Below, one piece after another: positions 1 through 45,791 of a DNA stretch of 45,791 nt. Positions within the stretch are counted from its first letter, which is position 1; every line of letters starts with the position of its first letter. Source of the stretch: Eubacteriales bacterium (GTDB lineage Bacteria > Bacillota > Clostridia > Oscillospirales > CAG-272); the NCBI GenBank assembly GCA_045632065.1, contig JAZQWA010000004.1, forward strand, positions 1 to 45,791. The letters run 5' to 3'. The translations under genes and the position numbers were made by a program. The notes under the pieces were generated by a model that worked only from the letters and a program-made list of their open reading frames with translations, made no database searches and was not told the DNA's origin.

Positions 1-1025
1 ATGCAGGGGCCGTGCTTGAGGTCAAGCATATAGTGGTAGAAGGTAAAGGGACGTCCCTCTTTTTCTCTCTTTATCATTTCCTTTGCGAGAATCTCGTATT
101 GCTCGAAGATTACAGGCAAATCCTCCTCGGTCAGCGCGTAAGGGTCGCCGGGAGGGCAAACAACAGGCTCCATAGAAAGCTCGGTAAATCCGAGGTCTGC
201 CATGTGGAAAATATCGTTAGTAAAATCTGTGTTGTTATGAGTAAACGTACCTCTTACGTAATAGCCCTGACCGCCACGGCTCTCAACAAGCTTTTTAAAG
301 TTGGGAACTATGGTATCGTAGCTTCCGCGGCCTGCATAGTCAACACGGAAGTGGTCGTTAACTTCCTTTCTGCCGTCAAGCGAAAGAACTACGTTGTGGC
401 ATTCGCGGTTTACAAACTCAATCATCTCGTCGGTGAGAATCATGCCGTTTGTGGTATAGGTGAAGCGGAAGTGCTTATTCTTCTCTGCCTCAATGCTTCT
501 TGCATACTCTACAAGACGCTTTACAACGTCAAAGTTCAAGGAGGGCTCACCGCCAAAGAAGTCAACCTCAAGATTCTTTCTGCCACCCGAATTGGCAACG
601 AGGAAATCAAGAGCCGCCTTACCAACCTCAAAAGACATAAGCGCTCTATCGCCGTGATATTTACCCTGACTTGCAAAGCAATAAGAGCAGTTAAGGTTGC
701 AGGTGTGGGCAACGTGGAGGCAAAGCGCCTTTACCACCTTGCTGTTGTTCTTGAAATCTATTGCAAGGCTCTCATACTTGTCCTCGGAAAACAGCTTACC
801 TGCCGCCTCAAGCGAGCGAATATCGTCTATGCACTCGAGAATATCCTCTCTCGTCACGTCGTCAAGGTGACCGTATCTTTCAAGAATTATATTAACTATC
901 TCGTCGGGTGTCTTTTCCTTATACATTGCGATAATATCGTACGCAACCTCGTCAACGGTATGTACCGAGCCCGACGCAGGGTCAAGAACTATGTTGTATC
1001 CATTTAATTTATACTGATGTATCAT
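1..1025 (-). CDS. scfB: SCIFF radical SAM/SPASM thioether maturase (partial, 3' end runs off the window)
   Basis: Not in the ORF track. Manual translation from ATG at 1025 (RBS GGAG upstream) gives MIHQYKLNGYNIVLDPASGSVHTVDEVAYDII..., the CxxxCxxC motif in ALCLHVAHTCNLNCSYCFASQG, and FTFYHYMLDLKHGPC at the window edge. Directly downstream of the SCIFF peptide gene. Confidence 0.95.
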   Translation of the reverse strand, partial: MIHQYKLNGYNIVLDPASGSVHTVDEVAYDIIAMYKEKTPDEIVNIILERYGHLDDVTREDILECIDDIRSLEAAGKLFSEDKYESLAIDFKNNSKVVKALCLHVAHTCNLNCSYCFASQGKYHGDRALMSFEVGKAALDFLVANSGGRKNLEVDFFGGEPSLNFDVVKRLVEYARSIEAEKNKHFRFTYTTNGMILTDEMIEFVNRECHNVVLSLDGRKEVNDHFRVDYAGRGSYDTIVPNFKKLVESRGGQGYYVRGTFTHNNTDFTNDIFHMADLGFTELSMEPVVCPPGDPYALTEEDLPVIFEQYEILAKEMIKREKEGRPFTFYHYMLDLKHGPC

Positions 1026-1052
1026 AAAAATACTCCTTACTAATCATTAAAG

Positions 1053-1081
1053 AAGGGTGCCGCAAATTAAGCGACACCCTT
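1053..1081 (-). terminator. Stem-loop between scfA and scfB (weak terminator or stabiliser)
   Basis: Minus strand AAGGGUGUCGC-uuaauuu-GCGGCACCCUU, an 11-bp stem with one G-U pair, followed by CUUUAAU. Confidence 0.6.
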
Positions 1082-1113
1082 GTCTTTGCGCGAGTAGCGC
1101 CCATGAAGTAAAA

Positions 1114-1263
1114 TTACTTCTGGTTCTTGTTCTCGCACTGCTGGTTTGCAACGCCGCAAGAGGTCTTGCAAGCAGACTGGCAAGAGGTCTGGCACTCGCC
1201 GCAGCCACCGTTCTCAACGGTCTTTGCAATATTCTTAGTTTCAACAGTATTGATTCTCTTCAT
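1114..1263 (-). CDS. scfA: SCIFF (six cysteines in forty-five residues) ranthipeptide precursor, 49 aa
   Basis: Manual translation MKRINTVETKNIAKTVENGGCGECQTSCQSACKTSCGVANQQCENKNQK*, with the canonical GGCGECQTSCQSACKTSC motif. RBS GGAGG upstream. Below the ORF-track size cut-off. Confidence 0.97.
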   Translation of the reverse strand: MKRINTVETKNIAKTVENGGCGECQTSCQSACKTSCGVANQQCENKNQK

Positions 1264-1301
1264 TTTAATAATCCTCCGATTACATAAATTTCAACGAATA
1301 C

Positions 1302-1330
1302 ATTATATCACAAGCTTTTTTGGTTGTCAA
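1302..1330 (-). promoter_or_regulatory. sigma-A promoter for scfAB
   Basis: TTGACA (1330-1325), 17 nt spacer, TATAAT (1307-1302) with TGn extended -10. Confidence 0.8.
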
Positions 1331-1438
1331 TAATTTTTTTAAAATAGGAAAAAAATATAAGATTGACGAAAATGAGCCGAGCTTGTAAAAATTCTTTCTT
1401 TGTTTTTTGGGAAAATCCCTGCCATGCGATATTTTCGC

Positions 1439-2773
1439 TTATTGGGTATGGTTGTAGATTATGTTGGCGTTTATTAACTTGTCGTTAGATTTTTTGATAT
1501 CAATTTCAGCCCATTTTTCCTCGCTTCCGGAGTAATAAACGTTAGTTATTGCATAGCAACCACTAAAGGCACCTTCTGCAATAGTTGTGACGCTATCCGG
1601 GACGATTATATTTTTAAGCTCTACACAATAAGCAAATCCTTGAAAACCTATTGTTTGAATGCTATCAGGCAAGGTAATGCTTTCCAGCTTGCTACAACCA
1701 AAGAACATATTTATGCTTATGTAGCGTACTCCCTTTTCAATCGTAACGCTTGTAAGATTATCACAACCTTCAAACACAAATGGTGCAATACTTGTTGCGC
1801 TACCCGGGATTGTAACACTTTCAAGTCCCGAGCATCTTGAAAACGCGCTGTCGTTTATATTTGTTACACCATGAGGAATCGTTATCGACTTAAGGCTGGC
1901 GCAATCCTGAAATGCCGAAATGCCAATGCTCGTACATAAAGAGCCGTCCGCAAACAAGACACTAACGAGATTTTTGCACTCCAAAAAGGCCTCATCCCCT
2001 ATGCTTTTTACGTTCTTTGGTATTGTTATACTCGTCAGATTTTTGCAGCCATAAAAGGTGTCCCTGGGTATACTTTCAAGATTTTCAGATAACGTAATAC
2101 TTGTAAGACCACTACAATTCCTGAATACATAATCACCCAAACTTTTTACGCTGCTCGGCATTGTTACGCTTTTAAGATTATGACAACCGGAAAATGCACC
2201 CGTTTTAATGCTTGTAACAGTATCAGGTATTATAAATGACGTGTAGATTTTACCCGCAGCATAATGAATAAGCGTTTTACCGTTTTCTGTATAAAGATTT
2301 CCGTTCAATGATTTGAAGAAGATATTTTTTTCATTTACATTTATTTTTTCCAGGCTTCCACATGCCGAAAATGCGCCGTCTCCTATGCTTATTACACTCT
2401 CCGGAATCGAAATTTCAACAAGTCTCGTGCATGCGAAAAAAGCTCGTTCTTCTATTTTTGTAACAGTGCTTGGAATAATTATCTTTGTAAGCGATACACA
2501 ATAATAAAAAGCCTCACGACTTATACCGATTACCTCATCTCCATCAGGCGAGATGGGCGGAATCACCAATTCCGTGTCAGTACATTCGCCTTTGCCTTTT
2601 ACAAAGCAGGTTCCGTTACCTTTAGACTCAAAACTAAGACCTTCACTGTAAACGATTTTTTCATCACCTTGAGACTCGCCGCCAACATCAGATTTTTCAC
2701 CATTTTTACAGGATGTAAGGCACAATAAAAAGCAAACGAGCAAGACTAAAACCAACCATATACTTTTTTTCAT
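1439..2773 (-). CDS. BspA-like leucine-rich repeat (LRR_5/TpLRR) surface lipoprotein
   Basis: Signal peptide with lipobox-like LCLTSC. Many ~23-aa repeats of the form IPxSVTxIGxxAFxxCxxLxSI. RBS GGAGG. Confidence 0.9.
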   Translation of the reverse strand: MKKSIWLVLVLLVCFLLCLTSCKNGEKSDVGGESQGDEKIVYSEGLSFESKGNGTCFVKGKGECTDTELVIPPISPDGDEVIGISREAFYYCVSLTKIIIPSTVTKIEERAFFACTRLVEISIPESVISIGDGAFSACGSLEKINVNEKNIFFKSLNGNLYTENGKTLIHYAAGKIYTSFIIPDTVTSIKTGAFSGCHNLKSVTMPSSVKSLGDYVFRNCSGLTSITLSENLESIPRDTFYGCKNLTSITIPKNVKSIGDEAFLECKNLVSVLFADGSLCTSIGISAFQDCASLKSITIPHGVTNINDSAFSRCSGLESVTIPGSATSIAPFVFEGCDNLTSVTIEKGVRYISINMFFGCSKLESITLPDSIQTIGFQGFAYCVELKNIIVPDSVTTIAEGAFSGCYAITNVYYSGSEEKWAEIDIKKSNDKLINANIIYNHTQ

Positions 2774-2802
2774 GATAAAACCCCTCCTTTGTTAGTAGTA
2801 AT

Positions 2803-2832
2803 ATTATACCATGTTTTCCTTATACCTGTCAA
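2803..2832 (-). promoter_or_regulatory. sigma-A promoter for the LRR lipoprotein gene
   Basis: TTGACA (2832-2827), 18 nt spacer, TGg-TATAAT (2808-2803). Confidence 0.7.
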
Positions 2833-2838
2833 TAAGCA

Positions 2839-2867
2839 AAAAGAGACGAGAAATACTCGTCTCTTTT
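2839..2867 (-). terminator. Rho-independent terminator of the pyr operon
   Basis: Perfect inverted repeat AAAAGAGACGAG-aaata-CTCGTCTCTTTT just past the pyrB stop. Confidence 0.85.
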
Positions 2868-2874
2868 AATATTT

Positions 2875-3939
2875 TTAAATTCTCGTGCCGTCCTGGTCGC
2901 AGTAAATGCATCGGTCGGAGTCGTCAAAGAGCATTTTTATGCCTCTTTCGCTGCGGGAAATGCAATGGGGGTTTTTACAAACCATTCCCTTGACACGCTT
3001 GCCTGCGGGACGCTTGTCGTTTACACCCTTCGTGCCGAGAAGCATAAGAATAAGAGCCATTCTGATATATCTGCCGTACATCGCCTGGTCGAAATAATCT
3101 GCTCTCGGGTCATCGTCAACGTCAACGTTGATTTCGGTAACTCTGGGAAGGGGATGCATAATGGAAAGATCATCCTTTGCCATAACGAGCTTGCTTGCGG
3201 TAAGCTCGTATGAGTCCTTCAGGCGCTCGTACTCCTCCTTGGAGTCGAAGCGCTCTGCCTGAATTCTCGTCATATAGAGAATATCAAGCGAGGGAATGGC
3301 GCTCTCAAGATTTTCGGTTTCCACGTACTCGCAGCCGCCGAGGAAGAGATGCTCGTCCTTTACGTAATCGGGCAGACGAAGCTCCTCGGGAGAGATGAGC
3401 ACGAAACGAACGTTCTCGTATCTTGACATTGCCGCAATCAGCGAATGAACCGTTCTTCCGTATTTCAAATCACCGCAGACACCGATAACAAGGTTGTCAA
3501 AATGTCCCTTTTTCTTATAAATCGTCATAAGGTCGGTGAGCGTCTGGGTGGGGTGGAAATGACCGCCGTCTCCCGCGTTGATAACGGGCACTGTCGCCAC
3601 CTTTGAGGCAACGATAGGCGCGCCCTCCTTGGGATGACGCATAGCAATTATATCCGAGTATGCCGAAACCATTCTGATAGTATCGGAAACAGTCTCACCC
3701 TTTGCGGTAGAGGAGCTGCCAGCCTGGTCAAAGCCAAGCACCTGACCGCCAAGGCTCATCATAGCCGAGGTGAAGCTGAGTCGTGTTCTGGTCGACGGCT
3801 CGAAGAAAAGAGTGGCAAGTATCTTACCCCGACAGCACTCCGCGTACTTCTCGGGATTGTCCATAATATCCGAGCCAAGCCTTACAAGGCCATCTATTTC
3901 CTCTGTTGTCAAATCAAGAATATCAACAAGATTTCTCAT
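2875..3939 (-). CDS. pyrB: Aspartate carbamoyltransferase catalytic chain with C-terminal PyrI-like Zn-binding extension
   Basis: Motifs [27 protein letters not shown] and HPLPR. C-terminal CKNPHC...RCIYC. Confidence 0.95.
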
Positions 3940-3974
3940 ATTTTACCCTCTTTTTCTAACAATAGTTTACAATT

Positions 3975-4628
3975 TTAGGCTTTTGCACCATATACCTCGA
4001 GATGCTTTTTAATGCGCTCAACGTTTTCGGTATTCTTCTCATCCTCAGAGAGATACTCAATAATATCATAAACGTCAACAACCGAGTAAACGGGGAATCC
4101 GAACTCCTCGCCTACCTCTGCCATAGCGCTCTTGTCGGTCTGACCCTTCTCCTTACGGTCAACCATAACGAAGGTAGCCGCAACCTTTGCTCCTACGGGA
4201 GCGAGGATAGCCATGCTCTCACGAATTGCAGTACCTGCGGTGATAACGTCCTCAACGATAACGATTTTCTCGTCAGAGGTGGGCTTATAGCCTACGAACA
4301 CACCGCCCTCACCGTGGTCCTTTGCTTCCTTTCTGTTGAAGAAGAATGGAAGGTCGAGGCCCTCCTTGGAAAGACCGATGGATGCCGCAACGGCAATGGA
4401 AATTCCCTTATATGCAGGGCCGTAAAGCACAGCCTTTTCTCTGCCGAGCTTCTCAAGATAGCTCTTTGCATAGAACTCACCGAGCTTTGCAATCTGGTCG
4501 CCTGTCTTAATCTCGCCTGCGTTGATGAAATAGGGGATTTTTCTGCCACTCTTTGCGGTGAAATCACCAAACTTGAGAACGCCTGCGCCCTCTAAAAACT
4601 GTATAAATTCTCTTTTGTACTGTTCCAT
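3975..4628 (-). CDS. pyrE: Orotate phosphoribosyltransferase
   Basis: Motifs FGDFTAKSGR, GPAYKGI, NRKEAKDHGEGG and the PRPP-binding VIVEDVITAGTA. Confidence 0.96.
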   Translation of the reverse strand: MEQYKREFIQFLEGAGVLKFGDFTAKSGRKIPYFINAGEIKTGDQIAKLGEFYAKSYLEKLGREKAVLYGPAYKGISIAVAASIGLSKEGLDLPFFFNRKEAKDHGEGGVFVGYKPTSDEKIVIVEDVITAGTAIRESMAILAPVGAKVAATFVMVDRKEKGQTDKSAMAEVGEEFGFPVYSVVDVYDIIEYLSEDEKNTENVERIKKHLEVYGAKA

Positions 4629-4658
4629 TTTCTACTCCTTTGTTTTTATAAAAACGAC

Positions 4659-4780
4659 GTTTGCGTGGTAATTTTTTCACAGACAAGGCGCACCGCAGAA
4701 GGCAAGGTGAAGGCGTAGTTTTCCTACGTCGAACCGCTCTCGAGGAGTAACGCTGTATGTGGAAAAATTAGTCGCAAAAC
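4659..4780 (+). repeat. Structured intergenic element, copy A (divergent flanks, shared core hairpin)
   Basis: Core GAAGGCGTAG-ttttc-CTACGTCGA (4709-4732). Outer stem TAATTTTTTCACA/TGTGGAAAAATTA overlaps the pyrF stop. Same core recurs at 9178 and 25619. Confidence 0.7.
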
Positions 4781-5466
4781 TCACTAACGCATCTCTCGTA
4801 TGCTGCAACGGGATCCTCTGCGGCAGTAATCGGTCTGCCCACAACGATGTAATCAGAGCCGATTTTCTTCGCCTCGGCGGGAGTCATAACTCTCTTCTGG
4901 TCGCCGATGTCACCGTCTGCAAATCTTACGCCGGGGGTTACCGTTACAAAGCTCTTGCCACAGGTATCGTGTACCTTGCCTGCCTCGAGGGGAGAGCAAA
5001 CAACACCGTCAAGTCCTGCCTCGGATGCGCACTTTGCATAGTGCATAACAACCTTATCGATAGGCTCCTTGATGAGCAAATCATTCTCCATGCTCTCCTG
5101 GTCGGTAGAGGTAAGCTGGGTTACCGCAATAAGCATAGGACGGCTTCCGTCGGGACGGGTAAGTCCCTCAATAGCGGCCTCCATCATTCTCTTTGTGCCT
5201 GCCGCGTGAAGATTGGTCATATCCACGTCAAGTCTTGACAAAACCGCCATAGACTTTTTAACCGTGTTAGGAATATCGTGAAGCTTAAGGTCGAGGAAGA
5301 TTTTATGTCCTCTCTTTTTAATTTCCTTTACAATCGATGGGCCCTCTGCATAGTAAAGCTCCATACCGATTTTTACAAAAGGCTTCTTGCCTGTAAATTT
5401 ATCAAGAAATGCAAAGGTTTTTTCTGCGCTGTCAAAGTCGCAGGCAATAATTACGTCCTTTCCCAT
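4768..5466 (-). CDS. pyrF: Orotidine-5'-phosphate decarboxylase
   Basis: Motifs [19 protein letters not shown] and YIVVGRPIT. Confidence 0.97.
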
Positions 5467-5481
5467 TTTCTGTACCTCTCT

Positions 5482-8193
5482 TTATTTTTTAGTTGCTGTA
5501 ATATCGTTTTTATTTACCGCCAGATTGACGTTTTCGCCCTCTACGATCTCATCGCCAAAGAGCGACTCGAGTCCCTGCGCGTCGGTCTTATGCTTCGGCT
5601 GCCAGCTCTCGTCATTTGCGTACTTGATTATCTCACCGCGAAGCCAATTTGCTCCGGGGTCGTTTTCATCAAAAGTAAATGAGCACACAAGGAGTTTTCC
5701 GCCCTCGCATGCAAGCTCAAAGAGCGCTGCCTCTTTTTTGGCGTTCTTGTGAGTTGAAACAACCTCGATTATGGGGTCAAACTCAACCTTATCAGACTCG
5801 AATACAACTGCTCCGCCTTCCTCAAGAAGCGAGGAGAACTGCCATGAGCAGAAGTTCTCGCAGGGCATATCGGACAAAATCGGATGCTCTGCTATCACAG
5901 TTGCGGTAAAGCCGTTTGTTCTGCCTGCAAGACTCATTCTGAATGAGGTTTTCACGTGAGTGAATGGCTTCGCGCCAAATACAACAACACGCTCACCTGC
6001 AGAAAGCCGCTTTACAAGCTCGTCACCGTCGGGATTTGTAAGAACCGAAATGCCACAAGGCTCTACTTCCTTTGCTACAGGGAAGAGATAAATCTCCCAC
6101 TCGTTCTGGCTAATTACTCTGTCAGCCGTAAGGCTTGCCTTAAGGGTAAGCGGAATAGGCTTTTCCACCTCGGGCATTGTAAATTTAATCTCGGAAAGCT
6201 TGTTTATACCACCGTTTTCGATATAAACGCTCTCGGTTTTATCAAAGAGCGTCACTCCCTCGCCCGAAAGCGAGATGTTAAGCTCTGCCCTGCCCGATTT
6301 TTCCTCAAACACCGAGGCAAGAACGTTAAATGACATCTCCTCACCTGAGACAAAATTACGCTTTCTGCCAATGTCGGTAAGAATTACCGTAGGAGAGTTG
6401 TAGCGAAGCACGTTCTCCACAGTCTCACCAGGCTTCAGCTCGTAAAACTCGTTCATCATACCCACGTCGTAGCCAAAGGTGTGCCAATGAGTATCGATTG
6501 GGCCGAGGAAATCGTAGCCTGCCATATTTTCACAGCGTCTTGTCGCCTCGAAGCAATATTTGCGAAGTCTTCTCTGCCACTCCGACGAATTCTTGAAGTA
6601 CAAGGGCGCTTTATCGATAAGTCCCTTGTCGGTAAGATGCTTCTCCACCGAGGTAAAGAGCGCGGTTTCACCGATTCGAGTGCCCTCGTAGCGCTTTTTC
6701 AGGCTGAGGTCGGCATAAGAGCCGTCAATGCAAATCTCGTGGGTAACTCTCGGCTTCTGATAAACCGAGTGCCAGGAGCTGACAAGCTCGGGGTTGGCAT
6801 CAAGCGAGTGATAGCTGAAATGCTCGATAGAAAAGCTGCTATACATATCCGCAAACTCGGAAATCATCTTAAATCTTCTGGGATTGTGTCTGAAAGGCTC
6901 CAAAACAGTCTGCTCGGGCTCGATTATGCCGTATTCAACGCCTCGCATAGCGCTCATAGGCGAGAAGAGAGCGTCGGTTTCTGCATGTACTCTCTTTGCA
7001 ACGGCAGAAAGATGCTCTACCATAAGGTCGTCAATCTGAAGCTCGTTGCCTGTGCAGTAAATCACTGCCGAGGTGAACTGTCTTGCAAATTCTATGATAT
7101 TTTCCCACTCTGCAAGGCTTGCATTATTGGGGCTCTCCACCTGAATAAGCATACCAAGCTCGTCTGCCGCCATAAAATACTCCTTGGGCGGTACGTGGGT
7201 GTGGAATCTTATGTAATTGAAGCCAAGCTCCTTAAGCTTGGATATTACGTTCACGTAAAACTCTTTATCGTGAGTGAGGTGAACGGTCTCGGGATAGTAG
7301 CAATGCTCGCAAATACCCCTTAAATAATAAGGCTCGCCGTTAAGACGGAAGTAGTTGCCGTATGCAAGAAGTCGTCTTACACCGAACTCACGGCTGATAG
7401 AAGCATCGCCCGAGATAACCTCGATTGTATATCTTTTTGGGGTTGCAGGCGACCATTTTTCAAGATTTTCGGTGTCAAAAGTAAAGTTTGCTTTACTTTT
7501 TCCCTGTTTTACAACCTGCTCACCGTCTTTTACCTGCCACGAAAGCTCGTCCGCTTCACCAACGAGGCGAACCTCTGCGGTAGAGCAATCCTCGCTAAAG
7601 GTAAGAACGATATCGCGAAGAGCGCTCTTATAAATTCTGATTTCAACGTCGCCCGTAACACCGCCGCTGTATTTCGATGCGGCGCGGGATGTGATACCCG
7701 ATATGGGCTGATTGTCAAAGCCGTAAATGGTGTGATTGGAAACCGCCATGGTGACGGTGTTTTTGCCAATTTTCAGCATCCCCTCGGGAATTTCCACCTC
7801 AAAGGGCGCGCTATATCCCTCGTGGGAGCAAAGAAATGCGCCATTTATCCAGATTTTAGCCGAATTCTGCACGCCCTCGGCATAAAAGGTTGCGTTTTTC
7901 GTATCCGACAGAGTGATTTCCCTCTCGTAGAAGAAGGTGCCCACGTAATTCGGCAAAACCATATCGGGCGGATAATCGCTCATGGGGTATTCATATCTTT
8001 TATATTCGGGGTTGATAACAAGGCTTTCAAAGAAAGGCGCGGTGCGGAATTTCTCGGTCATATCCTCAAAATACCCCGGCACTGCGTCCTCTATCAGCGC
8101 GCCCGAAAGGCGTGGAGATGCCTCACCCGAGTATAAATCGGGCGAATAATCCATATTCCAGCTTCCGTTAAGTGATATTTTATTATATAACAT
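5482..8193 (-). CDS. Glycoside hydrolase family 2 (beta-galactosidase/beta-glucuronidase-like), no signal peptide
   Basis: GH2 N-terminal sugar-binding motifs (ISLNGSW, WING..LCSHEGYSAPFE), FGVRR..FRLNGEPYYLRG, GFNYIRFH..ADELGMLI, and the acid/base motif GNE. Start overlaps the pyrD stop (TGATG). Confidence 0.85.
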   Translation of the reverse strand: MLYNKISLNGSWNMDYSPDLYSGEASPRLSGALIEDAVPGYFEDMTEKFRTAPFFESLVINPEYKRYEYPMSDYPPDMVLPNYVGTFFYEREITLSDTKNATFYAEGVQNSAKIWINGAFLCSHEGYSAPFEVEIPEGMLKIGKNTVTMAVSNHTIYGFDNQPISGITSRAASKYSGGVTGDVEIRIYKSALRDIVLTFSEDCSTAEVRLVGEADELSWQVKDGEQVVKQGKSKANFTFDTENLEKWSPATPKRYTIEVISGDASISREFGVRRLLAYGNYFRLNGEPYYLRGICEHCYYPETVHLTHDKEFYVNVISKLKELGFNYIRFHTHVPPKEYFMAADELGMLIQVESPNNASLAEWENIIEFARQFTSAVIYCTGNELQIDDLMVEHLSAVAKRVHAETDALFSPMSAMRGVEYGIIEPEQTVLEPFRHNPRRFKMISEFADMYSSFSIEHFSYHSLDANPELVSSWHSVYQKPRVTHEICIDGSYADLSLKKRYEGTRIGETALFTSVEKHLTDKGLIDKAPLYFKNSSEWQRRLRKYCFEATRRCENMAGYDFLGPIDTHWHTFGYDVGMMNEFYELKPGETVENVLRYNSPTVILTDIGRKRNFVSGEEMSFNVLASVFEEKSGRAELNISLSGEGVTLFDKTESVYIENGGINKLSEIKFTMPEVEKPIPLTLKASLTADRVISQNEWEIYLFPVAKEVEPCGISVLTNPDGDELVKRLSAGERVVVFGAKPFTHVKTSFRMSLAGRTNGFTATVIAEHPILSDMPCENFCSWQFSSLLEEGGAVVFESDKVEFDPIIEVVSTHKNAKKEAALFELACEGGKLLVCSFTFDENDPGANWLRGEIIKYANDESWQPKHKTDAQGLESLFGDEIVEGENVNLAVNKNDITATKK

Positions 8194-9095
8194 CAGTCTA
8201 TTTTCAGTCCCTTCAAGGAATTGATATTGTATTTTTCCATTACACGAGGAAGGTCCTCGATAATTTTCTTACAAGCATAGGGGTCAACGAGATTTGCCGC
8301 GCCAACCTCAACTGCAACCGCGCCTGCAAGGAGCATTTCGATTACGTCCTCGGCGCTTGAAACACCGCCCATACCGATTACGGGGATGTTTACTGCGTGG
8401 GAAACCTGATAAACCATTCTCACTGCCACAGGGAAAATGGCAGGGCCTGAAAAACCGCCCATTTTGTTGGCGATAACAGGCTTTTTTGTTTTAAGGTCAA
8501 TTCTCATACCCAGCATTGTGTTGATAAGACTGATACCGTCGGCTCCTGCCGCCTCGCACGCCTTGGCAATTGCCACGATGTCGGTTACGTTAGGCGAGAG
8601 CTTAACGATTACAGGCTTGGTGGTCACCGCCTTAACGGCTCTCACAACCTCGCTCGCTCCCTCGGGAGTAGTTCCGAATGCCATACCGCCGCCGTGAACG
8701 TTGGGGCAGCTGATATTAACCTCGAGCCAGCCTACCTGCTCGCACTTGTCAAGCTTTTGGCAGGTGTAAACGTACTCCTCTACCGAAAAGCCCGAAATAT
8801 TTGCCATAACAGGCTTATCAAAGCACTTTTTCAGCTTGGGAAGCTCCTCCGAGATAACCTTTTCAACACCCGGATTCTGAAGTCCTACGGCATTTATCAT
8901 ACCCGAATAGCACTCGGCAATTCTGGGTGTGGGGTTGCCGAATCTTGCATCCTTGGTGGTTCCCTTAAATGAGAACGTGCCGAGAATATTTATATCGTAA
9001 AGCTCGGCAAACTCATAACCGAAGCCAAATGTACCCGAAGCAGGAATTATTGGGTTGTCAAGCTCTATGCCCAAAAGATTTACTTTTGTGTTCAT
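8193..9095 (-). CDS. pyrD: Dihydroorotate dehydrogenase, class 1B catalytic subunit
   Basis: Motifs NPIIPASGTFG, NAVGLQNPG, EVNISCPNV and KLSPNVTDI. Confidence 0.96.
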   Translation of the reverse strand: MNTKVNLLGIELDNPIIPASGTFGFGYEFAELYDINILGTFSFKGTTKDARFGNPTPRIAECYSGMINAVGLQNPGVEKVISEELPKLKKCFDKPVMANISGFSVEEYVYTCQKLDKCEQVGWLEVNISCPNVHGGGMAFGTTPEGASEVVRAVKAVTTKPVIVKLSPNVTDIVAIAKACEAAGADGISLINTMLGMRIDLKTKKPVIANKMGGFSGPAIFPVAVRMVYQVSHAVNIPVIGMGGVSSAEDVIEMLLAGAVAVEVGAANLVDPYACKKIIEDLPRVMEKYNINSLKGLKID

Positions 9096-9135
9096 AATAT
9101 GCTCCTTTAAAAGCTATTTTATGTTTATAGACCTA

Positions 9136-9260
9136 CAGGGATTGGCAGATTTAGGCGAGAAGCGTTGTTTGCGCCCCGAAGGCGTAGATGCCCTACGTCG
9201 AGCGGAAGCAAACGGCGGTAGAAAACTATGTTTTAGGTCTCGCCAAATATGGCATCCCTG
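9136..9260 (+). repeat. Structured intergenic element, copy B
   Basis: Nested stems CAGGGAT/ATCCCTG, AGATTT/AAATAT, GGCGAGA/TCTCGCC and CGTTGTTTGC/GCAAACGGCG. Core GAAGGCGTAG-atgcc-CTACGTCGA (9178-9201). Side hairpin AAAAC-tat-GTTTT. Ends 1 nt from the pyrK stop. Confidence 0.8.
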
Positions 9261-9261
9261 A

Positions 9262-9990
9262 TTACCATAGTATCTCCTCTTTTTCCAGCACTGGTCCGTC
9301 CTTGCATATACGCTTATAGCCTGTAATTACCTTACAGGAGCAGCCCATACATGCGCCGAAGCCGCAGCCCATTCTCTCCTCAAAGGAAAGCTGACCGCTT
9401 GTTTTCGTTGCGTTATAAACCGCCTTTAACATAGGCTCGGGACCGCAGGTATAGAAATAGCTGTAATCAACACCCTCCATAGCGTTGGTTACAAAGCCTT
9501 TTACGCCCTGGGAGCCGTCGGCTGTGGCAACGATTACACGAGCGCCAAGGCTCTCAAATTCGTTCTTATAGAACACCTCGTCTGCGGTGTTGAAGCCGAG
9601 AATTACGGTAGGCTGCTTGCCCTCTGCAATAAGCTCACGGCAGAGCATATACATAGGCGGAACGCCTGCGCCGCCGCCAAGAAGCAGAGGCTTGTCACCG
9701 CTCTTCGTAAGGTCGTAGCCGTTGCCGAGGCCTGTGAGAGTCAGAACAGACTCGCCGGGCTTCATTTCAGCCATTTTCTCGGTGCCACGACCTACAACCT
9801 TGAAAATAATGGTCAGCTTATCCCCCTCAACGTCGCAAACCGAGATGGGACGGCGAAGATAAAAGCCGTCAAGCTTAATATTCACGAACTGACCGGGACG
9901 AATGCCCTCGGTATCGCCCGAAAGCACCCATTTATATGTGTTTTTTGCTATCTTCTCGTTGGTGAGAAGCTCAAAAAGTATATCCTTCAT
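9262..9990 (-). CDS. pyrK: Dihydroorotate dehydrogenase electron transfer subunit
   Basis: Motifs RPGQFV, LRRPIS, CGPEPML and the [2Fe-2S] motif MGCGFGACMGC...ICKDGP. Start moved to ATG 9990 (MKDILF), which follows AGGAG. Confidence 0.95.
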   Translation of the reverse strand: MKDILFELLTNEKIAKNTYKWVLSGDTEGIRPGQFVNIKLDGFYLRRPISVCDVEGDKLTIIFKVVGRGTEKMAEMKPGESVLTLTGLGNGYDLTKSGDKPLLLGGGAGVPPMYMLCRELIAEGKQPTVILGFNTADEVFYKNEFESLGARVIVATADGSQGVKGFVTNAMEGVDYSYFYTCGPEPMLKAVYNATKTSGQLSFEERMGCGFGACMGCSCKVITGYKRICKDGPVLEKEEILW

Positions 9991-10001
9991 TTTTGCTCCT
10001 A

Positions 10002-13000
10002 TCAAGCGTCAATAGTGGAAATGGTAATCGTAATATCCTCAAGCACGTCAAGAAGAACTCTTACGGTGTCAAGAGAGGTGAAGAGGGTGGTGTTGGTCTC
10101 AACCGCAAGACGTCTGATTTCATAGCCGTCCATTGTCTGATCCGACGAGCCGACGTCGCTTGTGTTGATAACGTATGCGATGTGTCCCTGGCGCATGGAG
10201 TCGGGAATATCGCTTGTACCGCCCGAGATTTTGCCCTTAACTCTGGTTCTGATGCCATGCTCCTTTAAGAACTTCGCAGTTCCGCTGGTAGCCTCAATGT
10301 TAAAGCCGAGATTGTAGAAGCGACGGATAAGAGGAAGCGCCTCCTCCTTGTCCTTATCTGCAATAGTGGCAAGAATTGTGCCGTAGTTCTGCACGTTCAT
10401 GCCCGAGGCCTGAAGCGCCTTATAGAACGCACGGTAGAGGTCGTCGTCATAGCCGATTGCCTCACCTGTGGACTTCATTTCGGGAGAAAGGTATGCGTCA
10501 ACACCGTTGATTTTTCTGTGAGAGAATACGGGCACCTTGCAGTACCATCTCTTCTTCTCCTCGGGATAGATAGAGAAGATGCCAAGCTCCTTCAAGGACT
10601 TGCCAAGGATAACCTCGGTGGCAATATCCGCAAGGCTGTAGCCTGTGGACTTGGAGAGGAAAGGCACGGTACGTGAGGAGCGAGGGTTAACCTCGATAAT
10701 ATATACGTCATCCTTGTCGTCAACGATGAACTGTATGTTGAAAAGACCTACGATGCCGATTTCAAGACCGAGCTGCTTTGTGTAGGTGAGAATCTTGCCC
10801 TTAACCTTATCCGAAACCGAGAAGGTGGGATAAATGGATATAGAGTCGCCCGAGTGAACGCCTGTACGCTCTACAAGCTCCATAATACCTGCAACGAAAA
10901 CGTCGTTGCCGTCGCAGATTGCGTCAACCTCAACCTCTTTACCCTGAATGTAGTGGTCAACCAAAACAGGCTTGTCCTCGTCGATTTCAACCGCAGTCTT
11001 CAAGTAGTGACGAAGCTGTTTTTCGTTGCCTACAAGCTGCATTGCACGTCCGCCAAGCACGAATGAGGGACGAACAAGAACGGGATATCCAACCTCTGCC
11101 GCAGCGCGTACACCGTCCTCGATTTTAGTTACCGCATGGCCCTTGGGCTGAGGAATGCCGAGAGAGGTAAGAATTTTCTCAAATGCATCTCTGTTTTCTG
11201 CCTTGTCGATAGCCGCACAGTCGGTGCCGATAATCTTTACACCGCGCTTTGCAAGAGGCTCTGCAAGGTTAATTGCAGTCTGACCGCCGAGAGAAGCGAT
11301 TACACCCTCGGGCTTCTCAAAGTCGATTACGTTCATAACATCCTCGGTGGTGAGAGGCTCGAAGTAAAGCTTGTCTGCGGTGGTGTAGTCAGTGGAAACG
11401 GTCTCGGGGTTGTTGTTGATGATAATAGCCTCGAAGCCGCACTTTCTTATGGTATTCACCGCGTGAACGGTGGAATAGTCAAACTCTACGCCCTGACCGA
11501 TACGGATAGGACCTGCGCCGAGAACGACGATTTTCTTTTTATCCGTAAGCCTGGACTGATTTTCTCCTGTGTAAGAGGAGTAGAAATAGGGGGTATATGC
11601 GCCAACGTGGGCGGTGTCAACCATACGGAAGGTGGGGATTATGCCACTCTCACGTCTCTTCTGCCAAAGCTCGATTTCGTCGCATTTCCAGAGCTTCGCA
11701 ATATACTTGTCCGCAAAGCCCATCTTCTTCGCCTCAGAAAGAAGCTCCATATCAAAGGGCTTTTCTGCAAGAGAAGCCTCCATATCGGTGATTTTCTTGA
11801 AGGATTCAAGGAAGAAGGGTGTGATTTTCGTAATTTCAGCAATTTCCTCTACACCGTGGCCACGTCTGAACAGCTCGGTGATACCGAAAATGTTGTCGTC
11901 GTGGAATTCAGCGATGTAGGAAAGGATATCTGCGTCTGCCATATCGTCAAACTTGGGGCTGTAAAGGTGGCAAACACCGATTTCCAGCGAGCGCACCGAT
12001 TTAAGCAGACATTCCTCAAGATTTGAGCCGATGCCCATAGACTCGCCCGTAGCCTTCATCTGTGTGCCAAGCTTGTTGGAAACGGAGGTGAATTTATCAA
12101 AGGGGAATCTGGGGAACTTGGCAACAACGTAGTCAAGGTCAGGCTCAAAGGATGCAAGCGTGCCTGCAACCTCAATCTCGTCAAGAGTCATACCCATAGC
12201 GATTTTAGCAGTAACTCTGGCGATAGGATAGCCCGAAGCCTTGGATGCAAGAGCCGAGCTTCTGGACACTCTGGGGTTAACCTCAATGAGATAATATTCG
12301 GAAGAATTGGGGTTTAATGCAAACTGAACGTTACATCCGCCCTCAATTTTAAGCTCTCTGATAAGCTTTATCGCTGAGTCGTTGAGCATTTTCTTGTCAC
12401 TATCCGAAAGTGTCATAATGGGAGCGACAACCATACTGTCACCTGTGTGAACGCCAACGGGGTCGATATTCTCCATACCGCAGATGGTGATAGCGTTGTC
12501 AGCCGAGTCACGCATAACCTCGAACTCAATCTCCTTGTAGCCCTTAACGCTCTTCTCAACGAGAACCTGGCTTACAGGAGATGCCGCAAGCGCGCCTACT
12601 GCGAGCTCACGAAGCTCCTTTTCGTCATAAGCGAAGCCGCCGCCTGTACCGCCAAGGGTAAACGCAGGACGAAGAACAACGGGGTAGCCGATTTTTGCCG
12701 CAACCGATGCACACTCCTCAACGGTGTTTGCAATATCCGAGGGAATAACAGGCTCGCCAACAGACTCGCAAAGCTCCTTAAAGAGCTCTCTGTCCTCTGC
12801 GCGCTCAATAGACTCGCTGGAGGTGCCGAGAAGCTGAACTCCGCTCTCACGGAGAATACCCTTCTTGTCAAGAAGCATAGCCATATTAAGACCGGTCTGA
12901 CCGCCGATACCGGGAAGAATAGCGTCGGGACGCTCGTATCTGATGATTTTCGCAATATATTCAAGAGTGAGGGGCTCCATATACACCTTGTCCGCAACGG

Positions 13001-13175
13001 TGACGTCGGTCATAATGGTTGCAGGGTTGGAGTTAACGAGAATAACCTCGTAGCCCTCTTCCTTAAGCGCAAGGCACGCCTGTGTGCCTGCGTAGTCAAA
13101 CTCGGCAGCCTGTCCGATAACGATAGGACCTGAGCCGATAATCATTACTCTTTTGATGTCTGTTCTCTTTGCCAT
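10002..13175 (-). CDS. carB: Carbamoyl-phosphate synthase large subunit
   Basis: Motifs IGSGPIVIGQAAEFDYAG and GAGPIRIGQGVEFDY, two ATP-grasp halves (IEVNPR), C-terminal MGS-like domain. Confidence 0.97.
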   Translation of the reverse strand: MAKRTDIKRVMIIGSGPIVIGQAAEFDYAGTQACLALKEEGYEVILVNSNPATIMTDVTVADKVYMEPLTLEYIAKIIRYERPDAILPGIGGQTGLNMAMLLDKKGILRESGVQLLGTSSESIERAEDRELFKELCESVGEPVIPSDIANTVEECASVAAKIGYPVVLRPAFTLGGTGGGFAYDEKELRELAVGALAASPVSQVLVEKSVKGYKEIEFEVMRDSADNAITICGMENIDPVGVHTGDSMVVAPIMTLSDSDKKMLNDSAIKLIRELKIEGGCNVQFALNPNSSEYYLIEVNPRVSRSSALASKASGYPIARVTAKIAMGMTLDEIEVAGTLASFEPDLDYVVAKFPRFPFDKFTSVSNKLGTQMKATGESMGIGSNLEECLLKSVRSLEIGVCHLYSPKFDDMADADILSYIAEFHDDNIFGITELFRRGHGVEEIAEITKITPFFLESFKKITDMEASLAEKPFDMELLSEAKKMGFADKYIAKLWKCDEIELWQKRRESGIIPTFRMVDTAHVGAYTPYFYSSYTGENQSRLTDKKKIVVLGAGPIRIGQGVEFDYSTVHAVNTIRKCGFEAIIINNNPETVSTDYTTADKLYFEPLTTEDVMNVIDFEKPEGVIASLGGQTAINLAEPLAKRGVKIIGTDCAAIDKAENRDAFEKILTSLGIPQPKGHAVTKIEDGVRAAAEVGYPVLVRPSFVLGGRAMQLVGNEKQLRHYLKTAVEIDEDKPVLVDHYIQGKEVEVDAICDGNDVFVAGIMELVERTGVHSGDSISIYPTFSVSDKVKGKILTYTKQLGLEIGIVGLFNIQFIVDDKDDVYIIEVNPRSSRTVPFLSKSTGYSLADIATEVILGKSLKELGIFSIYPEEKKRWYCKVPVFSHRKINGVDAYLSPEMKSTGEAIGYDDDLYRAFYKALQASGMNVQNYGTILATIADKDKEEALPLIRRFYNLGFNIEATSGTAKFLKEHGIRTRVKGKISGGTSDIPDSMRQGHIAYVINTSDVGSSDQTMDGYEIRRLAVETNTTLFTSLDTVRVLLDVLEDITITISTIDA

Positions 13176-13193
13176 TTTATTATTCCTCCCTAA

Positions 13194-14435
13194 TTAACCT
13201 ATGCTCGAATGTGCGACTCTGCCCTCGTAAACTGTCAGAAGGCACTTTCCATATACCTTTTCACCCTTAAATGGTGTGCTCTTACCCATTGAAACGAATT
13301 TCTCGGGGTTTATCTCGTATTCCTCGCCGACGTCGAAGACGGTAAAGCCTACGTCGGTGGTTATATTAAATCTTTCTCTCGGCCTTGTTGACATCAACTC
13401 AACCAGCCTTTCCATACTGAGAAGCCCCGTCTTAACCAGCCTTGTGTAAATCAGCGCAAATGCCGTTTCAATACCAACTACACCCATGGCGCTGCCCTCA
13501 AGTCCTCGCGACTTCTCCTCTGCCGAGTGGGGCGCGTGGTCGGTGGCTATCATATCTATCGTGCCGTCTAAAATTCCCCGTAAAATCGCCTCTCTGTCAG
13601 AGGGGGAGCGAAGCGGCGGATTCATTTTGAAGCGACCGTCCTCTTGCAAGTAAGAATCGTCAAGCAGAATGTAGTGCGGCCCTGTCTCGCAGGTGATGTT
13701 CACGCCCTCTGCCTTTGCCTTGCGTATAATCTCCACGCTCTCGGCTGTGGAAATGTGGCAAACGTGGTATGGGCAACCGCTTTCTCTGACCAATTCAATA
13801 TCTCTGGCGATAGGCCCCCACTCACTCTCAGAGCAGATTCCACGGTGTCCGTGCGCTCTTGCATACTCGCCGTCGTGGATATATCCGCCATGGAGCAACG
13901 AGTTGTCCTCGCAATGCGCTACTATCATTTTGCCAAGCGACTTGGCTTTTTCCATAGCCGCCCTCATCATTTCCTCGCTCTGCACTCCTCGTCCGTCGTC
14001 GGAGAAGGCAACCGCAGACTCTGCCATAGCTTCCATATCCGAAAGCTCAAGGCCTGCCTGTCCCTTGGTAATAGTGCCGTAGGGCAAAACTGCCACAGAG
14101 GCGTCCCTCTCGATAATTTGAAGCTGCTTTGCAAGATTTTCAGCCGTGTCGGGCGCGGGATTTAGGTTCGGCATTGAGCAAACCGCCGTGTAACCGCCTG
14201 CCGCAGAGGCCAAGCTACCGCTCTTTATGGTCTCCTTATAAGAAAAACCCGGCTCTCTGAGATGAACGTGAACATCACAAAGACCGGGAATAATAACAGT
14301 ATTATCAAATACGGGGGCGTCAAAAGAGGAAACGTCACCCTTGAAAACAGAAAGGGCGCTACCGTCAAAATACATATCAAGCTTTTTCATTTCACCGTTT
14401 TCATATACGCTCGCGCCGCGGAACAAAGCCTTCAT
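13194..14435 (-). CDS. pyrC: Dihydroorotase (type I)
   Basis: Motifs DVHVHLREPG, SMPNLNP, HVCHIST, KMNPPLR and IATDHAPH. Confidence 0.95.
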   Translation of the reverse strand: MKALFRGASVYENGEMKKLDMYFDGSALSVFKGDVSSFDAPVFDNTVIIPGLCDVHVHLREPGFSYKETIKSGSLASAAGGYTAVCSMPNLNPAPDTAENLAKQLQIIERDASVAVLPYGTITKGQAGLELSDMEAMAESAVAFSDDGRGVQSEEMMRAAMEKAKSLGKMIVAHCEDNSLLHGGYIHDGEYARAHGHRGICSESEWGPIARDIELVRESGCPYHVCHISTAESVEIIRKAKAEGVNITCETGPHYILLDDSYLQEDGRFKMNPPLRSPSDREAILRGILDGTIDMIATDHAPHSAEEKSRGLEGSAMGVVGIETAFALIYTRLVKTGLLSMERLVELMSTRPRERFNITTDVGFTVFDVGEEYEINPEKFVSMGKSTPFKGEKVYGKCLLTVYEGRVAHSSIG

Positions 14436-14473
14436 AATGTATCCTCTTTTCTTTTATATATTTATTTCGAATA

Positions 14474-14502
14474 ATTATAACATAAGTATTTATTAAAGTC
14501 AA
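14474..14502 (-). promoter_or_regulatory. sigma-A promoter of the pyr operon
   Basis: TTGACT (14502-14497), 17 nt spacer, TGt-TATAAT (14479-14474). Leaves only a ~30-nt AU-rich leader. Confidence 0.75.
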
Positions 14503-14537
14503 GAGATTATGCAACTTTTTTTGGTGAATTTCTGTCA

Positions 14538-14620
14538 ACAAAATGTATTACAAAATGTAGGAGCAGTATAGTATAGGATAGTATAGTATAGGATAGTAAA
14601 GGAGAGTATAGGAGAGAGTA
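14538..14620 (+). repeat. Degenerate pentamer tandem repeat (AGTAT/AGGAT/AGGAG) preceded by ACAAAATGTA x2
   Basis: Read directly as agtat agtat aggat agtat agtat aggat agtaa aggag agtat aggag. Confidence 0.75.
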
Positions 14621-14668
14621 ATATATAACACATACACTTAGGGCTTCGCCAAAAAACGTTGCCGTTTT

Positions 14669-14704
14669 AAAAAATTATGCGGAGAGTCGAGCCCTCCGCG
14701 TAAT
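14669..14704 (-). terminator. Terminator after the MacB-like ABC gene
   Basis: Inverted repeat ATTATGCGGAG...CTCCGCGTAAT followed by a U-run on the minus strand. Confidence 0.6.
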
Positions 14705-14708
14705 GTTT

Positions 14709-14743
14709 AATTTCGAATTCCGAATTTCAAATTCCGAATTTTC
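14709..14743. repeat. Heptamer tandem repeat (AATTYCR x~5)
   Basis: aatttcg aattccg aatttca aattccg aattttc, immediately after the ABC gene stop. Confidence 0.65.
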
Positions 14744-14745
14744 TT

Positions 14746-17517
14746 TTACTCTGTTCTGAGCGCTACAACAGGGTCCTTCTTCGCTGCGCTGGATGCGGGA
14801 ATAAGTCCCGAAATAAGCGTAAGACCGATGCTGAGGATTATAAGGAAGATTGCATTTCCTATCGGAAGCGATGCAATATTTCCGTAGCCGATAAGCGGCT
14901 TCAGAATCAGGTTAACAATAATCGAAATCAGGTAGGTTGCGCCAACACCGAAGATTCCCGCAAGGCCACCGATAATAAAGGTTTCCGCCATAAAGAGATT
15001 CTTTACGTCGCGCTTTCTACCACCGAGAGAACGGATAACACCGATTTCCTTGATACGCTCAACAACCGATACGTAGGTGATAATACCAATCATTACGGTG
15101 GATACCACAAGCGATACCGAGGTAAATGCGATAAGTCCGTAAGTGATAATATCAATCATGGTGTTAAGCATATTGATAATAATTTCGAGAGTGTCGGTGT
15201 AGGTAACTCTGCTTCTGTCCTTACCCGAGATAGTTGTGTCTCCGTAGGTAAGAGCGCTTTCCTTGTTCCACTCATCAAGCCACTCGGTAACGAGCTGTTT
15301 TTCCTCGAAGCTCTTGGGGTAAATGGTAATCCTGTTTGCAAGCGAGTTACCGCCGAGCATACGAGCTGATACCGTCTTCATATCCATAAGCTTGGAGGGG
15401 TCTGTCATTCCGCCGCCTGCGCCACCGCCTGCGCCGCCTTGCTCTCCGCCAGAGCCCATAGAGCCCATAATATCGGTAAGGGAAATCGACTGACCGAGGT
15501 ATGCCACACCGTTCTTTGTAGAGCCTGTTTCATAGGATGTGTAACCGTACTCGTAGTAAATACCAACGGAAATTGCCGTGCCGTTAAAGTCATATTCCAT
15601 ACTTGTGATAGGACCGTTTTCGTCGATATATTTTACAATTTCGGACTCTGCGTTAAGCTGAAGCACCTTCTCAGTCAACGCCTCGGTATAGTAAATACCC
15701 GAGGAAAGACAGCCGTAGGATGTGGTTTCGTTTGCAACGAGAATACCTGTTACCTTAAGGCTTATGCCCTCGCCGTCAATTGAGCTTGCATTAAAGTTAT
15801 AAATGAAGGGAGACTGCTTATTAACCATGGTGTTGCCACCGATTTCAAAGCTATTAAGGCGGAACACCTCGTCATTGGGATACCAGGTGAACGTCTTGTT
15901 CTGACTCATGAGCTTGTCATAGTCGATGTAGTCGTTGTAAAGGTTGGGATTGAATCTCTCATCGCCCACAACCTTATAAATTACGTTGAAGAACTCCTCC
16001 TCGGTGTAATATCCAAGCCTTGCAAGGAGCAAATCCGAGATTTCCTGGTCGCCGTTTAAGACAATCATAATCTCGTTTGCCTCGTCGGCAATTTCACCGT
16101 AAACGTCGTACTGCGAAGCGATATAATCCTTGTTGTTGGGAGCCTGCTCAAAGGAAGGAACAAGCTGATTTACGTAGCTTGCGAACTGCGCAAACTCGGT
16201 TTCTGCAAGCACCGAGGTATAAATGCTGGTAAGGGCAGTAATTGAAATGTTCTCGGAATACTTATTTTCGCCAAAGCCTCTTACAAAATCGGTATAGATG
16301 TTGTATGACATATCCATGCCGTAGTCCTTAACCATTGCGGCATAGCGGTCGGTGGGCATAGAGCTTACGTAGTCAACGTACTGCTGGGTAATATCGTTTT
16401 TGATGATGGAGTTGTTGCGGTTCTCCTGCATCTTTGCAACGTAGTTGATAAGCGAGCTTATGTGCGCCTTGTTGGCAAGGGTGGGCGCCTTCTCACTCAT
16501 TGTATCGTTCATCATATCGGTGATAGTGCTTAAATCAAACGCCGTCTCGGAGATAACGATAGGGTTACCCGAGAGCATATCGTCCTGCATTGACGCAATA
16601 TAGCCCTTGATACCTGCGGAGAACGCAAGTACCATTGCAATACCGATAATACCGATAGAGCCTGCAAAGCCAACCATTGCCGTTCTTCCCTTTTTGGAAA
16701 TCAGGTTCCTTGCGGAAAGACGAAGGGCGGTAAGAGGCGACATCTTCGCCTTTTCCTTGGTTTTTCTGCTCTTCGGAGCTGTGGTCTGTACTGCAAGAGC
16801 CTCTTGTTCACGGCGAAGCTGCTCGGAATACTCCTCCTCGCTTACGGGATTGGTATCCTCGATAATCTGACCGTCAAGGAGTCTGATAATTCTCGACGAA
16901 TATTGCTCGGCAAGCTCGGGGTTATGGGTTACCATGATTACGAGTCGCTCGCCTGCAATCTCACGGATAAGCTCCATAATCTGCACGCTGGTTACGGTAT
17001 CAAGCGCGCCTGTGGGCTCGTCTGCAAGAAGAATCTCGGGCTCGTTTACAAGCGCACGCGCGATTGCAACTCTCTGACACTGACCGCCTGAGAGCTGATT
17101 TGGGCGCTTGTAATACTGATTTGCAAGTCCAACCTTGTCAAGAGCCGCCTTTGCGCGTCTTACTCGCTCCTCGCGGTCAACGCCTGCGATAGTCAGCGCA
17201 AGCTCAACGTTGCCAAGTATGGTCTGGTGAGGAATAAGGTTATAGCTCTGGAAAATGAAGCCGACTCTGTGGTTTCTGTACACGTCCCAATCTCTGTCGG
17301 TATAGCTTTTCGTGCTTTTTCCGTTGATAACCAAATCACCGTCGGTGTATCTGTCAAGACCGCCGATAATGTTAAGAAGCGTGGTTTTTCCGCATCCCGA
17401 CGGGCCTAAAATCGACACGAATTCTCTGTCACGAAAGACTGTATCAACACCTCTTAACGCGCGAACCGTTTCCGAGGCGGTTATGTAGTCCTTCGTTATG
17501 TTTTTTAACTGCAACAT
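14746..17517 (-). CDS. MacB-like ABC transporter, fused ATP-binding and FtsX-type permease domains
   Basis: Walker A GPSGCGKT, signature LSGGQCQRVAIARAL, ILLADEPTGALD, one TM, a large extracellular loop, then ERIKEIGVIRSLG and C-terminal TMs ending DPVVALRTE. Confidence 0.92.
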   Translation of the reverse strand: MLQLKNITKDYITASETVRALRGVDTVFRDREFVSILGPSGCGKTTLLNIIGGLDRYTDGDLVINGKSTKSYTDRDWDVYRNHRVGFIFQSYNLIPHQTILGNVELALTIAGVDREERVRRAKAALDKVGLANQYYKRPNQLSGGQCQRVAIARALVNEPEILLADEPTGALDTVTSVQIMELIREIAGERLVIMVTHNPELAEQYSSRIIRLLDGQIIEDTNPVSEEEYSEQLRREQEALAVQTTAPKSRKTKEKAKMSPLTALRLSARNLISKKGRTAMVGFAGSIGIIGIAMVLAFSAGIKGYIASMQDDMLSGNPIVISETAFDLSTITDMMNDTMSEKAPTLANKAHISSLINYVAKMQENRNNSIIKNDITQQYVDYVSSMPTDRYAAMVKDYGMDMSYNIYTDFVRGFGENKYSENISITALTSIYTSVLAETEFAQFASYVNQLVPSFEQAPNNKDYIASQYDVYGEIADEANEIMIVLNGDQEISDLLLARLGYYTEEEFFNVIYKVVGDERFNPNLYNDYIDYDKLMSQNKTFTWYPNDEVFRLNSFEIGGNTMVNKQSPFIYNFNASSIDGEGISLKVTGILVANETTSYGCLSSGIYYTEALTEKVLQLNAESEIVKYIDENGPITSMEYDFNGTAISVGIYYEYGYTSYETGSTKNGVAYLGQSISLTDIMGSMGSGGEQGGAGGGAGGGMTDPSKLMDMKTVSARMLGGNSLANRITIYPKSFEEKQLVTEWLDEWNKESALTYGDTTISGKDRSRVTYTDTLEIIINMLNTMIDIITYGLIAFTSVSLVVSTVMIGIITYVSVVERIKEIGVIRSLGGRKRDVKNLFMAETFIIGGLAGIFGVGATYLISIIVNLILKPLIGYGNIASLPIGNAIFLIILSIGLTLISGLIPASSAAKKDPVVALRTE

Positions 17518-17613
17518 AGATTTTTCCTTTAAAAATTATTTTCAAGCATATTATAGCGTGATTTTATGAACAAAATTAGCGTATTTTGGAAAGTTTATGC
17601 AAATATATCGACT

Positions 17614-18996
17614 TTATTCCACCTTTATCTGCTTTGCCCAGATGCCCTTGTTAACAAGAATAAGTCCCGGAACGAGCTTAACGTTCTCCACTATCAGCAT
17701 GATAATGAGCAAATATTGGAACGGCAAGGTGGTAAAATACGAAAGCACGAACACCACAGGCATAACTATCACCCAGGCGTAAACGCTGTCGAAAAGCATG
17801 GTTATAAACACCAATCCACCCGAGCGGATTGTATAGTAAGTCGAGGTAGCGAGCGCAGCGGCAGGCATTGCGCAGCCGAATGCAATCATAATGAAGCTGC
17901 TGAGGTCTCTTACCGACTCGGTGGTGTTGTAAAGATATGGGAATATAGGCGCTAACGCTATCTGTACCAACATCATTACTCCGCCCATGAATACCGAGAA
18001 TGCAAGAAGCTTTCTGTCCTCGTCCTTTGCCTCTTCGATTTTTCCTGCGCCAAGAAGATTGCCTACCATAATGGCAATTGCCGAGCTTAAGGCAAAATAC
18101 GCTACGCTGAGCAGGTTTTGCAGGGTGAATGCAATGTTTGTCGCCGCTACTACGTCAAGTCCTCTTGTGGAATAGCACTGATTACGGAGAGTCACCGAAA
18201 GCGACCAGAGCATTTCGTTGAAAAGTATGGGAGTTCCCTTGATTGCCACCTGCTTAATAAGCGAGGCGGGAACTCTGAAATTCTTGAAAACACCCACAGC
18301 AAAGGGGCATTTAAGCTTATTTTTGTGTGTCCAGATAACTAAAATCGCAAGCTCTGCAAATCGCGAGAGGGATGTTGCGATTGCGGCGCCCATAACTCCG
18401 AGAGCAGGCAAGCCCAGCAAGCCGAAGATAAGAAGCGCGTTGAAAATGAAGTTTGTCGCCACCGAAACAACGCTGGCAACCATAGGAACAACCGTCTCGC
18501 CCGTCTCACGCAGGGTTGATGCGTAAACCTGGGAAATAGCGAATGGTATAAGTCCTATTATGGCAAAAGCAAGATAATTCCTGCCTGATTCAAGCGTCAA
18601 GGCAAGATTGCCATCGGTGCCGTCGTGTAGAAACGTGTTTATTAGAAAATCGCCAAGGCCTGCGAATATCGCCGTACCTAAAACGCCTATAACAGCGCAG
18701 ATAACGAGCTTTATACGAAGGGTGTTACGAACACCGTCAACGTCGCCTCTGCCATTGAATTGCGCGGTGAATATTCCTGCGCCCGAAATAGCGCCGAAAA
18801 TCGCTAAATTAAACACAAAAACAAACTGGTTTACAATTGCAACGCCCGACATCTGCTCTGTACCGAGACTGCCTACCATAAGGTTGTCAAGCAAATTAAC
18901 CAGGTTCGTAACCGTATTCTGTATAATCATAGGCACGCAAATTGCCAATACTCTTCTGTAAAAGGCCTTGTCGCCTATATACCTTTTCAAAAACAT
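17614..18996 (-). CDS. MATE family efflux transporter
   Basis: About 12 TMs, with DNLMVGSLG and LGVMGAAIATS motifs. Start moved to ATG 18996, which follows GAGGT. Confidence 0.9.
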   Translation of the reverse strand: MFLKRYIGDKAFYRRVLAICVPMIIQNTVTNLVNLLDNLMVGSLGTEQMSGVAIVNQFVFVFNLAIFGAISGAGIFTAQFNGRGDVDGVRNTLRIKLVICAVIGVLGTAIFAGLGDFLINTFLHDGTDGNLALTLESGRNYLAFAIIGLIPFAISQVYASTLRETGETVVPMVASVVSVATNFIFNALLIFGLLGLPALGVMGAAIATSLSRFAELAILVIWTHKNKLKCPFAVGVFKNFRVPASLIKQVAIKGTPILFNEMLWSLSVTLRNQCYSTRGLDVVAATNIAFTLQNLLSVAYFALSSAIAIMVGNLLGAGKIEEAKDEDRKLLAFSVFMGGVMMLVQIALAPIFPYLYNTTESVRDLSSFIMIAFGCAMPAAALATSTYYTIRSGGLVFITMLFDSVYAWVIVMPVVFVLSYFTTLPFQYLLIIMLIVENVKLVPGLILVNKGIWAKQIKVE

Positions 18997-19068
18997 TATA
19001 TACCTCAAATTTTGTTAAAAATGATGCTCAAAGAGGTCAATATGTAAACTTTAATTGTCAAAAGTTGA

Positions 19069-19899
19069 TTAAATCTCAAAACCAACAAGGAGTCCGCCCT
19101 GCTCTGCATAGAATGAGCAAAGACCGCCCGCGTGGTCGATTACCACCTCTGCCGAGGGTAATTTTTCAAGAATTTTAGTCCTCAAAAGCTCGGCTGATTG
19201 GAGATTGTTTGCGTGGTGAATACGCACCTTGCCGCCTGTGCAACCCTCTTTAATCATATCGGCTGTTATCTGAAGCGCGGTAGGAACTGCGCCTCTGGTT
19301 TTGCCTGTCATCTCAAGCGTGCCAACGTCGCTTGCGCGGCCTATGGCGCGGATACCAACGAGTCCTGCGAACTTTGCCGCGAGGGGACTTACTCTGCCGT
19401 TGTTTGCAAGGTTTATCATAGATTCAAGGGCGAAAATCAGCCTTGTGTGATTATGGTACTCAGTGATTTTCTCCTTAACCGTATCAAAATCATTGCCCTC
19501 GACTATCAAATCTCTGATTTTTTCAATCAAAAGAGCGTTTTCTGCGCCTGTGGAAAGGCTGTCAATAACGTGAACGCGTCTTTCGGGGTGCTCCTCCATG
19601 TAAGCCTTTGCCGCCATGGATGCCGAGTTAAAGCTGCCCGAAAGTCCGCTTGTAATGGTAATACAGAAAACCTCGTCTGCCTCGCCAAATGCATTGATAA
19701 ACTCCTGCATATTGGGACAGGATGAGCGTGACTTGCCCTTGTACTTCTGAAGGTCGGAAATCATACCAACAACGTCGAGGCTCTCGTCGTCGACGTATTC
19801 CTTCACGTCGGTGATTATTTTAAGCGGAACGCTCTCAAAGTCAACGCCCGAAACAGTTTTTATATCCGCTGATGAATCGGTAACTATCTTAAAGCTCAT
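19069..19899 (-). CDS. DegV family fatty-acid-binding protein
   Basis: Motifs KIVTDSSAD, ITITSGLSGSFNSA, VHVIDS and NLANNGRV. Confidence 0.93.
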   Translation of the reverse strand: MSFKIVTDSSADIKTVSGVDFESVPLKIITDVKEYVDDESLDVVGMISDLQKYKGKSRSSCPNMQEFINAFGEADEVFCITITSGLSGSFNSASMAAKAYMEEHPERRVHVIDSLSTGAENALLIEKIRDLIVEGNDFDTVKEKITEYHNHTRLIFALESMINLANNGRVSPLAAKFAGLVGIRAIGRASDVGTLEMTGKTRGAVPTALQITADMIKEGCTGGKVRIHHANNLQSAELLRTKILEKLPSAEVVIDHAGGLCSFYAEQGGLLVGFEI

Positions 19900-19941
19900 T
19901 GTTTTTTCCTCGCTAATTAGTCAAAAATATACAACTTTATA

Positions 19942-19970
19942 ATTATATCATAATTTACATTTTAAGTCAA
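19942..19970 (-). promoter_or_regulatory. sigma-A promoter for the degV-family gene
   Basis: TTGACT, 17 nt spacer, TGa-TATAAT. Confidence 0.65.
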
Positions 19971-19978
19971 GCTGTTAA

Positions 19979-20911
19979 TTATTTTTTTACAAGTCCTGCG
20001 CTGAGGTATCTCTCGCCGCCGTCGGGAAGAATTACCACGATATTTTTATCTCGGTTTTCCTCTCGCCCCGCAACCTCAATTGCTCCGCAGAGCGCAGCTC
20101 CCGAGGAAATTCCGACCAGAACACCCTCGGTCTTTGCAACGTTTCTTGCCATCTCAACCGCCCCCTCGTCAGAAACGGTTATAATTTCGTCATAGATTTC
20201 GGTGTTAAGAATTTCGGGCACAAAGCCTGCGCCTATGCCTGCGATTTTATGCGCTCCTGCCGACCCCCCCGACAAAACCGCGCTGGATGCAGGCTCTATG
20301 GCAACGATTTTGAGGTCAGGATTTTTCGATTTCAAAAATTCGCCCGTGCCTGTAATCGTACCGCCTGTGCCAACACCGCAAACGAGAACGTCTACTCTGC
20401 CCTGCATATCCTCGTAAATCTCGGGGCCTGTGGTGAGGCGGTGAGCATTTGGATTGGCATCGTTAACGAACTGTCCTGGGATAAATGCATTGGGAATTTC
20501 ACGGCGAAGCTCCTCCGCCTTAGCGATAGCGCCCGACATTCCCTTTTTTCCCTCGGTAAGCACAACCTCTGCGCCGTATGCTCTCATAAGAAGCTGACGC
20601 TCCACCGACATGTTGTCGGGCATTACGATTATCGCCCTCATGCCGTAGCCTGCGCAAAGCATAGCGAGACCGATGCCTGTATTTCCGCTGGTAGGCTCGA
20701 TAATTACCGATTTTTCGGTGATTTTTCCGCTCTCAAAAGCCTCCCTCAGCATATTTTGCGCAACTCTGTCCTTGATAGAGCCTGCGGGATTGAAATATTC
20801 CAATTTCGCAAAGATGTACCCCTCTGTTTTATTCAATTTTTCAAGGTTGTGAAGCTGTAAAATCGGGGTTTTGCCTATAAGCTCTCCAACGTTATGAAAT
20901 ACATTAGCCAT
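19979..20911 (-). CDS. cysK: Cysteine synthase A
   Basis: PLP-lysine motif KLEYFNPAGSIKDR, IEPTSGNTGIGLA, GVGTGGT and PDGGERYLS. Confidence 0.95.
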   Translation of the reverse strand: MANVFHNVGELIGKTPILQLHNLEKLNKTEGYIFAKLEYFNPAGSIKDRVAQNMLREAFESGKITEKSVIIEPTSGNTGIGLAMLCAGYGMRAIIVMPDNMSVERQLLMRAYGAEVVLTEGKKGMSGAIAKAEELRREIPNAFIPGQFVNDANPNAHRLTTGPEIYEDMQGRVDVLVCGVGTGGTITGTGEFLKSKNPDLKIVAIEPASSAVLSGGSAGAHKIAGIGAGFVPEILNTEIYDEIITVSDEGAVEMARNVAKTEGVLVGISSGAALCGAIEVAGREENRDKNIVVILPDGGERYLSAGLVKK

Positions 20912-21003
20912 AAATCAGCCCTCGCTAATATTTTTTATTATTTTAACATATATTTTACCCAAAATCAACATTTCTTTGTCGAGTAAAAACTTTTTGTGTA
21001 AAA

Positions 21004-21054
21004 ACACAATATGTGCCATTTTTCTCTTGACAATAAAACAATATATGGTATAAT
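21004..21054 (+). promoter_or_regulatory. nrdD promoter with two NrdR boxes
   Basis: TTGACA (21027-21032), 16 nt spacer, TATAAT (21049-21054). Boxes ACACAATATGTGCCAT (21004-21019) and AAACAATATATGGTAT (21036-21051) resemble acaCwAtATaTwGtgt and start 32 bp apart. Confidence 0.75.
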
Positions 21055-21090
21055 ATATAATACACATCACTTTAGAACAGGATTAAAGCA

Positions 21091-23265
21091 ATGAAAATAA
21101 TCAAACGAAACGGCTCGGAGGCCGTTTTTAACTCTGATAAAATATTCTCTGCGGTAAAGAAGGCAAACGAGGCGGTAGAGCCTGCCGACAGAATAGCCTG
21201 CGAGGATATAGAAAAAATCACCTCGCGCGTCAGCGAAAAGTGCCAGTCCCTCGGCCGTCCCGCAGGCGTTGAAGAGGTGCAGGATATGGTGGAAAGAGAG
21301 ATTATGGCGCTCGGCGCATTCACTCTTGCGAAGACCTATATCACCTATCGCTACACACGTGAGCTTGTAAGAAAATCCAACACCACCGACGACAGAATTA
21401 TGTCGCTTATCGAGTGCAACAACGAGGAGGTTAAGGAGGAGAACGCCAACAAGAACCCCACCGTAAACAGCGTACAGCGAGATTACATGGCAGGCGAGGT
21501 GTCAAAGGATATTACCAACCGTATTCTTCTCCCCCGCGAAATCGTAAAGGCGCACGAGGAGGGTATAATCCACTTCCACGATGCAGATTATTTCGCCCAG
21601 CATATGCACAACTGCGACCTTGTCAACCTTGAGGACATGCTTCAGAACGGCACGGTTATCAGCGGTACTATGATTGAGAAGCCACACAGCTTCTCCACCG
21701 CCTGCAATATTGCAACTCAGATTATCGCTCAGGTTGCGTCTAACCAATACGGCGGTCAGTCCATAAGCCTTACGCACCTTGCGCCATTTGTCAACATCAG
21801 CAGAAAGAAAATCAGAAAGAGCGTAGAGCAGGAAATGCAGAGCATTGGCATACAGTGCGACGAGGAGCAGATTGCAACTCTCACCGAGTCGAGACTCCGC
21901 GCTGAAATCAACCGTGGAGTACAGTGCATACAGTACCAGGTCGTAACCCTGCTTACCACCAACGGACAGGCTCCCTTTATCACTGTATTTATGTATCTTG
22001 GCGAGGCAAAGGACGAGCAGACCTGTCACGACCTTGCTATGATTATCGAGGAGGTGCTCGAGCAGCGTATTCAGGGTGTTAAAAATGAGGCTGGCGTGTG
22101 GATTACACCTGCCTTCCCCAAGCTCATTTACGTGCTTGAGGAGGACAACGTTCATCCCGACTCAAAATATTATTACCTCACAAGGCTTGCGGCAAAATGC
22201 ACCGCAAAGCGCATGGTTCCCGACTATATTTCCGAAAAAATTATGCTTCAGAACAAGATAGACAAGAACGGTGACGGTCAGTGCTACACCTGTATGGGCT
22301 GTCGCTCATTCCTGACTCCCTATCTTGACGAAAACGGCAAGCCCAAGTACTACGGCAGATTCAATCAGGGCGTGGTTACGGTAAATCTCGTTGATATTGC
22401 CCTTTCTGCAAACGGAGATATGGATAAATTCCGCGAAATCTTCAACGAGCGTATGGAGCTTTGCCACAGAGCGCTCCGCTGCCGTCACGAGCGACTGCTC
22501 GGCACTCTTTCCGACGCTGCGCCTATTCTCTGGCAGTACGGCGCGCTGACAAGGCTGAAAAAGGGTGAAACAATTGACAAATACCTCTTTGGCGGTTATT
22601 CTACCCTTTCTCTCGGCTATGCGGGACTCTGGGAGTGCGTTATGGCGCTTTCGGGCAAGAAGCTTACCGAGTCCGAGGGCGAGGCTTTAGGTCTTGAAAT
22701 TATGAAGATGCTCAACTCCTACACTGCAAAGTGGAAGGCTGCGGAAAATATTGATTACTCGCTCTACGGCACACCCCTTGAAAGCACAACGTACAAGTTT
22801 GCAAAGTGTCTGCAAAAGAGGTTCGGCATCGTAGAGGGCGTAACCGACAGAAGCTATATTACCAATTCCTACCACGTACACGTTACCGAGGAAATTGACG
22901 CCTTTGAGAAGCTCGCTCTTGAAGCGAAATTCCAGGCGCTCTCCCCCGGCGGAGCAATCTCCTACGTTGAGGTGCCCGATATGCAGAACAATATCGAGGC
23001 TGTGCTTGACGTGATGAGATTCATCTACGATAACATTATGTACGCCGAGCTGAACACCAAGAGCGACTACTGTCAGGTGTGCGGCTTCGACGGTGAAATT
23101 CAGATTGAAAAGGCAGAGGGCAAGCTCGTGTGGGAGTGTCCCAACTGTCATAACCGCGACCAGAGCAAGATGAACGTTGCCAGAAGAACCTGCGGTTACA
23201 TAGGCACTCAATATTGGAATCAGGGCAGAACAAGCGAGATAAAAGACAGAGTTCTGCATCTATAA
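21091..23265 (+). CDS. nrdD: Anaerobic ribonucleoside-triphosphate reductase (class III) with N-terminal ATP cone
   Basis: ATP cone (MKIIKRNG), MGCRSFL, GRFNQGVVT, Zn motif CQVC...CPNC, glycyl-radical motif RRTCGYIG. Confidence 0.97.
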   Translation: MKIIKRNGSEAVFNSDKIFSAVKKANEAVEPADRIACEDIEKITSRVSEKCQSLGRPAGVEEVQDMVEREIMALGAFTLAKTYITYRYTRELVRKSNTTDDRIMSLIECNNEEVKEENANKNPTVNSVQRDYMAGEVSKDITNRILLPREIVKAHEEGIIHFHDADYFAQHMHNCDLVNLEDMLQNGTVISGTMIEKPHSFSTACNIATQIIAQVASNQYGGQSISLTHLAPFVNISRKKIRKSVEQEMQSIGIQCDEEQIATLTESRLRAEINRGVQCIQYQVVTLLTTNGQAPFITVFMYLGEAKDEQTCHDLAMIIEEVLEQRIQGVKNEAGVWITPAFPKLIYVLEEDNVHPDSKYYYLTRLAAKCTAKRMVPDYISEKIMLQNKIDKNGDGQCYTCMGCRSFLTPYLDENGKPKYYGRFNQGVVTVNLVDIALSANGDMDKFREIFNERMELCHRALRCRHERLLGTLSDAAPILWQYGALTRLKKGETIDKYLFGGYSTLSLGYAGLWECVMALSGKKLTESEGEALGLEIMKMLNSYTAKWKAAENIDYSLYGTPLESTTYKFAKCLQKRFGIVEGVTDRSYITNSYHVHVTEEIDAFEKLALEAKFQALSPGGAISYVEVPDMQNNIEAVLDVMRFIYDNIMYAELNTKSDYCQVCGFDGEIQIEKAEGKLVWECPNCHNRDQSKMNVARRTCGYIGTQYWNQGRTSEIKDRVLHL

Positions 23266-23323
23266 ACCGATTTTCTGCGCATTATAACCGTTATAAGACA
23301 ACTTTGATTTACATTTTATGAAA

Positions 23324-23356
23324 AAAAGCTCCCTGCTTCACAAGGCGGGAGCTTTT
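23324..23356. terminator. Bidirectional terminator between nrdD and the small ORF
   Basis: AAAAGCTCCC...GGGAGCTTTT inverted repeat with A/T tails on both sides. Confidence 0.75.
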
Positions 23357-23377
23357 CAAACGCTCGAATTTTTGCGT

Positions 23378-23542
23378 CTAATCCTTGACATCCTTCATTA
23401 CATCTGTCACGCATTTCATCTTTTCCTTAAAGAACTTCTTTGTTTTCTTGGTTATGCTCACCACCCCCGCCGTAGCGAGACTGAAAACCGCAAGAGATGC
23501 GTAAGGATGTCGCATCATTCGCCCTTTTTTGTTGTTTAGCAT
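23378..23542 (-). CDS. Small basic protein (54 aa) with one hydrophobic segment
   Basis: Manual translation MLNNKKGRMMRHPYASLAVFSLATAGVVSITKKTKKFFKEKMKCVTDVMKDVKD*. Strong RBS AAGGAG 7 nt upstream. Ends just before the bidirectional terminator. Confidence 0.7.
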   Translation of the reverse strand: MLNNKKGRMMRHPYASLAVFSLATAGVVSITKKTKKFFKEKMKCVTDVMKDVKD

Positions 23543-23605
23543 ATAAATTCTCCTTTTTTTGAGGTAATATTAGTTTTACCGCAAAATTAAAAATTATTTA
23601 TATGA

Positions 23606-23634
23606 TTGACAAAACTTTAATATTGTTGTAAAAT
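23606..23634 (+). promoter_or_regulatory. sigma-A promoter for the Sel1-repeat gene
   Basis: TTGACA (23606-23611), 17 nt spacer, TAAAAT (23629-23634). Confidence 0.6.
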
Positions 23635-23721
23635 TATATTGAAAAAGCATTTATTTCCTAAAATTCAAAAAAGACATTAACCACACGCTTCTCCCAGGAA
23701 GCCGAAAGGATTTTTTAAAAA

Positions 23722-25470
23722 ATGATTTATTGCAAGAAATGCCGAAGCGAAAATACCTCATACGAGCCCTTCTGTCAGAAGTGCGGCGCTCTCTTTGAGC
23801 TTGACAGTAATGAAACTGACGCCCTGTTAAGAGAAGCGGCAGACAATATGAAATCGGGAAGCTACCGCCGCGCAGTTGAGCTGTATAAGTTCCTCGCAGG
23901 CATTGGAGTTACCGAGGGCGAGAGAGAATTTGCGCTTATTTTGGAGCGAGGACTGCTTGTACCCCGCAATATTGAGGTTGCATCCGCCTTCTTCGGCTCT
24001 GCGGCAAAGAAGGGTGATACCCTCTCGGCATATAAATATTCCACATTGCTTGTTGGAAATGAAAAAATTGCGGAGTTCTGGCTGGCATATGCCGCTCTGC
24101 AGGGTTGCAAGGACGCGTATTCCGATGCATTCAACCTCTACACGAAGCTTCGCGACAAGGAAACCGCCGCTTACTACTGCAACATTCTTGCCGAGGACGG
24201 CGACGTTGATGCAATTATTGAGATGGCTCGCCGACATCTTTACGGTGACGGTGTCGAGCAGAGCGAGGCGAATGCCAGATGGTATTTTGAGAAGCTTGAG
24301 CGCGCTCCCTTGCACGCTGTGAAGCTTTACAGACGCTTGCAGGCAATTGAGGACGAGGCAAAGGAGCCGAAGCGCCCCGAATTTACCTCCAAAATGAAAA
24401 TTATGCAGAAGCTTATTGCCGATGCAAGAAAATTCGGCTACAACAAGGTGCTTCTCTTGTTGGCGAAGGACTTTGCCGAGGCTGGCTCAATTGATGCGTC
24501 TATACATATCGCCTGTCTGCACATTGACGGCATTGAATTTGAAAAGAACGTCGAGCTTGGCATCTCTCTTTTAGAGGATGCGGTGGCAAAGGGCTCGGTA
24601 AGAGGCGCAAAGCTTCTTGGCGACATCTATGCCGAGGGACGTCAGGTTGATAAGGACAACCGCCTTGCCGCGCGTTATTACAGAAAGGCGGCAGAGCTTG
24701 GCGGCGATGGCGAATACGAGAGCCTCGGTGACGTTTTCTATAACGGAAGCGTTGAGGAGTCCGATTACGCTATGGCGCTTTGGCTTTACGAGAAGGGCGA
24801 GGCAGAGGGCGACGTTGGTTGTCGCGCCAAGGCCCGCGCAATGCGCAAGGAGCGTGAGGACAACTATATAGAGGGCTGTAAAATAGAAAAAACCTCTCCC
24901 GAGGAGGCTTTTGAGTACTTCAGAAAGTCGGTTACGGCAGGTTATCTGCCCGCCAACGCAAGAATCGGCTGGTATTATGAAAGAGGTATTGGCACGAAGG
25001 TTAATCGCAAGGCGGCATTTACTCATTACAAGGTGGCTTACGAGGCAAGCGACAAGCGCGCGATAGAGAGCCTCGGCAGATGCTACGCCAGAGGAATCGG
25101 AACTGCATTCGACTTCAAGAAGGCGGCGGAGCTTCTCAGCAAGGCAAAGGAAATGGGCTCTTACAGCGCAGACCGCGAGCTTTACCGCATTTACGAGAAC
25201 AAAAGACGTCATATGATACGCTCGCTTTACTCTACGGCTATGCGGCTTTACTACAACAAAAAGTTCGAGGCTGCAAGAGAGATGCTTGAGACCTGTATGC
25301 GACTGGGTGTGCCTGATGCGACCTACGCTATCGGTTGCCTTTACGAATTCGGCATTACCACCGCACCCGACAGAAAAATCGCTCTGCGCTTCTACAAAAA
25401 AGCGTACAGCGAGGGTTATAGCGACCCCGTTCAAGCGCACAAGCAGATAATGCTGAAGATGTCTAAATAA
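23722..25470 (+). CDS. Sel1-like repeat protein with N-terminal zinc ribbon
   Basis: N-terminal CKKC...CQKC. Repeats such as LGDIYAEGRQVDKDNRLAARYYRKAAELG and IGWYYERGIGTKVNRKAAFTHY. Confidence 0.88.
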   Translation: MIYCKKCRSENTSYEPFCQKCGALFELDSNETDALLREAADNMKSGSYRRAVELYKFLAGIGVTEGEREFALILERGLLVPRNIEVASAFFGSAAKKGDTLSAYKYSTLLVGNEKIAEFWLAYAALQGCKDAYSDAFNLYTKLRDKETAAYYCNILAEDGDVDAIIEMARRHLYGDGVEQSEANARWYFEKLERAPLHAVKLYRRLQAIEDEAKEPKRPEFTSKMKIMQKLIADARKFGYNKVLLLLAKDFAEAGSIDASIHIACLHIDGIEFEKNVELGISLLEDAVAKGSVRGAKLLGDIYAEGRQVDKDNRLAARYYRKAAELGGDGEYESLGDVFYNGSVEESDYAMALWLYEKGEAEGDVGCRAKARAMRKEREDNYIEGCKIEKTSPEEAFEYFRKSVTAGYLPANARIGWYYERGIGTKVNRKAAFTHYKVAYEASDKRAIESLGRCYARGIGTAFDFKKAAELLSKAKEMGSYSADRELYRIYENKRRHMIRSLYSTAMRLYYNKKFEAAREMLETCMRLGVPDATYAIGCLYEFGITTAPDRKIALRFYKKAYSEGYSDPVQAHKQIMLKMSK

Positions 25471-25491
25471 GCTATATATTATATATAATGT

Positions 25492-25521
25492 AAAAAACCG
25501 ACTCGATTGAGTCGGTTTTTT
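25492..25521. terminator. Bidirectional terminator between convergent genes
   Basis: Perfect AAAAAACCGACTC-gatt-GAGTCGGTTTTTT. Confidence 0.88.
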
Positions 25522-25537
25522 GCTTTGTGCGGTATCG

Positions 25538-25704
25538 GAAAGCCTCAGCTTTCGTTCTTACCAAATATACTCCGGATAATGAATAGTTAGATTTGAGTAA
25601 GAACCGCCGCTTGCGACCGAAGGCGTAGTTACCTACGTCGAGAGTGAAGCAAACGGCGTTAGAAAGCATTAGCTTTCGTTCTTACCAAATATAACATTCA
25701 TTAT
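25538..25704 (+). repeat. Structured intergenic element, copy C (25576-25704), plus an upstream duplicated 3' fragment
   Basis: Stems ATAATGAAT/ATTCATTAT, AGATTTG/CAAATAT, GTAAGAAC/GTTCTTAC and CGCCGCTTGC/GCAAACGGCG. Core GAAGGCGTAG-ttac-CTACGTCGA (25619-25641). Side hairpin GAAAGC..GCTTTC. 23-bp direct repeat AGCTTTCGTTCTTACCAAATATA at 25547-25569 and 25671-25693. Confidence 0.8.
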
Positions 25705-27464
25705 TTGTATTTTTCAAAGTAGGCGCTTGTATCCTCAAGCGTGGTAACCTTGGGCCAGCCCTTGATTATCTCAAAGAGGGTGGTGTAATAGGTTCTCTCG
25801 GTGAAGAAGGTCTCGTCATACTGCTCAAAGAGCTCGTATCTGCGCTCAAGCACGTACTGCTCAAACTCTTCGTCGGTGAAGTCCTCTCTGGTCTTCTTCT
25901 CAACCTGGGCAAGATGCTGATTTACGTACTCGTCGAGATAATCCTTTACGGTTTGCTCATACTTTGCGTTGAATTCTTCCTCGGAAAGCTCAATATTCTC
26001 AAGCTCCATAACGTAGAAGAGAATCATTCTCTCCTGAACCATGCTCTGCGCCATGCCTGTGAGATATTCGCGCCAGCTGTAGTTTGCGGGAAGTCCGAGA
26101 TATGCGCATGCGAAGGATTCAAGGTCGGAATAGGTCTTGTTCTGACCGTAGCTATCCTGAAGCGTACCGCCTGTGTAGCTGAACTGATACTCAACGTCTG
26201 CAAGGTATTCCTTATAAATAGCCTCAACCTTTGCCAATGGGTACTTCTTAACGTTTACAATCTTGCGGTAGTAACTCCAGATGGCATTCTCGAGAATTTC
26301 CTCGTATTCCTCATCATAAATCTTCTTTATGGTTTCGGTAGCGTAAGCATCGTATTTTTCAACAAGGGTTGCGCCCTCGTACTTGTTAAGAAGCTCTGCG
26401 GTAATTACATTTTCCTCATCGTCGATAAGCTTCTGAACGAAAGCGTCATCGAACTCGTCGTACTCGTAAAGCACTGCGCTCTCTACGTATACCTCAAAGT
26501 ATGCCTTTTCGTTACGAAGATTTGCAGTTTTGTAGTCGTAGGGGAAGTAGGTTTCAACAACGATAGGACCTTTTTCGGGATTGTTCTCGCAAGTAGTAAC
26601 AAAGTTTACGGTAACCTTGGTGTAATCGAACTCGTTATCACCCTTAGTAACGGTGATTTTGTCATTCTTTTCGCCTATCTTCATACCCGAAATTTTGTCA
26701 TAGAAGCCTACGCCGAAGTTCTTATCTACGTTTTCCTCAGAGGACATATCGATTCTTATGCCCTTCTGCTCAACGTCCTTGCCGTTCTGCTGGGTAGTAA
26801 AGGTTACGTACGCAACTGCGTTTTCATAATCCTCGACTTTGCCTATGGTGATTTTCTCAAACTTTGCATAGTCATCAGGCTTCTTGCCAACGAGGTTAAG
26901 CTCAAAGCCGGGAATAAGGGCAGACGAGCCGATTTCAAGGCTCTGCGCAGCTGCGCCTGTGAAGTTGCTCATACCCGGAACATCAACCTTCTCGCCCGTT
27001 GTGGGGTCCACGAGATAACCTCTGTACCAGATCTTAAGCTCTGCGCCGGGGGTAATGGTATATCCGCTGACTACCGATGCTCCGCCGTGCTTTGCTTCAC
27101 CCTTGTTGGTTGCCTGCAAATTAAGCTTTGCAACCGCAAGGTCGATAGGCTTCATAGGAGCGAAGTCTATATCAACTGTAAAGTTCTTATGATCCTGTGT
27201 GAATTCAATATACTTTGAGAGGTTGGACTTCTCGTAATCAAAGCCCTCATCTCTTACAATATATCTGATAAGAGCGATAAGACCGCCAACTGCCAATATT
27301 GCCACAAGAGCAATTGCGGTGATAACTATTGCAAGATTTTTCTCGGAGAAGAGCTTTTTAATGCCCTTTACCTCTTCGTCCTTCTTTGCAACAGGCTTTT
27401 TCACCTCAGGCTTCTTTACGTTAGCCTTCTTGGTGTTTGTATTTTTGTTTTTATTGTTGCTCAT
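25701..27464 (-). CDS. Membrane-anchored trigger-factor-like FKBP-type PPIase/chaperone
   Basis: Basic N-terminus plus TM helix. FKBP motifs KIWYRGYL and LEIGSSALIPGFELNLVGK. Trigger-factor-like FPYDYKTANLRNEKAYFEVYV..EFDDAFV and a helical C-domain. No GFRxGxxP ribosome-binding motif. Confidence 0.8.
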   Translation of the reverse strand: MSNNKNKNTNTKKANVKKPEVKKPVAKKDEEVKGIKKLFSEKNLAIVITAIALVAILAVGGLIALIRYIVRDEGFDYEKSNLSKYIEFTQDHKNFTVDIDFAPMKPIDLAVAKLNLQATNKGEAKHGGASVVSGYTITPGAELKIWYRGYLVDPTTGEKVDVPGMSNFTGAAAQSLEIGSSALIPGFELNLVGKKPDDYAKFEKITIGKVEDYENAVAYVTFTTQQNGKDVEQKGIRIDMSSEENVDKNFGVGFYDKISGMKIGEKNDKITVTKGDNEFDYTKVTVNFVTTCENNPEKGPIVVETYFPYDYKTANLRNEKAYFEVYVESAVLYEYDEFDDAFVQKLIDDEENVITAELLNKYEGATLVEKYDAYATETIKKIYDEEYEEILENAIWSYYRKIVNVKKYPLAKVEAIYKEYLADVEYQFSYTGGTLQDSYGQNKTYSDLESFACAYLGLPANYSWREYLTGMAQSMVQERMILFYVMELENIELSEEEFNAKYEQTVKDYLDEYVNQHLAQVEKKTREDFTDEEFEQYVLERRYELFEQYDETFFTERTYYTTLFEIIKGWPKVTTLEDTSAYFEKYK

Positions 27465-27494
27465 AGGTTAGAAAACCTTTCTTTTCTAAATCTT

Positions 27495-27929
27495 TTATTC
27501 AAAAGAGTCTGCAAAGGCTGTTGCAAGCCTGTCGCACCTCTCGTTATAGCTATGTCCATCGTGTCCCTTTACCCAAACGAACTCAACCGTGTGGGTTTCG
27601 GTAAGAGAGTAAAGCTTTTCCCACAAATCAGGGTTCTTCAGCGCCTCTCGTCCACGTCTCCAGCCCGCCGCGCGCCAGGATTCAACCCAGCCCTGTAAAT
27701 AAGCGTCAACCAGATATTTCGAATCCGAATAAAGAGTTACCTCGCAGGGCTCTCTCAGAGCCGAGAGCCCCTCGATAGCCGCAGTAAGCTCCATACGGTT
27801 GTTGGTGGTCTCCCTCTCGCCGCCCGAAAGCTCCTTTTCAAACTTTCCGTATACGAGAATTGCGCCCCAACCGCCCTTGCCGGGATTTCCTCGACAGGCT
27901 CCGTCGGTGTAAATCTGTACTTTTTTCAT
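27495..27929 (-). CDS. rnhA: Ribonuclease HI
   Basis: Motifs [32 protein letters not shown] and WVKGH..NERCD. Confidence 0.97.
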
Positions 27930-27949
27930 TTTTACCCTATATTTTAAAG

Positions 27950-27977
27950 AAAACGGGCGAAGATTTTCGCCCGTTTT
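27950..27977 (-). terminator. Terminator after the lipoprotein gene
   Basis: AAAACGGGCGAA-gatt-TTCGCCCGTTTT. Confidence 0.75.
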
Positions 27978-28020
27978 TCATTTTGTCATCATTCTGCAGG
28001 ACGGCAGAATTTACATATAA

Positions 28021-30300
28021 TTAGTGATCGTGATCGTGGTCGGTGTCGGTTTCGGTGCTGCCCTCAGAGCTGCCCTCGCCTGCAACGTCTATAACGTACT
28101 TAACATTTCTGAACTCAATAGTCCAGATACCTTCGTTATTTACAGCCTTTGCCTCAGTGTGAGTGTGTCCGCCATCCTCGGTGGATACAAGCTCGGTAGA
28201 GGTGAGGTAGTAGAAGAGCTTGTTGAACTGGAAGGATGCACGAACATTAAGCTCGCCATACTGGTCCATAACGTCCTTATAGAAGCGTCTGCCAACTTCC
28301 TTCTTGTACTGCTTCATGTAGTCCTTATCAACGTAGAAGTTCTCAGCGTCCTTGCGAGCGCTTTCCTTCTCCTCGTCGGTGGTGTATGCGCCAGCTGCGA
28401 TGTCGCTCTCAACGTAGCCTGCCATCTTTGCAATCGCGTCAGCCTCAACAACGCTTGCTACGTAGTAAAGCTGGATAATGGGCTTAAGCATTGCCTTAGC
28501 CTCTTCGGTAATAGCAGCCTCAACCTTGCTTGCGTCTGCAACCTTAAGAGTCTTTACAAGGTAATCGGTAAGAGTTGCGTATAAATCAACGTTTCTTACG
28601 CCGTTGGTGCTCTCTTTGTAGTACTTGTACTCGTAATCGTTGTAAATGAGGTCGTAGTATTCCTTAACTGCCTTCTCAGGATAGTTAGTAACCTCTACGG
28701 AATCCTTGATAAGAGTCCAAACTGCCTTCTGAACGTTCTCAACAATAGTCTTGTTGTACTTTTCTACAAGAGTATGCTCAATGCCCTCGTAGTACTCGTT
28801 GTAAAGAGCGTCGCCTGTCTCTTCGTTGGTGGTGGCCTTGTTAATCTTTTCAACGTAGGGAGCAACGGTCTTAAGCTGCTCTGCAAGAAGAGCTGCAGCT
28901 GCATCAGCAATTGCTTCCTTCTGCGCAGTTGTGGGTGAAGAACCACCGTCAGCTACTGCCTTGTCGTATGCAGCAAGACGATCCTTAAGATCGGAGCCAT
29001 CGGTATAAATCTCTGCGTTCTTGGTATCAAATACCTTAACCATCTCTGCTACAAGCTCGTTTACGGGAGTAGATGTCTCGCCCTCTACGTAGGTTGCATC
29101 CTTGAATGCATCGAAGTAATCAGCCTTAATCTTAGAGCCTACAACGTAGTTAAGAAGATCTGCGCCATTAACCTCTTCAACAGCGGGAGCGTCTACGTAG
29201 TATACGGGATATACGTAGTAAGTAAGCTCGGTATCCTTATCCATAGAAATGGTGTTGGTCTTACCATCCTTGCTGGTGTGAGCGCTGTCGGGAGCTACTG
29301 CGGTAGATGCGGTGAAGGGCTTGATAGTGAAGGAAAGGAAGGGCTCAACGTTCTCCTTAACCTCCCAACGAATAGTAACGTCGGAGTAGGTGTAGGTCTT
29401 GCCATCCTTTTCTACGGTAAACTTAGTAAGAGTCTTGCCTTCTTCATCAGCGTTGGGAACGCCAACAATCTTGCCAAGAGATGCGTTGTCAATAAGAATC
29501 TTGTGGAAGGGGTCAGCAGAATCAAGAGTTACCTGCTCGTACTTTGCAGTTACCTCGTTAACAACGTCCTGACCGTCAACGTTCTCGGTGTAAGAACGGG
29601 TGTAGCTGATAACGTAGGTCTTGCCAGCTGTAATCTCAAGAGCCTCCTTTACAGCGTTGTCAACTGCGGTCTGGATGCACTCCATCTTAAGCTTTTCAGC
29701 AGTCTTATCTTCGGTTGCCTCGTGAGTATGATTTGCCTCGCAATCCTCGGTAGCAGCCTTGGTTGCTGCAACCTTTGTATCCTTCTCAAGCTCAGCAGCA
29801 GTATACATATCGTAGATGTACTGCTCGATGTTCTCGTACTCCTTAGCGTCGAGAGCCTCCTTAAGAGCGCTCAAAACCTTCTCGGTGTCCTTAACGTCGC
29901 CAAGCTTGATAACGTGACCGCTGTTCTCTGCGGTTGCCTCGTTCATATTAGAGAAGTAGTATACGTTGTTATCCTTGTCAACTGCGTAGTAAACGAAGTA
30001 AAGAACGTCGCCGCCGTCAACCTTGCCTGTGGTAAGGTGCTCGGGATTGGTGTTAAGCAGACCTGTAACAACGGTGTTGTAGATCTGAGCCTTTACGTTT
30101 TCAACTCTCTTTGCTTCATCGTTAGTGAAGTCGCCATCCTTGATTTTAAGGCTCTGAAGAGCAGCCATAAAATCAACTCCATCCTTAAGTTTTGCATAGC
30201 TGCTGATATCCTCTACGAAATCAACAGACTTGGAGCAGCCTGTGAAAGCAAGAAGGGACATTACAACTACAAGAACCAAAGCAATAATTCTCTTTTTCAT
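28021..30300 (-). CDS. Large acidic lipoprotein with degenerate FKBP-like and trigger-factor C-terminal-like regions and His-rich motifs
   Basis: Lipobox LLAFTGC. Segments KVDGGDVLYFVYYA and ITAGKTYVISY. QKAVWTLIKDSVEVTNYPEKAVKEYY parallels ENAIWSYYRKIVNVKKYPLAKVEAIY of the 25701-27464 protein. Ends DTDHDHDH. Confidence 0.7.
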   Translation of the reverse strand: MKKRIIALVLVVVMSLLAFTGCSKSVDFVEDISSYAKLKDGVDFMAALQSLKIKDGDFTNDEAKRVENVKAQIYNTVVTGLLNTNPEHLTTGKVDGGDVLYFVYYAVDKDNNVYYFSNMNEATAENSGHVIKLGDVKDTEKVLSALKEALDAKEYENIEQYIYDMYTAAELEKDTKVAATKAATEDCEANHTHEATEDKTAEKLKMECIQTAVDNAVKEALEITAGKTYVISYTRSYTENVDGQDVVNEVTAKYEQVTLDSADPFHKILIDNASLGKIVGVPNADEEGKTLTKFTVEKDGKTYTYSDVTIRWEVKENVEPFLSFTIKPFTASTAVAPDSAHTSKDGKTNTISMDKDTELTYYVYPVYYVDAPAVEEVNGADLLNYVVGSKIKADYFDAFKDATYVEGETSTPVNELVAEMVKVFDTKNAEIYTDGSDLKDRLAAYDKAVADGGSSPTTAQKEAIADAAAALLAEQLKTVAPYVEKINKATTNEETGDALYNEYYEGIEHTLVEKYNKTIVENVQKAVWTLIKDSVEVTNYPEKAVKEYYDLIYNDYEYKYYKESTNGVRNVDLYATLTDYLVKTLKVADASKVEAAITEEAKAMLKPIIQLYYVASVVEADAIAKMAGYVESDIAAGAYTTDEEKESARKDAENFYVDKDYMKQYKKEVGRRFYKDVMDQYGELNVRASFQFNKLFYYLTSTELVSTEDGGHTHTEAKAVNNEGIWTIEFRNVKYVIDVAGEGSSEGSTETDTDHDHDH

Positions 30301-30372
30301 TGTCTTTTTCCTTACATAATAAATTTATTTCAAAATTCGTGCCAAAAACACGTTTATATTGATCTGTTTTGA

Positions 30373-30435
30373 CCGTTACTCACCCTATCAAGTGAGTAAC
30401 GGATTTATTATAGCACACAATATTGCAAATTGCAA
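30373..30435 (-). promoter_or_regulatory. Promoter of the lipoprotein gene with a perfect 11-bp inverted repeat at the predicted start site
   Basis: TTGCAA (30435-30430), 17 nt spacer, TGc-TATAAT (30412-30407). CCGTTACTCAC-N8-GTGAGTAACGG at 30373-30402. Confidence 0.65.
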
Positions 30436-30500
30436 ATGTTTTTTTATATTTTTTTAAATATTTTATATTTTAGTAACAATTTATAAATAATTAAAGATTT

Positions 30501-33401
30501 TTAGTTCCAATAGGATACGTCGGGATTAACCATAACACCGTTGAGAAGGTCGTTAAAGGAGTTAACAATCTTCTTCGCCGCAAATGTGGAAATATAGAAG
30601 CCCGAGCTCTCATCCTTTGAGCTATTTACAACATTGCCGTTGTCGTCTACTCTGTAAATCTGAACCATCACCTTTCTGTCGGTGGCGCGGTAGAAGTCGT
30701 AAACGTAGTGGTAATGTCCACCGATAAGAGAAAACTGCATAGAAAGTATCTTCTGGCAGCTTCCGATAACCTCGGCAGCCTCGTCCTTGTCGAGCGAGCC
30801 TGTGTAATTAACCGCAAAGAGCATCTGAAGGATATTCTTGAAGCTTGCTGCGCCTGCGGTGTCGTTTCTCACCATAAGCTCCTCGCCTGCAACCATATTG
30901 TAAATATCCGCAATATCAACTCCTGTTACAACAGGGTTATCCTTTATGAATTTCGAGAACACGCTGTACGACATATCCTCGCCAAGCGGTCTGGTTCTCA
31001 CCTTGAGAAGATTTACCGTGGTAGCGCCCTCTGTTCCGGGGGCAACAATATTGCCGTTGAGAACGTATTTCTTATCGTGAATAAGGTCGAATTCGTAGGA
31101 GCCGAATATATCGTCCATATTTATGTCAACCTTAATCTCGTCAATGTTGAGATAGTCAACCATTATAAGATTTTTTCTCGCCCAGTACTCGCCGAAGCTC
31201 TTTTCAAGGAAGTTGAACTGCGCGCCGTCAATCTCTACGATAATATCATACAAATCCGAAGCGATATATCTTGTGCCGTCGGACTGCGCCTTACTGATGT
31301 AGAGAGTGAAGCCGAGAGTGCTTGCCCAGGTGTAGTTGTCAAGCTCATCCTTGTCCGAGCCGTCCATAACACCTATTCCGCGAGGAAGCTCAAAATAAAT
31401 GGTATAACCCTCGTAAAGACCGAATTTCTCCATATTTGCGGGGGTAAGTCCTACCGCTACCGTCTTTTTACCCTCAAGGCCTGTTGCCATATTGCTGGAT
31501 TGACCGCCTACTCCGCCGAGAAGGAATGTTACAGTCTGGCAAGCAAAGGCATCGAGAGGATAACTGCGATACTCGTTTGTGAGAGTATTCTTGTAAATCG
31601 ACTCTGCATAGAAGGGGTCTCTGCCATCACCTGCCGTAGCATTGAGGAACTCGAAGGAAACCACCATTTCTCTCTCAACAAAGCCCTTGATTTCTCTTAT
31701 ACGATAGGTAAGGAAATCCTGCATATACTGCGTATATCTTGTCTCGCTGTAAACCGCCTCGTCGGGAAGCTCACCGGGACGAAGTCCCACAAGTGCCTCC
31801 TTGATTGCAAGGTCATCGCCTGCAATTATCTTGCTGAGGTCAACAAGCATTTCGCCCTCGTCAGCCGTATCTTTTCCGTCAATTACATACTTATATGCAA
31901 ACTTAACTATACATTCTGCGGTAATTTCGCTGGCATAAGAGAATGAACCGTCAGCATTTTTCTTCTGAACATAGATAATCTCGGTAATGAACATACTCAC
32001 GTTTCTGGGCGTGCCGTTCTGCTCATTGTAGCTCTCGTCCCACTTAATAGAAACGTCATCGCCAACTCTTGAATCAGCAAGGGTGGCTCTTACGCTTTCG
32101 GGAACGTTTGTGTTATTAAGGTCTATAATTGCATGCTGGGGCTCGGTGCTGGTATTGGTGGCGGAGTCATCAATTCTGCACTCGTAGGTAACTCTGACAA
32201 GGTCGCCCTCGCTAACAGGTGTGCCCACAGCCTCGATATCACAGCTATCGGTAACGACAGCCTCGATTTTCGTTATAGTGTAATGATAGGTTTTGCCAAA
32301 CACCGCCTCATTGGAGTTGAAAACGTAGCTGGCAACGATTTCATCAGAGCCCTCATACTTCGCTATCTGCTTATTTACAAGAGCGTTTATGAGTCTCTTT
32401 GCCTCATCGCTCTTGCTGAGATTTTGTAAATTGATAGAGAAGGACGAATATCCTGCGGATTTATATCCTGTTGTGCCCTCTGTGGAGGTGGAATTATAAA
32501 CAGGCTCAACTATGTCGGCAAAAACGATAACCTCGGATTTTTCCGACACAGGCTTTGTGCTGTTCTGTCCGTAATATGTGTTTGTCCACTGCTTGTAGTC
32601 CTGAGTAAGGAACGGGCCGTAAAGTCCGTCGCCTGGGAGTCCCTCTGCAATCACTCTGGAATGAAGGAAGCTCTCAACGTCACAAAGCAGGTTGTCAAAC
32701 TGGGTTGACGAGGAAACGTAGATGTAGTTTCTACCATCAATCATGTAGTAATATCCCTTACCGCTGATAAGCTTATTACCTACGTAGATATCAATCTCCT
32801 TTTCGCCGTCAGGGGTGAAATACTTAACGTATATATGCTCTCTGTGCTCCTTGTCAAGACCGTAGCGGGCAAGCTGAGCATCAAAATCTGCCTCAGGCTC
32901 AAGTCTATCGGCAAAATACATAGCGCCAATAGATGCCAGAACCATTGTAACCTTGGAAATACTGATTCCCATCGAATTGTCGGAAGCGTAAAAATCGTTG
33001 TAATCGGCTCCGCTTTCGGCAAACAGAATGTCGGGATAGTAAATTTTTTCATTTCCGTCCTCGTCAAGATAGGAGAACAGGAAATAATTTTCATAAAGAC
33101 CTGTAGCCTCCTCTTTGGGACGGCCGATGGCAAATGAGGATTTCTCACCCTTTACGCCAACCGAAATAATGGCGCTTGTCTGAATAGGCGCATATGCCAC
33201 AGGCGTCGTGCCGTGCATAGCCTCGCCATCCTTAAGCGCGATAGGCTCCTTCTGCTGTGTCTGTCCGTTATTTGTTCCCGCAAGAGAGGATATAACCGCA
33301 GAAAGTATAACGTATCCTGCAATCAGGAATACCAAAACTGCCGAGGTGATAATTATCGCCAGATGAGTTTTTGAAAGCTTATTTTTCTTAACTTCTACCA
33401 T
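30501..33401 (-). CDS. Membrane-anchored DUF4340-like protein with inserted FKBP-like modules
   Basis: N-terminal TM. DUF4340-like units LARYGLD...IYVGNK..GKGYYYMIDG..YIYV and MEKFGL...TLYIS..DGTRYI. Intervening VSEGDLVRVTYECRID, VKFAYKYVIDG..AIKEALVGLRPG and LINALVNKQI..GKTYHYTITKI. Occupies the usual DUF4340 position after GldG-like genes. Confidence 0.65.
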   Translation of the reverse strand: MVEVKKNKLSKTHLAIIITSAVLVFLIAGYVILSAVISSLAGTNNGQTQQKEPIALKDGEAMHGTTPVAYAPIQTSAIISVGVKGEKSSFAIGRPKEEATGLYENYFLFSYLDEDGNEKIYYPDILFAESGADYNDFYASDNSMGISISKVTMVLASIGAMYFADRLEPEADFDAQLARYGLDKEHREHIYVKYFTPDGEKEIDIYVGNKLISGKGYYYMIDGRNYIYVSSSTQFDNLLCDVESFLHSRVIAEGLPGDGLYGPFLTQDYKQWTNTYYGQNSTKPVSEKSEVIVFADIVEPVYNSTSTEGTTGYKSAGYSSFSINLQNLSKSDEAKRLINALVNKQIAKYEGSDEIVASYVFNSNEAVFGKTYHYTITKIEAVVTDSCDIEAVGTPVSEGDLVRVTYECRIDDSATNTSTEPQHAIIDLNNTNVPESVRATLADSRVGDDVSIKWDESYNEQNGTPRNVSMFITEIIYVQKKNADGSFSYASEITAECIVKFAYKYVIDGKDTADEGEMLVDLSKIIAGDDLAIKEALVGLRPGELPDEAVYSETRYTQYMQDFLTYRIREIKGFVEREMVVSFEFLNATAGDGRDPFYAESIYKNTLTNEYRSYPLDAFACQTVTFLLGGVGGQSSNMATGLEGKKTVAVGLTPANMEKFGLYEGYTIYFELPRGIGVMDGSDKDELDNYTWASTLGFTLYISKAQSDGTRYIASDLYDIIVEIDGAQFNFLEKSFGEYWARKNLIMVDYLNIDEIKVDINMDDIFGSYEFDLIHDKKYVLNGNIVAPGTEGATTVNLLKVRTRPLGEDMSYSVFSKFIKDNPVVTGVDIADIYNMVAGEELMVRNDTAGAASFKNILQMLFAVNYTGSLDKDEAAEVIGSCQKILSMQFSLIGGHYHYVYDFYRATDRKVMVQIYRVDDNGNVVNSSKDESSGFYISTFAAKKIVNSFNDLLNGVMVNPDVSYWN

Positions 33402-33412
33402 AGCGCACCTCC

Positions 33413-35062
33413 TTATAAGAATCTGCGCTTAATGCGCACAGCTATGCCAAGAGCTGCAATAGCAACAGGTATAATCATTATAATAACCGTCATAACGGTT
33501 ACAGTGCCCTTGGTAAGCGCTAAATAGCTTCTGTTTTCATCCTTGGTTTCCACGTCGTAAATTGAGTAATCGGTAAGAATCTTACCACCGCGGTTAACTG
33601 TATTCTTACCGTCGTGGCCAAGCTCTGCATCGGCATACTCGTCGGTACGAATAACGTTCTCAGTATAAGCGCTCATTACCTCGTAATTTGCAAACGAGGG
33701 GTTGCCAAGCGTTTCGTTAGAGAAGAAATCACCGCTGTTTGCGCAGAAAACGTAGGAATATTTGTATTCGCCTGTTTCGGAGTTAATCTCAATTCTCGAG
33801 GTTACGCCTGCAATATACTGACGGCCTACCGCTTCGAGAATATTGTATTCGTCCATATCGCCCTTATTGTAGGCTCTCGCCTCGTCGGAGGAGTACAGGA
33901 AGGGCGCAAAGTTTCTCGCAACCGCATAAGTGCCGGGCTCGTTGATGCTCTCGGCATCGCCGTAGGAGCACTTAATGTAGCCGCTGTTGCCAACAACTAC
34001 GCTGGGAGCGCTGGAAAGCGATGCAAAATCGCCGTAAATCGCCTGACCGTAGCTATCGGGGTCGGAGTCGTAATGAGTAACAAGGTCGGTGAAGGTGCGC
34101 TCAGCGTTCTCAACGTGGGATTTTTCGTCTGTAAGGAGCGAGTCGCTGAATTCGAAGCCCCACTCGTAAAGGAATTCCTCAAGATTGGGAAGGGTGGTTG
34201 CATAATCCTTGGCAACCATAACCGCGCCTTGATTATCAATGATGTATCTGTCGATTTTTTCGCACTCGGAGGCGTAGCCGAATTCGCCAAGCCTGTCGGT
34301 GTCAACCTTAAAGTCGGATGTGGGATTGTTGATAATAAGAAGCACGCAATCCTCGGGAACTCTGTCTACCGAGGTAAGGTCAAGAGGCAGAGCCTCAAGT
34401 CCTCTGTCGGAGAGCATATCGTAAAGAGCCGCAGCCTTAAGACCCTGCGCATTCTCGGGGTCATTAACGTCATAGTAGGTCTCGCCGTGGCCTACGGTGA
34501 AGTATGCCTTGGGACGATTAACCGTTGTAACCGATTTTATAAGGTTTGCAAGCTTATATTCACCGTTGAAGGCAATAAGCTCACCTGTGCTTCTGGAAAT
34601 CCAGAAATAGTTTGCGCTGACAATTCTGTATCTTGTTCCGTAGGAAACAATTATGTCAGAGGGCAAAATCTGAGACATCGAGGTGGACTTATACTGCGAA
34701 ACCGCGGTGGGATTATACGTCACGTTTACCGTCTCAACGGTAAAGTTCTTAAAGCACTTTTGCATCTGGAGCGCCATAAAGTACGCCACTCTGGTCACCT
34801 GATTTGACAAAAGCGTATCGGGGTCGGAGCAGAAGGTAACCTTAACCTCACCCTCAAGGCCCTCGATATAGGAGCATTCCTGCTTCATAAGGTCTGTAAG
34901 AGTGTAAAGTCCCTCGTCGGTAAGGTCAACCATAACGGTTTTTTGCTCACCGAGCTTGGTCATCAAAAGGTTAAGAGCCAACAGAACGACAATCGCCAGA
35001 AGAGTTATAACGGCGAAAATTCTGTTTCTTGCGCCTCTGCTTTTTAAAGCATCAAATTTCAT
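33413..35062 (-). CDS. GldG-family ABC transporter auxiliary component
   Basis: N- and C-terminal TMs, DLTDEGLYTLT, AYFTVGHGE, LLIINNPTSDF, and a basic C-terminus IKRRFL. Confidence 0.85.
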   Translation of the reverse strand: MKFDALKSRGARNRIFAVITLLAIVVLLALNLLMTKLGEQKTVMVDLTDEGLYTLTDLMKQECSYIEGLEGEVKVTFCSDPDTLLSNQVTRVAYFMALQMQKCFKNFTVETVNVTYNPTAVSQYKSTSMSQILPSDIIVSYGTRYRIVSANYFWISRSTGELIAFNGEYKLANLIKSVTTVNRPKAYFTVGHGETYYDVNDPENAQGLKAAALYDMLSDRGLEALPLDLTSVDRVPEDCVLLIINNPTSDFKVDTDRLGEFGYASECEKIDRYIIDNQGAVMVAKDYATTLPNLEEFLYEWGFEFSDSLLTDEKSHVENAERTFTDLVTHYDSDPDSYGQAIYGDFASLSSAPSVVVGNSGYIKCSYGDAESINEPGTYAVARNFAPFLYSSDEARAYNKGDMDEYNILEAVGRQYIAGVTSRIEINSETGEYKYSYVFCANSGDFFSNETLGNPSFANYEVMSAYTENVIRTDEYADAELGHDGKNTVNRGGKILTDYSIYDVETKDENRSYLALTKGTVTVMTVIIMIIPVAIAALGIAVRIKRRFL

Positions 35063-35068
35063 CTATGT

Positions 35069-36598
35069 TTACCTATTCTTTCTTCTAACCAGAACCACGC
35101 CACCCAAAATGCCGATAACGACAGGAATAGCAATAAGCACGGCAGTGTATATTCTTGCTGTGCCGACAGTCAGATTTTCAAGCACGGAGTGCTGATAAAT
35201 CACACTGCGACAGCCGTAGGGCATATCACCCTTCTCAAAGAATACGTCAAAGAGAGAGTATAAAAAGTCTTTATTGGAGTATCTGTCGGTAACAATCGCA
35301 TCGGATGCGGTAAGCATACCGTCAGACATAACAACTATTGCAGAATCCTCTGTGGAGTTGTTGGAATAGCGGGAATACGCTGCGATAGCGTAATCTCCGT
35401 CAGAGTTAACTCTCACACCGCCCGCCTCAAGAGTCGATGAGGGGGAAGCCACAAGGAGAGGTCTTGCTTCCGCAAAATTGGGGTCTATGGCAATAGAAGC
35501 CACGTTACGAAGGACAACCCTGGGGTTTTCAGCTCCTGCGCGATTAACGATTTTATCACGCATAGCCGAGGCAACCTCACTGTCGGCAAATTCAGCAACA
35601 AGAGTGAATCCGTCGGCAGTAATTGCATTAGACGACTCTCTTACAAGAGCCTTCTCGCCCGAGTCGGCTGTTTCAAAGGACAGTCCGTACTCGCCGATAA
35701 ACTGTGAAAGCGTACCAAAGGGCTTGTTGATAAGCGGGTCAACGATAACCATAAGCTTACCGCCTCTGCCTCGATAATCAACAAGTCTGTCGTACTCCGT
35801 CCAAAGCGACGAGCCCTCTGCTCCGCGCTCAAAATCAACCACAGGATTAGAAATGATAACCAAATCGGCATCCTCGGGCACGTCATTCTTCCTGAGATTA
35901 AGCTCCTTTACGAGATATCCCGCAGAGGAAAGTATAGTGTAAAGAATAGCGTTTGAGGTCTCACCGTGACCTGTGGTGAAATATGCGATTTGTTGACTTT
36001 CAGCAGGCTGAAGCGCCCAAAGCACAGAGGACGCAAACACCTCCTCACCGTTATAAGAGGTGGGAGTGAGCTGACTGTCAAGAGTATAGAAATTAGCGTA
36101 ACCTGTTATGGAAAAGCTGTCTGTCAATACACGATAGTTGGTTTCTGTGGAGAAAATCACCGAGTTTTCGTTGATAAATTCTCCCTCTCTCTGCGTAAAC
36201 TGCGAGAGGTCATAGGGAGCGCCGTCGGAATCCAGCTGTGTAAGAGCGTTAACGAATTTAAGATTGATAAATTCGGGGTATCTTTCCTCAAAATATTTAG
36301 CGGTGCGATAAACCGCAGCGCCTTTTTCGTTATTTTTAACCGAGTCCTCATAGGAACAGAAAATAACGTCAACCTTACGTCCGCTCTCTATATATTCGGC
36401 AAAAAACGCGTCGTTTGACGAGGAAATGGACAAATCGTACTCCTCGTCCTTATGAATATACAGCGAAAAGGCGCTTGTAAGAGTATAAGTAATTATGTTT
36501 ACGAACACAACGGCGCAGATTATCACCGCGGTAAGCACCGCAGAGGAGAAATTACGCCCCCTAACAAAGCCCGTAAACCCTTGTTTAAGCTTGTTCAT
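35069..36598 (-). CDS. GldG-family ABC transporter auxiliary component (second paralog)
   Basis: N- and C-terminal TMs, YNGEEVFASSV, AYFTTGHGE, VPEDADLVIISNPVVDF, YSNKDF, and C-terminus VRRKNR. Confidence 0.85.
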   Translation of the reverse strand: MNKLKQGFTGFVRGRNFSSAVLTAVIICAVVFVNIITYTLTSAFSLYIHKDEEYDLSISSSNDAFFAEYIESGRKVDVIFCSYEDSVKNNEKGAAVYRTAKYFEERYPEFINLKFVNALTQLDSDGAPYDLSQFTQREGEFINENSVIFSTETNYRVLTDSFSITGYANFYTLDSQLTPTSYNGEEVFASSVLWALQPAESQQIAYFTTGHGETSNAILYTILSSAGYLVKELNLRKNDVPEDADLVIISNPVVDFERGAEGSSLWTEYDRLVDYRGRGGKLMVIVDPLINKPFGTLSQFIGEYGLSFETADSGEKALVRESSNAITADGFTLVAEFADSEVASAMRDKIVNRAGAENPRVVLRNVASIAIDPNFAEARPLLVASPSSTLEAGGVRVNSDGDYAIAAYSRYSNNSTEDSAIVVMSDGMLTASDAIVTDRYSNKDFLYSLFDVFFEKGDMPYGCRSVIYQHSVLENLTVGTARIYTAVLIAIPVVIGILGGVVLVRRKNR

Positions 36599-36636
36599 AT
36601 ATAAATTTCTTCCTTTTTGCGTTTTTTAGGTGTAAA

Positions 36637-37344
36637 TCAATTATATCTTCTGCGGTCGAATACTCTGACGGTGAGATATAAGAACACTGCGCAAACAGAG
36701 AAGTAATAAACAACGGAAGCAAGGTCGAAATAACCGTTTGTAAAGGTCTGGAATCTTGTGAAAATCGAGAGGGCGTCAAATACAAATCTGAGCCAGTAGT
36801 TCTGGGGAAGAAGCATACCGATAACGCCAACGATTAGCATCGCAAGAATAATTCCTATGCTTCCAACTGCAGCGCTGAGCTGGTTTTCGGTAAGCGAGGA
36901 CACGAAAATGCCCACCGCGATAAACACAAGGCCAACCATAAGAAGCGCAAGCATATTGCCGAGAAGCAATGCAACGTTAAGCACTGCGTAAGGCAAAAGA
37001 AGAAGGAAATAAAGAGTGGAAAATACGGTGGCAGCGGCAAAAATCGCATAGGATGCAAGGAATTTACCCATCACCATAGCGGTTATGGAAACCGGTGAGG
37101 TGAGAAGAAGCTGCTCTGTCTTACCCTTTTTCTCCTCGCTGAAGGACTTCATTGTAAGAATGGGAAGCATGATGGCAGAAAGAAGCATCATTATTGTAAA
37201 ATAGGTGGTAACGTTAGAGGACATGGCAAAAAGCGTTGTTGCGCAGAATGCAATTCCCGCTACCGCAAGGAACATTACGAGGAATACGTAACCCATAACA
37301 CCGGTAAAGTATCCCTTGATTTCTCTTTTAAATATAGCAAGCAT
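36637..37344 (-). CDS. GldF-like ABC-2 type permease
   Basis: MLAIFKREIKGYF, TMKSFSEEKKGKTEQLLLTSPV..VMGKFLA, SSLTENQ; about 6 TMs. Confidence 0.9.
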   Translation of the reverse strand: MLAIFKREIKGYFTGVMGYVFLVMFLAVAGIAFCATTLFAMSSNVTTYFTIMMLLSAIMLPILTMKSFSEEKKGKTEQLLLTSPVSITAMVMGKFLASYAIFAAATVFSTLYFLLLLPYAVLNVALLLGNMLALLMVGLVFIAVGIFVSSLTENQLSAAVGSIGIILAMLIVGVIGMLLPQNYWLRFVFDALSIFTRFQTFTNGYFDLASVVYYFSVCAVFLYLTVRVFDRRRYN

Positions 37345-37367
37345 TTTGTTTTCCTACCTTTCCTTGA

Positions 37368-38342
37368 TTAACGGCTTCTCTTACTCTTGGTTTTCACGCC
37401 CGACTTTGCCTCGGAGCGATCAACAAGGCGGATGAATACCGATTCAAGATCTGTGCCAACAGGGGCAAGACCAATCATAGGCCAATTGTTCTGCACGCAA
37501 ACCGAGAACAAAGGCTTTCTGACGTCAATGCCGGGGTTCATAGAGATAACGAACACGTTAGCGTCACCGTCACGTGCGCCTGTCGCCTCTGCAGACTGAA
37601 TACCGTTGATTTTATTGATAGCGCTGACAACGTCCTTTACAGGTCCGCAAATTCTGGCTTCGTAACGGTAGCCGTCCTCGATGGTTCTTGTAATTTCGTC
37701 TGTTCTCGCGTCGGCAATGATGTTACCCTTATTTATAATGATAACTCTCTCACAGATAGCCTGTACCTCTGCAAGAATATGGGTAGAGAGAATAACCGTA
37801 TGCTTCTTACCGAGAGTACGGATAAGATTTCTCACCTCAAGAATCTGCTTGGGGTCAAGACCAACGGTGGGCTCGTCAAAGATAATAACCTTGGGGTCAC
37901 CCATAATCGCCTGGGCGATACCAACTCTCTGCTTATAGCCCTTGGAAAGATTCTTTATAAGACGCTTCTTCACGTCGTTAAGTCTTACAACCGACAAAAC
38001 CTCGTCAATGTGAGCCTGCTTGTCCAGCTTACAGCCCTTAAGCTCGTAAACGAACTCAAGATATTCGTAAACCGTCATATCAGGATAAACAGGAGGCTGC
38101 TCGGGAAGGAAGCCTATGTATTTCTTCGCTTCAAGAGGATTCTCCAAAATGTCAATTCCGTTAACGTATGCTCTGCCCGAGGTGGAGGAGAGATATCCTG
38201 TAAGGATATTCATCGCAGTGGACTTACCTGCTCCGTTAGGGCCGAGAAGACCAACGATTTCACCCTCGCCGATTTCGAAGGATACGTCGTTTAAAGCGTA
38301 ATTTGAGCCATACCTTTTCACAAGGTTTTCAACTTTTACCAT
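37368..38342 (-). CDS. GldA-like ABC transporter ATP-binding protein
   Basis: Walker A GPNGAGKST, GldA-type signature LSKGYKQRVGIAQA, DEPTVGLDPKQI, ILSTHIL. Start moved to ATG 38342 (MVKVEN). Confidence 0.93.
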   Translation of the reverse strand: MVKVENLVKRYGSNYALNDVSFEIGEGEIVGLLGPNGAGKSTAMNILTGYLSSTSGRAYVNGIDILENPLEAKKYIGFLPEQPPVYPDMTVYEYLEFVYELKGCKLDKQAHIDEVLSVVRLNDVKKRLIKNLSKGYKQRVGIAQAIMGDPKVIIFDEPTVGLDPKQILEVRNLIRTLGKKHTVILSTHILAEVQAICERVIIINKGNIIADARTDEITRTIEDGYRYEARICGPVKDVVSAINKINGIQSAEATGARDGDANVFVISMNPGIDVRKPLFSVCVQNNWPMIGLAPVGTDLESVFIRLVDRSEAKSGVKTKSKRSR

Positions 38343-38533
38343 TTTTATATCTGCCTTTCTTAATGGGGCTTCTAGGCTTTTTGCTATTAAAAAATGCAAA
38401 AAAAGCCACTTTTTCACCATAACTTTTTCATTATATCATACAATTAAGAACAAACTATTAACAAAATAAATAAAAATAATATTTTATTATGTAAAATATC
38501 CCACTAAAACGGCGGCATCTGCGGATTTGCTAC

Positions 38534-38562
38534 TTGACAAAAATTTCAAATCATTGTATAAT
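38534..38562 (+). promoter_or_regulatory. Consensus sigma-A promoter for trpS
   Basis: TTGACA (38534-38539), 17 nt spacer, TATAAT (38557-38562). Confidence 0.8.
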
Positions 38563-38604
38563 TTCTTTTAAGATATAAAATCGGTGCCGAAAGGAACAAC
38601 TCTA

Positions 38605-39600
38605 ATGACAGGCGATAAGAAAACGGTTTTCTCGGGTGTTCAGCCCTCGGGAAACCTGACGATAGGAAACTATCTCGGAGCTATTAAGAATTTTTCAAGA
38701 TTTTCAGAGGAATATAAAACCTTCTACTGCGTGGTTGACCTTCACGCAATTACCGTAAGACAGGTTCCTGCGGAGCTTCGCCGCAGAACATACGAGACTC
38801 TTGCGCTTTATATGGCTTGCGGTCTTGACGAGAAGAAAAATACTCTTTTCGTTCAGTCCCACGTGCCTGCGCACGCAGAGCTTGGCTGGATGCTTGACTG
38901 CTATACAATGTTTGGCGAGCTTTCACGTATGACACAGTTCAAGGACAAGTCTGCAAAGAACGCGCAGAATATAAATGCAGGTCTTTTCACCTACCCTGCT
39001 CTTATGGCAGCTGATATTTTGCTTTATCAGACAGACGTTGTGCCTGTGGGAATTGACCAAAAGCAGCATCTCGAGCTTGCGCGCGACGTTGCAATGCGCT
39101 TTAACCAGATTTACGGCGATACATTCACCGTTCCCGAGGGATATATTTCCCAGGATACCATGAAAATTATGTCGCTTGCAGAGCCCACCTCGAAAATGTC
39201 CAAGTCTGATGCAAATCAGAACGCGGTAGTATACATACTCGACTCCAAGGACGACGTAATGCGCAAATTCAAGAAGGCGGTTACCGACTCCGAGGCGATT
39301 GTTAAGTACTCCGAGGACAAGCCCGGCGTTTCCAACCTTATGACCATATACCGCGCCTTTACAGGCAAGAGCTTCGAGGAAATCGAGCGTGAGTTCGACG
39401 GCAAGGGATATGGCGATTTCAAAATGGCGGTTGGCGAGGCTTGCGCTGACGGACTCGCTCCCGTAAGAGACGAGTTTGCTCGTCTTATGGCAGACAAGGC
39501 GCACCTTGAGGCAGTTATGAAGGCTGGCGCTGACGAGGCGGCATACTACGCTCGTAAAACCATGTCCAAAGTTAAAAGAAAGATTGGTTTTGTAAACTAA
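38605..39600 (+). CDS. trpS: Tryptophan--tRNA ligase
   Basis: FSGVQPSGNLTIGNYLG (TIGN variant of HIGH), YPALMAADILLY, VPVGIDQKQH and KMSKS. Start set at ATG 38605 after AAGGA. Confidence 0.97.
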   Translation: MTGDKKTVFSGVQPSGNLTIGNYLGAIKNFSRFSEEYKTFYCVVDLHAITVRQVPAELRRRTYETLALYMACGLDEKKNTLFVQSHVPAHAELGWMLDCYTMFGELSRMTQFKDKSAKNAQNINAGLFTYPALMAADILLYQTDVVPVGIDQKQHLELARDVAMRFNQIYGDTFTVPEGYISQDTMKIMSLAEPTSKMSKSDANQNAVVYILDSKDDVMRKFKKAVTDSEAIVKYSEDKPGVSNLMTIYRAFTGKSFEEIEREFDGKGYGDFKMAVGEACADGLAPVRDEFARLMADKAHLEAVMKAGADEAAYYARKTMSKVKRKIGFVN

Positions 39601-39618
39601 GGTTTGCAAAACATAGCA

Positions 39619-39664
39619 AAAAGCGATTGTTTAATGCCGTTTTTGGCAAGAGGCAATCGCTTTT
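39619..39664 (+). terminator. Probable terminator hairpin after trpS
   Basis: AAAAGCGATTG...CAATCGCTTTT with an inner TGCC/GGCA stem. Confidence 0.6.
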
Positions 39665-39688
39665 ATAAAATGAATTTGTGGAGTTTAT

Positions 39689-40249
39689 ATGAGAGTAATT
39701 TTAGCATCCAAATCACCGAGAAGAAAAGAGCTTTTAGGTGAGATAATAAAGGATTTTGAGATAATTACAAAAGAGGTTGACGAGACGCTTTCCGACTCTG
39801 TTCACCCAAGAGACGGCGTTGAAATTCTTGCGGTGCGTAAGGGCTTTGCGGTAGCGGATGAAGAGGTGAGTGCCCTTGTTATATCCTCCGACACTCTTGT
39901 TGAAATCGGCGGTGTGGCTCTGGGTAAGCCAAAGGACAAGGAAGATGCATTCAAAATGCTAAGGCTGCTTTCAGGCAAGGCGCACAACGTACATACGGGA
40001 GTTGCGGTGCATTATAACGGCAAAAAATACAGCGGTGTTGCCACAACGGCAGTTTATTTCAGAGAAATGACCGACGAGGAGATTCTTGAATACATCGAAA
40101 GCGGCGACCCTATGGACAAGGCAGGCAGCTACGGTATTCAGAGCGGCGGCGGTAAGTTCGTTGAAAAAATCGAGGGCGATTACGACACCGTGGTAGGACT
40201 TTCGGTGACTCTTACAAAAAAGCTTATAAAAGAGGCGTTAAACGACTAA
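39689..40249 (+). CDS. maf: Maf family nucleotide pyrophosphatase
   Basis: Motifs ILASKSPRRKELL, SDTLV, LGKP, LSGKAHNVHTGV and DKAGSYGIQ. Confidence 0.93.
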   Translation: MRVILASKSPRRKELLGEIIKDFEIITKEVDETLSDSVHPRDGVEILAVRKGFAVADEEVSALVISSDTLVEIGGVALGKPKDKEDAFKMLRLLSGKAHNVHTGVAVHYNGKKYSGVATTAVYFREMTDEEILEYIESGDPMDKAGSYGIQSGGGKFVEKIEGDYDTVVGLSVTLTKKLIKEALND

Positions 40250-40310
40250 AAGTTAAAATCATATAAAAGGTATTAAAGGGTAAAACAAAAACCCATATAC
40301 GAGGCATTAA

Positions 40311-40976
40311 ATGACTAAAGCAGAAAAGAAAAAACGTCTTTCCGAAATCGTGGAAAGACTTAAAGAAATATATCCGAGCGCCGAGTGTGCATTGAATTAC
40401 GGCGGCGACCCCTGGAAGCTGCTTGTAATGGGCAGACTTTCAGCTCAATGCACCGACGCGCGAGTAAATATCGTCTGCGAGGAGCTTTTCAGACGCTTCC
40501 CCACCGCGCTTGATATGGCAAACGGCGATATTTCGGAGATTGAGGAAATCGTAAAGCCCTGCGGTCTTTACAGAATGAAGGCTGACAACATAAAATCGGC
40601 TTCACAGCTTCTGGTTACGAAATACGGCGGTATTCTTCCCGACACTATGGAAGAGCTGCTTGAATTTGACGGTGTTGGAAGAAAAATCGCCAATCTTCTG
40701 CTGGGTGACGTATTCGGCAAGGAAGCAATCGTCTGTGACACACATTGTATCAGAATTTGCGGCAGGCTCGGCATGTATCCCGAAAAGGAAAAGGACCCTA
40801 CAAAAATAGAAAAAATACTCCGCGAGCTTATAGACTTAAAGGAAGGCAGCGATTTTTGCCACAGAATAGTGATTTTCGGCAGAGAAATCTGCACCGCACG
40901 CGCTCCAAAGTGCGAAAATTGCCCCATGAGCGACCTCTGTCTTAATTTTGAAAAGGCAAAGGCAAAAAAATCCTAA
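40311..40976 (+). CDS. nth: Endonuclease III
   Basis: LSAQCTDARVN, HhH motif GVGRKIAN, CDTH, and the [4Fe-4S] motif CTARAPKCENCPMSDLC. Confidence 0.95.
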   Translation: MTKAEKKKRLSEIVERLKEIYPSAECALNYGGDPWKLLVMGRLSAQCTDARVNIVCEELFRRFPTALDMANGDISEIEEIVKPCGLYRMKADNIKSASQLLVTKYGGILPDTMEELLEFDGVGRKIANLLLGDVFGKEAIVCDTHCIRICGRLGMYPEKEKDPTKIEKILRELIDLKEGSDFCHRIVIFGREICTARAPKCENCPMSDLCLNFEKAKAKKS

Positions 40977-41025
40977 TCCGACACCGAAATTACAATTTCA
41001 CAAAAAATCTTAAAAAGGCAAAGCA

Positions 41026-41613
41026 ATGGAAAAAATTAAAATTGACCTGCCTATAATCGTTGAGGGCAGGTATGACAAAAGCGCCCTCTCAGGCTTTATC
41101 GACGGAACGATAATTACTACGGGCGGCTTCTCCATATTCAACAACAAGGAAAAGCAAACGCTTATCCGCAGACTTGCAGAGGGCGGAATTATTATTCTAA
41201 CCGACTCCGACGGCGGCGGAAAGCAGATACGCTCATTTCTTCAAGGAATTCTTCCCGCAGACAAGATACACAACCTCTACATACCCAAAATAGAGGGCAA
41301 AGAGAGCAGAAAAAGAAAAGCCTCTAAAAGCGGCAACCTAGGCGTCGAGGGAATGGACAAAGAAATTATAATTCGTCTACTCACCCCCTTTATAAGCGGC
41401 AATTCAGAGCAAAAAAGTGCTAAAATGATAACTAAAGTTGACTTTTTTGCAGACAAACTCACCGGTTGCGACAACGCATCGGCAAACAGAGAGGCTCTCT
41501 GCCGTCTTGCAAATCTCCCTGATGACATGACTCCAAACGCCCTGCTTGAAGCCATGAATATCCTATACGGATACGACGGATACAAGAAGCTTGTAGAACA
41601 AATAAAAAAGTGA
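41026..41613 (+). CDS. rnmV: Ribonuclease M5-like toprim protein (with DUF4093-like C-terminus)
   Basis: Motifs IIVEGRYD, IIILTDSDGGGKQIR and LGVE. Confidence 0.8.
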   Translation: MEKIKIDLPIIVEGRYDKSALSGFIDGTIITTGGFSIFNNKEKQTLIRRLAEGGIIILTDSDGGGKQIRSFLQGILPADKIHNLYIPKIEGKESRKRKASKSGNLGVEGMDKEIIIRLLTPFISGNSEQKSAKMITKVDFFADKLTGCDNASANREALCRLANLPDDMTPNALLEAMNILYGYDGYKKLVEQIKK

Positions 41614-41639
41614 AATGCATTGCATTTCACTTTTTTATT
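41601..41639. terminator. Bidirectional terminator overlapping the rnmV stop
   Basis: AATAAAAAAGTGAAATGCA-t-TGCATTTCACTTTTTTATT between convergent genes. Confidence 0.8.
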
Positions 41640-41640
41640 A

Positions 41641-42330
41641 TTAAATCTTTACTTCCTTAAAGGGCTCAAGAATGAGTCTGTCGTCAAAATCGAACTCCTC
41701 GGGAGTTATATCGTCAACAAGTCCGTAGTGGGTGGGAATAGCGCATTTTGCGCCAATTTCATAGGCGAAATCTGCCGCATCGCGAGCATTCATATTGTTT
41801 CCTCTGCCGTTGATGGGCAGGAACGCGTAGTCAACTCCGTCGGGCGCAAGGTCAAGGACGTCGTCAATAACCTCGTAATTGTAGAGAGTATCACCGCTTA
41901 CGTAGTAGGTCTGCTTGCCGTCGTCAATGATAAATCCAACGGCTGTGCGGTCGGTATGCTCTGCCCTCACCGAGTAGAATGTAACACCGTTAACACTCCA
42001 AACCGAGTGGGGAGAGAGAAGCACGTAATTGTGATTGCCACCAAGGGTTACCGCCTTATTGTATGCCGACTCGGAACAAAGAATAGTTACCGATTTATCG
42101 CTGTTTTCAAGGATTTTGCCAAGAGTTTGCATATCAAGATGGTCCACGTGCTCGTGAGTCACAAGAATTACGTCGGGATTTACGCTATAATACTCCTCGG
42201 GAACTGCGAATTTTCTCTTCTTTTCAGGATATTTTTCTGCCACAGCGTCAGAAAAATATGGGTCTATCATTATTTTAAGTTTACTATTTTCAAACAAGAT
42301 GCCCGATTGAGCAAGCCAGGTTACTTTCAT
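41641..42330 (-). CDS. Metallo-beta-lactamase fold hydrolase (UlaG/UPF0173-like)
   Basis: IMIDPYFS, HxHxDH motif THEHVDHLD, YVSGDT, LPING and IPTHY. Confidence 0.88.
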   Translation of the reverse strand: MKVTWLAQSGILFENSKLKIMIDPYFSDAVAEKYPEKKRKFAVPEEYYSVNPDVILVTHEHVDHLDMQTLGKILENSDKSVTILCSESAYNKAVTLGGNHNYVLLSPHSVWSVNGVTFYSVRAEHTDRTAVGFIIDDGKQTYYVSGDTLYNYEVIDDVLDLAPDGVDYAFLPINGRGNNMNARDAADFAYEIGAKCAIPTHYGLVDDITPEEFDFDDRLILEPFKEVKI

Positions 42331-42360
42331 TACAAAAACCTTCCTTTATATAAAATACCT

Positions 42361-42849
42361 TTAAATCAAAATAAATCCGCCGATAAGCGAGGTTATTATG
42401 CCAATTGCACCGCCTACAACGACGTCACGAACAAAGTGAAGCCCCAGCGCCACACGGCAAAAGCAGAGCAAGACGCCAAGAACCAGCGTAACTACTCCAA
42501 CAGGAACCGAAGCGAACAGGCAAAGTGTTCCAATGGCAAAAACGGAAAAGCTATGCCGTGAGGGGAATGAATTTCCGACCTTATTTTCAGGCGACTTTTC
42601 CAAAAAGTCGTATATCTCATAAGGCCTTGGAGCATTGATAATCCTGCGAAGCAGGCTTACAACTACAAAGGGCGCGCCGAGGGTGACAATACAACCGAGA
42701 AGCATCGCAAGCGACCTTGTAGCAAAATAGGTAAGCATACAGGCAAACACAATAACCGAAAAAACGGTAATGGCAAAGTTACATACAGAGAGAGCATTGG
42801 CAAGCTTCTTTTTGCTATTTACTTTTCTAACAAGCCTTTCTGCGCTCAT
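42361..42849 (-). CDS. PAP2 family membrane phosphatase
   Basis: RRIINAPRPY, SFPSRH and RVALGLHFVRDV with TM helices. ATG 42849 taken as the likely start. Confidence 0.85.
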   Translation of the reverse strand: MSAERLVRKVNSKKKLANALSVCNFAITVFSVIVFACMLTYFATRSLAMLLGCIVTLGAPFVVVSLLRRIINAPRPYEIYDFLEKSPENKVGNSFPSRHSFSVFAIGTLCLFASVPVGVVTLVLGVLLCFCRVALGLHFVRDVVVGGAIGIITSLIGGFILI

Positions 42850-42885
42850 TGAATTCACACACCTCACCCTTTCTTTTCTAAGATA

Positions 42886-42992
42886 ATTATAACCGTAATT
42901 TCCTTTAATGTCAAGTTTTATTGTTAATATTTTGTGATGTAGGGCTTTGTCGACTTAAAATGGTTGACTTATTAAAAAAGTTGTGATAAAAT
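42886..42992. promoter_or_regulatory. Divergent sigma-A promoters
   Basis: Minus strand: TTGACA (42914-42909), 17 nt, TATAAT (42891-42886). Plus strand: TTGACT (42964-42969), 17 nt, TAAAAT (42987-42992). Confidence 0.65.
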
Positions 42993-43030
42993 ACTTTAGT
43001 GTAAATAAAACTTAAAAAGGGGACCGAAAA

Positions 43031-43849
43031 ATGAAGAATTTTTTGAAAAAATACGAAAAAATCGTTAAAATACTCCTTATCCTGCTTACATTCGTGCTGA
43101 TTTCGGTGGCTGCAACCATTGTGCTTAGCCTGTTTGGAATCATTTATTTTGAGGGCGGTGATATGCAGATAAACGTTGCGCTCTTCGATGCCTTTAAAAC
43201 CACGTGGTACGGCTGTATTCTTATTATACTTATCCAGGTTGTTATAACCTCGCTCCTTTCATTCGTTCCCGGAGCGTCGATGGCGTTTATTATGCTGTTG
43301 CAGGCGCTTTATAATAATCCAATCCTCGCCTTTATCGTTGCCCTCTCGGGCGTGTTCCTTTCCAGCTTTATGCTTTATATTATTGGAAGATTCGGCGGAT
43401 ATAATCTTTGCAAAAAGCTTCTCGGTGAGAAGGATTGCGAGAAGGCATCTGACCTGCTTAACAACAAGGGACTTATTTTCTTCCCTGTTATGATGCTCTT
43501 CCCCATGTTCCCCGACGATGCGCTGACCATGGTTGCAGGAACGCTGAAAATGTCGCTGAAATGGTTTATTCCCTCTATCGTAATCGCCCGCGGAATAGGC
43601 GTTGCTACCATTATCTTCGGTCTTTCCTTCGTTCCCTTCGATAAATTCACTACCGTTTGGCATTGGATTGCTTTTATCCTGATTTGCGCTATCGGCATTG
43701 CCCTGGTATTCTTCCTTGCGGCAAAGCTTAATAAGTATTTGGCTAACAAAAATGCAAAGCCTGCTGCTACCGAAACTAATGAGGCTTGCGAAGAAGCAAT
43801 CTCAGAAGAAGCGGAAGAATCGGTTGAAGAAAAAGAAGAAACAGTATAA
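43031..43849 (+). CDS. TVP38/TMEM64 (VTT/DedA superfamily) membrane protein
   Basis: Multiple TMs, LYIIGRFGG, LFPMFPDDALTMVAG, and an acidic tail. Confidence 0.85.
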   Translation: MKNFLKKYEKIVKILLILLTFVLISVAATIVLSLFGIIYFEGGDMQINVALFDAFKTTWYGCILIILIQVVITSLLSFVPGASMAFIMLLQALYNNPILAFIVALSGVFLSSFMLYIIGRFGGYNLCKKLLGEKDCEKASDLLNNKGLIFFPVMMLFPMFPDDALTMVAGTLKMSLKWFIPSIVIARGIGVATIIFGLSFVPFDKFTTVWHWIAFILICAIGIALVFFLAAKLNKYLANKNAKPAATETNEACEEAISEEAEESVEEKEETV

Positions 43850-43885
43850 AAAATCTCTCTCATCTTAAGGTGAGAGAGATTTTTT
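43848..43885. terminator. Bidirectional terminator
   Basis: AAAAAATCTCTCTCATC-ttaa-GGTGAGAGAGATTTTTT between convergent stops. Confidence 0.85.
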
Positions 43886-44192
43886 AATGCAGTATTCTCA
43901 GCAAAGAAATAAAAGCATAAAACAATGTTACGGCAAAAGCTCCTAAACCTAAAAGAGCGGTTATGTAATACCAACCGTATTCCTTCAAATATTTTATCCG
44001 CAATACAAAAGTTCCTATCATCATTATAACGTTTAAAACCATAAACACACAAGCAGCATACCAAGAAAAAAGCATTGCTTCGCCAAAAAAGTTGCTTCCG
44101 TATTCGACATTCATTGATAAATACAAACAAGCGGAACAAAAAAGGCTAAGCACCAAAAGAATTATTGCAGTTAAATAGGTGATTTTCTTCAC
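43884..44192 (-). CDS. Small 3-TM membrane protein (candidate immunity protein)
   Basis: GTG start with AGGAG RBS, three hydrophobic segments, AT-rich DNA, directly downstream of the toxin-like fragment. Confidence 0.6.
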   Translation of the reverse strand: MKKITYLTAIILLVLSLFCSACLYLSMNVEYGSNFFGEAMLFSWYAACVFMVLNVIMMIGTFVLRIKYLKEYGWYYITALLGLGAFAVTLFYAFISLLRILH

Positions 44193-44223
44193 TATATTCT
44201 CCTTTTACATTATTAATGGTTGA

Positions 44224-44796
44224 TTAAGGTCTTAAAACTATATCTCCGGGAATTTTAGGTACAACTTCATAAACGGTTTCCGGAACATTATACGGCTCTG
44301 TTGAATTTGTATATGCATAAAAATCACCTATTGCAGTTTTCCTTATGGTTATACCCGTTGCCATATAATAAATAGACATAGAAATATATTCATAATCAAA
44401 AACGATATATATAAGTTCTCCGTTATTCACCATTGATTCCGCAATCGCATTTATTTCATCATCTGACAATCCGACAGATGAAAAATTGTTGGAAGTGAAA
44501 TAATTATAAGCAACCCTGTTATTAAACATATCCATTTCTTTGTGTAAAACAGAGTTTCCGTCAAAATTCTCATGGGCTGTTACAAAATCAAGTGCAAATT
44601 TCGCTGATGTGTAATCACATAAAAGCATTGTCCAACTCGCATGCTTAAAGGCATTACCAATATTACCATCTTTACTTTCTTCAGGCAAATAATGATTCTG
44701 CGTTTGTACCTCAGCAACATGTTTTGACCAAACGACTCCAGGAATATAGTACCAAAACTCTTTAAGCAATTCCAGTTCACCCACAGTTAACTTGTA
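44224..44796 (-). pseudogene. Probably 5'-truncated polymorphic-toxin-type C-terminal domain (DUF6973-like)
   Basis: Motifs GNAFKHASW, AHE and EMDMFNN. No RBS before GTG 44784, and an in-frame stop lies 4 codons upstream. AT-rich DNA. Confidence 0.5.
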
Positions 44797-44860
44797 TCAA
44801 TAATTTCAAACCTTTTGCCACCCAAGAGAACACGCGTATTTTTTATATAAAATATTTAAT

Positions 44861-45565
44861 TCACTTTTTAGAAACAAGATCTTTAATAACCTCGCCGGCT
44901 ATGATAAGTCCCATAACCGAGGGAACAAAGGAAATGCTGGCTGGAACGCGGTTTCCGTCCTCGTCAACGTTGTTCTTCACCACGGGCTCTTCCTTGGAGT
45001 AAACCACCTTCAAGTGATTTATTCCACGCTTGCGAAGCGCAACTCTGACAGCCCTTGCAAGAGGGCAAACGGTGGTTTTTGATATATCCGCCACCTCAAA
45101 CATCGTAGGGTCGAGCTTGTTGCCTGCGCCCATTGCCGAGATAATGGGTGTACCCGCTTCCTTTACCGAAGCGATAAGCTCAATCTTCGCTGTCAGCGAA
45201 TCTATGGCGTCAATTACGTAATCATAGTCGGAAAAAGTAAAGTTTTCTTTACTTTCTGCATCAAAGAACAGATTGAAGCACTTTACGGTGCAATCGGGAT
45301 TGATGGTTGCAATTCTGTCACGAGCCGCCTCGGTCTTATACTGACCGACGGTTTGGTGAGTAGCAATTATCTGTCTGTTGATATTGGAGAGAGCCACCTT
45401 GTCAGAGTCGATAAGGTCGATATGTCCGACACCTGCTCTGGCAAGCGCCTCTGTGGCATATCCGCCAACTCCGCCAACTCCGAAAACGGCAACTCTGGCA
45501 GAGGCAAGTCTTTGTACACTCTCCTTGCCGATAAGCATTTCGGTGCGTGAATGTTGTTCTTTCAT
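44861..45565 (-). CDS. tcdA: tRNA threonylcarbamoyladenosine dehydratase (ThiF/E1-like)
   Basis: Motifs VAVFGVGGVG, SNINRQ, YVIDAID, SAMGAGNKLDP, CPLAR, VVYSKE and SFVPSVMGL. Confidence 0.9.
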   Translation of the reverse strand: MKEQHSRTEMLIGKESVQRLASARVAVFGVGGVGGYATEALARAGVGHIDLIDSDKVALSNINRQIIATHQTVGQYKTEAARDRIATINPDCTVKCFNLFFDAESKENFTFSDYDYVIDAIDSLTAKIELIASVKEAGTPIISAMGAGNKLDPTMFEVADISKTTVCPLARAVRVALRKRGINHLKVVYSKEEPVVKNNVDEDGNRVPASISFVPSVMGLIIAGEVIKDLVSKK

Positions 45566-45574
45566 ATTTTTCTC

Positions 45575-45633
45575 ACTTTCCGAGATAAATCCGCTGATTA
45601 TTATAAATCAACTTTTACTTTCCGAGATAAATC
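45575..45633. repeat. 17-bp direct repeat duplicating the mnmG 3' end
   Basis: ACTTTCCGAGATAAATC at 45575-45591 and 45617-45633. Confidence 0.8.
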
Positions 45634-45791
45634 AAGAGCACGCTGATATCCGCAGGGTTAACACCGCTGATACGAGCTGCCTGACCGATGCTCACAGGGC
45701 GGATTTTCGAAAGCTTTTCGGCAGATTCAAGGCGCAGACCGACGATTTTTGAATAATCTATGTCGGGCGGAAGAAGCTTTGTTTCCAGCTT
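45615..45791 (-). CDS. mnmG: tRNA uridine-5-carboxymethylaminomethyl(34) synthesis enzyme MnmG/GidA (partial, C-terminus only)
   Basis: Not in the ORF track. Manual translation [58 protein letters not shown] matches the GidA C-terminal signature. Confidence 0.93.

Follow-up and report, generated by a model that had tools for sequence, protein, structure and literature searches.

Trigger factor (TF) consists of a ribosome-binding N domain, an FKBP domain and a helical C-terminal arms domain, the last of which is its client-binding cradle. PrsA, SurA and PpiD share a TF-like chaperone module in a membrane-tethered, extracytoplasmic PPIase-plus-chaperone design that presumably acts after translocation, but their catalytic domain is a parvulin and not an FKBP. 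In SlyD, SlpA and FKBP26 the FKBP domain is interrupted by an inserted chaperone (IF) domain. Among transporters, the gliding system of Flavobacterium johnsoniae has an ATPase, an ABC-2 permease and a GldG-type auxiliary protein (GldA, GldF and GldG), and the lipoprotein chaperone NosL cooperates with the ABC-2 complex NosDFY. NosL is treated in PMC8457098, and a study of SAR11 predicts that a DUF4340 protein encoded next to ABC genes is a transporter subunit (PMC13712998). Our literature search found no paper on the gene system described here. It lies in a window of 45,791 nucleotides, the whole stretch of DNA that was analysed, and its eight genes are encoded on the minus strand in the order listed, together with domains and signals of interest:

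37368..38420, minus strand: GldA-like ABC ATPase, 350-aa ORF (ABC_tran and TIGR03522)
36637..37344, minus strand: GldF-like ABC-2 permease (TIGR03518, ABC2_membrane_3, ABC2_membrane_2)
35069..36598, minus strand: GldG-like auxiliary protein 1, 509 aa (PF09822 and hydropathy scan)
33413..35062, minus strand: GldG-like auxiliary protein 2, 549 aa (PF09822 and hydropathy scan)
30501..33401, minus strand: 966-aa protein with N-terminal anchor and DUF4340-like end domains (PF14238, model)
31647..32618, minus strand: degenerate FKBP-like repeats, residues 262-585 of the 966-aa protein (hhalign, structural alignment)
30407..30436, minus strand: promoter-like site upstream of the lipoprotein gene (consensus scan)
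28021..30300, minus strand: 759-aa TF-like lipoprotein (hhalign, model, TF structural alignment)
29341..29649, minus strand: nested FKBP-fold domain, residues 218-320 of the lipoprotein (structural alignment, hhalign)
27949..27978, minus strand: terminator-like hairpin downstream of the lipoprotein gene and ahead of rnhA (consensus match)
27495..27929, minus strand: rnhA, RNase HI (NF001236)
25701..27464, minus strand: 587-aa TF-like protein (FKBP and Trigger_C) with Lys-rich N-terminal tail and single membrane anchor (TIGR00115)
26565..26879, minus strand: nested insert domain, residues 196-300 of the 587-aa protein (break in TF alignment, hhalign)

All eight open reading frames were found where the original prediction had placed them, and the intergenic gaps of the ABC module, which it had put at about 6-40 bp, measure 23, 38, 6 and 11 bp. 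A 200-bp AT-rich gap separates this module from the gene for the 759-aa protein. The gene between those for the 759-aa and 587-aa proteins is indeed rnhA, as it matches the RNase HI model NF001236 above the cut-off of 160 (E 8.5e-61, 203.9 bits). The family match of the ATPase begins at residue 28 of the 350-aa ORF, so that the start previously proposed at 38342 is plausible, and Met27, at that position, is probably the true start.

The 587-aa protein matches the tig model TIGR00115 (E 7.2e-12; residues 302-539, model positions 203-406), and the profile of its family matches the PDB trigger factor structure 1t11 (E 1.9e-6). An FKBP-type PPIase domain is indicated by a Pfam FKBP_C match of 20.9 bits, just under the gathering score of 21.1, by many homologues bearing PF00254, and by alignment of the IPGFE and FPYDY motifs to TF. 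A Trigger_C domain is indicated by the tig match and by a Trigger_C match (E 3.5e-4, 21.1 bits) just under the gathering score of 22.7; PF00254 or PF05698 is borne by many homologues. Many positions of the FKBP core are invariant in this family and the core motifs are kept in the protein itself, which therefore may still isomerise prolines.

The 759-aa lipoprotein is, on sequence comparison, a well-supported paralogue of the 587-aa protein (hhalign between the two families 99.5%, E 1.5e-22, 425 columns), and its residues 498-632 align to the Trigger_C-type helical region via the 587-aa family. In its predicted model (pLDDT 86.4), an alignment of 287 residues with TF chain 3gty_X starts at TF residue 108 and reaches the end of TF (Z 6.6, rmsd 12.0), TF chains span residues 33-742 (Z 6.2-6.6), and residues 90-371 align to FKBPs (Z 5.9-6.0); Z scores of 4-7 are middling by the tool's own grading. 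The FKBP domain is thus recognised by profile homology and fold only, and Trigger_C by hhalign and the TF structural alignment. Pfam gives no match for the lipoprotein, Trigger_C is matched in only 1 of 50 family members, and a whole-model Foldseek search returned nothing significant. The IPGFE motif is lost in this family and the outer FKBP domain is degenerate; judged by its sequence, the lipoprotein is probably a holdase only. The family is small and lineage-restricted: a search of 1.84 billion representatives gave 471 clusters at E<=1e-3.

Membership of the TIGR00115 equivalog extends to neither protein, since against a curated cut-off of 180.2 the 587-aa protein scores 44.9 bits and the lipoprotein gives no match, and Trigger_N gave no match at E<=0.01 in either. 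The genome holds a separate canonical tig (415.9 bits on the same model), and the only parvulin found in it, and in three relatives, is without a signal peptide. The TF-like pair is extra to this housekeeping set.

Both TF-like proteins differ from TF by an extra FKBP-like domain of about 100 residues nested within the FKBP domain, between IPGFE and the FPxDY strand. In the 587-aa protein the TF alignment breaks exactly there, between IPGFE and FPYDY, and of the family profile, relatives from other genera cover just positions 48-182 and 272-496. The lipoprotein insert (residues 218-320) has its homologue in the 587-aa protein at residues 196-300 (hhalign 96.7%, E 4.4e-10), and its residues 221-317 align to FKBP26, SlyD, SlpA, FKBP13 and FKBP12 (Z 5.9-6.8, rmsd 2.2-2.6, 72-74 residues). 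SlyD, SlpA and FKBP26, which are among the best structural matches, likewise have an interrupted FKBP domain, but the insert in the window proteins is itself an FKBP fold and presumably occupies a different loop from that of SlyD, before and not after the FPxDY strand.

A hydropathy scan shows a single N-terminal hydrophobic segment in the 966-aa and the 587-aa protein, and the lipoprotein has a lipobox-like ...FTGC whose C22 is invariant across 50 sequences. N-terminal hydrophobic segments are family-wide (50/50 in the 966-aa family, 45/45 in the 587-aa family and 50/50 in the lipoprotein family), and a lipobox-like Cys is predicted in 47 of 50 lipoprotein-family members, in agreement with the earlier view that all three downstream proteins face outward. 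The TF-like pair therefore has the predicted lipoprotein or membrane tether of a PrsA-type foldase, and, unlike TF, bears a lipobox or signal anchor instead of residing in the cytoplasm and has no ribosome-binding N domain. Neither a parvulin (Rotamase) domain, by Pfam, nor a SurA_N family, at E<=0.01, was found in either protein.

Homology, fold, tethering signals and the linkage pattern of the genes are observed; chaperone activity, topology and any cooperation with the transporter we infer. That these are exported TF-like chaperones is well supported. The two would be paralogous, outward-facing TF descendants in which the ribosome-binding N domain was exchanged for a membrane tether and a second FKBP-fold domain was gained inside the first. 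Like PrsA, they most likely would be holdase/foldases that need no ATP and receive proteins as these emerge from the Sec channel.

The five upstream genes resemble the gliding transporter in their arrangement of ATPase, ABC-2 permease and GldG-type auxiliary protein, and GldA and GldF are the best NCBIfam matches for the first two. The ATPase matches Pfam ABC_tran (E 4.3e-33) and TIGR03522 GldA (E 3.7e-92, 309 bits against a cut-off of 402.6); the permease, with six hydrophobic segments in a hydropathy scan, matches TIGR03518 GldF (E 1.2e-29, 104 bits against 288.5) as well as ABC2_membrane_3 and ABC2_membrane_2. Both GldG-like proteins match PF09822 ABC_transp_aux under the gathering score of 34.7 (E 4.5e-6, 26.5 bits for the first; E 4.1e-6, 26.7 bits for the second) and have one hydrophobic segment per end and a large predicted outer domain; neither gives an NCBIfam match. 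These scores, far below the equivalog cut-offs, do not make the proteins GldA, GldF and GldG at equivalog level. The locus further differs in its two GldG-like genes and DUF4340 gene and in its Clostridium-type host, an uncultured gut bacterium, and nothing in the window pointed to gliding or to a T9SS.

The 966-aa protein matches PF14238 DUF4340 at residues 140-249 (E 2.9e-8, 34.6 bits against a gathering score of 25), as do 46 of 50 family members. Its gene directly follows ABC and GldG-like genes, as is the case for other DUF4340 proteins beside ABC genes, but it differs from these in its length and in two or three central FKBP-like modules; a relative from the same genus has only 618 residues. 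Structural matches of its predicted model (pLDDT 85.5) include 4q0y, 2mct and 4r7r (Z 5.2-5.5). Residues 262-585 contain two clear repeats and one weaker one (hhalign 92.8% for 385-482 against 488-585, and 79.9% for 262-384 against 385-482). The repeats match the FKBP-fold insert of the chaperones at 55-88%, with 87.8% and E 3.3e-6 for residues 488-585 against the insert of the 587-aa family. Insert-like signal is confined to sequence windows spanning 251-600, which score 20-36, against 9-13 in the 11 remaining windows and 8-14 in 16 shuffled comparisons. FKBP chains align to the model over 279-580, and among the 50 matches listed 17 FKBP, SlyD, SlpA or TF-PPIase chains align to 267-580 (in one row to 671), all with Z 4.1-5.3. 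Pfam FKBP_C is matched weakly in this family (E 0.016, 1 of 50 members). These data weakly suggest that the repeats are FKBP-like modules related to the chaperones' insert; the module is absent from ordinary short relatives of either the DUF4340 protein or the chaperones. FKBP/TF-like segments had been claimed for all three downstream proteins, with their absence from the 966-aa and 759-aa proteins named as grounds for refutation. This is strongly borne out by the 587-aa protein and by the lipoprotein, which has both folds, and weakly by the FKBP-like repeats of the 966-aa protein, in which no helical TF C-domain was found.

Nested and repeated modules that barely match Pfam FKBP_C, a lipoprotein family that has lost IPGFE, and the restriction of that family to few lineages (471 clusters) would suit TF-like proteins that are dedicated binding or scaffold parts of one surface structure or substrate, using FKBP and TF folds as binding modules only. 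We regard this as highly unlikely, since many invariant FKBP-core positions are kept in the 587-aa family, the helical TF C-domain is intact in both proteins, and the neighborhoods examined show no conserved gene for a dedicated client next to the TF-like genes.

The linkage between the two gene sets is lopsided. Of the loci anchored on the 966-aa family, 12 could be judged, and in every one of them a TF-like gene adjoins the 966-aa gene downstream. Among the 39 loci anchored on the lipoprotein, the ABC module is directly upstream in 23, and in 16 the TF-like pair is kept and the five ABC-module genes are absent at the same syntenic site. The 966-aa family was found in none of five ABC-less genomes searched, which are MAGs of unstated completeness, and the ABC-less state requires at least four changes on the tree. 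The anticipated linkage of foldase genes to a gldAFG-like module thus stands from the ABC side and fails in the 16 ABC-less loci. Since loss of the transporter in related species has left the chaperones in place, the gene sets can be no more than optional partners.

The original prediction had proposed an ABC-energised export-and-folding machine; read as one obligate machine of all eight genes, it would have ATP work relayed via GldF, GldG and DUF4340 to the FKBP/TF modules, which would hold and release clients. The tethered TF homologues without an N domain, the weakly FKBP-like, insert-related repeats and the ancestral, deep, one-sided linkage remain of it; the predicted membrane tethers and outer domains of all the large proteins, and the precedent of NosDFY and NosL, are also in its favor. 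The single obligate machine is not supported and we consider it unlikely, given the ABC-less loci and genomes, which point to TF-like function without ABC genes in natural species, the conserved synteny of trpS and rnhA, and transcription signals of the lipoprotein gene's own. These signals are consensus matches only: a promoter-like site (TTGCAA, 17 nt, TG-n-TATAAT; 10/12 matches with extended -10) and a terminator-like hairpin with a GC-rich 13-pair stem followed by TTTTCTTT on the minus strand.

We instead favor, with roughly even confidence for and against, tethered TF descendants acting as foldases next to a separate, dispensable ABC complex with which they may cooperate. In this view the upstream genes would encode a separate envelope complex: the ABC-2 ATPase with its permease, the pair of GldG-like proteins, and the long DUF4340 subunit, whose module, present in two or three copies, is related to the insert of the chaperones. 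The complex would be an ancestral neighbor that may assist with some clients, and the chaperones would work without it. A bolder and fairly improbable proposal sees in the cluster what is left of an extracellular ATP-coupled chaperone system. The ABC-2 motor would move an outer assembly of GldG and DUF4340 proteins, and the FKBP-like modules of this assembly would pair with those nested in the TF homologues; client capture and release would then be driven on the membrane's trans side, where ATP is unavailable. In the same proposal, a Lys-rich cytoplasmic tail might bring the 587-aa protein to translating Sec channels.

The conserved adjacency also includes genes of unrelated function, since trpS is the cluster's neighbor in 25 ABC-containing loci and the two TF-like genes flank rnhA in all 37 loci with downstream room; synteny alone is therefore no proof of cooperation. 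It is conceivable, though we lean against it, that the sets have no functional link, the ABC, GldG and DUF4340 proteins handling a non-protein envelope component, the TF-like pair being general foldases, and the genes being neighbors because the lineage keeps an old gene order. The separate promoter-like and terminator-like signals and the repeated loss of the ABC module are consistent with this, as are other genera of the same family, where a single 410-448-aa TF-like lipoprotein is encoded in all four loci fetched and no ABC, GldG or rnhA genes occur within flanks of 2.8-9.2 kb. Our preferred reading, tethered chaperones with an optional ABC partner, accommodates better the 966-aa family's constant company of a TF-like gene and the module that its members share with the chaperones. 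The eight-gene order, moreover, persists in three loci (L059, L071 and L072) in which trpS is no longer adjacent.

The eight co-oriented minus-strand open reading frames in 25701-38420 have the layout that the original prediction described. Intergenic gaps within the five-gene ABC module are 23, 38, 6 and 11 bp, while the gene for the 759-aa lipoprotein is preceded by an AT-rich gap of 200 bp, rnhA by a gap of 91 bp and the gene for the 587-aa membrane-anchored protein by one of 30 bp. Inside the 200-bp gap lies a promoter-like sequence, TTGCAA-17-TGcTATAAT, and between the lipoprotein gene and rnhA there is a GC-rich hairpin followed by TTTTCTTT, both being consensus matches only. An Rfam search of 25000-39000 gave no match to RNA families. 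Of the words sampled from 25600-33500, fractions of 0.43 and 0.34 occur in two bovine-gut metatranscriptome runs, both from one study, which is only a hint that the cluster is expressed.

Trigger factor (TF) is the textbook cytoplasmic, ribosome-bound chaperone. In the 587-aa protein, the FKBP end and the C-domain match the tig model (E 7.2e-12). The Pfam FKBP_C and Trigger_C matches of this protein fall slightly under gathering scores, and many of its homologues already carry PF00254 or PF05698 tags. The profile of 45 such homologues recovers trigger factors in the PDB at E 1.9e-6, with the IPGFE motif and the FPxDY strand aligned. The 759-aa lipoprotein has no match in Pfam and none in a PDB sequence search, and its family profile reaches TF in the PDB only at E 1.6-1.8. 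The profiles of the two families align with each other over 425 columns (hhalign 99.5%, E 1.5e-22), and the 759-aa and 587-aa proteins are therefore paralogues. Neither has a Trigger_N domain according to the Pfam search, and a canonical tig gene is encoded elsewhere in the genome (415.9 bits).

AlphaFold models the lipoprotein with confidence (pLDDT 86.4). An all-against-all structural search, whose Z values for this protein lie in the range that the tool calls middling and were relied on only together with sequence homology, matched it to the TF chains 3gty_X (287 residues, Z 6.6) and 7zgi_B (284 residues, Z 5.8), in each case beginning at TF residue 108 and reaching the end of TF; the rmsd to these chains is high (11-12), as expected of elongated multi-domain proteins. 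Many FKBPs align on lipoprotein residues 221-317 (72-74 residues, Z 5.9-6.8, rmsd 2.2-2.6) and further FKBPs span residues 89-371, so that the predicted structure can be described as an outer FKBP domain enclosing a second FKBP-fold domain. Foldseek gave no significant match for the whole model, with 3gty_X third at E 0.026, and the nearest Protein Atlas clusters (0.83-0.88), some of them bearing Trigger_C or FKBP_C, are leads only. In the 587-aa protein the TF alignment breaks exactly at the insert, residues 196-300, which share homology with lipoprotein residues 218-320 (hhalign 96.7%).

A hydropathy scan found a single N-terminal anchor in each of the 966-aa and 587-aa proteins and a lipobox-like signal in the 759-aa protein. 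The N-terminal hydrophobic segment is a family-wide feature in all three cases (50/50, 45/45 and 50/50 aligned members), and 47 of the 50 lipoprotein-family members have a lipobox-like Cys. The TF-like pair, i.e. the lipoprotein and the 587-aa protein, would act as tethered, ATP-independent holdase/foldases for newly exported proteins. Many FKBP-core positions are invariant in the 587-aa family, and the 587-aa protein may be an active enzyme. The lipoprotein family has lost the IPGFE motif, the Phe of which is needed for TF PPIase activity.

The lipoprotein ends in an acidic, His-rich sequence, ...TDTDHDHDH (28021-28060, minus strand), which is lacking from the family consensus and resembles the metal-binding tail carried by SlyD. 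The Lys-rich cytoplasmic tail of the 587-aa protein (27338-27464, minus strand) has approximately 40 residues and a net charge of +9, against a family median of 19 residues and a charge of +3; that it may bind anionic lipid or the ribosome is speculation.

The known model of an extracellular foldase in Gram-positive bacteria is PrsA, a parvulin. An exported, membrane-tethered TF with one FKBP domain inside another would represent a new design of extracellular foldase in these bacteria, and our literature search for exported or membrane-anchored TF homologues found nothing relevant. In the genome of the window (G000) and in three others (G265, G001 and G003), the only parvulin-type PPIase found is a protein of about 248 aa that has no signal peptide. 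That of G000 is encoded at G000:C8:7212-7958 (413-1159 of locus L060, minus strand). The idea that the TF-like pair substitutes for a missing PrsA is unsupported as a rule, as two species of the same genus, G181 and G331, have both the cluster and PrsA-like lipoproteins.

Among the components of the ABC module, GldA is the best match of the ATPase (TIGR03522, E 3.7e-92) and GldF that of the permease (TIGR03518, E 1.2e-29), both scoring far under the equivalog cut-offs, and the 509-aa and 549-aa proteins show sub-threshold matches to ABC_transp_aux (GldG-type). The permease shows six hydrophobic segments, and each GldG-like protein has one at either terminus. PDB sequence searches with the permease and the second GldG-like protein (549 aa) gave no match. 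The literature that we found on GldG and GldF is almost all on Bacteroidota. For DUF4340, a SAR11 study predicts such a protein to be a subunit of a neighbouring ABC transporter (PMC13712998), and a DUF4340 gene is among those listed as essential in work on Verrucomicrobium (PMC12283558).

FKBP/TF-like segments had also been proposed for the 966-aa protein, which contains a DUF4340 domain at residues 140-249; here the FKBP-like part of the claim holds weakly, and there was no sign of a helical domain of the TF type. Its whole family profile, compared with both TF-like families by hhalign, aligns over the membrane helix only or not at all, and a PDB sequence search gave no match. The structural model (pLDDT 85.5) is mostly beta. 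The end regions resemble the small structural-genomics proteins 4q0y, 2mct and 4r7r (Z 5.2-5.5), and 17 of the 50 chains listed are FKBP, SlyD, SlpA or TF-PPIase chains, which align on residues 267-580 (in one case to 671) with Z values of 4.1-5.3. Foldseek matches of this model to DDB1 and SF3b have TM-scores of 0.06-0.08 and are meaningless. Comparison of sub-domains by hhalign gave a signal both for repeats within the 966-aa protein and for a relation of these to the insert of the TF-like pair:

Residues 385-482 against residues 488-585: 92.8%
Residues 262-384 against residues 385-482: 79.9%
Residues 488-585 against the insert of the chaperones: 87.8%, E 3.3e-6
Residues 385-482 against the insert of the chaperones: 54.8%

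In a sliding-window control, the signal for the insert was confined to windows spanning residues 251-600 (scores 20-36); the other 11 windows scored 9-13 and 16 column-shuffled comparisons 8-14. Pfam FKBP_C is found in one of 50 members of the 966-aa family, at E 0.016, and the Protein Atlas returns DUF4340 clusters for residues 262-600 at 0.79, which is under the noise level. Complex prediction for residues 262-600 with residues 70-587 of the 587-aa protein scored 0.00, which speaks neither for nor against binding.

We examined the linkage of these genes in species-representative genomes by a scan anchored on the lipoprotein, which yielded 41 loci, two of which were left out (L040, with no HMM match, and L041, with no upstream room). 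The ABC module is directly upstream of the lipoprotein gene in 23 of the 39 remaining loci (21 complete, 2 cut by the contig end) and absent upstream in 16; in twelve of these the upstream sequence extends for at least 4.9 kb, and in the other four trpS is directly adjacent. The flanks of these ABC-less loci are those of the window, with trpS, maf and nth on one side and a Sel1-repeat gene and nrdD on the other, and therefore the five genes are simply missing from the same site. No member of the 966-aa family was found anywhere in five ABC-less genomes (0/5), for which completeness is not stated. The lipoprotein gene is followed by rnhA and the second TF-like gene in all 37 loci with downstream room. 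A metagenome scan anchored on the 966-aa protein gave 16 loci, four of which end too soon to judge; a lipoprotein-family gene is detected by HMM next to the 966-aa-family gene in 11 of the other 12, and in L056, the remaining one, a divergent TF-like ORF occupies this position (hhalign 96.6%).

We used FastTree for a midpoint-rooted phylogeny of 49 lipoprotein ORFs, leaving out L006 (a split gene) and ORFs shorter than 550 aa. ABC-linked loci are found on all deep branches, and all 11 ABC-less rows fall into one clade of 17 (support 100) that also contains the window, L014 and L019. Mapped on the tree, the ABC-less state requires 5 changes, 4 of them forced by well-supported branches. Read most simply, the cluster of eight genes is ancestral and the ABC module was removed by repeated recent losses. 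The obligate ABC-driven machine of the original prediction conflicts with these natural ABC-less species. An ABC-2 complex that powers a process on the outer side of the membrane has a precedent in NosDFY with the lipoprotein NosL. The ABC/GldG/DUF4340 complex would be a separate envelope machine that arose beside the TF-like pair, has a module in common with it and can be lost. Species with and without the ABC module offer a natural comparison for the function of an uncharacterised GldAFG/DUF4340-type transporter outside Bacteroidota.

A serious rival explanation is that the position of the ABC module and the TF-like pair in one cluster is pure coincidence. In 25 ABC-containing loci trpS adjoins the cluster, which always includes rnhA, and thus unrelated genes, too, keep their order in this lineage; only L059, L071 and L072 have the eight genes in order with trpS no longer adjacent. 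We found no paper on linkage of TF-like genes with Gld-type ABC genes. The product of rnhA (27495-27929, minus strand) is a clear RNase HI by family match. The gene lies between the TF-like paralogues, also in loci L003-L059, down to approximately 25% lipoprotein identity, sometimes only 30 bp from the downstream TF-like gene or overlapping it, with no functional reason apparent. Converging on the cluster is a gene (23722-25470, plus strand) whose 582-aa product combines Sel1 repeats with a zinc ribbon; the gene is syntenic in many related loci.

In terms of distribution, the full-length 966-aa family occurs in one of 151 genomes sampled across the order, that of the window itself, and in 4 of 201 genomes of a family-level sample, all in the window's genus (1 of 97 genera). 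Matches to the 587-aa-family profile are present in 13 of the 201 genomes and 8 of the 97 genera. The four loci fetched from outside the genus each encode one single TF-like lipoprotein of 410-448 aa without the insert domain, and their fetched flanks of 2.8-9.2 kb contain no ABC, GldG-like, DUF4340 or rnhA genes. Within the genus, the eight-gene order is kept in two divergent species, in one of which the DUF4340 protein is 618 aa long and there are two TF-like proteins of the lipoprotein type. Among 1.84 billion representatives, the lipoprotein-family profile matches 471 clusters at E<=1e-3, of which 314 are retained at E<=1e-30.

The remainder of the window is occupied by housekeeping genes (a pyrimidine operon, nrdD, trpS, maf and nth). 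A 903-aa protein (5482-8193, minus strand), with Glyco_hydro_2_N as its sole match, is encoded in an otherwise standard pyrimidine-biosynthesis row of pyrF, pyrD, pyrK-like, carB and pyrC. The 923-aa protein at 14746-17517 (minus strand) is a MacB-like fusion that joins an ABC ATPase domain to a permease end of the FtsX type. At the start of the window (1-2773, minus strand), a radical-SAM protein with a PqqD domain adjoins a BspA-type leucine-rich-repeat protein.
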